From Candidatus Saccharimonadota bacterium (GTDB taxonomy: Archaea; Nanobdellota; Nanobdellia; Pacearchaeales; GW2011-AR1): a DNA stretch of 32,000 nucleotides. The translations under genes and the position numbers were made by a program. A model generated the notes under the pieces. That model saw nothing but the letters and a program-made list of their open reading frames with translations, searched no databases and was not told the origin of the DNA. Positions 1 to 32,000 of this stretch are shown one piece after another (within the stretch, counting starts at the first letter, position 1; each line of letters begins with the position of its first letter). The DNA lies in the NCBI GenBank assembly GCA_041659445.1, contig JBAZYG010000001.1, positions 150,001 to 182,000 on the forward strand, in the 5' to 3' direction.

Positions 1-1
1 T

Positions 2-250
2 TATCGTATCGTTGGTTTTGAAGGTTATGAATATACTGAAATTCTTTGTGATGGAAATCAAGTTTGGAATTTTACTTGTCCTGGAACTTGTAATTATTAT
101 TGGACCTTAAATACAATAAATATTACTAATGAAGATTGCGTTTTTGATGAATCTGTAATGATTAAATTTAATCGTGCGGGTCAAGGTTCTGATGATGATG
201 CTTATTTCGATGGTATAAATTTAACTGTTGCAAGATATGTTCCCTTATAA
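2..250 (+). CDS. 3' end of a CDS truncated by the window edge; Cys-containing, probably secreted protein C-terminus
   Basis: Frame is open from base 2 to TAA at 248-250 (YRIVGFEGYEYTEILCDGNQVWNFTCPGTCNYYWTLNTINITNEDCVFDESVMIKFNRAGQGSDDDAYFDGINLTVARYVPL*). It is absent from the ORF track because it has no in-window start. It has 4 Cys and N-x-S/T sequons. Confidence 0.45.
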   Translation, partial: YRIVGFEGYEYTEILCDGNQVWNFTCPGTCNYYWTLNTINITNEDCVFDESVMIKFNRAGQGSDDDAYFDGINLTVARYVPL

Positions 251-253
251 TCA

Positions 254-946
254 TTAACCAGAAATTGTTGTTCCAATAAATTTTTTATTTTTTAAGAAAT
301 TTTCTAATTCTTTTACATTGTCTCCGATGATATAAGTTGGAATTTTGTTTCTTAAAATTATTTTTGATGCAGATGAATCTAGAACAAAATGTAATCCTGG
401 TTTGAATTTTATTTTATTTGCCATTTTTTCAAATTCTTTCCAAGATATTTTTGGAATAAATTTTGCGTCTTTGTGTTCTAAAGGGTTTTTATCGTGAAGT
501 CCTTTTGGAACATTTGTTAAATTTATGAATCTTGCTTTTAATTCTTGTGCAATTTCTGCAGAAGTTGAATCAGATGTTTGATGTGGTTGATATTCTAATG
601 CACCGCAAAAAACAATGTCTTGTTCTTTTAAATAATGTTGAATTTCATACATTGTGTGAGGAATTCCTTTTATTGGATTTAATCCGAAAAAATAACTCAT
701 AAATCTTGCATTAGTTCTAGTAGAAGATATTCCAATTAAACTTTGAAATCGTTCGTCTTTTCCTATTTGTTTTAATGCAGTTATGTATTCTCGAGCAATA
801 CTTCCTCCGCCACATACGACGACAAATTTATATTTGTTTGTATTTTTTAATAAAATTTCTTTGAATTTTTTTAAATAATTAAAATTTATCTTATTTGGAA
901 TTATTAAGCTTCCACCTAAGCTTAAAATCAATACCTCTTTTTTCAT
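254..946 (-). CDS. pyrH: UMP kinase, archaeal type (amino-acid kinase fold)
   Basis: 230-aa ORF with motifs SLGGSLI, VVVCGGGSIAREY, TSDSTSAEIA and C-terminal GTTISG. It is colinear with Pyrococcus-type archaeal UMP kinases as I recall them. Confidence 0.82.
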   Translation of the reverse strand: MKKEVLILSLGGSLIIPNKINFNYLKKFKEILLKNTNKYKFVVVCGGGSIAREYITALKQIGKDERFQSLIGISSTRTNARFMSYFFGLNPIKGIPHTMYEIQHYLKEQDIVFCGALEYQPHQTSDSTSAEIAQELKARFINLTNVPKGLHDKNPLEHKDAKFIPKISWKEFEKMANKIKFKPGLHFVLDSSASKIILRNKIPTYIIGDNVKELENFLKNKKFIGTTISG

Positions 947-1036
947 GTATTTTTTAAGTTTTTCTTATTTTTAAGAGTTTTTAATGTTGAATTTCAGTAT
1001 ACAAATTATTTTTAAGGGTGGTTTTGTAGTTTTAGC

Positions 1037-1516
1037 ATGGGAAGAGAAATAAATATTGGTCCATACATTGCAGAAAGATTAATCTTTTTTAAAAAAGGAC
1101 GGAATCTTTTAGATACAATTCAAGATGAAATTCCTGATGCAGGAAGGTTTGGAAAAGTGAATATATATGACTTGGAATTTAAAATAAAAACAATTGATAG
1201 AGAATTTATTGTTGATGTAGGTCCTTTAAAGAAAGAGGATTGGTATCTTTTAGAAGAGCATATTTCTAGGTTGAAAGATAATTCTTTTTGGGAAAGTGAT
1301 AATAAATTAATGGATTTTAAAAAATGTATTGATAATAATTCATCTTTTGTTAGTAATAAGAAAGAAGAAATAATTAATAAAAACAAACTTAGAATTTCAG
1401 GAGTTTTTTATAATTTTAATGAAAAATTTTCTTATGATTATGTTCTTAATTGTATTGTTAAACCTTTAGGCTTATACAAAAATTTTCCAAGAAAAATTTT
1501 ATCTAATAGTAAATAA
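1037..1516 (+). CDS. hypothetical protein
   Basis: 159-aa ORF with coding-like K/N/I-rich composition and no motif I recognise. It overlaps the convergent DUF357 gene by 18 nt. Confidence 0.45.
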   Translation: MGREINIGPYIAERLIFFKKGRNLLDTIQDEIPDAGRFGKVNIYDLEFKIKTIDREFIVDVGPLKKEDWYLLEEHISRLKDNSFWESDNKLMDFKKCIDNNSSFVSNKKEEIINKNKLRISGVFYNFNEKFSYDYVLNCIVKPLGLYKNFPRKILSNSK

Positions 1517-1780
1517 TTTGTTGTCTTTCACATTGAAAATTCCAAGCCTTACTCCAGAGTCAATCCATCCATGAGCATAATTTAGTGCTGCAAACGCATT
1601 TACATAATCTTGTTTTTTTTCAAAATATTCTGCATCTGAAATATAATTTTTTGCCATGTTGATTATTTCTTTTGCAGAATTTTCTTTTCCTTTTATAATG
1701 TTTTTTTGAATTATTTCAAACGCTGTTTTTGTGACATGAAAATATTTCTTTAATTTGTCTTTTGTTATCTTATTTTCCAT
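1499..1780 (-). CDS. DUF357-family small helical protein
   Basis: 93-aa ORF carrying AALNYAHGWIDSGVRLG, the signature I associate with archaeal DUF357 (PF04010). Confidence 0.6.
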   Translation of the reverse strand: MENKITKDKLKKYFHVTKTAFEIIQKNIIKGKENSAKEIINMAKNYISDAEYFEKKQDYVNAFAALNYAHGWIDSGVRLGIFNVKDNKLFTIR

Positions 1781-1846
1781 TTTATTTTAATTAATTGCAA
1801 ATATTTAAATAATTGGTTTTCATTAGTAAAATGTTAAAAGAGTAAG

Positions 1847-2548
1847 ATGAAAAAATTATTTGGAATTTTAGGAATTTTTGTATTAGTTTTTGCAGCAGGT
1901 GCTTTTGCTATTGAATCAAACCCAAATTCTTTTAATACAAATTCAATTGTAAAGCAAGTAGCTGAAGATAGAGGTTTGGATGCAGAGAAAGTTCAAGAAG
2001 TTAAACAAGTAGATTTTGAAAATCTTCCTGAAGAAATAAATATAGAAAATATTGATACAACAAATTTAGCAATGTATGAAGTTGCTTATGAAGGCGAGGA
2101 AAAGCCATTTTATGTTATAACTGTTTCAAATGAAGTTTTTGATAAGGTTCAACAAAGTGTTGCAGGAAAATTATTAATTAATTTTGGTTATGCAGAAGAG
2201 ATTAAGGAATCACAATTTTTAGAAACTTCAACAGGAGTTCAAACAAGTTATGAAAAAGGATATGTTATGATGAGAAAAGGAAGTATTACTGGAATGTCTA
2301 CTAATTTAGAAGTTTTGAATTCAGGCTCTACTGGACAAGTTGAATTAATAATTTATAAAAATGGAGAAGAAATTGGATTTAGAAATTCAATAGTTAGTGA
2401 AAATTCAGGAATAAAAAATGATTATGATGTTCAATCAGCAAACATTTTGAATTTTGAACCTGGAGATGTTATTTCTGTTTACGCTAAGATAAATGGCGAG
2501 GTTTTAATTAAAGATGTTACAACAATGATAGAGGTAGAATATTTTTAA
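1847..2548 (+). CDS. secreted hypothetical protein
   Basis: 233-aa ORF with an N-terminal signal-like segment (MKKLFGILGIFVLVFAAGAFA). The remainder is acidic and beta-rich. No family recognised. Confidence 0.6.
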   Translation: MKKLFGILGIFVLVFAAGAFAIESNPNSFNTNSIVKQVAEDRGLDAEKVQEVKQVDFENLPEEINIENIDTTNLAMYEVAYEGEEKPFYVITVSNEVFDKVQQSVAGKLLINFGYAEEIKESQFLETSTGVQTSYEKGYVMMRKGSITGMSTNLEVLNSGSTGQVELIIYKNGEEIGFRNSIVSENSGIKNDYDVQSANILNFEPGDVISVYAKINGEVLIKDVTTMIEVEYF

Positions 2549-2569
2549 TAAAATGAAAGGAGGTTTAAA

Positions 2570-2818
2570 ATGGTAAGAGAAAGAGACAAGCGAAATTTAA
2601 TAATTGCAATTTTAGCAATTGTAGTGATAGTTTTAGTTTTGGTATTACTTTACTTTTTTGTTGTTAAACCTAGTATAAATAATTACATAATTACCAAACA
2701 AATAGAAGCACAAAGTTATATTTTTGCAGATATGGTAAATCAATTACAAACAAAAGGTTATTATCAAGTTACTTTAGGAAATTCAACCATTGTTTTAGTT
2801 CCTCCACAAGCTTCTTAA
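2570..2818 (+). CDS. small N-terminally membrane-anchored protein
   Basis: 82-aa ORF with a charged N-terminus followed by one long hydrophobic helix (LIIAILAIVVIVLVLVLLYFFVV). AGGAGG lies just upstream (2558-2563). Confidence 0.5.
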   Translation: MVRERDKRNLIIAILAIVVIVLVLVLLYFFVVKPSINNYIITKQIEAQSYIFADMVNQLQTKGYYQVTLGNSTIVLVPPQAS

Positions 2819-2905
2819 TTAATTTTATTTAATTTTTGTTTAAAACTATACGTAAAGTTTTAAATAGATTGTTCTCTATTTTTATTAATAAAATTTACTT
2901 ACAAA

Positions 2906-4639
2906 ATGGCTTATAAAAAATATATAAAAAAAGATGGTAAACTTTATGGACCTTATATATATTCTAGTAAAAGAGTAGACGGAAAAGTTGTTTCAGAATA
3001 TCATGGCATTAAAGAAAAAAAAGATTTCAAAAAATTTTTGTTTATTGGTGGAGGAGTTTTAATTCTATTAATTTTAATATTTTTTCTTTTTTTCTTTAAA
3101 TCAAGAGTTAGTTCAAATGTAATTTTAGACTTATCTGGAAGTTATTCATCAGGAAAAATTAGTGATGGTGTTTTAAGATTAAGTTTAAAGCAAGGTGAAT
3201 TAATTCCAGATTCTGCAAAAATAATTCTTGAAAATAATGGTAGTACTTATGAATATTTTTTAAAAGACTTGATAAGTGAGGAATCTGTCAGTGGAAATTA
3301 TTATGTTCGAGGAACTGACATTTCAGGAGAAGGTTCTGGATATGGATTAGTTGGAGAAGAAAAAATTTATCCAGATGTTTATTTTAGATTAAATGTTTAT
3401 TCTGAAAATATATCTGAATTAAACGAATCTGATTCAACTGGCGGAAGTTCTAGTGAAGAAATTATTGAAAATAATAATTCAGAAATAATTGAAGAAAATA
3501 ATTCTGAAGAAATAATTTCTGAAACTGAAAATATTGAAGAAGAAAATGTAGAGCAAGAAAGTTCTGAAACTGTTGAACAAGAAAATGTTGTTGAAGAAAC
3601 ATCTGTCAATGAAAATGCTAATACTGAAGAAACACAAGCAATTGTCGAGGAATCTTCATCTAGTGAAGTTTCTTCTGATACAAGCACTGAAGTAAGTTCT
3701 GAAAATTCTGTGAGCGAAGTTAGTTCAAGTTCTGAAAATAGTGAAAGTTCTTCAGAAGGAAGTGTAGAAACTTCTTCTGAAAGTAGTGCTTCAGAAAGTT
3801 CAAATTCTGCAATAACAGGTGCAGTGATTGGTGGTTTTTTTCAAAGAATTTTTCGAGCAAATCCCACAGGACAAGTAAGTTCTGATTTAATTGAAGAAGA
3901 AATTCAAGGAGATGTTTCTTATGAAAGAGAATTCAAATATTCTTTAGTTGATGGAGAGGATGTTGAAATTATTGAAGGAAGTGTTAAAACAGATACAAAA
4001 GAATTGTCTTCAAATGTTTTAAATATTGAAAAAAATGGAAATGAAATTACTATTACAACAAATTATTATGAATCTCAAAATGGTTTTGGTGAAGGGTATC
4101 TTGGAAACGAAAATAAAGAATTAATTGTGAATTTAAATGATTTGGGAATTGAGTTTGCAGAAGGAGATTTGAAAGTTTCTGTGGTTTATTCTGATGAAGA
4201 AATAATTTCTTTAAATACAAAATTAGAAGAAAATGCTACATTTGAAAATGAGGAAATTATTGGAAATTTTACAGAAGAAATTTTAAACGAAACAAATGAA
4301 ACAATTTTTGAAGAAAATATTACTAATAAAACTGTTTCAGTTTTTATTTTAAATAATGTCTCACTTACAGAACCTGAAAGAGAAATCTTGAACAAGAATT
4401 TTCCGAATTCTTCAATTTCAAGCGAGAGAAGTTTTTACAAAGATTGGATTTTAGTTGATTTTAATTTGGAAAATTATCATGTTCAATATAGCTATGATTC
4501 TTCTTTGAATGAATCTCTTTTAGAAGATTTAATTGAAAATGATAGAATTAATTGGTTGAAAGATATTGCAAATAGTCTGAGTTATGAAGAAGAAGTTCCT
4601 GTTTCTTGGGAAAATAGTTCTAAAGAATATGAAATTTAA
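2906..4639 (+). CDS. single-pass membrane protein with basic cytoplasmic N-terminal motif and long acidic Ser/Glu low-complexity ectodomain
   Basis: 577-aa ORF. The N-terminus is MAYKKYIKKDGKLYGPYIYSSKRVDGKVVSEYHG, followed by the TM segment FLFIGGGVLILLILIFFLFFF, an E/S/N-rich tract, and a C-terminal region with many N-x-S/T sequons. Confidence 0.65.
   Translation: MAYKKYIKKDGKLYGPYIYSSKRVDGKVVSEYHGIKEKKDFKKFLFIGGGVLILLILIFFLFFFKSRVSSNVILDLSGSYSSGKISDGVLRLSLKQGELIPDSAKIILENNGSTYEYFLKDLISEESVSGNYYVRGTDISGEGSGYGLVGEEKIYPDVYFRLNVYSENISELNESDSTGGSSSEEIIENNNSEIIEENNSEEIISETENIEEENVEQESSETVEQENVVEETSVNENANTEETQAIVEESSSSEVSSDTSTEVSSENSVSEVSSSSENSESSSEGSVETSSESSASESSNSAITGAVIGGFFQRIFRANPTGQVSSDLIEEEIQGDVSYEREFKYSLVDGEDVEIIEGSVKTDTKELSSNVLNIEKNGNEITITTNYYESQNGFGEGYLGNENKELIVNLNDLGIEFAEGDLKVSVVYSDEEIISLNTKLEENATFENEEIIGNFTEEILNETNETIFEENITNKTVSVFILNNVSLTEPEREILNKNFPNSSISSERSFYKDWILVDFNLENYHVQYSYDSSLNESLLEDLIENDRINWLKDIANSLSYEEEVPVSWENSSKEYEI
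3401..3810 (+). repeat. coding low-complexity, imperfectly repeated acidic tract (SEEII / SEVSS units)
   Basis: Translation reads SEEIIENNNSEIIEENNSEEIISETENIEEENVEQESSETVEQENVVEETS, then SSSSEVSSDTSTEVSSENSVSEVSSSSENSESSSEGSVETSSESSASESS. At DNA level there are repeated gaagaaataatt and agttctgaaa units. Confidence 0.7.
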
Positions 4640-4680
4640 AGAATATAAATATTTATAAATCAGTATTTTATTGTTAAATC

Positions 4681-5424
4681 ATGGTAAAATATGTAGAATT
4701 TAAACCAAAAGAAATAATCTATCCAAAAGCAATAGTTATAATTCCTGATGCAGAACCTGCTTTAGGTTTTGCTCCAATTGAAGTTTATGATTCAGCAAGA
4801 GAAAAATTAATTAAAGATTTTAAAGGAAATAATAAGGCAATTGAATCTTTAACTCATGGAATTAATTTTAGAACTTTAACAGGTTCTCAATTTTTCTGGA
4901 ATAATTATTTGAATAATTTCTTAAAAGAACAAGGAATAAATGGAAGAATTATGAATATAAATGATTTAGGAAAGATTTATGCTTTAGATGAAAACTTTTT
5001 TAGTAAGCATTATTCTGATACAATAAATTTATGTTTAAGGAGTAAAAAACTTGGTTGGGAAGATAATAAAAATATTTTAGAGTATTTAGTTAAACAAGTT
5101 AAACAAAGAGAAAAAAGTTTTCTTCCAAAAAATCCTTTAATTATTTCTAATTTAGAAATTGTAAATGATAATAATCCAGATAATTTTTATGGACTTTTAT
5201 TAAAACTTAGAGAAGATTCAATTCTTGAAAATGATGAAAGATTTGCTTTTGGAAAAAATAAAATAAAATTTGAAAATGAATTAGGAAATGCTGAAAAAAA
5301 TCTTTGGACAAAAGAAAAAGATTTGTCTGGGGTTTTTGCGGATAATAGTCAGAGTGTGAATTCTGACAATGACAATTTGTATAGTTCCAATAATAGTGGC
5401 TGGGTGGTTTTTGTGAGAGATTAA
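4681..5424 (+). CDS. hypothetical protein
   Basis: 247-aa ORF with no signal peptide or TM segment and no motif I recognise. Confidence 0.5.
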   Translation: MVKYVEFKPKEIIYPKAIVIIPDAEPALGFAPIEVYDSAREKLIKDFKGNNKAIESLTHGINFRTLTGSQFFWNNYLNNFLKEQGINGRIMNINDLGKIYALDENFFSKHYSDTINLCLRSKKLGWEDNKNILEYLVKQVKQREKSFLPKNPLIISNLEIVNDNNPDNFYGLLLKLREDSILENDERFAFGKNKIKFENELGNAEKNLWTKEKDLSGVFADNSQSVNSDNDNLYSSNNSGWVVFVRD

Positions 5425-5436
5425 AAAAATAAAATT

Positions 5437-6246
5437 TTAAAAAATTGGTTTTGGAGGCATCATTGAATTATTAAAATTTTGAGAATTTGACATTCCAAAA
5501 GGTGATGGTGGTTGGTCCATATTTAAATTGTTCATTTTTTTAATCATGAAGTGAATTTGATTTTCTGTTTTAATTAAAGTTAAAATTAAATTTCCTAATG
5601 CAATTCTTGAAATTCCTTCAGAAATTGGTATTTTGGATTTTGATGAAAATTCATTCAAGATATTATTTATTTCTGTTTGGTTTAAAATTATTTCAGTAGG
5701 TTTTCTTCCCATTGTTCCTTCGACAACAACTTTTTCATTTGCACCCGGACATTCTATTAAATTAACATTTGAATCTTTTATTAAAACATCTAATTTTCCT
5801 AATTGAACATATTCAAATGTTTCAGAAGGTTGCAAATATTGTAATTTTTCTGGAAGTCTTGGTTCTGGAATTCTTAAAATTCTTGTATCTTTTTGGGTGT
5901 TTTGCGATGAGGGTTTTATTATTTCTATAAATTCAGGAAATTCTTTGTTCTTTGAAAAATCTATTTTACTTTTTTCTTTAGGTTGTTCAGTTTTTAATGG
6001 AGATTTTAATTCTTTTAAAATTTCTTCATTTGTTTTGTTGTGACTTTTTTCTTTTACTTTTTCAATTATTTGTTCTCTTGTTAATGGTTTTATTATTCTT
6101 ATTCTTCCAGGATAATTTAATTTTTGTTTTTGATTAATTAATGCATTTAATCTATATATTGGGTCTAACTTGTAATTTTTTATTAATTCTTTTGTAAAAG
6201 TCATTAGAAAAATTTCCCTTTTTTCAACGGGAATTTCTTTTATCAT
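5437..6246 (-). CDS. hypothetical protein with a region resembling the N-terminal (pre-ATPase) domain of FlaI/GspE/VirB11-type secretion ATPases
   Basis: The ORF track gives 5437..6285. I prefer the ATG at 6246 (MIKEIPVEK...) because it removes the 31-nt overlap with the upstream gene, which ends at 6255. The segment LDVLIKDSNVNLIECPGANEKVVVEGTMGRKPTEIILNQTEINNILNEFSSKSKIPISEGISRIALGNLILTLI follows the D-x2-V-x2-I-x-C-x-G ... T-x-I ... I-S pattern of FlaI-type N-domains. No Walker A/B motifs are present. Confidence 0.5.
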   Translation of the reverse strand: MIKEIPVEKREIFLMTFTKELIKNYKLDPIYRLNALINQKQKLNYPGRIRIIKPLTREQIIEKVKEKSHNKTNEEILKELKSPLKTEQPKEKSKIDFSKNKEFPEFIEIIKPSSQNTQKDTRILRIPEPRLPEKLQYLQPSETFEYVQLGKLDVLIKDSNVNLIECPGANEKVVVEGTMGRKPTEIILNQTEINNILNEFSSKSKIPISEGISRIALGNLILTLIKTENQIHFMIKKMNNLNMDQPPSPFGMSNSQNFNNSMMPPKPIF

Positions 6247-6254
6247 TTTGTAAT

Positions 6255-6788
6255 TTAATTTGGAACATTGAATTCTGGAGACCAATCAGTATCTTCACCT
6301 TCTTCTTGCACAACTGATTTTTTTGTTCCCAATTCTTCTTGAATTTTATTTAATGGTTTTATTGTTTCGTTATTTGATTTTTTAGACATTGGATATTTTG
6401 AAGGAATTTCATTCATTGGTTTTGGTGTTGAAAATTCATTGTATCTTTCTGTTGGTTTTGAATCATGAATCATGGTTATTCCTCTTGCAATTATTTTATT
6501 TTGTTCTAATAATTTATCTATTCGTGAAAGTAATTCTGGATTGTTGTCTTTTTCTTCTGTTATTTTAAAATCTTTTGCTGTAAGAGTTTTTGCAGATTCT
6601 TCAAATAAATCTAAAAGTTCTGTCATTCTGTTTGATAAATTTTCGAAGTTTTCAGAAAGAGATGTCATAACTTTTTGAAGAGAAACAAAGTTTTCAATTA
6701 ATTTTGATTCAAATTCTTTATTAGATGCTTTTTTTGGAGATTTTTCTTTGTTTGTTTTTTTTGTCATAATCCCCTCTTTTTTAGTCAT
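6255..6788 (-). CDS. coiled-coil hypothetical protein
   Basis: 177-aa ORF with a basic N-terminus and a helical heptad-like core (LIENFVSLQKVMTSLSENFENLSNRMTELLDLFEESAK). It lies 8 nt upstream of the next gene on the same strand. Confidence 0.5.
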   Translation of the reverse strand: MTKKEGIMTKKTNKEKSPKKASNKEFESKLIENFVSLQKVMTSLSENFENLSNRMTELLDLFEESAKTLTAKDFKITEEKDNNPELLSRIDKLLEQNKIIARGITMIHDSKPTERYNEFSTPKPMNEIPSKYPMSKKSNNETIKPLNKIQEELGTKKSVVQEEGEDTDWSPEFNVPN

Positions 6789-6827
6789 ATCTCTAAGATG
6801 TGATTTATATTTATAAACTTTGTTGAG

Positions 6828-9251
6828 TTAAAAAATTCCTAGAATATCTGAATCTTTTTTTGATAAGTGTTCTGTTGAATTTTGGTTTTCAAAATCTTTT
6901 TCAATTCTTTGTTTTTCTTTATGCACTTCGTAATTTCTCATTTCTTTATCTGTTCCTTTTAATATTTCTTGTTCTAGTTCATGAATATAATCACTTATTT
7001 CTTTTGCTACATCTGCATTAACACTTATGCTGTCAATTTCGTTTTCTATCAAAAATTTTACCATTTCTTTTTTACTTCCAGATTGTCCGCAAATACTTGT
7101 TTCAACATTTCTTCTTTTACAGACTCTTATCACATACGCAATTTGGTGCAATATTGCAGGATGCATTTCATTGTAAAGATGTTGAACTTGTTCGTTTCCT
7201 CTATCAACTGCTAAAATATATTGTGTTAAATCATTTGTTCCGAATGAAATAAAGTCAATTCCTTCTTCACATAATTCTTGTATTAATTGAACTGCAGCAG
7301 GAGTTTCTATCATCACTCCAACTTTTGCATTTTCAAATTTTAATTCTTTCATAATTTTTTTTACTTGCTTTATTTCATCAACGCTTATAACTTGTGGAAG
7401 CAAAATTCCAATTGTTGTTCCTTCTTCAGAAATTTTTTTCAATGCATTTAATTCAGCCTTTAATATTTTAGGGTTTTTTAACCCAAATCTGATTCCATGC
7501 ATACCTAACATTGGATTTGTTTCAATTTCTTTTGGAGCACCTTCGAGATCATGAAATTCATCACTTCTTATATCTGAAGTTCTTACCCAAATTTCTTCAA
7601 AGTATTTTGAAATTCCTTTTACTCCTTTGAAAATTACTTCTTCATATTCTGTCATTTTATTATTTGTTAAAAAATAATTTGGATGAATTCCAGATTCTGC
7701 AATTATTCCTTCAAGTCTTGTTAATCCAACTTTTTTTATTCCTGTTTTTGATGCTCTTTCTGCAAAGCTTGGTAAATCTACAATAACTTTTAATTTTGTT
7801 TTAGTAATTTTTGTTATTGGTTCTATTTCTTTTAATTTATTTTCTGAAGTTTTCCCAAGATAAACTTTTCCTTCATATCCGTCGACAGTTATTTCTTGTC
7901 CGTCTTGTAATTTTTCTGTTGCAGTTCTTGTTCCGACAACTGCAGGAATTCCCATTTCTCTTGATACAATTGCAGCATGTGCAGTCATACCTCCTTCATC
8001 AGTAACTATTGCAGAAGATTTTTGCATTGTTACAACCATATCTGGATTTGTCATGATTGTAACTAAAACATCGCCTTTTTGAATTTTGTTTAAATCTTTT
8101 AAATCTTTAATTATTTTCACTTTTCCCGAGGCGATTCCAGGAGAAGCTGCTAATCCTGTTAAAATTATTTCTCCTTTTATTTTTTCGTCTTGTTTTCTAG
8201 AATTTTTTCCTAAAGTTGTAATTGGTCTTGTTTGAACAATATAAATGTCGTCGTTTTCAATTGCAAACTCCATGTCTTGTGGTTTTGAATAATGTTCTTC
8301 TAAAATATTTGCAAAATCTGCTAATTTTTTTATTTCATAATCTTTCAGAACTTGGGCTTTTGAACGTTCTTCTCGTAATTCAAGAATTTTTGTTTCACCA
8401 GAAGCAGTTCGTCTTATTGCAATTTTTTTTTCTTCAATTCTTTTACTTAAAATGTTTAAATTTTTTGAAATTGTATATGTATCTGGGGTTATTCTTCCTG
8501 AAACAATTCCTTCTCCTAATCCCCAAACAGCCTCGATAATTATATTTTCTGTTTGCATTGTTGGGTCTTTTGAAAAAATTACGCCTGATTTTTCTGAATT
8601 AATCATTCTTTGAATTACTACTGCTAAACTTGCTTTTACGTTTGCAAATCCTTGTTTGTTTCTATAATAAATTGCTCTTGATGTAAACAAAGATGCAAAA
8701 CATTTTTTTATTGCTTCTATTAATTCTTCATTTCCTTTTATGTTCACGTATGTTTCTTGTTGTCCTGCAAAACTAGCTTCTGCTAAATCTTCTGTTGTTG
8801 CACTGGAACGAACTGCGACGAAAATTGGTTCTTGAGCATTGTGTAAAATGTCATAAGCAGAGCCTCTTTCAATATCTAATTTATCTGAACTTAAAGTTTC
8901 ATAGGATTCTATAATTTCTTCTTTCATTTCTCTTGGGAATTTTGAATTTAAAATTAATTCTCTTATTTTTTCAGATATTCTGTCTAGTTCTTTTGTGTTT
9001 TCATAATCAATGTCTTTTAGAAGTTCATTTATTCTGTCGAGTATTCCTGCTTCTTTTATAAAATAATCATAAGCTTGAGCTGTTATTACAAATCCTTCTG
9101 GAACAGGTATTTTTGCGTTGAAAATTTCAGCGAGATTTGCACCTTTTCCTCCTGCGATACTTCCAGAACTTTTATTTAATTCAGAAAACCACTTCACAAA
9201 ATCTGGGTGTTGTTCTGAATCTTCGATGCTTTTACCTCTTTTTTCAAACAT
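6828..9251 (-). CDS. ppsA: phosphoenolpyruvate synthase (pyruvate, water dikinase)
   Basis: 807-aa ORF. It has an N-terminal ATP-grasp region (GGKGANLAE), a phosphohistidine swivel motif (GGMTAHAAIVSREMGIPAVVG), and a C-terminal PEP-utilising TIM barrel with SFGTNDLTQY and TSICGQ. Confidence 0.93.
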   Translation of the reverse strand: MFEKRGKSIEDSEQHPDFVKWFSELNKSSGSIAGGKGANLAEIFNAKIPVPEGFVITAQAYDYFIKEAGILDRINELLKDIDYENTKELDRISEKIRELILNSKFPREMKEEIIESYETLSSDKLDIERGSAYDILHNAQEPIFVAVRSSATTEDLAEASFAGQQETYVNIKGNEELIEAIKKCFASLFTSRAIYYRNKQGFANVKASLAVVIQRMINSEKSGVIFSKDPTMQTENIIIEAVWGLGEGIVSGRITPDTYTISKNLNILSKRIEEKKIAIRRTASGETKILELREERSKAQVLKDYEIKKLADFANILEEHYSKPQDMEFAIENDDIYIVQTRPITTLGKNSRKQDEKIKGEIILTGLAASPGIASGKVKIIKDLKDLNKIQKGDVLVTIMTNPDMVVTMQKSSAIVTDEGGMTAHAAIVSREMGIPAVVGTRTATEKLQDGQEITVDGYEGKVYLGKTSENKLKEIEPITKITKTKLKVIVDLPSFAERASKTGIKKVGLTRLEGIIAESGIHPNYFLTNNKMTEYEEVIFKGVKGISKYFEEIWVRTSDIRSDEFHDLEGAPKEIETNPMLGMHGIRFGLKNPKILKAELNALKKISEEGTTIGILLPQVISVDEIKQVKKIMKELKFENAKVGVMIETPAAVQLIQELCEEGIDFISFGTNDLTQYILAVDRGNEQVQHLYNEMHPAILHQIAYVIRVCKRRNVETSICGQSGSKKEMVKFLIENEIDSISVNADVAKEISDYIHELEQEILKGTDKEMRNYEVHKEKQRIEKDFENQNSTEHLSKKDSDILGIF

Positions 9252-9270
9252 AAATAGAATAATTAATTAG

Positions 9271-9280
9271 AATTAATAAA
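9271..9280 (-). promoter_or_regulatory. TATA-like box for ppsA (leaderless arrangement)
   Basis: Minus-strand TTTATTAATT is centred about 25 nt upstream of the ppsA ATG at 9251. Confidence 0.35.
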
Positions 9281-9321
9281 GGTTTTTATGGGAATTATTA
9301 TACGAGTTTTATCTTTATTTT

Positions 9322-9498
9322 TTAATTTGAAATAGCATTTACAGGACAAGATTCAATTGCTTTTTTTATGCATTTTGCTTTTTTATCTGCGTTTTTTTTA
9401 ACTTGTGCTTTTCCATCTTCACTCATTTCAAAAACGTCAGGGCAAATTCCAGGACAAGTTCCACAACCTATACACTTCTTTTTGTCAACTTTTACCAT
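9322..9498 (-). CDS. fdx: small single-cluster [4Fe-4S]/[3Fe-4S] ferredoxin (Pyrococcus/Thermotoga type)
   Basis: 58-aa ORF found by hand and absent from the ORF track: MVKVDKKKCIGCGTCPGICPDVFEMSEDGKAQVKKNADKKAKCIKKAIESCPVNAISN. It carries the CxxCxxC...CP plus distal C...CP pattern. CPDVFEMSEDGKAQ closely matches the Pyrococcus furiosus ferredoxin segment CPDVFEMNDEGKAQ as I recall it. Confidence 0.8.
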   Translation of the reverse strand: MVKVDKKKCIGCGTCPGICPDVFEMSEDGKAQVKKNADKKAKCIKKAIESCPVNAISN

Positions 9499-9602
9499 GT
9501 TTGGAAGTATATTTTTTAGTTTAATAATGTTTTTATGGAAATTTCATTTATATTATGTTCTAAGCGTTAGATTAATAAATTATCCTGAATTAATTAAATA
9601 TT

Positions 9603-10487
9603 ATGAAGATATTAATTATCGGTGCTGGTTCTATTGGAGTTTATCTTGGTACTTTATTATTTTCAAATAATCATGAAGTTATTCTCTTGGGCAGAACAAA
9701 ATTAAAGAAGCTTAATGAAACAATTTTAATTGGAGAAAACCCTTATAATTTACCTCCAAGAATTTATAAAATGCCTAAAAATAAAACCTTTGATTTTATA
9801 TTTATAACATCAAAACTTTATGATTTACAAAAAAATTTACAATCTGTCATTGAAAATAATTTAAAATCAAATTATTTAATAAGCATTCAAAATGGAATTG
9901 TTGACGAGAGTTTATATGAGCCTTATGTAAAAAATTCGAAATTTACTTCCATTTCAGTATTTGAAGGTTTTAGGTTAATAGAAAATCAATTGGTTGCTTC
10001 TTACTCAAAAGCTGGTTGGAAGACAGACAATTCTGAAACAGGGAAAGTGGTTTCAAAATTACTTTTTGATTCTAAAATAAATTGCACTATTGAAAAAGAT
10101 TTGAATTTAGTTAAAGCAGAAAAAACAATAATGAATTGCTCTGTCAATCTCTTATCTGCTATTGAAAAGAAAACTTTTTATGAATTGTTTTCTGATGAAA
10201 AAACTCTAAATAAAATCAACAAGCTTTTTGATGAATCTTATAATATTTTGAAGAAATTATACACCTTAAGAAGTAAGGAGGTATTGAAAAAAGAATTTTA
10301 TAATATTGCTTCTAAAATGAAACATTATTCTTCGACTTATCAAGATGCTATTTCTAAAAGAAAAACAGAAGCGGAATTTCTTAATGGATTAATTGTTAGG
10401 TTAGGAAAAAAGATGAAAATGCCAACTCCTGAAAATAAAAATATTCTTGAAGAGTTTTATAGGATATATTCGGATAGAAATAAATAG
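9603..10487 (+). CDS. panE: 2-dehydropantoate 2-reductase family protein (ApbA/PanE)
   Basis: 294-aa ORF with an N-terminal Rossmann motif (MKILIIGAGSIGVYLG) and a C-terminal ApbA_C-like signature (SSTYQDAISKRKTEAEFLNGLIVRLGKKMKMPTPENK). Confidence 0.72.
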   Translation: MKILIIGAGSIGVYLGTLLFSNNHEVILLGRTKLKKLNETILIGENPYNLPPRIYKMPKNKTFDFIFITSKLYDLQKNLQSVIENNLKSNYLISIQNGIVDESLYEPYVKNSKFTSISVFEGFRLIENQLVASYSKAGWKTDNSETGKVVSKLLFDSKINCTIEKDLNLVKAEKTIMNCSVNLLSAIEKKTFYELFSDEKTLNKINKLFDESYNILKKLYTLRSKEVLKKEFYNIASKMKHYSSTYQDAISKRKTEAEFLNGLIVRLGKKMKMPTPENKNILEEFYRIYSDRNK

Positions 10488-10517
10488 TTTTATAAATCTA
10501 TTTTAGTATATATAAAC

Positions 10518-11072
10518 ATGATAATTATAGCATGGGTTTTGATTATTTTAGCAGTTTTAATAGTAATAATGCTTTTCAGTTATTACAATAGGTTTGTTGT
10601 TTTAGCAAATAGAATTGATAATTCATTAAGTCAAATTGATGTTCAATTAAAACGAAGAGCAGATTTAATTCCAAATCTTTTGGAAACTGTTAAAGGTTAT
10701 GCTAAACATGAAAAAGTAATAATGGAAACAGTTACTAAAGCAAGAAGTGCAATGATTTCTGCTAAAGACTTGCCTTCAAAAATAAAAGCTAATAATGTTT
10801 TGGAAGGTGCTTTAGGAAAATTATTCGCAATTGCCGAGGGTTATCCTGATTTAAAAGCAAATACAAATTTCTTAGAATTACAAAAAGAACTTTCTGCAAC
10901 AGAAGATAGAGTTGCTTATTCAAGACAATTTTACAATGATTCAATTTTGAGTTATAATAACATGGTTCAAAAATTCCCAGGATTAATTTTTGCAGGAATT
11001 TTTGGAAGAAAAGAAAAAGAATATTTGAAAATTGAAGAAGTTGATAAAAAACTTCCTAAAGTTGAATTTTAA
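10518..11072 (+). CDS. lemA: LemA family membrane protein
   Basis: 184-aa ORF with an N-terminal TM helix followed by canonical LemA motifs (QLKRRADLIPNLLETVKGYAKHE, YPDLKAN, FYNDSILSYNNMVQKFPG). Confidence 0.88.
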   Translation: MIIIAWVLIILAVLIVIMLFSYYNRFVVLANRIDNSLSQIDVQLKRRADLIPNLLETVKGYAKHEKVIMETVTKARSAMISAKDLPSKIKANNVLEGALGKLFAIAEGYPDLKANTNFLELQKELSATEDRVAYSRQFYNDSILSYNNMVQKFPGLIFAGIFGRKEKEYLKIEEVDKKLPKVEF

Positions 11073-11117
11073 TTAATTTTTGAAAATATAAATCTTTATT
11101 AAGTTTCTCAAATTATT

Positions 11118-11405
11118 TTGATAATGTTAAAAAAAGGATATATTAAGTGCAATTATTCTAAAGGAATGTTTAGTGATGAATATTTTGTGAATTTTAAAGG
11201 TTCTTTTGAAAGGGATTCAGGTATTGATGGGAATTATCTTGTTATGAAAGACAGAGTGATTACTAAAGATGAAAGTTTTGGATTATTAAAAATTATAATT
11301 TTAGGGACAAAAGGAAAATCAACTAAAATATTGATTGATGGTGCAAAAGATGTTGGAGCAGGAGTTTTTTTTGAAGTTCCTAATGAAGAAATAATATTTA
11401 ATTAA
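11118..11405 (+). CDS. hypothetical protein
   Basis: 95-aa ORF with no motif I recognise. The start is uncertain (ATG at 11118 or 11124). Confidence 0.4.
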   Translation: MIMLKKGYIKCNYSKGMFSDEYFVNFKGSFERDSGIDGNYLVMKDRVITKDESFGLLKIIILGTKGKSTKILIDGAKDVGAGVFFEVPNEEIIFN

Positions 11406-11454
11406 TATCTTTAAATATACATATATTTTTAAATAATTAATTTATTGGTTTTTT

Positions 11455-11949
11455 ATGAATACTAAAGAATTCGTTCAGTTAATAAGAAATCACGGATGGA
11501 ATCTTTATAAGATACCTAATTTAACTGCTCCTAGTTTTGAAGAAATGCAAAAAAATGGTCCTGTAGATTTTTTATATTCAGGAGAACATTCTTATTTTTT
11601 TGCTCCTAAACAGATGGGAAATCAAACTCTTAGAGAAGCTTATAGTATTACAAAAGGGCTTGGGCCTTCATTAGTTATTTATCCTAAATATGAAGGTTTG
11701 TTAGAAGTTTATAAAGGAACAAGCACTTGTGAGATGGATAATGAAATATTTTTTAGCAGATTATTTTTTGAAAAAGAAAGTAGTACTCTTATGACTCCTA
11801 AAACCACATATAATTTTGACCCTAGCGCAGCACTTTTAGAGACAAGATTATTATTAGATATCTTTAAGAATAATTTTAGGATTGTTAGACCAGGAAAATA
11901 TGGTAAAACCATTCCAATTCCGATGATTCAAAACCCTAGAGATAATTGA
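11455..11949 (+). CDS. hypothetical protein
   Basis: 164-aa ORF, soluble, with no motif I recognise. Confidence 0.45.
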   Translation: MNTKEFVQLIRNHGWNLYKIPNLTAPSFEEMQKNGPVDFLYSGEHSYFFAPKQMGNQTLREAYSITKGLGPSLVIYPKYEGLLEVYKGTSTCEMDNEIFFSRLFFEKESSTLMTPKTTYNFDPSAALLETRLLLDIFKNNFRIVRPGKYGKTIPIPMIQNPRDN

Positions 11950-12696
11950 TTAATTAATATACTTAACTTTTCCAAAATCATAAACTTTATTCTTTTCAAC
12001 TAAAAAAGCTTCAAATTGCATTAATTGTTTTATTGAAATTATTTGATCTGATTCTTTTCTTATTCCTAAATTTTCTACTTCAGAACCTTCTGTTAAAGGC
12101 AAAAAACTAGGGACAATTATTAGTTTCTTTTTTTTGAAATTTCCAATTAAAAATGCTTTATATTTTTCAGATTTTATTCCTTTTTTGTCTTTTAATTTTA
12201 CAGAAGGATGTAAATGTCCTATTATTACTATTTTTATTTTTTTATCATTTAATTCTTTAAACCATTTATCTCCATGAGTAAATGCAAGATTTTCTTGAAT
12301 GTAAAAATCTTTTAATTCATAATTTTTTAAAGTAAAAGTATCATGATTTCCTTTTATTAGGATTATATTTTCTTTTTCTAGGAATTTCTCTAAAAATCTT
12401 AAAAAATCTCTTACTTCAAATATTTCATCTTTATCAAATGAAAAATAATGTTTAATATCTCCAAGTAAAATTATTTTATTTAATTTGTATAAAGCTTTTA
12501 CTCTTTTTAGGATAATTTCAATTTCTTTTTTTGTTTCTTCTAATTGATTAAATGGAAGAAAAATTCCCTGAGATTTTAGCATTTGTTCATATCCTAAATG
12601 TAAATCTCCAATTGCAAGAATTCCTTGTTTTGGAAAGAATATTGTTTTTGAAATGAATTTAAATTCTGGTGTTTTTGAGGATTTTTGGGGTTTCAT
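11950..12696 (-). CDS. calcineurin-like metallophosphoesterase, PdeM / archaeal SbcD-related type
   Basis: 248-aa ORF with the ordered metallophosphoesterase motifs GDLHLG, LLGDIKH, KGNHD and GHLHP. Confidence 0.78.
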   Translation of the reverse strand: MKPQKSSKTPEFKFISKTIFFPKQGILAIGDLHLGYEQMLKSQGIFLPFNQLEETKKEIEIILKRVKALYKLNKIILLGDIKHYFSFDKDEIFEVRDFLRFLEKFLEKENIILIKGNHDTFTLKNYELKDFYIQENLAFTHGDKWFKELNDKKIKIVIIGHLHPSVKLKDKKGIKSEKYKAFLIGNFKKKKLIIVPSFLPLTEGSEVENLGIRKESDQIISIKQLMQFEAFLVEKNKVYDFGKVKYIN

Positions 12697-12748
12697 GAAA
12701 ATAGGGAGAAAAGGTAGTTTTTTATATTTGTGGGTGTTATGAAAGGGT

Positions 12749-13156
12749 ATGGCACAGTTAATGACTAATGATGAAAGAGATTTTTATCAAAGTCAGTCAG
12801 AATTATCAAGAGTTCAGATGAAATTCTTAAAAAGCCAAAATAAAATTTCTGAAGAGCAAGTTGATATTTCAAAAAAGCAAATAGAAATTTTAGAAAAACA
12901 AAATAAATTAATGGAAAATCAAACAAAATTTTCCAAAATTTTAGCAATAGCAACGGTGGTTTTGGCTCTTGCTGGATTTTCTCAATCCATATATTATTTT
13001 GAACTTTTTAGTCAAGGGATGATTAAAGATTTTTATGATGGTTTGGCTTTCATTCTTTTAGCAATTGTCGTATTTGCAATTGGAATGTTAATAGTAAACT
13101 TGCTTTTTAATTGGAAATTATTTCAAGAGGAAAAAAGAGCAAATAAAATTAATTAA
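12749..13156 (+). CDS. membrane protein with N-terminal coiled coil and two TM helices
   Basis: 135-aa ORF with a Q/K-rich heptad region (KFLKSQNKISEEQVDISKKQIEILEKQNKLMENQTK) followed by two hydrophobic helices. Confidence 0.5.
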   Translation: MAQLMTNDERDFYQSQSELSRVQMKFLKSQNKISEEQVDISKKQIEILEKQNKLMENQTKFSKILAIATVVLALAGFSQSIYYFELFSQGMIKDFYDGLAFILLAIVVFAIGMLIVNLLFNWKLFQEEKRANKIN

Positions 13157-13166
13157 AATAAGATTT

Positions 13167-13778
13167 TTAACGATAATCTATCCATTTCCAAGCTATTAAT
13201 GCAAGAATTATTGCTATTATCCACAATCCCCACGTTGGAATTCCATATATCATACCATATGCAAAAAAATGTGGACTTTGAGAATAAAAATATGTTATAA
13301 CTAAAATTGCTAGTCCTACAATAAATCCAAATGAAATTTTTGGAAATTTAAAATTCTCTCCTCTGTGATGATGTTCTCCTTCCTTAAAATTTATTCTATT
13401 TAAAAAATTTACAGAAATTGATAATATTGCGCCCATTAACAAGAGTGTCCATATTTCTTTTGGCAGTTCTTTAAATAGGGAGAGTATTACTTCTTTGACT
13501 ATCCAAATTAAAGCCATAAATAAAATTATCCAAAATAAAATTTTTAAATCAATTCTTAATCTTTTCTTTTTTATTGATGAATGAATTGTTTTTGATAAAA
13601 AGGCTAAAAGAATTCCCATAAATAAAAAATAAAATACTCTATAATCTATAAAGAAGTTCATACTTGAAAAAACCTTTGTTAAAAATAAATTAGAGACCCA
13701 AAATAATATTGCATAAATAATTGTCCATACAGCAATCCATTTTAATTGATTTAATTGTCTTTTATAAACTTCTTTCAT
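13167..13778 (-). CDS. polytopic integral membrane protein
   Basis: 203-aa ORF with about 6 hydrophobic helices and a loop containing a His run (EGEHHHRGE). No family recognised. Confidence 0.55.
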   Translation of the reverse strand: MKEVYKRQLNQLKWIAVWTIIYAILFWVSNLFLTKVFSSMNFFIDYRVFYFLFMGILLAFLSKTIHSSIKKKRLRIDLKILFWIILFMALIWIVKEVILSLFKELPKEIWTLLLMGAILSISVNFLNRINFKEGEHHHRGENFKFPKISFGFIVGLAILVITYFYSQSPHFFAYGMIYGIPTWGLWIIAIILALIAWKWIDYR

Positions 13779-13808
13779 AAATCTTAACTAATTTCAAAAT
13801 TTAAAAAC

Positions 13809-16448
13809 CTATTTATCCAACCATTCTAAATCACTATAATCATAAATATAATCTGGTTTTTTTTCTTTATTTATTTCTGAAACATAATAATCATGCATTC
13901 TTTTTAAAAATTCTTGTTTGTCTTCTATTCTCATCAAATCCATATGTCCTTGAAGAATAAGATTAAGAGAGAAAGGAGATGGGACTTTCACAAAATCAGT
14001 TATTATTTTTACTTTTCCTTCTTTTATCCAAGACAAAACTTTTTTTGCATTTTCAATATCCATTAAATCTTCTAAAACTTCTCTTTTTGCTTCTTTTAAA
14101 ATTGGGAAATCTGAACTTATTTTTTTTACACTAGCAATTAAAAAATGACTATTCATTTGTTGTCTTTTTACGCTTTTTTTATTTCCTTTGTAATTTCTTA
14201 AAATCATTAATGAACGAGTTGCACAATGTCTAAACCTTCTTGTTAAAATGTCTGTTTTTTCAATTGCTTTTCTTAGAATCTCTTCAATATTTTTTTCTGA
14301 AAGATTTGAAATTGCTTTGTCAAAATTTAATTTTTCAGAAGACAGGTAAAAACCCCTGTCGCTTATTCCTATTTCAACATCTCTTTCTCCTTCTTTTCCA
14401 ATTAAAAAAGCTAAAGCTCTTGAAAGTGCGTCATTTACTCTTCTTCCATATAAACTATTTATTAGAAGATATTTTTTTTCATCTCTTTCATCAGTATATT
14501 CTTCTACTGTGATTGTTTCTGAATCAGAAATTTCAAAGAATTTGTATTGCTGATAAATATAATTGTAAATTTCATTTGCAATTTTTTCATTCACATAAGT
14601 ATATTCTTTAATAAATTCAATTATTTTTTCTTTTGGTTTTTTTGCTTTTAATCTTTCTTTAATTTTTTTTCTGAATTCATTAATTTCTAATGCAGATTCA
14701 AAACTCAATGGAAGCACTTCAGAAAACCATGAAGGAATTGTTGGTGCTCTTGATAATTCTGGTTTTACATAAAGGTTCATTCCTTTTGTATACATATACT
14801 GATATTTATTTCCACCAAGAACAAAAATATCTCCTTTTTTCATTCGATTTAAAAAAGATTCATCAATTTTTCCAACTTTTTCTTCTGAATTAATTTTCAC
14901 ATCCACAAAAGATTCTTCAGGAATTGTTCCAATATTTGTCAAATAAATTACACGAGCCATTTTTCCTTTTTTTCCTATTGTTCCTTCTTTTTCATCATAC
15001 CATATTTTGCTGTAAATTTTATTTTTTTCTAAATCATATTGTCCTGAGAGATAACTTATAACAGATAAAAAATCAATTCTTGATAATTCAGAGTAACAAT
15101 AACTTTTTTTTATCAAGGAAAACATTTCATCTTTTTTCCAAATCTTATTTATAGCCATTCCAAATATTTGTTGAGATAATACATCAAGACAATTTTTAGG
15201 AAAATGGATGTTGTCTATTTTTCCTTCTATCATTTCTTTTTGAATTATACTGCATTCAACTAAATCATCTCTGTCTAAAACTATAAATTTTCCTTTTGCT
15301 GTTTCATGAAGTTTATGTCCTGCACGTCCAACTCTTTGAAGAGCTCTTGAACTTGCTTTTGGACTTCCAAGCATTATTACTAAATCTATATATCCAATAT
15401 CAATTCCTAATTCTAAAGAAGTGGAGCAAACAACAACTTTTAATTTTCCGTCTCTTAAATCATCTTCTATTTTTTTTCTGTGGTCTTTGCTTAAAGATGA
15501 ATGATGTGCTGCAATATTTTCATCAGTGTATGCCGTCGGAAATTTGTCTTTTAAATAATTCACAACTCTTTCAGTTGCAGAACGAGTATTTGTGAAAACC
15601 AATGTTGTTTTATGTTTTTCAATTAATTCATGAACAAGTTTGTATAAATCATTGTAAGGGTTTTCGTGTTCTATTAAATTTTCTACTGGCGTTAATACTT
15701 CAATATCTAATTTTTTATTTGAAGGAATTTTTGCAATTTCAATTATTCTTTTTTCGTCCTCGCCAATTAAAAATCTTGCAATTTCTTCTAAAGGTTCTAT
15801 TGTTGCACTTAAACCTATTTTTACAGGAAAAGTTTTGCTTAATTCATTTAATCTTTCTAAACTTAAACTTAAGTAAACTCCTCTTTTGTTTCCAAGTGAA
15901 TGTATTTCATCGACGATGCAAAATTCGACATTTTCAAAAGCTTCTATAAATTTTTTAGTTGTCAAAACAATTGCTAAAGATTCTGGAGTTGTAATTAAAA
16001 TGTGCGGAGGGTTTTTTGCCATTTTTGCTTTTTCAGAAATTGAAGTGTCACCAGTCCTTAACCCAATTCGAATTTTTTGGAGTTTTATTTCTTTAGTTTT
16101 TGCAAGTTCAGTTATTTCTTCTAAAGGTTCAATTAAATTTTTGTGAATATCATTACTCAATGCTTTTAATGGAGAAGTATAAACTGCATAAACTTTGTTT
16201 TCAAGTTGGTTTTTTTCTGCTAAATTTATTAAATGATTTAAAATAGACAAAAATGCAGTTAAGGTTTTACCTCCTCCTGTTGGCGCTGAAATTAATGTGC
16301 TTTTTCTTTCATAAATATTCAAAACTCCGTATTTTTGTGAATCTGAAAAGTCTTTAAATTTAGAGAAAAACCATTCACGAATAAGAGGGTTTAATTTTTC
16401 TTTTATTTCTTCTGTTTTTCTTGGTTTTGCTATTAATACTTCTGTCAT
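13809..16448 (-). CDS. lhr: Lhr-type (Lhr-core) superfamily 2 DEAH-box helicase
   Basis: 879-aa ORF with motif I (SAPTGGGKT), motif II (VDEIHSL) and motif VI (LQRVGRAGH). The long C-terminal extension is typical of the DEAD/H-associated Lhr domain. Confidence 0.9.
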   Translation of the reverse strand: MTEVLIAKPRKTEEIKEKLNPLIREWFFSKFKDFSDSQKYGVLNIYERKSTLISAPTGGGKTLTAFLSILNHLINLAEKNQLENKVYAVYTSPLKALSNDIHKNLIEPLEEITELAKTKEIKLQKIRIGLRTGDTSISEKAKMAKNPPHILITTPESLAIVLTTKKFIEAFENVEFCIVDEIHSLGNKRGVYLSLSLERLNELSKTFPVKIGLSATIEPLEEIARFLIGEDEKRIIEIAKIPSNKKLDIEVLTPVENLIEHENPYNDLYKLVHELIEKHKTTLVFTNTRSATERVVNYLKDKFPTAYTDENIAAHHSSLSKDHRKKIEDDLRDGKLKVVVCSTSLELGIDIGYIDLVIMLGSPKASSRALQRVGRAGHKLHETAKGKFIVLDRDDLVECSIIQKEMIEGKIDNIHFPKNCLDVLSQQIFGMAINKIWKKDEMFSLIKKSYCYSELSRIDFLSVISYLSGQYDLEKNKIYSKIWYDEKEGTIGKKGKMARVIYLTNIGTIPEESFVDVKINSEEKVGKIDESFLNRMKKGDIFVLGGNKYQYMYTKGMNLYVKPELSRAPTIPSWFSEVLPLSFESALEINEFRKKIKERLKAKKPKEKIIEFIKEYTYVNEKIANEIYNYIYQQYKFFEISDSETITVEEYTDERDEKKYLLINSLYGRRVNDALSRALAFLIGKEGERDVEIGISDRGFYLSSEKLNFDKAISNLSEKNIEEILRKAIEKTDILTRRFRHCATRSLMILRNYKGNKKSVKRQQMNSHFLIASVKKISSDFPILKEAKREVLEDLMDIENAKKVLSWIKEGKVKIITDFVKVPSPFSLNLILQGHMDLMRIEDKQEFLKRMHDYYVSEINKEKKPDYIYDYSDLEWLDK

Positions 16449-16577
16449 TTTAACAATTAGAAAAATTTAATAAGAAACTTATAAAACCAAGATTTATAAG
16501 ATTTTTGATTTCTTGAAGAGTAGTTTATTGCACTTTGGAATATAAATCTTTTTAAATGAAGAGAATAAATAATAATT

Positions 16578-16862
16578 ATGGTAACCTACTCTAAGACTAA
16601 CATTTATATTAAAGATAAGTCTGAAGTGAATTTAGATAATTTAAAAACAGAATTAGAAATTAAAGGAGATCCTTATTATCAAAATTGTTTTAATCCTGAA
16701 CGAAAGGAGTTTCATTATTTTATGGAAAATTCAGTGATATATTTAATTGAAAAAGAAAAAGAAGTCGATATAAATATTATTTCTAAGTATGAACTGTATG
16801 TGAGTGAGTGGAGAAAAACCCTCGAAGCGATTTTAAACGAAGCTAAAATAAAAAAGCCTTAA
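16578..16862 (+). CDS. hypothetical protein
   Basis: 94-aa ORF with a TATA-like TTTTTAAATG about 25 nt upstream. No motif recognised. Confidence 0.42.
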   Translation: MVTYSKTNIYIKDKSEVNLDNLKTELEIKGDPYYQNCFNPERKEFHYFMENSVIYLIEKEKEVDINIISKYELYVSEWRKTLEAILNEAKIKKP

Positions 16863-16886
16863 AAACAGAATTTTCTTAATTAATTT

Positions 16887-17771
16887 ATGGAAAGAATTGA
16901 TTTTAGAGATCAAATTTCAAAGAACAAAACAAAATCATTTTTCTTGATGTTTTCTATATTTGCAATAATAATTATTTTGGGTTATGTAATTTCATTGGCT
17001 TTTGATCCGTTGTATTTTAGTTTTGTCATGATTATAGCAACTATTTTTTCCATAAGTTATCTTTTGATTATGTATTATAATTCAGACAAAATTGCGATTT
17101 CAAGTGTTGGGGCAAAACTTGCAGATAGGAGTAAATACAAAGATTATTATTCTTTAGTTGAAGGATTAACTCTTGCTTCTGGTTTGCCGATGCCAAAACT
17201 TTATGTAATGTCATCAAAGCAAATTAATGCGTTTGCTTCTGGACGAAACCCCAATCATGCTGTTGTGTGTGTCACAGAAGGTGCTTTGGAAAAATTAGAA
17301 AAGAAAGAACTAGAAGGGGTTTTGGCTCATGAGTTGAGTCATATTGCAAGTTTTGATATTCGATACATGACATTGGTTGCAGTGATGGTTGGAATTATTT
17401 CAATTATTTCTCAAATTTTTTTAAGAAGTTTGTGGTTTAGGGGCGGAGGAGATGATAACGGCAAAGCTCAAATTATTTTTATCTTGATTGGAATTGTCTT
17501 GGCTATTTTAGCTCCTATTGTTGTTTATTTTGTCCAGATGTCTATTTCAAGAAAAAGAGAATACAGTGCAGATGCAATGGCTGTTAAATTTACTAGGTAT
17601 CCAAATGGCTTGATTGGTGCTTTGAAAAAAATAAAATCAGATAATTCTGTGCCTAGTGAAAGAAAAGTTTCAAAAGCTTTAGCACCTTTGTTTATTTCAA
17701 GTCCTTTTAAAAATCTAGCAAGTTCTCATCCTCCAATTGATGAAAGAATAAAAACATTAGAGAGAATGTAA
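16887..17771 (+). CDS. htpX: HtpX-type M48 zinc metalloprotease
   Basis: 294-aa ORF with two N-terminal TM helices, the zinc motif HELSHI, further TM helices, EYSADAMA and a C-terminal SHPPIDERI. Confidence 0.9.
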   Translation: MERIDFRDQISKNKTKSFFLMFSIFAIIIILGYVISLAFDPLYFSFVMIIATIFSISYLLIMYYNSDKIAISSVGAKLADRSKYKDYYSLVEGLTLASGLPMPKLYVMSSKQINAFASGRNPNHAVVCVTEGALEKLEKKELEGVLAHELSHIASFDIRYMTLVAVMVGIISIISQIFLRSLWFRGGGDDNGKAQIIFILIGIVLAILAPIVVYFVQMSISRKREYSADAMAVKFTRYPNGLIGALKKIKSDNSVPSERKVSKALAPLFISSPFKNLASSHPPIDERIKTLERM

Positions 17772-17802
17772 GATTTATAAAGTATTTTTAATTTATTAAT
17801 TT

Positions 17803-18240
17803 ATGAAGAAAAAGAGGAAAAAGTTATTTTTTATTATTGGAGCTTTTGTGTTAATTATTGCATTTGTTTTAATTTTGATTTTTACTTTGAGACCCAAATT
17901 GACTGATGAGCAGTTATTAACTCTCGTTTATCCCCAAATTAAAGCAGATTGTGATTATCTAAATAGTCTAAAAGTTTCAGGTAATTATACAGATTGTCTT
18001 ACAAAATGCGAACTTTCTTCTGAATCTGATTTTTTGGATTCTGATGTTTCTAGGAACACATATACTTCTTATAAAGAAGGAAGTAACTATGTTTTGGAAT
18101 TAAGAATGTTTTTGACCTTTGGTAGACCCACATACTCTGGAGACTTAAATTATTATTTTGTTTTTAATAAAAAAGGAGAAGTAATTTCTGAAAATGTAAA
18201 TCCTTCTCTTGAAGAGCTTGAGAGTAGTTGGTGTTACTAA
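17803..18240 (+). CDS. N-terminally anchored membrane/exported hypothetical protein
   Basis: 145-aa ORF with MKKKRKK followed by the hydrophobic helix LFFIIGAFVLIIAFVLILIF. The ectodomain contains 4 Cys. Confidence 0.5.
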   Translation: MKKKRKKLFFIIGAFVLIIAFVLILIFTLRPKLTDEQLLTLVYPQIKADCDYLNSLKVSGNYTDCLTKCELSSESDFLDSDVSRNTYTSYKEGSNYVLELRMFLTFGRPTYSGDLNYYFVFNKKGEVISENVNPSLEELESSWCY

Positions 18241-18250
18241 TTCTTTTAGA

Positions 18251-18445
18251 TTAAATAATTAATTTTAAAAACTCTTTTTTCTTATCTTCTTTTTTAGGTA
18301 ATTCTCCTTCTACTTCAATTTTTTTTATTTTTAAAGATAAATCTCCTCTTCTAGGTGGTCTTTTATTATTGGTTGCTTTATCATACATTTCTTCGTTTAT
18401 TATTGGTCTTTTTGAATTTAAGATTAATTCATATGTTTCTTTCAT
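18251..18445 (-). CDS. small basic hypothetical protein
   Basis: 64-aa ORF lying 12 nt downstream of the 93-aa ORF on the same strand. No motif recognised. Confidence 0.35.
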   Translation of the reverse strand: MKETYELILNSKRPIINEEMYDKATNNKRPPRRGDLSLKIKKIEVEGELPKKEDKKKEFLKLII

Positions 18446-18457
18446 TTTTGTTCTTCC

Positions 18458-18739
18458 TCATTTCACTTTTCTTACTATTTCTGATAGTAATCCTTTGAAT
18501 TTTATTTTAAAATCTAATTTATATACTGGACACCTTTCCATTGCATCTTGAGAAAAAGTTATGGGAGTTTTATCATTTGTTAAGTATCCATTATCTGGAG
18601 ATTTAAGTCCCACACAATACTTTTTAGTATACTTGCAGAACCCCTGTTTTTTTTCTGACCAAGGAAATTCTTGTTCCGTGTAACTGTTAGGACATCTTGC
18701 GATCACGTTTTCATCTTTTATTGCTTTTATTAATTTCAT
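18458..18739 (-). CDS. small four-Cys hypothetical protein
   Basis: 93-aa ORF with Cys in the contexts ARCPNS, GFCKY, KYCVG and ERCPVY, a possible metal site. It is divergent from the TrmB gene. Confidence 0.45.
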   Translation of the reverse strand: MKLIKAIKDENVIARCPNSYTEQEFPWSEKKQGFCKYTKKYCVGLKSPDNGYLTNDKTPITFSQDAMERCPVYKLDFKIKFKGLLSEIVRKVK

Positions 18740-18807
18740 TTTTATTCTCCCTTAAAGTTGTTTTAACTTTATAGTAATATATTGAATGATTAAGATTATA
18801 AGCATTT

Positions 18808-18827
18808 ATCCTACTAAATGGTAGGAT
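18808..18827. promoter_or_regulatory. inverted repeat ATCCTAC-N6-GTAGGAT abutting the trmB TATA box (candidate operator)
   Basis: Perfect 7-bp arms are read directly from the sequence. The repeat sits in the 116-bp divergent intergenic region immediately upstream of the TATA-like box. Confidence 0.3.
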
Positions 18828-18836
18828 TTATATATT
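18827..18836 (+). promoter_or_regulatory. TATA-like box for the TrmB-family gene (leaderless arrangement)
   Basis: TTTATATATT is centred about 25 nt upstream of the ATG at 18856. Confidence 0.4.
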
Positions 18837-18855
18837 AGTGATTTTTATTTAGATT

Positions 18856-19581
18856 ATGGATACAGAAATATTAGAGGAACTTGGATTAACTAAAACAGAA
18901 ATTAAAATTTATTTGACTTTACTTGAGTTAGGTTTTTCTTCAGCTGGAAAAATTCTTGTTAAATCTAAACTTCCAAATTCAACAGTTCATAGAGATTTAA
19001 ATTCTTTAATAGAAAAAGGATTAATTAGTTTTATTTTAAATGGAAAGAGAAAAATTTATTCTGCTACAAATCCAGAAAATTTTTTTGAATTTATAGAAGA
19101 CAAAAAAAGGAGATTTGAAGAAATTCTTCCTGGATTAAAGGAAAAACAAGAGAAATCTGTTGAAAAAGAATCTGCTTCAATTTATCAAGGAATTAAAGGA
19201 ATAAAAGAGGTTTATAATATTATGATTAATTCAAAAGGAAAAGAATACAATACTTTTGGAGGTGGAGAAATTCCAGTAAAGATTATGGGTTGGACCTGGT
19301 GGTTGAATTTACATAAAAGAAGAATCGCAAATAGATTGTTTTCAAGACAAATTTTTGATAAAACTGTTAAAGATATTGGAAGAGAAATTGAAAAAAATTC
19401 ATTAACAAAAATAAGATATGTTGATGAAAAATTTGCACAGTTTCAGGAAACTGTTATTGTTGAAAATTATGTTGCAATTGCAGTTTTTTCTGAAAATCCT
19501 TATGCTTTTTTAATTCATGATAAAAACGTTGCAGATAGTTATAGAAAGCATTTTGAATTATTGTGGGAGAGTGCAAGATAA
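18856..19581 (+). CDS. trmB: TrmB-family transcriptional regulator
   Basis: 241-aa ORF with an N-terminal winged-HTH typical of TrmB (LGLTKTEIKIYLTLLELGFSSAGKILVKSKLPNSTVHRDLNSLIEKGLI) and a C-terminal effector-like domain. Confidence 0.8.
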   Translation: MDTEILEELGLTKTEIKIYLTLLELGFSSAGKILVKSKLPNSTVHRDLNSLIEKGLISFILNGKRKIYSATNPENFFEFIEDKKRRFEEILPGLKEKQEKSVEKESASIYQGIKGIKEVYNIMINSKGKEYNTFGGGEIPVKIMGWTWWLNLHKRRIANRLFSRQIFDKTVKDIGREIEKNSLTKIRYVDEKFAQFQETVIVENYVAIAVFSENPYAFLIHDKNVADSYRKHFELLWESAR

Positions 19582-19623
19582 CTAAATAATATATTTTAAA
19601 AACTCTTTTTTCTTATTTTATTC

Positions 19624-20472
19624 ATGGGATTTATAAGAGGTGTAGGAGTTTTTCTTTTATGTTTTATTCTTTTTTTGTCTCTTTTTTTTATGAATGTTTT
19701 TTTAAATTTAAATTGGTCTTTGGAACATGATACTTTAGAACCAAATTTAATTAATTATGCAAATGATTTTATTAATTCATCTGGAATTTCACAAGATGTT
19801 TCAATGGCTTTAACAGTAATGGAGTTTTATTGCATGACTCATACAAATTATATTTTTAATTATCAAGATTTTAACATTGATATTCCGTGTAATGTTGTAG
19901 ATTATGGGGTAAAAAATGCCACGAATTATATTATTAGTTCTTTAGTTGATAAAATATATTATCAAGAATATAATTGTGAATTTTGGACTTGTGTCAAGAC
20001 ATCAGAGGTTCCAGTCGTCTTCATTTCTGAAAAAGCAAAAGATTATTGGTTTTATTTATTTAAAATTTCAATAATTATTTCTATAATTGCTTTTGTTTTA
20101 ATGCTTTTAATAACAAGAAAAAAAGCAAATGCCTTTATCAATACTGGTGTTTTGGTTTTGGCTTCTTCAATTTTGTTCAGAGAATCTAAATTATTATTAA
20201 AGATATTTCCAAATAATCCTATACTTGATTTTTTAGAAATTTTCTTTGCTAAAGCAAATACAATTTTTATTATTATGATTATTATTGGAGTTGTATTCTT
20301 AATTGTGGGAATACTTCTTAGATTTTTGAATATTGGAACAAAAATAAGTCAAAAACTTAACAAGGAAAAAGATGAAAAAGTTCTTTCTAAAGAAGATGTC
20401 AAGCAAGCTGTTAGAGAAGAACTTGAAGAAGAAAAAAAATCAAAGAAAAAGAAAATCAGCAAAAAGAAATGA
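19624..20472 (+). CDS. polytopic membrane protein with K/E-rich C-terminal tail
   Basis: 282-aa ORF with an N-terminal TM helix, a Cys-containing loop domain, about 4 further TM helices and a charged tail (EELEEEKKSKKKKISKKK). Confidence 0.55.
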   Translation: MGFIRGVGVFLLCFILFLSLFFMNVFLNLNWSLEHDTLEPNLINYANDFINSSGISQDVSMALTVMEFYCMTHTNYIFNYQDFNIDIPCNVVDYGVKNATNYIISSLVDKIYYQEYNCEFWTCVKTSEVPVVFISEKAKDYWFYLFKISIIISIIAFVLMLLITRKKANAFINTGVLVLASSILFRESKLLLKIFPNNPILDFLEIFFAKANTIFIIMIIIGVVFLIVGILLRFLNIGTKISQKLNKEKDEKVLSKEDVKQAVREELEEEKKSKKKKISKKK

Positions 20473-20501
20473 TTTTAAACTAGATTATCTATTCTTTTAA
20501 A

Positions 20502-21053
20502 ATGTGTAAAAATTGTGAATTAAAACCTGTTTATGAATTTACTAACAAAAGAAAATTATGTAAACAATGTTTTATAAATTGGTTTCAAAAAAAATTTCTT
20601 TATACAATAAGAAAATTTTCAATGATAAATAAAGAAGAGGTTATTGCGTATGAAAATTCAGGAAATTTTAGAGATGTTGTTTTAGAAGATTTATTAAAAA
20701 TATTTTCAGAAAAGTCAAGAATAAGTTTAATTAAACTTCCTTCAAAAAAGAAATTTACAAAAAAGGCAATTTCAGAAACAATAGATTCTAATTCAATTAA
20801 GATAATGCAGTTTATTACAGAAAATAAAATCTCTCAATTAAAGAATTTAAGTGCTTCTGATAAATCAATTATAAAACCATTGTATCTTTTTTTAGATTCA
20901 GAAGTTTTGCTTTATGCTAAATTAAAGAACTTGAAATTTGAAAAAATTGTCGAGAAGAAAACTAATTGGAGTTTTTTTATTGATGAATTAGAAATAAAGC
21001 ATCCTGAAATAAAAAGGGCAATTGTTAATAGTTATTTAGAATTATATAAGTAA
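20502..21053 (+). CDS. truncated TtuA/Ncs6-like protein: N-terminal CxxC-x14-CxxC zinc ribbon with a degenerate PP-loop
   Basis: 183-aa ORF. MCKNCELKPVYEFTNKRKLCKQCFINWFQKKFLYTIRKF resembles the TtuA/Ncs6 N-terminus. The position expected for SGGKDS reads ENSGNFRD. IIKPLYLFLDSEVLLYAKLKNL and DELEIKHPEIKRAIVNSYL resemble the conserved C-terminal TtuA segments. Confidence 0.5.
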   Translation: MCKNCELKPVYEFTNKRKLCKQCFINWFQKKFLYTIRKFSMINKEEVIAYENSGNFRDVVLEDLLKIFSEKSRISLIKLPSKKKFTKKAISETIDSNSIKIMQFITENKISQLKNLSASDKSIIKPLYLFLDSEVLLYAKLKNLKFEKIVEKKTNWSFFIDELEIKHPEIKRAIVNSYLELYK

Positions 21054-21547
21054 TTTTTATTTTTTTTATATTTCTTGTATGCAAAGAAAACAGCAATTCC
21101 AATAATGATTACTAATCCTATAACAATAACAGTTATATTCTTGAAATGCGTTGGGAAATTTTGAGATATTGAATTTTCTTTTTCAGAATTGGTATTATTT
21201 TCAGTTTTAATAGAACAACTTTGATTCTCAATAGGTTTTATATTTAAATCAGCATAACAATATGTTTTTTCCTTTGTGCAGTTTCTTATTTGTATTCCCT
21301 CTACACAAGAAGACCAAGGAGAACAACTCCAATTAGTTAAGCAACTGCTACTACCTCCTGTATTATCGCTACCTGTCTCTCCTATCACTTCGCCTGTTGG
21401 AGAGGTTGATGCAGAGTTATTCATAATAAAAGCTTCATCTTCTTGGTCAAAGAAAGTTGTATTAGCAGATACATTTTCTGTTACTGCTATTAATAAAAAT
21501 AAGATAATCAGAATAGAATTAAGTAAATTAAATTTAAATATTTGCAT
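21032..21547 (-). CDS. type I membrane protein with Cys-rich TSP1-like module
   Basis: I prefer the ATG at 21547, which gives a signal peptide (MQIFKFNLLNSILIILFLLIAVTENVSA), over the track start at 21637, which overlaps the upstream gene. The Cys module is CLTNWSCSPWSSCVEGIQIRNCTKEKTYC. The C-terminus has a TM helix (ITVIVIGLVIIIGIAVFFA) and a KKYKKNK tail. Confidence 0.6.
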   Translation of the reverse strand: MQIFKFNLLNSILIILFLLIAVTENVSANTTFFDQEDEAFIMNNSASTSPTGEVIGETGSDNTGGSSSCLTNWSCSPWSSCVEGIQIRNCTKEKTYCYADLNIKPIENQSCSIKTENNTNSEKENSISQNFPTHFKNITVIVIGLVIIIGIAVFFAYKKYKKNKNYLYNSK

Positions 21548-21557
21548 TTTATCATTA

Positions 21558-22982
21558 TTAGTTAACAGTATTTGTGTAATATGAACCAGTATAAGTGGTA
21601 ATATTTGCAACAGCAGTTTCTGATTCAAATTGAACAATTAAATTTTTTTGATTTGCATCCGCAAGAATCGTGCAAATAATTGTGTTAATAAATGGAACAT
21701 TCACATCAAGACTCATTGCGCTCTCTCCAGTATTAGCAGAATTTGTGCTCACCGCGATATTATCAATATTTTCTACAGTATCACCTGCTTGAGTCATAAA
21801 GTTACAGTTTCCAACAGGTCCTGCATCATTTATAATCACCCTATTTTGAACTGCTACTCCTGCTGTAGATGAACTTTGTGCCAGATAGACTTTAACAATA
21901 TTCATTTTACTCGGTGTTAATGCAATAGTGAATATAGTAGTATACTCTGCATTTGTAGCATTTAAATTATTTTCCAAATAAACAGGAGTAAGTTCACTTA
22001 CAGAAGAAATATCATTCCAATCATGGATAGTTGTTCCGTTCAAAGTATAATTAGATGCATTAACATTTCCAGAAGCATCAATATCTTGAACAAATAATTT
22101 AGTTATTCTGTTTATTGAACTTCCCAAGTAATTGAAAAATCCAGTATCATCTGCTGTTATATTTTCTTGTGAAAATATAGAACCCCTTGATTCAATATCA
22201 TCTTCTACTAACAAGTCAGCTCCAGTTGCGTCTGTATCACAATCAACATAATTATTTCCCTCGCATAAAGTAAAGTTCTCATTTACTAACTTGTTTGTTG
22301 CATTTCCAACTATTTGAAAACTTCTAGAAACAGTGGTTGCTCTTCCTGATAAATATGCACCGCTAATACACATTTGCATTGTTTCTGTATTTTCATCCCA
22401 AAAACATTCTTGCATCCCATAATCATTTGTTTCTGATATAATATCATGAATTAATGAATCTGCAAAAGAAGAAGGGAGTGTAGATGCAAGTTCTCTTGGA
22501 GCATTATATAAAGCAGATGTAATAGTTCCATCAGATTTAATGAAATTGATTTCATCTTGTAATTTTAAAGGACTTAAACCCTGTAATGTGCCGTGTAATA
22601 CTAAACTTCCTGTTGAAATTTCATCGGTATCTTTTCTTAAATAGTTCCAAACCACTAATCTTCTTCTTGGAGTTTGATCTGTTCCATCTATATTTATATT
22701 GAGATAATAATCTTTAGAAATATTATTGCAAGCAGAACCCACTCCTTCTTGCTCTATTTTCCACTCACCCCAATTGCCTGTTGTTAAATTAGTTATGTTT
22801 GAATAACAAGTATTTCCACCAGTTAAAGCATCATAAACACTAAAATTAAATTCATAAGTTCCTGTATTAAATGTTGTTCCAGTATAGTACTGCCCTTGCC
22901 AGACTAAAACATCTGATGCAGAAACAATGTTGATAATTAATATTAAAATGACACTTATTAAAACCAAAAATATTTTATTCAT
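21558..22982 (-). CDS. secreted lysine-poor, sequon-rich fibre/adhesin-like protein
   Basis: I prefer the ATG at 22982 (MNKIFLVLISVILILIINIVSA signal peptide), which is preceded by GGAGGGAG (22986-22993). The track start at 23054 would run through the wHTH gene. About 12 N-x-S/T sequons are present. The composition is G/T/S/N/A-rich, unlike the rest of the window. Confidence 0.65.
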   Translation of the reverse strand: MNKIFLVLISVILILIINIVSASDVLVWQGQYYTGTTFNTGTYEFNFSVYDALTGGNTCYSNITNLTTGNWGEWKIEQEGVGSACNNISKDYYLNINIDGTDQTPRRRLVVWNYLRKDTDEISTGSLVLHGTLQGLSPLKLQDEINFIKSDGTITSALYNAPRELASTLPSSFADSLIHDIISETNDYGMQECFWDENTETMQMCISGAYLSGRATTVSRSFQIVGNATNKLVNENFTLCEGNNYVDCDTDATGADLLVEDDIESRGSIFSQENITADDTGFFNYLGSSINRITKLFVQDIDASGNVNASNYTLNGTTIHDWNDISSVSELTPVYLENNLNATNAEYTTIFTIALTPSKMNIVKVYLAQSSSTAGVAVQNRVIINDAGPVGNCNFMTQAGDTVENIDNIAVSTNSANTGESAMSLDVNVPFINTIICTILADANQKNLIVQFESETAVANITTYTGSYYTNTVN

Positions 22983-23205
22983 TTTCTCCCTCCTTTTTAG
23001 TCCAAAAATAAATTTTAGCCATGCCAGTTTGTCTTGTTTTGACCTTTTTTGCACCTTCTAAAAATGAAAAATAATTAGTTACAGTTTGTCTAGAAACACC
23101 AAGTTTTGTCGACAATTCAGAAACAGTAAATCCTTTTGAATTTAATTTTAATTCTTTTATAATCTTTTCTCGATTGTGATTAATGTCTTCTCTTTTTTTC
23201 TTCAT
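22975..23205 (-). CDS. small winged-helix DNA-binding protein
   Basis: 76-aa ORF with an HTH segment (FTVSELSTKLGVSRQTVTNYFSFLEGAKKV) followed by a wing-like segment (KTRQTGMAKIYFW). Its stop overlaps the downstream start by 8 nt (ATGAATAA). Confidence 0.7.
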   Translation of the reverse strand: MKKKREDINHNREKIIKELKLNSKGFTVSELSTKLGVSRQTVTNYFSFLEGAKKVKTRQTGMAKIYFWTKKEGENE

Positions 23206-23313
23206 CTTATTGTAAATGAATATTGCTTATAATGTTGACAACAAAATCATGTTAAATATATTTAGCAATATTGTAAAGCAATTAAGAAGAAAAACTTAAT
23301 AAATAAATCCCGA

Positions 23314-23349
23314 AATGTTAACAATGTTTATAATGTGGATAATGTTAGT
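23314..23349. repeat. four tandem 9-bp units: AATGTTAAC AATGTTTAT AATGTGGAT AATGTTAGT
   Basis: Read directly from the sequence. AATGTK starts at 23314, 23323, 23332 and 23341 with exact 9-nt spacing. A further AATGTT is at 23231 and CATGTT at 23248, nearer the wHTH start. Confidence 0.6.
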
Positions 23350-23360
23350 GAAATCTAGAA

Positions 23361-23711
23361 TTATTCTTCTTTTTCTATATCTTCATTCTTAAGGAAAAAG
23401 TTATTAATTTCATTTAAATGATCAAGAACTTTTTTCAGTTGTGGATTTTTATTTACAAAATCTTTAGTTATAACAGTTTCATCCATTACTGCGAGGTAAA
23501 TTCTAGCTAAAAAATTTATTTGACTGTCATAAGAAACCCCTCTCCCTCTTTTACTTCTTATTAAATTTATTATGTCAAAAGAACCACTTTTCATAGCTTG
23601 ATCTACTTTTTTTCTTGCTACTTCATCAAGAAGTTTAATAGTTCCCTGTTTCAAAGATACGCTTATTTTTTCTTCTTGTTTATCTTCAGGTGTTTCATTT
23701 GGATAGTTCAT
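23361..23711 (-). CDS. hypothetical protein with possible N-terminal ribbon-helix-helix
   Basis: 116-aa ORF. The segment KISVSLKQGTIKLLDEVARKKV has the beta-strand plus helix look of CopG/RHH proteins. The rest is helical. Confidence 0.42.
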   Translation of the reverse strand: MNYPNETPEDKQEEKISVSLKQGTIKLLDEVARKKVDQAMKSGSFDIINLIRSKRGRGVSYDSQINFLARIYLAVMDETVITKDFVNKNPQLKKVLDHLNEINNFFLKNEDIEKEE

Positions 23712-23883
23712 TTTACAAAAGCCAATTTTTTCTATTGAGGTTCGTACTAATTACTTTAATCTAAATGAATATAATAAATATATAAATTTGTCGTTTTCAT
23801 TACTTAATTACTAAGAATTTCCTAATCTTGAATTGTTTTCTTCAATCACAAGTGTTCTATGGAATTTAGTATATAAGTAATTT

Positions 23884-25905
23884 TTATTGTTGCTGTTGTC
23901 TTTTATCTCTTTCCATTCTTTCCATGAATCCTTTTAGAAATGTTGAATTATCTCCAGACTTTCTAACTATTTCTTTTATTCTATTTGCAGAAGAATTTCC
24001 TAGTTGAACTCTTTCAGTTCTTATTGCTGAAGCTAATTTGTCCTTCATTGCATCACTTAAGTAAATTTCTTTATCAGCATAATTTGACATTTTTTTCAAG
24101 TTTGTCAAAGTATTTGTTATTGGCATGAACTTTATGGAATCTTTTTCAGGTTTTATTACTAAATCTCCTATGTCTATTGCAACTCCGTAATTCACTTTTT
24201 GTTTGAATAATTTATTATGGTTTTTTAATACATCATCAAATTCTCTTGCAATTTCTAGGGCTGTGTTTTCGTTTTGAAATGTTTTTGTTTTGAATGGAGC
24301 AAGTATAACAAATAAGTTATCTCTTGTTTGATAAATTAATCCTTTTCTACTTTCACCAATGCTTGTTAATTTTTGAAGAGTTTCTTTTAATCCTCCTGAA
24401 ATTAAATCAGTATAACCTTTTAAGTTAACAGAAACAATTGTAGCTTGTTGTTTTTGTCCTGTTATTGATAAAGATAATTCTGCTGTGGATGCAGTTGATG
24501 TCAAACTTCCTTTTTTAATTGGTTGGTCTGTTTGTATGTCTGGATGAAGTTCAGAAATATTTCTTACTTGAACTGTTGAAGGATATTTTCTTGCTCTTCC
24601 ATATGAAGGTTGTTTATGCACTCTTTTAATTAAGATTACTGAAACTGCTATTAAAACTAAAAGAACAAAACCCCAGATAAATGGATTTAATGAGAAGATA
24701 TTTTCAGAAAAATCTTTAACACTTACTGATTTTCCAGTCAAGCTTACTGTTTGAGAATGATCGCCTATTTGAACTACGTATTCTCCGTTTGGAGCTGTTA
24801 ATTTAAATTTTTTAGATTCTGAAACTCCTAAATTTACTTCAAGGTTTAATGGTTGTTCACCAATTTTTATCTCGACAATTTCGTTATAAGGAACATTACC
24901 AACATTTGTTAATATTAAAGTATTATTTAATATTTCAGATTTGATTTCTTTTTTTTCTTTTATGTCAAAAGTTTTTACATTTGTCAATTCATTATAATAT
25001 GCAGAAATTTTCCAAGATGCAGGGGGCTGTGTTTGATTTATTGCATATTCAAATTCCTCATTTGATTGAAGTTCTAATTTTTTAATTATAGTGTCTTCAT
25101 TATTTTTTATAGAAGCATAAACAGTTGTTGGAATATTCTCTCCTGTTTGATCATGCAAAGTTATTTTTCCTTTAAGATTTTCTCCAGGATTTATTGAGAA
25201 AGATTGAAGAGTAATTTCTAAACTTGTTGGAACTTGTTTTACTTTTATTGTTGTTGCTGTTGTCCCGTTATTTAATATTTGTCCTTCTGAATTTTTTTCA
25301 TAAACGTATAAATAAATTGAATGTTCTCCTGCTTTTAAATTTCCAGGAATTGTAATTTGAATTGAAAATTCTCCGTTATTCACAGCATTTGAATAAATTG
25401 GGTTTTGTGATAAATTTGTTAAAAGTTTTGCTTCAATTGTTCCTGAAGAAAATTCTCCATTTTGTTTTGTTGCAGTTCCTATGATAAAAATTGTTTCTCC
25501 TGGGGAAACCTCGTTTGTTATTTCATTAAGAGACAAAATTATTTTATTTGAAATTAAAAAGTTTGAACTCAAATCTCCTGCTTGTTCTCCTAGTTTATAA
25601 TAAATTAAACAATTTCCCAATGATTTTCCGATGAATTCATTAACTAAAGGAATAGAAATGTCTCGAAATTTTTCACCATCTTGCATAAAAATAGATTCTT
25701 TGTATATTTCTGTTTCGATTGTTCCGCATTTTAATATAACACTTAATGAATCACTTATAGGTGTTTCTGCTGTTATTTTTATTGGAACATTTAATGTGTC
25801 ACCTAAATTATATATGCTTTGAGGAGTTTGTTCTAAAGTTATTGTTGCTGAAGCTAAAGAAATTGCGAATATTAGAAAAATTATAAATAATGCCTCTTTT
25901 CTCAT
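23884..25905 (-). CDS. receptor-like single-pass membrane protein: signal peptide, Ig-like beta-sandwich ectodomain repeats, TM helix, cytoplasmic cyclase/palm-like domain
   Basis: 673-aa ORF. The signal peptide is MRKEALFIIFLIFAISLASA. The ectodomain is about 390 aa, beta-rich and repetitive. The TM helix is FIWGFVLLVLIAVSVILI, followed by KRVHKQ. The cytoplasmic segment ATIVSVNLKGYTDL...RDNLFVILAP...YGVAIDIGDLVI...ITNTLTNLKKMSNYADKEIYLSDAMKDKL follows the class III cyclase topology. Confidence 0.68.
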   Translation of the reverse strand: MRKEALFIIFLIFAISLASATITLEQTPQSIYNLGDTLNVPIKITAETPISDSLSVILKCGTIETEIYKESIFMQDGEKFRDISIPLVNEFIGKSLGNCLIYYKLGEQAGDLSSNFLISNKIILSLNEITNEVSPGETIFIIGTATKQNGEFSSGTIEAKLLTNLSQNPIYSNAVNNGEFSIQITIPGNLKAGEHSIYLYVYEKNSEGQILNNGTTATTIKVKQVPTSLEITLQSFSINPGENLKGKITLHDQTGENIPTTVYASIKNNEDTIIKKLELQSNEEFEYAINQTQPPASWKISAYYNELTNVKTFDIKEKKEIKSEILNNTLILTNVGNVPYNEIVEIKIGEQPLNLEVNLGVSESKKFKLTAPNGEYVVQIGDHSQTVSLTGKSVSVKDFSENIFSLNPFIWGFVLLVLIAVSVILIKRVHKQPSYGRARKYPSTVQVRNISELHPDIQTDQPIKKGSLTSTASTAELSLSITGQKQQATIVSVNLKGYTDLISGGLKETLQKLTSIGESRKGLIYQTRDNLFVILAPFKTKTFQNENTALEIAREFDDVLKNHNKLFKQKVNYGVAIDIGDLVIKPEKDSIKFMPITNTLTNLKKMSNYADKEIYLSDAMKDKLASAIRTERVQLGNSSANRIKEIVRKSGDNSTFLKGFMERMERDKRQQQQ

Positions 25906-25968
25906 TTTTATCTATAAAAATTAGTATTTTTCTATTTATAAAGATTTATGAGGAAGAAGAGTTTAATT

Positions 25969-26358
25969 TTAATTAAGTTGTTGCTCTATATTTTTACATA
26001 TTTTTTTATTATTAAATGAAACTAATGCAAATATTTTTGGAGTTGTTTTATAAAATAAAATGCATCTTTTTTCGTCTCCTATTACAGCATACATATTGCC
26101 AAATTCAGAGTTATTTATTGCATTTAAGGTAATATTCGTTTCTTTTTTTCCAATCAATTTAAGGATGTTTTCTTCTATTGATGTTATTCCTGTTTTTGAA
26201 TAAAAGATTTTTAAGTTATCAGATTTTTCAAATATTTTAATTAAAGGAATTTTAAAGGATTTTTCATCGGCAAGAAATTTAAATCCATCATCCTTTTCTA
26301 TTAAGTGTTCTAATGCTTTTTGATATTCCTTATCTGTCATTTCCATATTTTTATTCAT
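25969..26358 (-). CDS. hypothetical protein, tandem paralog A
   Basis: The start is ambiguous (26394, 26358 or 26346). I chose 26358 to avoid overlapping paralog B. The C-terminus (CILFYKTTPKIFALVSFNNKKICKNIEQQLN) parallels paralog B. Confidence 0.55.
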   Translation of the reverse strand: MNKNMEMTDKEYQKALEHLIEKDDGFKFLADEKSFKIPLIKIFEKSDNLKIFYSKTGITSIEENILKLIGKKETNITLNAINNSEFGNMYAVIGDEKRCILFYKTTPKIFALVSFNNKKICKNIEQQLN

Positions 26359-26374
26359 TTTATTTGGAGATTTT

Positions 26375-26788
26375 TTAATTAAGATTATTTTCAAGATTTT
26401 TACATAATTCTTTGTTGTTAAAGCAGATTAATGCAACTGGTTTTCTTTTAGGATTTTTTTCATAAACTTTTATTCCATAATAGAGAATATATCTTTTTTT
26501 ATCCCCCCTAAGACATATATAATCGGGGCTATCTATTTCTTTTATAGTGACATCCTCTTTATTTCTTTTTTCTAATTTTTTAATAATTTTATTTTTTATT
26601 TCTTCCCATTGCTCAGTCATTCTTTCTTTGGGGTAAACAAATTCTAAATTTCTAGAGAGGTTTATCATTTTTTCTATAGTGTAATTTAATTCTGAAGGTT
26701 TATTATGTAAATATTGAAGGGGATCATCATGAGAAATTAAATTTTCTACAAGGAATTGATATTTTTTTCTCACTCTATCTTTTGTCAT
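26375..26788 (-). CDS. hypothetical protein, tandem paralog B
   Basis: 137-aa ORF. KKYQFLVENLISHDDPLQYL and YILYYGIKVYEKNPKRKPVALICFNNKELCKNLENNLN align with KEYQKALEHLIEKDDGFKFL and the C-terminus of paralog A. Confidence 0.58.
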   Translation of the reverse strand: MTKDRVRKKYQFLVENLISHDDPLQYLHNKPSELNYTIEKMINLSRNLEFVYPKERMTEQWEEIKNKIIKKLEKRNKEDVTIKEIDSPDYICLRGDKKRYILYYGIKVYEKNPKRKPVALICFNNKELCKNLENNLN

Positions 26789-26810
26789 ATTCTTTTTAAA
26801 TTCTTTTTTG

Positions 26811-26820
26811 TTTATAAGTA
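26811..26820 (-). promoter_or_regulatory. TATA-like box for paralog B (leaderless arrangement)
   Basis: Minus-strand TACTTATAAA is centred about 27 nt upstream of the ATG at 26788. Confidence 0.35.
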
Positions 26821-26848
26821 TTTATATAGCACAATTAAATTTACATAA

Positions 26849-26858
26849 TTTTAAATAT
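26849..26858 (+). promoter_or_regulatory. TATA-like box for trpS (leaderless arrangement)
   Basis: TTTTAAATAT is centred about 25 nt upstream of the ATG at 26879. Confidence 0.4.
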
Positions 26859-26878
26859 CTTGATTTTTTATTATTTTT

Positions 26879-28006
26879 ATGGTTAAAAAAAAGAGTGTGG
26901 TTAACCCTTATAGTGTTTCTGGTGAAGTTAATTATGAGAAGTTAATTAAAGAGTTTGGAGTTTCAAAAATTGATTCTAAATTATTAGATAGAATTCAAGC
27001 AATTACAAAAGATTTGCATTTTATGCTTAGAAGAGGAGTTTTTTTTGCTCATAGAGATTTGAATTGGATTTTAGACGAATACAAAAAAGGAAACAAATTT
27101 TTTTTATATACTGGAAGAGCTCCTTCTGGTAAAATACATTTGGGACATTTAATGCCTTGGGTTTTTGTAAAATGGCTTCAAGATAGGTTTGATGTTGAAT
27201 TATGGTTTCATTTTCCAGACGAAGAAAAGTTTTTGTTTAAGGGTGATTTGAATTTTGATGAAGTTCAAAAAACTTTGAAAGATAACATGTTAGATGTTAT
27301 TGCCTTGGGTTTTGATCCAAAAAAAACACATTTTATCGTCGATACTCTTCATGCAGGAGTTATGTACAAAGAAGCTTGCAAAGTTGCTAAGAAAATTACA
27401 TTCAGTACAATTAAGGCTAGTTTTGGTTTTAATGATCAATCAAATATTGGTTCTATTTTTTATACAAGTATGCAAACAGTTCCAAGTTTTTTACCATCTG
27501 TTTTAAAAAATAAACAAATTCCGTGTTTAATTCCTCATGGTATTGACCAAGATCCACATTTTAGAATTGCCAGAGACGTGTTACCTAAACTAGGACATTT
27601 AAAACCAGCGTCTATTCAATGCAAATTTCTTCCTGCTTTACAAGGTCCTTCAAGTAAAATGTCGTCGAGTGCAGAAGCAAGTGCAATTTATACTACTGAT
27701 GATGCAAAAACTGTTGCAAATAAAATAAATAAGTATGCTTTTTCAGGAGGAGGAGCAACTTTAGTAGAGCATAAAAAAAATGGTGGAAATCCTGAGGTTG
27801 ATGTTTCTTTCCAATATTTAAAAATGTTTTTTGAATCTGACGATAAAAGACTTGAAAAGATTAAAGCAATGTATGAATCTGGAGACTTATCAACAGGTGA
27901 ATTAAAAAAAATTTTAATTGATAAAATAAATGCTTTTTTAAAAGAACATCAAAAAAAGAGAAAAGAAGCAGAAAATAAAATTAATGATTTTTTATATAAA
28001 TTTTAA
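26879..28006 (+). CDS. trpS: tryptophan--tRNA ligase, archaeal/eukaryal type
   Basis: 375-aa ORF with class I motifs: a HIGH-type motif (TGRAPSGKIHLGHLMPW) and a KMSKS-type motif (KMSSS). It has the overall archaeal/eukaryal TrpRS layout. Confidence 0.9.
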   Translation: MVKKKSVVNPYSVSGEVNYEKLIKEFGVSKIDSKLLDRIQAITKDLHFMLRRGVFFAHRDLNWILDEYKKGNKFFLYTGRAPSGKIHLGHLMPWVFVKWLQDRFDVELWFHFPDEEKFLFKGDLNFDEVQKTLKDNMLDVIALGFDPKKTHFIVDTLHAGVMYKEACKVAKKITFSTIKASFGFNDQSNIGSIFYTSMQTVPSFLPSVLKNKQIPCLIPHGIDQDPHFRIARDVLPKLGHLKPASIQCKFLPALQGPSSKMSSSAEASAIYTTDDAKTVANKINKYAFSGGGATLVEHKKNGGNPEVDVSFQYLKMFFESDDKRLEKIKAMYESGDLSTGELKKILIDKINAFLKEHQKKRKEAENKINDFLYKF

Positions 28007-29130
28007 ATTGCTTTTTTTTCTGTCATAGCAATTTCTTTTAAAACTATTTTTTCAAGTGATTTTTCTGGAATTTGTTCTTTTTCTTTATTATATCTAATTT
28101 GTGTAAGTTCGTCGACGAGTAAATCTGTATTATAAAATTCTTTTGTAAATTTTTCCACTTTTTTCATTTCTTCGATTAAGTATTTTCTTTGAATTCCTAA
28201 TTCAGTATCTTTCTTTGCAATTTTATTTCCGCTTTTTTTCCAAATTTCAATGGCTTGATTTGATAAATCATCATAATATTCTATTACTGATGCTGGTTTC
28301 AAGAAGTTCTTTTCAAAATTTTCTCCTAATATTAATGTTTCATCTTCTGGGTTTTCTTTCTTTTTTATTCCGAATGTCCATACATTTGAAGTATTTTCTG
28401 GTTGTTGTGCATTCAAAAGAAAAGTTGGATTTCCCCTGTATTCTAAAGGTATTGAATAATTTACAAATTTTGCTCCTTCAATTGGTAACCCTATTCTGAA
28501 AATTGTTCTAGAGCCATTTATTAAATGTATTAATTTTGAAGAATTATTTCCAAAAATTGTGAAGAGCCCAGAATTATAGGGTAGTTCTTTATTTTTTAAT
28601 TCCATTGTTTTAAATTTATGATCTGTTCTTCTTATGTTCTTGTTTTTGCTATAAACCACGCCGTTGTCTTCAATTCTACTATTTCCATATTCAGTTGTTT
28701 TGTATAAAATTTCAAGGTTATCATCCATTTTTGATTCACCGCTAGAATTTCTTTTTGAATAATCCTGCACGAAAAAACTTTTACCTTTTCTAAATACTGC
28801 TGTATCTGTTCCCAAGAGGTTTTGGGGAATGTTATTATAAATTAATTTTTTTAACAAAAAATTTCTGTCTGAAGGATTTTTGTCTGATAAATATTCTAAA
28901 AATAAAACTGATTGGGGCGCTGTAACCATTCTAAATCCTTTGTCTTCTATTTTTTGCTTTAAATCATATGATTTTCCTGGTTCAAAACTGTCTAAGTAAA
29001 ATTGAAAACTTTCTGGTTTTTGCACTTTTTGGTTTGGTTCTTCATCATAATCTTTTAATAAAGTTTTTACTGATTGAATTACTTTTTTACTATTTCTTAG
29101 ATTTCCAAAAATAAAATTGAATATTCCCAT
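28003..29130 (-). CDS. hypothetical protein
   Basis: 375-aa ORF with no TM segment. A TATA-like CTTATAAAC lies about 25 nt upstream of the ATG. No family recognised. Confidence 0.5.
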   Translation of the reverse strand: MGIFNFIFGNLRNSKKVIQSVKTLLKDYDEEPNQKVQKPESFQFYLDSFEPGKSYDLKQKIEDKGFRMVTAPQSVLFLEYLSDKNPSDRNFLLKKLIYNNIPQNLLGTDTAVFRKGKSFFVQDYSKRNSSGESKMDDNLEILYKTTEYGNSRIEDNGVVYSKNKNIRRTDHKFKTMELKNKELPYNSGLFTIFGNNSSKLIHLINGSRTIFRIGLPIEGAKFVNYSIPLEYRGNPTFLLNAQQPENTSNVWTFGIKKKENPEDETLILGENFEKNFLKPASVIEYYDDLSNQAIEIWKKSGNKIAKKDTELGIQRKYLIEEMKKVEKFTKEFYNTDLLVDELTQIRYNKEKEQIPEKSLEKIVLKEIAMTEKKAI

Positions 29131-29166
29131 GTTTTTCTGTTTTTTTCAGAGTTTATAAGTCTTTGT

Positions 29167-29910
29167 TTAGTTTTTATTAAAGTCTTTTGCAGTTGCAAAA
29201 TAAGTATTTGAATCTTTAGATTTTTCGTCAGCTACATATGTTGGATATAAAATTTCTTTTCTTGATTCTAATTTTAATTCTTTTGTTTTTATTCTTTCTA
29301 TTCTTGAGCCCCATTGATGATCAAAAATTAATGCAACTTCTTCTTTTCCTGTTTTTTCATTGTACACTATTTCTGAACCTCTGTAAATTGCATTATGTGT
29401 TGCAATTACTTTTTTGCCTTTTTCATCTTTGCTATTTGCATAATGACTGTATTTGTAATAAAATCCTACAATCATTCCTGGTTGTAATTCTCCTGTCATT
29501 GCTAAAGTATCTAATCTCTTCCAATTATCTTCAGGGTTTTTTTCTTTTTTATCTACTAAATATTTCCAACTTTTTTTAGGATCTTTTTCATTTATTTTTG
29601 CAATAACTTTATCATGATAAATTCTATTTTCAGAAGCAACTTGAGTATATTCTTTTTTATATTCTTTTTTTGCAATCATTCTTGAATATTTAGCACATTC
29701 CAATGGAGATAATTTTATTTTTTTATTTAATGCTGGAATTTTTTGTTCTTTTATGTCTTCTAAATTCCAATGCGGTTTAAGGCTTTCTTTATAATCAAGA
29801 ACTCTTTTTTCTAATGCTTTTGGATCATTAATATGACTTCCTACATTTGCTTTTATATAAGGCAAAGTGCTCATTCCTAATGCTAATAAATATGCTGTTA
29901 GTTTTTTCAT
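29167..29910 (-). CDS. secreted hypothetical protein (weak papain-like/NlpC-P60-like Cys...His pattern)
   Basis: 247-aa ORF with a signal-like N-terminus (MKKLTAYLLALGMSTLPYIKA). AAGGAG lies 6 nt upstream of the ATG. The segments SPLECAKYS, LQPGMIVGFYY, ATHNAIYRG and FDHQWG are present. Confidence 0.5.
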   Translation of the reverse strand: MKKLTAYLLALGMSTLPYIKANVGSHINDPKALEKRVLDYKESLKPHWNLEDIKEQKIPALNKKIKLSPLECAKYSRMIAKKEYKKEYTQVASENRIYHDKVIAKINEKDPKKSWKYLVDKKEKNPEDNWKRLDTLAMTGELQPGMIVGFYYKYSHYANSKDEKGKKVIATHNAIYRGSEIVYNEKTGKEEVALIFDHQWGSRIERIKTKELKLESRKEILYPTYVADEKSKDSNTYFATAKDFNKN

Positions 29911-30107
29911 TTTTTTCTCCTTCTTTTAAGATTTTTCTTATCGAATTTTCTGGATTGTTTTCCATTTGTTTTAATTCTCAATTTTTAGAGTATTTAAGGT
30001 TTACTCATCTCAAGTCCCTTATTTACTTTATTTTCTTATATCACTAATTAGTGGTAACTATTTATAAATGTTTCGTTTTAGATTTAGTAAATTATTAATT
30101 TGATTAA

Positions 30108-30117
30108 TTTTATAAAA
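30108..30117 (+). promoter_or_regulatory. TATA-like box for thrS (leaderless arrangement)
   Basis: TTTTATAAAA is centred about 25 nt upstream of the ATG at 30138. Confidence 0.4.
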
Positions 30118-30137
30118 GAGTAGAACTTTGTTTAAAC

Positions 30138-31847
30138 ATGAAAACATTATACCTTCATGTAGATTATATTGAATTTGAGCCTTTAAAAAAAGCACTAAAA
30201 GATGTTGAAAAACTTGGAGAGCAAGATATTTCTAAAAAAAGAATAGAAGAAGCTTTAGTGATTTTAGTAGCAATTGAAAATGGAGATTCTGTTTCAGATA
30301 AATTTCTTGGAGAATTTGTCAACAATACATTGTCTATTTCTGAACAAGTTAAAACAAAAAAAATTGTTCTTTATCCTTATGCTCATCTTTCAAGAAATTT
30401 GGGGAATCCGTCTATTGCAATGGAAATTTTTAAAACATTAGAGACTAGACTTAAAAAAGAAAAATTAAATGTTACAAGAGCTCCATTTGGATATTACAAA
30501 GCTTTTGAATTAAAGGTTAAGGGACATCCTTTGAGTGAATTGTCGAGGGAAATTATTTTAGGAGATGAATCTAAAGAAATTGAAGAAAAATATGATTCTA
30601 AGCAGTTGCTTAGGGAAATTTCAAAATCAAAATTAGATACAACAAAACTCAAAGAAAATGATCATCGAATTTTGGGACAACAAATGGATTTATTCAGTTT
30701 TTCTGAAATTGCACCAGGAATGGTTTTTTGGCATAATAATGGTTTAATTATAAGAAATGAATTAATTAATTTTTGGAGGGAAGAACATAGAAAAGCAGGG
30801 TATAAAGAAATTTTAACTCCTCAAATTATGGATAAAAAGCTATGGCAAATTTCAGGACATTGGGAAAAATATCGAGAGAATAATTTTTCTACAGAATATG
30901 AAAAAAGAAAATTTATGATTAAACCCATGAATTGTCCTGGTGGAATGCTTGTTTTTAAAAGCAAACCAAAAAGTTATAGAGATTTACCGTTGAGAATGGG
31001 TGAACTAGGGGTTGTTCATAGAGTTGAACTTTCAGGTGTTTTAGCTGGTTTGTTTAGAGTTATTCAATTTACACAAGATGATGCACATATTTATTGCACT
31101 GAAGAGCAAATTAACGACGAGGTAATGTCTATTGTTGATTTAATTAAGTTTTTTTACTCAAAATTTAATCTTCCTTTTCATATTGAATTTTCAACAAGAC
31201 CTGAGAAAAGAATAGGAACAGAAAAAGAATGGGATAAAGCTGAAAAACTTTTAGAAGATGTTTTGAAAAAAAATAAATTAAAATATAAAATCAACAAAGG
31301 AGATGGTGCGTTTTACGGGCCTAAAATTGATTTTCATGTTACTGATTCTTTGGGAAGAACATGGCAAACAGCGACGATTCAATTGGATTTACTTCTTCCA
31401 GAAAGATTTGATATAGAATATACTGATAAAGATAATGTTAAAAAAAGGCCAATTATTTTGCATAGAACAATTTATGGAAGTTTAGAAAGATTTTTGGGAA
31501 TTTTGTTAGAACATTTTAATGGAAGATTGCCTGTTTGGCTTTGTCCAGTTCAAGTAAGGGTGTTGAGTTTTACAGATAGAAATATCAAATACAGCGAGAA
31601 GGTTGTTGAAAATTTAAGAAAAGAAATTCCAAATTTAAGAATTGATTTTGATTTTAATCAAACAACTGTTCCTGCAAAAGTCAAAGAAGCAGAATTAATG
31701 AAAGTTCCGTATATAATTGTTGTAGGAGATAAAGAAGAAAAAGAAAATACTCTTGCAGTCCGTGTCAAAGGAAGTAATAAAATTGAAGTTTTTAAGTTAA
31801 ATGATTTTGTTAAAAAATTAAAAAAAGAGATTGAGGATAGAGGGTAA
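30138..31847 (+). CDS. thrS: threonine--tRNA ligase, archaeal type with N-terminal archaea-specific editing domain
   Basis: 569-aa ORF. The N-terminus (MKTLYLHVDYIEFEPLKKA) matches the archaeal ThrRS editing-domain start. The class II core has a zinc-site motif (MNCPGG), motif 2 (FRVIQFTQDDAHIY) and motif 3 (HRTIYGSLERFLGILLEH). A C-terminal anticodon-binding domain follows. Confidence 0.93.
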   Translation: MKTLYLHVDYIEFEPLKKALKDVEKLGEQDISKKRIEEALVILVAIENGDSVSDKFLGEFVNNTLSISEQVKTKKIVLYPYAHLSRNLGNPSIAMEIFKTLETRLKKEKLNVTRAPFGYYKAFELKVKGHPLSELSREIILGDESKEIEEKYDSKQLLREISKSKLDTTKLKENDHRILGQQMDLFSFSEIAPGMVFWHNNGLIIRNELINFWREEHRKAGYKEILTPQIMDKKLWQISGHWEKYRENNFSTEYEKRKFMIKPMNCPGGMLVFKSKPKSYRDLPLRMGELGVVHRVELSGVLAGLFRVIQFTQDDAHIYCTEEQINDEVMSIVDLIKFFYSKFNLPFHIEFSTRPEKRIGTEKEWDKAEKLLEDVLKKNKLKYKINKGDGAFYGPKIDFHVTDSLGRTWQTATIQLDLLLPERFDIEYTDKDNVKKRPIILHRTIYGSLERFLGILLEHFNGRLPVWLCPVQVRVLSFTDRNIKYSEKVVENLRKEIPNLRIDFDFNQTTVPAKVKEAELMKVPYIIVVGDKEEKENTLAVRVKGSNKIEVFKLNDFVKKLKKEIEDRG

Positions 31848-31879
31848 ATTTTTATAAACTCTAATTTGATAATTCTTTT

Positions 31880-32000
31880 ATGGAATTCAAGGAATATTCT
31901 GAAAAGTTAAAAAAATCCAAAGAATACAAAGATTTTTTAGTAAAAAATAAAGGTGTTTATTTTTTTTCAGGATTTTTTTCAATAGATCATGAAGGAAAAG
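31880..32000 (+). CDS. 5' end of a hypothetical CDS truncated by the window edge
   Basis: ATG at 31880 opens a frame that runs to the window end (MEFKEYSEKLKKSKEYKDFLVKNKGVYFFSGFFSIDHEGK...). Confidence 0.3.
   Translation, partial: MEFKEYSEKLKKSKEYKDFLVKNKGVYFFSGFFSIDHEGK

Follow-up and report, generated by a model that had tools for sequence, protein, structure and literature searches.

Do seven consecutive genes on one strand of an archaeal chromosome form a single host-interaction module, the remnant of an integrated element, or a composite of units with different histories? This question is raised by a locus in a window of 32,000 nt (contig JBAZYG010000001.1 of assembly GCA_041659445.1, positions 150,001-182,000), the coordinates of which are used throughout. 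As described in an earlier note on this DNA, seven ORFs, all on the minus strand, lie between two backbone neighbours: u1 (20502-21053, plus strand), which encodes a short TtuA-like protein of 183 aa (NCBIfam TtuA 3e-5, N-terminus only), and the gene for TrpRS (26879-28006, plus strand; Pfam tRNA-synt_1b 4e-29). The two junctions of the block were both found in assemblies from two other sequencing runs. That note had taken the seven genes for a single block; a synteny check instead splits them into three units of differing history, namely g3, the g1/g2 pair and a g4-g7 cassette, and we put the probability of the reading developed below as a whole, in which the cassette encodes a surface fibre, at about 60%.

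Across 80 related Pacearchaeota loci the backbone order is ThrRS, TrpRS, a divergent spacer of ~90 nt, g3 and convergent u1/u2. In 59 of 65 relatives TrpRS and g3 lie 69-289 nt apart (median ~91 nt), in about 59 of 72 loci g3 and u1/u2 end within ±300 nt of each other, and the 3′ end of u1 abuts or overlaps that of g3 in relatives. By tblastn, these 80 loci yielded zero matches to g1, g2, g4, g5 or g7, and two short fragments only of g6. The backbone member of the block, g3 (23884-25905, minus strand), encodes a conserved receptor-like Pacearchaeota protein of 673 aa that has 452 full-length matches at 35-50% identity and is found in at least 167 species genomes. On balance, we regard g3 as a vertically inherited Pacearchaeota backbone gene.

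The description of g3 as a receptor-like membrane protein was upheld by an AF2 model of a single-pass membrane protein (pLDDT 86.6), with a signal peptide, MG-type β-sandwich ectodomains (residues ~20-400), a TM helix (408-428), a disordered linker (430-466) and a cytoplasmic α/β domain (474-650). The modelled ectodomain matches CD109, C5 and A2M (Foldseek 1e-13), and Pfam MG2 is present in 63 of 64 family members. While an array of MG-type β-sandwich domains is also found in alpha-2-macroglobulin and complement, g3 has no thioester, bait-region or CUB domains, is only 673 aa long, and carries a TM anchor and a cytoplasmic α/β domain; it thus shares the domain type but not the family membership. 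The cytoplasmic domain resembles a nucleotide-cyclase (palm-type) domain in degenerate form. Receptor-type class III cyclases and pseudo-cyclases likewise combine an ectodomain, a single TM helix and a cytoplasmic β-α-β-β-α-β domain, but every cyclase match of g3 is sub-threshold (Guanylate_cyc, PF00211, weak in 8 of 64 family members, Pfam 1.4e-3; best PDB profile match to the cyclase 3mr7, E=1.1 and 0.14) and the catalytic positions are substituted. On visual inspection, other residues stand at the metal-binding Asp positions (invariant K496 and near-invariant N497; NLFFILAP segment) and the transition-state Asn and Arg positions are Thr and Lys. These substitutions make catalysis unlikely, and g3 is probably a sensor or scaffold, not an enzyme.

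The divergent spacer between TrpRS and g3 contains g1 (26375-26788, minus strand, 137 aa) and g2 (25969-26358, minus strand, 129 aa, with its ATG at 26358 and a TTG-extended ORF to 26394). The two had been called tandem paralogues, which is confirmed by their 33% identity (E=8e-16), and they are the sole paralogue pair within the window. Searches of 5.8 billion clusters and 1.84 billion representative proteins for homologues of either returned self-hits only. A weak lead for g2 as SUI1/eIF1 was rejected by hhalign (probability 1.5%). The orphan status originally assigned to the whole block therefore stands for g1/g2 only: g3 has more than 450 homologues, g6 has 157 (E≤1e-3), and g4, g5 and g7 recur beside g6. 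We favour lineage-specific tandem duplicate orphans, independent of the other units and now occupying the TrpRS-g3 promoter spacer, as the explanation of this pair.

The g4-g7 cassette spans 21032-23869 (2.8 kb) at the g3/u1 junction and is absent from this site in the 80 relatives. Each of its ends carries a copy of a direct repeat in which a spacer separates the stop of u1 from that of g3. The right copy (23870-23891), the 22-nt TATATAAGTAATTTTTATTGTT, contains what is left of the u1 3′ end and, separated from it by a 4-nt spacer, the g3 stop codon, while the left copy (21043-21064), TATATAAGTAATTTTTATTTTT, overlaps the true u1 stop and the 3′ end of g7, whose last codons read through it. 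The copies match at 21 of 22 nt, a score reached by 0 of 1000 dinucleotide shuffles (maximum 19). We read g4-g7 as a discrete 2.8-kb insertion exactly at the convergent g3/u1 junction, which duplicated ~22 nt of that junction. Given that 80 relatives lack the cassette at this site and that the junction occurs in duplicate here, the change at this locus is a gain and not a loss. Recombinase, transposase and replication genes were found neither in nor near any cassette copy, and five other copies showed no flanking repeats. A compositional comparison of 21032-26788 with its flanks, suggested earlier as a check, did not set the cassette apart: its GC3 and codon usage lie inside the window's range, and it is not compositionally foreign. 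The same-codon fraction at synonymous sites is 0.51-0.80 for the cassette versus 0.46-0.71 for core genes. As synonymous sites have thus diverged almost as far in the cassette as in core genes, the high protein identity between copies reflects purifying selection rather than recent transfer; this selection acts strongly on g4, g5 and the N-domain of g6, where synonymous sites are near-saturated.

These results bear on the possibility that all seven genes are one co-evolved host-interaction module, comprising g3 as receptor, regulators, a fibre and an anchor. Their common strand and short spacers would fit such a module, as would the surface exposure of g3, g6 and g7. However, g3 is found without the other six in 80/80 related loci, g3, g1 and g2 are all absent from the 83/83 other cassette loci searched, g1/g2 are known nowhere else, the repeat marks a separate insertion between g3 and g4, and g3 has a promoter-like TATA region separate from that of g4. 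We judge a seven-gene module very improbable; as g3 never occurs together with the cassette elsewhere, it is not part of the same apparatus. The regulated attachment apparatus that the earlier note had envisaged for the seven genes together is partly retained for g4-g7 only, which combine a winged-helix regulator, a repeat array, an exported modular fibre with a TNF-like tip and a membrane-anchored partner.

The g6-g7 core of the cassette recurs on other DPANN contigs at differing chromosomal sites. The g6 N-module is present in 79 metagenome loci, g7 comes after g6 in 30 of the 34 loci that could be evaluated, and g4/g5 stand alongside g6-g7 in ~20% of evaluable loci. Homology between cassettes starts ~110-150 nt upstream of the g4 ATG (13 copies) and stops at the g7 stop. 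One cassette (L083) is flanked by HAMP and PAS genes and shows identities of 81% for g4, 77% for g5, 78% for g6 and 34% for g7; two others (L082 and L084) have g6 and g7 amid other housekeeping genes.

At the upstream end of the cassette, the conserved g4 promoter and leader region (23712-23869, minus strand) contains the TATA-like AAATTTATATAT at ~23772-23790 and the leader GGCTTTTGTAAAATG. It precedes g4 (23361-23711, minus strand), which encodes a 116-aa cytoplasmic protein. The g4 family is conserved, its members from different cassettes sharing 69-82% identity in alignment A6 and as much as 86% by tblastn, and it has no known relatives. Neither Pfam nor the PDB gave a significant match to g4, and its previous labelling as RHH-like lacks profile support, with RHH_1 found in 1 of 12 family members at E=1.6. 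The g4-g5 spacer (23206-23360) consists of tandem ACATTAT/ACATCAC-type repeats, a conserved box ACATTTCGGG, a promoter-like TTTACAATATTGCTAAATATAT and downstream partner repeats. A short repeat beside a DNA binder had been noticed before, and AACATTRT is indeed concentrated here: 3 of the window's 15 matches fall within these 155 nt, where ~0.07 would be expected pro rata. The architecture of the spacer is kept in 7 cassette copies, and perfect or near-perfect 27-nt tandem duplications are found in the spacers of L083, L089 and L121. Judged from its sequence, the spacer is probably an operator array.

Downstream of the spacer, g5 (22975-23205, minus strand) encodes a 76-aa protein, 77-83% identical in other cassettes, which was correctly recognised as a winged-helix DNA-binding protein (HTH_11 1.5e-8, 34.8 bits against a cutoff of 25). 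Possibly together with g4, g5 may set expression by binding the array of repeats that surrounds the g5/g6 promoter. Four homologues (P0147, P0155, P0132 and P0219) are in-frame wHTH-TM-fibre fusions of g5 to g6, with the order of cytoplasmic DNA-binding domain, TM segment and ectodomain that is seen in ToxR/CadC-type regulators and archaeal ArnR. Unlike these regulators, the fusions keep a signal-peptidase site and have a fibre rather than a sensor domain as their ectodomain, and in the window g5 and g6 are separate genes, the g5 stop and g6 ATG overlapping by 8 nt.

The predicted product of g6 (21558-22982, minus strand) is a 474-aa exported modular fibre with a signal peptide and conserved SAS|D site, an invariant N-domain (aa 24-110), a variable middle, a chlorovirus-glycoprotein-type neck repeat and a TNF/C1q-like C-terminal tip (aa 330-474). 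Across the family these modules shuffle independently of one another, and Chlorovi_GP_rpt (PF06598) is present in 10 of 60 members and Collagen in 2 of 60. AF2 models the N- and C-domains at pLDDT ~90 and residues 112-330 below 50. The invariant N-domain, which has no PDB match, is previously undescribed. The tip matches the PLTL lectin, Pgp3 and the Bdellovibrio Bd2734 tip (8okw) at probability 1.0, with a PDB E of only ~1e-3. From the earlier label of a fibre/adhesin-like glycoprotein, the fibre is borne out by the AF2 model and the fold matches, while the glycoprotein part is not, given 12 N-X-S/T sequons versus the ~10 expected from composition. The last gene, g7 (21032-21547, minus strand), encodes a 171-aa type-I membrane protein with a signal peptide, six Cys, a C-terminal TM helix and a basic tail, in agreement with its description as Cys-rich and membrane-anchored. 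Its motifs are a conserved ETTFFDxxDDxF and a six-Cys CxxxWxCxxWSxCxxxGxQxRxC knot. A TSR-like resemblance of g7 (MIC2, E=1.9) is a lead only.

The pairing of g6 with g7 could also be antagonistic, g6 being a secreted TNF-like lectin or pore-forming toxin and g7 its membrane immunity or export partner, under HTH control. Conserved N-terminal and polymorphic C-terminal modules are also typical of polymorphic toxins, a small membrane protein gene does lie directly downstream of g6, and the g6 fold was matched to CDTb and Ib, which are components of binary toxins, although at a probability of just 0.14-0.21. The confident matches (probability 1.0), however, are to lectin/adhesin TNF-like heads and fibre tips and include no toxin domains, 0 of 60 family members carry a toxin, peptidase or nuclease Pfam domain, and g7 is conserved across variant tips far above what would be expected of a cognate immunity protein. 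A toxin is therefore improbable.

We consider it likelier that g4-g7 encode a chimeric surface fibre or adhesin whose expression is regulated, an analogue of the MAT (mosaic adhesive trimer) fibres of Bdellovibrio bacteriovorus, in which tips are swapped on an invariant N-domain (Caulton et al. 2024, PMC10769870). Like g6, MAT fibres have an invariant cell-proximal N-terminal domain without a PDB homologue, stalks that vary and C-terminal tips that can be exchanged, TNF-like lectin heads among them, and Bdellovibrio is an organism that needs to recognise other cells. The two differ in that sequence similarity is undetectable, MAT fibres are ~600-1100 aa long compared to 474 aa, and g6 belongs to an archaeon, with export by Sec. 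In addition, g6 sits in a compact cassette at varying chromosomal sites, with a dedicated membrane partner in g7 and, in a subset, wHTH and g4 regulators; its trimerisation and surface display are inferred. In this model, g6 would be exported by Sec and cut at the conserved SAS|D site, after which the neck repeat and the TNF-like head would mediate its assembly into a trimeric fibre. Its invariant N-domain may dock onto a conserved cell-surface partner, for which the best candidate is g7, the membrane-anchored Cys-knot protein almost always encoded adjacent, and the exchangeable tip would bind a ligand carried by another cell, probably a glycan. Widespread in DPANN archaea, the cassette is a candidate means of partner-cell recognition by these tiny symbionts.

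Phage tail fibres and receptor-binding proteins share with g6 a conserved N-terminal attachment module and shuffled distal modules, and phage-type collagen, chlorovirus-glycoprotein and Mtd-type features also appear in the g6 family. The cassette might be a decayed integrated virus or mobile element of DPANN, with a lysogeny-type regulator pair, a receptor-binding fibre and a membrane protein. Consistent with this are the insertion bracketed by a direct repeat, a site that differs from genome to genome, the best BFVD matches of g6 (phage tail fibres and Mtd-N proteins, 2e-9), the collagen and chlorovirus-glycoprotein repeats of its homologues, and matches of g5 to PHROG transcription regulators. 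Yet three different queries against 2.9 million IMG/VR contigs retrieved no relative, and none turned up in phage and plasmid collections; the 645 neighbour ORFs of long cassette loci include no recurring capsid, integrase or replication genes, the only recurrent neighbours being PAS, KaiC-like and roadblock genes; and no tRNA target was found. Unlike phage fibres, g6 has no virion genes nearby, and it has a Sec signal peptide whose cleavage site is conserved. All copies share their boundaries (g4 promoter and g7 stop), contrary to the ragged decay of a remnant, and the strong purifying selection with near-saturated synonymous sites argues in the same direction. Overall, a viral origin is unlikely: what persists of the integrated-element remnant proposed earlier is a discrete, repeat-flanked insertion of g4-g7, with no viral or integrase signature of a classical element.

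Slightly less likely again is that the cassette is an ordinary envelope component, such as an S-layer-associated glycoprotein and its anchor, that serves no partner recognition and owes its patchiness to loss. Near-saturated synonymous divergence and native-like composition do speak for long residence in DPANN genomes, and the neighbours of the cassette are chromosomal housekeeping genes. Against it, the site that is empty in relatives and duplicated at its junction here indicates gain, swapped tips and stalks with lectin-type heads are characteristic of recognition proteins, and the L083 cassette carries additional tandem fibre genes under one shared leader.

Between u1, a short TtuA-like gene (20502-21053, plus strand), and the TrpRS gene (26879-28006, plus strand) lie seven minus-strand open reading frames, at exactly the positions that the earlier note had given them: g1 (26375-26788, 137 aa), g2 (25969-26358, 129 aa), g3 (23884-25905, 673 aa), g4 (23361-23711, 116 aa), g5 (22975-23205, 76 aa), g6 (21558-22982, 474 aa counted from the ATG, the same start as in the NCBI annotation) and g7 (21032-21547, 171 aa). 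The window has a G+C content of ~26% and carries ordinary archaeal chromosomal genes, namely those for ThrRS, TrpRS, an Lhr helicase, a PEP-utilising enzyme, LemA, an M48 peptidase and TrmB. The assembly of run SRR18595301 is 100% identical across positions 22837-27058 of the window, and that of run SRR6484324 contains the 3′ end of g6, g7, u1 and u2, the second gene convergent with g3, so that assembly error does not account for the arrangement. Scans for tRNAs and Rfam RNAs found none anywhere in the window, and sigma-70 and terminator scans of the same sequence returned nothing informative. Several further sizeable ORFs of the window lack a Pfam match at E≤1e-3 (1037-6788, 11455-11949, 13167-13778 and 17803-18240), examples being 2906-4639 (577 aa), 1847-2548, 4681-5424, 5437-6285 and 6255-6788, and the genome is rich in unannotatable genes outside the flagged block too.

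The seven genes had been presented as a single block, and synteny splits this block into a core receptor-like gene, an orphan pair and a repeat-bracketed fibre cassette. Loci were fetched with an alignment of the g3 family, scanning one genome per GTDB species. A g3 relative is encoded in 167 genomes; 80 g3 loci with flanks of up to 10 kb were retained, and all window proteins were run against them by tblastn. The conserved order in these loci is ThrRS, TrpRS, g3 (divergent from TrpRS) and, running towards g3, u1 and/or u2. In 59/65 loci, TrpRS and g3 are separated by 69-289 nt (median ~91), and the 3′ ends of g3 and u1/u2 fall within ±300 nt of one another in ~59/72, frequently with an overlap of a few bases. 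Leaving aside L001, which is the same genome as the window assembled from another run, g1, g2, g4, g5 and g7 have no tblastn match in the 80 g3 loci, and g6 is matched there by two short fragments only. The closest relatives, L002 and L003 (g3 47% identical), have TrpRS, g3 and u1 directly adjacent. Since the cassette (g4-g7, 21032-23869) and g1/g2 are missing from related loci, the window contains two insertions around a core gene: relative to the lineage, g1-g2 are inserted in the TrpRS/g3 promoter spacer and g4-g7 at the convergent g3/u1 junction.

A few other lineages also carry insertions at these junctions, made up of unrelated genes (a methyltransferase/restriction island in L007, GNAT-type genes and others). 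The 4.6-kb island of L007 (L007:5400-9950) lies within the TrpRS-g3 spacer of this relative and combines a DNA cytosine methyltransferase-like gene with a putative restriction partner and a SWIM-zinc-finger transposase-like ORF, which makes this junction a recurrent site of insertion. For a pairing of a tRNA synthetase with a surface protein, the divergent TrpRS/g3 arrangement and its ~90-nt spacer are unusually well conserved (L002-L081; 59/65 species genomes). In many relatives, ThrRS directly adjoins TrpRS or lies ~700 nt from it. Between them the window has two more minus-strand genes without a Pfam match (28003-29910; 375 aa and 247 aa), the former with no tblastn match in the 80 related loci and the latter with two weak ones only. 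Taken with the other insertions, these extra genes place lineage-specific genes at three consecutive backbone junctions.

The cassette is bracketed by a 22-nt direct repeat, TATATAAGTAATTTTTATT[T/G]TT, at 21043-21064 and 23870-23891 (spacing 2827 nt). Read against the genes, the repeat takes in the end of u1 (last codons and stop), a 4-nt spacer and the end of g3 (stop and last codons): it is the ancestral convergent g3/u1 junction, now on both sides of the insert. If a 3-nt indel is allowed, the similarity runs on for 6 nt more (ATTTAG). A 21/22 match at the cassette boundaries was reached in 0/1000 dinucleotide shuffles (maximum 19) and by none of ~970 pairs of real 110-nt windows drawn at random (maximum 20), and insertion at g3/u1 is well supported. 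Flanking direct repeats at the window copy are a feature shared with integrative elements, but the cassette differs from these in having neither a recombinase of its own nor a tRNA target. Pfam, PHROG, NCBIfam and PADLOC scans of g4-g7, as well as clustering of the neighbouring genes, revealed no integrase, transposase or recombinase, and the target is a pair of convergent gene ends in a window that is free of tRNA genes. No direct repeats above chance flank five other cassette copies. The window copy is a clean case of inserted genes flanked by a duplicated 22-nt junction, no recombinase being seen nearby in this genome, and it illustrates a mode of insertion without a visible recombinase.

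The cassette recurs on other DPANN contigs. Searches with g6 returned 157 homologues at E≤1e-3, many of them 70-86% identical, compared to best identities of 50% for g3 and ~70% for TrpRS and ThrRS. In L083, g4 (81%), g5 (77%), g6 (78%) and g7 (34%) lie between HAMP and PAS genes; in L082, g6 and g7 lie between a short-chain dehydrogenase and a cupin/ROK pair; and in L084 the same two genes are found between aEF-1beta and eIF2alpha/S27e. A metagenome scan using the g6 alignment restricted to its N-module yielded 79 loci. The pair g6-g7 occurs in at least 79 metagenome loci, from Pace-, Woese- and Micrarchaeota-labelled bins, g7 directly following g6 in 30 of the 34 loci of sufficient length. 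Recognisable g4 and/or g5 precede g6 in 11/54 loci, the upstream gene otherwise being variable. Homology between copies sets in 110-150 nt ahead of the g4 start codon, where there is a conserved TATA-like box and leader, and does not extend past the g7 stop; in the window, the two repeat copies lie at these limits. The genes g1, g2 and g3 are absent from all 83 cassette loci. One g6 homologue (P0187, 54% identical) comes from a bin labelled as a Calditrichia bacterium and is probably a mis-binned DPANN contig.

A viral, phage or plasmid origin of the cassette was considered, and every search was negative: the cassette was not found in the 2.9 million viral contigs of IMG/VR (three scans), nor by tblastn in phage and plasmid collections. 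When 645 neighbour ORFs from long loci were clustered, the only recurrent families were g6, g7, PAS (9 loci), KaiC-like ATPases (8) and roadblock (4), and no integrase, transposase, replication or capsid family recurred among them. PAS, KaiC-like or roadblock/LC7 genes stand near the cassette in loci that include L119, L120, L132 and L083. The high identity of the cassette proteins could itself be taken as a sign of recent horizontal transfer. At identical residues, the fraction of shared codons is 0.51-0.80 in cassette genes versus 0.46-0.71 in core genes, only just above the saturated core-gene baseline; the high protein identity is therefore due to strong purifying selection and not to recent transfer. 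Comparing composition and codon usage with the flanks, as the earlier note had suggested, did not set the cassette apart either (GC3 0.145-0.18 versus 0.144±0.033, codon distance within range). The earlier note's proposal of an attachment apparatus or an integrated element is right in part, for g4-g7 and not for the other three genes.

The fibre protein g6 carries a Sec-type signal peptide, in which the SAS|D site is conserved. The N-domain (aa 24-110) is modelled with pLDDT above 90, and the N-module (aa 1-127) is mostly 55-88% identical among the members that carry it (~40-50% in a few), with no match in PDB or Pfam. The middle region is poorly modelled by AF2. The protein also has a neck repeat of the chlorovirus-glycoprotein type, which 10 of 60 family members carry; two members have collagen repeats and one a dockerin. 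For the jelly-roll at the C-terminus (aa 330-474, pLDDT ~90), matches with probability 1.0 were to TNF-like heads: the Photorhabdus lectin PLTL (6e-4), the C-domain of Chlamydia Pgp3 and the MAT-fibre tip Bd2734 (3e-3). The N-terminal, middle and C-terminal modules occur in differing combinations, the middle one in 59/83 loci and the C-terminal one in 15/83. In L083, two tandem fibre genes share a 188-nt leader with 94% identity (L083:9210-9397 and 10016-10203).

The closest functional analogue of the cassette is the set of mosaic adhesive trimer (MAT) fibres of Bdellovibrio bacteriovorus, which serve this predator in recognising its prey and combine an invariant N-domain, whose partner is unknown, with swapped tips that include TNF-like lectin heads (PMC10769870). 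The family of g6 likewise has an invariant N-domain with exchangeable C-terminal tips, and the tip has a known adhesive fold, the TNF-like one. Structural similarity extends to phage tail fibres (178 BFVD matches at E≤1e-3, best 2.4e-9), and g6 would work like their receptor-binding fibres. Unlike a phage or prophage module, however, the cassette was found neither in the viral contigs and phage records searched nor, in long loci, beside virion, replication or integration genes. Because no sequence homology to MAT was seen and the viral context is missing, we do not file the cassette in either the MAT or the phage-fibre family. By analogy, it probably encodes a chimeric surface fibre that would work in the manner of MAT and phage receptor-binding fibres.

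The neighbouring protein g7 combines a signal peptide with a conserved ETTFFDxxDDxF motif, a six-Cys knot, a TM helix and a basic tail. Since cleavage would leave g6 without its own anchor, and g7 is almost always encoded beside it, g7 is a candidate dock; the most economical arrangement would have it hold the invariant N-domain of g6 at the cell surface. Matches of g7 to T4SS pilins and CD1107-like proteins were sub-threshold and confined to the TM region or the Cys motif. The latter may resemble the thrombospondin-type pattern WSxWSxC...G.Q.R.C, and a thrombospondin type-1 repeat was rejected for the knot, there being no TSP_1 match and only the MIC2 TSR at E=1.9.

Upstream of the fibre, g5 is a winged-helix protein, as had been noted from the sequence (HTH_11 34.8 bits against a curated cutoff of 25, 1.5e-8; HTH_24 22.9 bits, cutoff 21.9); against the PADLOC defence families it gave generic HTH matches only. 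The label 'RHH-like' for g4 is unsupported: RHH_1 matched 1/12 members at E=1.6, and no RHH structure was matched. The g4 proteins form a tightly conserved family of ~110 aa without detectable relatives, and a single-sequence PDB match to L1 ORF1p (E=0.036) vanished with the family profile. The g4-g5 spacer shows one and the same organisation in seven cassette copies. Tandem ACATCAC/ACATTAT-type repeats come immediately behind the g4 stop and take the form of 27-nt duplications in L083 (a perfect one), L089 and L121; these are followed in the same spacer by a conserved ACATTTCGGG box, a promoter-like element and, before the g5 ATG, partner repeats that covary with the upstream ones as read by eye. 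The L083 duplication is a tandem 27-nt ×2 repeat of ACAGCACCTACATTCTAAACATCACTG (L083:8856-8909), and those of L089 and L121 are analogous with a different sequence. The 'iteron-like repeat' of the earlier note is real, in that 3 of the 15 AACATTRT sites in the window fall within the 155-nt g4-g5 spacer. As no replication gene lies nearby, the array is best read as a putative operator array.

The g5 stop and g6 ATG overlap by 8 nt in the window (22975-22982), one reading frame apart. In four homologues (P0147, P0155 [L089:9662-11341], P0132 and P0219) the winged helix is fused in frame to the fibre via a hydrophobic segment. The fused ORFs are laid out as a cytoplasmic HTH, a hydrophobic segment that keeps the signal-peptidase site, and the fibre ectodomain. 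In P0134, the g4 N-terminal motif 'EEKISVSLKRG' immediately precedes the fibre signal peptide, which suggests that in this genome a deletion may have fused the beginning of g4 with g6.

One joint reading of these observations is that g6-g7, with g4/g5 in a subset of loci, form an undescribed and widespread chimeric fibre system of DPANN archaea that sets the choice of partner cell. Recombination would swap the tips while the N-terminal handle stays invariant; the cassette as a whole would move, within a genome and from one genome to another, by recombinase-independent, junction-duplicating insertion; and the winged helix-TM-fibre fusions would reveal a secretion-coupled autoregulatory circuit. 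We regard this reading in its entirety as a long shot, with a probability of roughly one in five. Our literature search found no description of the g4-g7 cassette, and how DPANN archaea recognise their hosts has for the most part no molecular explanation. The g6-g7 gene pair, a fibre whose invariant N-domain is combined with swappable lectin-type tips and a membrane Cys-knot partner, is compact and easily recognised, and it supplies concrete, testable candidates for DPANN attachment specificity and partner recognition. At the level of single genes the original observations largely stood, and the joint interpretation of seven genes is partly right, for four of them only.

The core gene g3 is fairly called receptor-like on its AF2 architecture and wrongly called an orphan: it has 452 database matches, of which the 120 listed span ≥96% of its length at 35-50% identity in proteins of ~650-700 aa. 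The AF2 model, built on a 64-sequence alignment (pLDDT 86.6), begins with a signal peptide and successive beta-sandwich domains up to residue ~400 (~380 aa of ectodomain), followed by a TM helix (408-428), a disordered linker (430-466), a cytoplasmic alpha/beta domain (474-650) and a terminal helix. The ectodomain matches the macroglobulin-domain arrays of CD109, C3/C4/C5 and bacterial A2M (Foldseek ~1e-13), and Pfam MG2 is found in 63/64 family members, with window g3 itself scoring 22.3 bits, under the 32.8 cutoff. The Pfam scan found no thioester domain in g3 or the 64 members, the modelled ectodomain consisting of beta-sandwich domains only, and matches to the bait-region family A2M_BRD were weak (5/64 members, best E=0.0026). 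Without a thioester domain or bait region, g3 thus shares a domain type with the alpha-2-macroglobulin family and is not a member of it.

For the cytoplasmic domain, the sole PDB profile match was the adenylate/guanylate cyclase 3mr7 (E=1.1 with the full-length profile, E=0.14 with the domain-only profile). The class III nucleotide cyclase family PF00211 had no significant match, none at all in window g3 and weak ones in 8/64 relatives (best 1.4e-3). The DSSP order in the model fits a beta-alpha-beta-beta-alpha-beta palm (E484-496, H506-519, E523-526, E530-535, H546-566, E572-586). In an alignment on the A1/A7 consensus made by eye and without statistical support, K496/N497, an NLFFILAP segment and a T/K fall where a cyclase has its two metal-binding Asp and its transition-state Asn and Arg; on the same reading, the residues at the presumed Asp-pair/Asn/Arg sites (K496, N497, a later T and K) are invariant or nearly so. 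On balance we lean towards g3 being a receptor-like protein with a degenerate cyclase-homology domain. No description of the family was found in the literature, and g3 defines a conserved Pacearchaeota receptor-like protein with a macroglobulin-domain ectodomain and a cyclase-like cytoplasmic domain.

The proteins encoded by g1 and g2 are tandem paralogues (33% identity, E=8e-16), and for these two the designation 'orphan' holds. A word-indexed search of 5.8 billion clusters returned nothing for g1 other than g1 itself, a two-sequence g1/g2 profile matched only g1 and g2 among 1.84 billion representatives, and no family library matches either. A SUI1/eIF1-like PDB profile match (E=0.09) was ruled out by hhalign (probability 1.5%), and a Phage_TAC_8 match (E=0.0033) was sub-threshold and disregarded. 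Both proteins share a C-terminal motif, FNNKxxCKNxExxLN, and the retention of two diverged copies that have it in common argues that g1 and g2 are real genes.

The convergent neighbour u1 (183 aa) resembles TtuA solely in the zinc-finger part at its N-terminus (NCBIfam 3e-5, a score well under the cutoff); its C-terminus matches TIGR00269 weakly, and the PP-loop core is apparently absent. The gene is kept in 33 relatives at 38-65% identity, and in two relatives a full-length PP-loop protein of 288-307 aa adjoins g3 (L004:3753-4676 and L012:12011-12877).

Follow-up and report, generated by a model that had tools for sequence, protein, structure and literature searches.

The gene on the minus strand at positions 23884-25905 of our window, a stretch of 32,000 nucleotides, encodes a type I single-pass membrane protein of 673 amino acids (P0001) from a Pacearchaeota-type DPANN archaeon. 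It is best explained, and we think with good likelihood, as a surface stalk of macroglobulin (MG) domains joined to a cytoplasmic pseudoenzyme that derives from the cyclase-homology domain (CHD) of class III nucleotidyl cyclases, the whole being a core gene of one DPANN family. In DPANN archaea, whose genomes are tiny, hardly any genes for signal transduction can be recognised; a single-copy membrane protein kept in about 98% of a family's genomes is a candidate core envelope or signalling component, and bears on how these archaea sense or hold hosts and surfaces. The family would also offer a clean natural case of conversion from enzyme to pseudoenzyme in the class III cyclase superfamily, with intermediate forms that survive to this day (f74 members) and with no active partner in most of the host genomes.

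Translation and an AlphaFold model bear out the topology proposed in a preliminary description of this DNA, namely a signal peptide, beta-sandwich repeats, one transmembrane (TM) helix and a cytoplasmic tail, in an open reading frame with exactly the coordinates given there. All features lie on the minus strand. The signal peptide (residues 1-20, MRKEALFIIFLIFAISLASA; 25846..25905) is an N-terminal helix in the model, then the conserved pair S19-A20. The extracellular region (24706..25845) consists of four MG-type beta-sandwich domains and covers about 380 amino acids, close to the 390 or so first estimated. The single TM helix (residues 408-429; 24619..24684), placed earlier at about 24624-24683, is helical in the model and forms a hydrophobic stretch, then KRVHKQPSYGRARK; the positive-inside rule is satisfied, the next 20 residues including five Lys/Arg and no Asp/Glu. 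The cytoplasmic tail measures 244 amino acids, as against the 245 or so expected, and comprises a juxtamembrane linker, disordered and rich in Lys/Arg (residues 430-470; 24496..24618), a degenerate class III CHD of 177 amino acids (residues 471-647; 23965..24495) and a conserved C-terminal amphipathic helix (residues 654-672; 23890..23946), which is present in both models and contains the residues F656, F660 and R663, near-invariant in the family alignment. The stop codon is at 23884..23886.

The repeats had been called 'Ig-like': they are indeed beta-sandwiches, and Foldseek and Pfam MG2 identify their precise type as MG domains. Their borders in the AlphaFold model are approximately residues 21-119, 120-223, 224-316 and 317-400, with a pLDDT of 85-95 across the four domains. 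In the PDB, the ectodomain matches CD109, complement C3/C4/C5 and alpha-2-macroglobulins (Foldseek E 3e-13 to 1e-11, 430-500 columns). Pfam MG2 gives a weak score of 22 bits on the protein itself, under the cut-off of 32.8, and up to 38.5 bits in homologs. The motifs LHDQTGE and NxGNVxYN are invariant in the family, as are the sole two cysteines, C60 and C99, both in MG1. The MG-type sandwich fold is common to the alpha-2-macroglobulin/complement C3/CD109 family, including a bacterial alpha-2-macroglobulin (ECAM, 4ziq/5a42), but here the MG domains number only four, and a C-terminal TM helix anchors them in the membrane. The protein, whose ectodomain stops at the TM helix after MG4, has no bait region, thioester domain, CUB or receptor-binding domain, and the thioester motif CGEQ is absent from its sequence. 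Since the ectodomain lacks these parts and is membrane-anchored, it is better described as an MG stalk than as a protease trap.

The claim that the tail tracks the class III CHD is upheld by fold and by profile-profile comparison. When the tail was searched directly against Pfam, NCBIfam and PDB sequences, nothing useful came back, nor did the PDB yield anything useful to a profile built from the full-length family alignment (A1); the homology surfaced only through profile-profile comparison, structure comparison and intermediates. The lack of any PF00211 match (Pfam search, E up to 10) or PDB sequence match for the protein would suit a resemblance owed to a generic palm or ferredoxin-like fold, such as that of GGDEF domains or polymerase palms, or to a chance motif match, an idea to which we assign practically no credence and which is refuted by the hhalign, Foldseek, decoy and intermediate-HMM results. 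The best 50 PDB matches of the tail model (pLDDT 85.8, pTM 0.79) are all catalytic domains of class III adenylyl or guanylyl cyclases (50/50; Foldseek E 5e-10 to 4e-8; about 175-200 columns, target TM 0.6-0.75), with no GGDEF domain or polymerase among them. The nearest solved structures are the RhGC guanylyl cyclase domain (6sir), Cya2 (2w01), CyaC (1wc0-1wc5), CyaB (3r5g), Rv1625c (7yzk/7yz9) and GC-A (9bcv). When 149 family tails were aligned with 33 genuine DPANN CHDs, hhalign returned a probability of 98.7% in global mode (E 2.9e-15, 162 columns) and 97.9% in local mode (E 5e-13), a similarity far above chance, 11 reversed or column-shuffled decoys giving at most 0.3%; this alignment takes in the CHD-specific C-terminal elements alpha4, beta6, alpha5 and beta7-beta8.

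Intermediates lead to the same result. The syntenic ortholog in genome G085 scores 22.1 bits against PF00211, whose gathering score is 21.9 bits, and the same profile positions are matched at 17-33 bits by 32 more members of the family, 11 of them above the cut-off and 21 at 17-21 bits. An early-branching member (L073) reaches 81 bits against an HMM of genuine CHDs (E 1.7e-26), and E 3e-19 against single receptor-type cyclases. The GGDEF (PF00990) and CYTH readings were both discarded, with no Pfam signal (E up to 10) and no place among the best 50 fold matches; the motif GG[DE]EF does not occur in the protein's sequence.

Segment by segment, profile-profile alignment to genuine cyclase domains places ATIVSVNLKGYTDL at beta1 and the phosphate loop, YGVAIDIGDLVI at the xGxHxG strand and ITNTLTNLKK...EIYLSD at GDtVNlAsR...I.vSe, all as first proposed; the assignment of RDNLFVILAP to the GD strand is sound when the alignment is ungapped, and hhalign puts a two-residue gap there. 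The tail thus has in common with class III catalytic domains (PF00211) the order of secondary-structure elements, an xGxxxG strand, a helix G-x-x-x-x-x-A-K/R-K/R at GDtVNlAsR and I-L-l-S-E at I.vSe, as well as a sequence homology that can be demonstrated via profiles and intermediates. It differs from them in possessing its own near-invariant set (G483-x-K-Q, K496-N497, T540-K-T-F-x-N-E, H563-N564 and K604-K605) and an additional conserved C-terminal helix, and in that the protein itself remains under the Pfam threshold. Among genuine CHDs, those of DPANN membrane cyclases are nearest to it, and the cytoplasmic domain would have descended from a class III catalytic domain, most closely from those of DPANN membrane receptor-type cyclases. 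The logic of ectodomain, membrane and cytoplasmic CHD is common to receptor-type cyclases (GC-A, trypanosomatid receptor adenylyl cyclases and the DPANN TM-ectodomain-3TM-CHD proteins), which differ from the present protein with its single TM helix, four-MG ectodomain and CHD predicted to be catalytically dead. We considered whether the ancestor was a cyclase that already had this ectodomain and rejected the idea: the long genuine DPANN cyclases consist of a TM helix, about 250 amino acids, three TM helices and a CHD, with no MG similarity.

Catalytic residues are normally near-invariant in real enzymes, and the 33 genuine DPANN CHDs have, at the six canonical positions in turn, D (100%), K (100%), D (100%), T or D (55% and 45%), N (100%) and R (94%). 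The corresponding positions in the family are very different. That of the first metal Asp (494) is K in 56% and N in 13% of members and acidic in 1%; that of the substrate Lys (525) is Y in 89%; that of the second metal Asp (529) is D in 39%, E in 17% and G in 19%; that of the substrate Asp/Thr (594) is M in 62% and T in 23%; that of the transition-state Asn (601) is T in 41%, S in 18% and N in 11%; and that of the Arg (605) is K in 85% and R in 12%. Relative to class III cyclases, the family as a whole has replaced five of the six canonical residues for catalysis or substrate, and changed the sixth from Arg to Lys. The protein under study has N494, Y525, D529, M594, T601 and K605, so that the substitutions of the first Asp by Asn and of the Arg by Lys, noticed at the outset, are both real; the alignment of homologs at the catalytic Asp, Asn and Arg positions shows that the loss is family-wide and extends to residues not listed before (Y525, M594 and T601). 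Even the earliest branches are without the two Asps and the Asn. An 'active missing link' was sought among the most cyclase-like members (G427, G435, G277 and G184) and the out-of-family members (G163 and G168), all of which lack the first metal Asp. The two-metal catalytic apparatus would have been lost before the family diversified.

The domain is otherwise strongly conserved, with about 20 positions conserved at 85% or more among 149 representatives of 542 clusters. In this family, G483, K485, Q486, K496, N497, Y525, P537, T540, K/R541 and T542 are near-invariant, and so are N545, E546, H563, N564, K570, G574, G580, F593, K604 and K605. Some features do count against inactivity: D529 is kept in this protein, the change from Arg to Lys is conservative, and some acidic positions are moderately conserved (E526 at 62%, position 572 acidic in 64%, E546 acidic in 87%).

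Conceivably, if improbably, non-canonical catalytic residues might let the tail work as a nucleotidyl cyclase or as some other nucleotidyl transferase, which would make the protein a receptor cyclase of unusual chemistry. The strong constraint, the invariant polar residues (T540, K/R541, N545, N564, K604/K605), the homology of K496/N497 in the beta1-alpha1 phosphate loop and of K605 at the Arg position to substrate-contacting positions, and the retention of D529 would all fit such an enzyme, and the RNA polymerase of N. equitans (PMC8204694) is a precedent of a nanoarchaeal enzyme that is active despite radical substitutions in a seemingly 'impossible' active site. Against this, the near-absence of an acidic residue at the first Asp position is not compensated within three positions (492-497: 0-5% acidic), the second Asp is kept by just 39% of members, conservation of acidic residues nowhere in the domain exceeds 87%, and genuine DPANN CHDs have their catalytic residues at 100%. 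Moreover, domain searches of the source genome found no cNMP-binding (receptor) domain, and no GGDEF domain either. Between the divergent enzyme and the pseudo-cyclase signalling module offered in the preliminary description, fold, profile-profile homology and family-wide loss of catalytic residues favour the second: in a receptor-type architecture, the tail is a catalytically degenerate CHD, probably a pseudo-cyclase module. Judging from sequence, it most likely makes no cyclic nucleotide.

The gene was present in 152 of the 155 sampled genomes of its GTDB family (f1), almost always in one copy, and is rare in the sister families; it is a core, single-copy gene of this one family. Outside f1 the tail occurs in part of f74, and there are sister families whose only homolog is an MG-TM protein with no tail. 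The f1 genomes that carry the tail measure 0.4-1.4 Mb, and the source genome 0.7 Mb. Class III cyclases had been described as uncommon in archaea, which does not hold here: of 151 genomes sampled from the phylum, 38 carry canonical PF00211 domains, and the source genome has one too. Class III catalytic sites form across a dimer interface, and the tail might accordingly be the regulatory, non-catalytic half of a heterodimeric cyclase whose partner is a competent CHD protein encoded elsewhere. A candidate partner exists: a canonical CHD, small and soluble and with the two metal Asps, the Lys, the Asp and the Asn all in place, is encoded in the source genome (G000:C1:369337-369885, 261 amino acids, 52 bits) and in a same-genus relative. 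In the source genome, however, some 195 kb separate the two genes, and of 151 f1 genomes sampled only about 15 have a strong canonical CHD, as against 152 of 155 for the dead-CHD protein. Because the phyletic distributions do not match, such pairing is ruled out as a general mechanism, and we hold a heterodimeric cyclase to be very unlikely. CHDs without catalytic residues are kept for binding or regulation in the mammalian adenylyl cyclase C1/C2 forskolin site and in soluble guanylyl cyclase alpha/beta, which have in common with the present family the loss of catalytic residues and the retention of the CHD. To our knowledge, those degenerate halves are always paired with an active half-site, whereas most genomes here have no active CHD at all, and the dead domain must therefore act alone or as a homodimer.

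How the two sides of the membrane might communicate is suggested by the linker. Residues 430-465 have a pLDDT below 50 and no helix in the model, and in 109 homologs the linker spans 14-100 amino acids (median 36), consists of Lys to 21% and shows little conservation. The model has neither a coiled coil nor a cyclase-transducer element between the membrane and the CHD. Real receptor-type cyclases have a rigid coiled coil or cyclase-transducer element at this place; with a linker that lacks order and differs in length from homolog to homolog, outside-in coupling, if any, would proceed by clustering or dimerisation rather than by a helix piston or rotation.

In the pseudoenzyme model, then, four MG-type domains would be displayed on the cell surface, and a flexible basic linker would tether the cytoplasmic domain to the membrane. 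Having lost its catalytic residues and yet being kept throughout nearly the whole family, the domain probably works by binding and not by making a messenger; the pseudoenzyme may bind a second copy of itself (dimerisation), a cytoplasmic partner or an anionic ligand. More speculatively, and we rather doubt it, the pocket at the dimer interface may have been kept and rebuilt as a metal-free site lined with Lys and Asn, binding a nucleotide, a cyclic nucleotide or a polyphosphate-like anion without turnover. The putative pocket would involve K496-N497 in the former phosphate loop, Y525 where the base was once recognised and K604-K605 in the former Asn/Arg helix. If so, what once generated a signal would now receive one, tethered to the membrane, and an MG stalk, possibly in contact with a host or surface, would be linked to the cytoplasmic nucleotide state in cells with almost no other signalling machinery.

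We found no description of this family in the literature on pseudo-cyclases or on DPANN or Pacearchaeota cyclases; publicly it is annotated as 'hypothetical protein', and the tail has no Pfam model. The position of the gene next to two DNA-binding genes had been called notable. These neighbours are an HTH gene (22975-23205), the only one of the two with Pfam HTH support, and an ORF of 116 amino acids (23361-23711), and they belong to a strain-specific insertion of six ORFs on both sides of the gene, absent even in two same-genus genomes. We rejected an operon or functional link with them because both ORFs, together with the four others, are missing from all 23 other loci compared. The locus itself lies in conserved housekeeping synteny (ThrRS, TrpRS).

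The ORF at 23884-25905 on the minus strand, in surroundings with a G+C content of 26-28%, encodes a 673-residue protein (P0001), for which an AlphaFold2 model built with 11 full-length homologs as input has a mean pLDDT of 80. It comprises an N-terminal signal peptide, four beta-sandwich domains (residues ~21-400, pLDDT 85-95) and a single transmembrane (TM) helix (408-429). Beyond this helix, residues 430-465 are disordered (pLDDT <50) and lead into a compact alpha/beta domain (~471-647), with one further helix (654-672) at the C-terminus. The first 20 residues following the TM helix contain five Lys or Arg and no Asp or Glu; the tail is therefore assigned to the cytoplasm. P0001 has only two cysteines, C60 and C99; both lie outside the cell and are invariant.

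Four independent lines of evidence establish the identity of this tail as a class III cyclase-homology domain (CHD). Sequence searches of Pfam, NCBIfam and the PDB with the P0001 tail alone returned no match, and a profile built from the full-length family alignment likewise found nothing in the PDB. First, with a tail-only model (pLDDT 85.8, pTM 0.79), the best 50 PDB matches found by Foldseek were all catalytic domains of class III adenylyl or guanylyl cyclases (E 5e-10 to 4e-8, target TM-score up to 0.75), among them RhGC, Cya2, CyaC, CyaB, Rv1625c, GC-A and mammalian AC. Second, a phmmer search of the whole library with the tail retrieved 542 representative clusters, nearly all of 650-700-aa proteins that carry the tail C-terminally, and 149 family tails from these clusters were aligned by hhalign with 33 canonical PF00211 domains of DPANN genomes (genuine CHDs); the two matched with a probability of 98.7% (E 2.9e-15) over 162 columns, that is, the whole domain, and with 97.9% in local mode, while 11 reversed or shuffled decoys reached at most 0.3%. 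Third, among 151 genomes surveyed from f1, the GTDB family of the source genome, 32 orthologous tails score 17-33 bits against the same region of PF00211, at coordinates coinciding with the tail matches, and the syntenic ortholog in genome G085 reaches 22.1 bits (cut-off 21.9 bits). The preliminary description, which saw in the tail a resemblance to a degenerate class III cyclase domain, was thus right, even though the Pfam signal lies in relatives and not in P0001 itself.

The fourth line comes from two members of the sister family f74, L073 (G168:C18:1-3000), which has only two macroglobulin-type domains, and L072 (G163:C6:167000-171500), both much nearer to real cyclases than the f1 tails. 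The L073 tail scores 81 bits (E 1.7e-26) against an HMM of the genuine CHDs, and E 3e-19 against individual receptor-type DPANN cyclases. Both f74 forms retain the substrate Lys, Thr and Arg, but the Asn and the two metal Asps are already gone. A maximum-likelihood tree unites all tails in a single clan (100/100), in keeping with a single origin. When the genuine CHDs are taken as outgroup, an assumed root, the pair from f74 splits off before a supported clade of f1 tails (100/98). They are evolutionary intermediates.

Catalytic positions were compared between the 33 genuine CHDs and the 149 family tails, which have mostly lost the canonical residues. The first metal Asp, present in 100% of genuine CHDs, is mostly Lys (56%) or Asn (13%) in the family and acidic in 1%; no acidic replacement is found within three positions of this column in the family tails (0-5% acidic), and the most cyclase-like f1 members also lack it. 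The substrate Lys (100%) is replaced by Tyr in 89% (Y525 in P0001), and the second metal Asp (100%) gives way to a mixture of Asp (39%), Glu (17%) and Gly (19%; D529). The substrate Asp/Thr position (Thr 55%, Asp 45%) is Met in 62% and Thr in 23% (M594), the transition-state Asn (100%) is Thr in 41%, Ser in 18% and Asn in 11% (T601), and the transition-state Arg (94%) is Lys in 85% and Arg in 12%. The substitutions of Asn for the first Asp and Lys for Arg proposed earlier for P0001 correspond to N494 and K605. From these patterns we infer that catalysis was lost throughout the family.

Judged by its sequences, the family CHD is nonetheless far from decaying. Some 20 positions are conserved at 85% or more (G483, K485, K496, N497, Y525, P537, T540, K/R541, T542, F543, N545, H563, N564, G574, G580, F593, G597, K604 and K605, with F656/F660 in the C-terminal helix), and Q486, E546, K570 and R663 at 79-83%. 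Several conserved residues align by hhalign with substrate-contacting positions, namely the beta1-alpha1 phosphate loop, the base-recognition position and the Asn/Arg helix, which leads us to hypothesize that a binding pocket may be retained in a catalytically degenerate CHD.

As for the ectodomain, Foldseek matches of the full P0001 model in the PDB are mostly to CD109, complement C3/C4/C5 and alpha-2-macroglobulins (A2M; E 3e-13 to 1e-11, 430-500 columns), and the Pfam MG2 match, weak in P0001 (22 bits), reaches 38.5 bits in homologs. The repeats are therefore macroglobulin-type (MG) domains: the beta-sandwich repeats described earlier stand, and MG is more precise than their Ig-like label. 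Unlike the A2M family, P0001 lacks a bait region, a thioester domain and every other element specific to A2M. Homologs with a four-MG ectodomain and TM helix are widespread in the class; those examined in other families (L037-L044) have no CHD and end instead in short, low-complexity, K/E-rich cytoplasmic tails.

The CHD-bearing tail is present in 152 of 155 sampled f1 genomes, nearly always in single copy, and in only 3 of 45 genomes from sister families of the same order. The homologs, labelled Nanoarchaeota or Candidatus Pacearchaeota, are publicly named 'hypothetical protein', and our literature search found no paper describing the family. Class III cyclases had been considered uncommon in archaea; canonical PF00211 proteins nevertheless occur in 38 of 151 sampled genomes across this phylum, where genuine receptor-type enzymes are common. 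The long ones (L002-L018, L046, L048, L049) uniformly have an N-terminal TM helix, a ~250-aa extracellular region without MG similarity, three TM helices and a CHD, whereas P0001 combines four MG domains, a single TM helix and a probably inactive CHD. Strong canonical proteins exist in only ~15 of 151 f1 genomes, so the family CHD has no regular active partner. The source genome (708 kb, 2 contigs, 92% complete) does encode, outside the window and ~195 kb from the P0001 gene, a soluble canonical cyclase of 261 aa (G000:C1:369337-369885; L001:1276-2061; PF00211, 52 bits) in which the two metal Asps, the substrate Lys and Asp and the transition-state Asn are all present and Lys stands in for the Arg. 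Searches of this genome found no cNMP-binding or GGDEF domain.

The best-supported reading is that P0001 is a pseudo-cyclase, acting as a non-catalytic binding module, and the family is predicted to consist of receptor-type class III cyclases that have become pseudoenzymes and bear an MG ectodomain. A caveat is that radical active-site changes can be tolerated by nanoarchaeal enzymes (PMC8204694). The module, borne by a core surface protein whose stalk is made of MG domains, could bind itself, a partner or an anionic ligand, and a flexible, Lys-rich linker of variable length (14-100 aa, median 36) would hold it beneath the membrane. The family has no rigid coiled-coil transducer between membrane and CHD, and for this reason coupling, if any, would proceed via clustering or dimerisation.

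In f1 the conserved gene order is ThrRS, TrpRS (divergent), the P0001 gene, a small putative TtuA-like protein, two unknowns and an HtpX-type M48 peptidase. In the window, the Trp-tRNA synthetase (26879-28006; class I W/Y, 102 bits), the archaeal-type Thr-tRNA synthetase with editing domain (30138-31847) and the peptidase (16887-17771) mark this conserved housekeeping neighbourhood. The putative TtuA-like protein (183 aa, 20502-21053; cluster c10) has no Pfam match and is a conserved syntenic neighbour in at least nine compared loci. Six extra ORFs flank the P0001 gene: a tandem pair of ~130-aa paralogs upstream (26375-26788 and 25969-26394) and, downstream, a 116-aa ORF (23361-23711), a 76-aa HTH_11 protein (22975-23205), a 498-aa secreted protein (21558-23054) and a 201-aa membrane protein (21032-21637). 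All six are missing from the corresponding position in the 23 other loci compared, two same-genus genomes included; the HTH protein and the others were therefore rejected as partners of P0001, and the significance once attached to two adjacent DNA-binding genes falls away. The six look like a strain-specific insertion, apparently two, and are possibly a mobile or viral remnant. The P0001 gene usually lies between genes of the opposite strand, in keeping with its being a transcription unit of its own.
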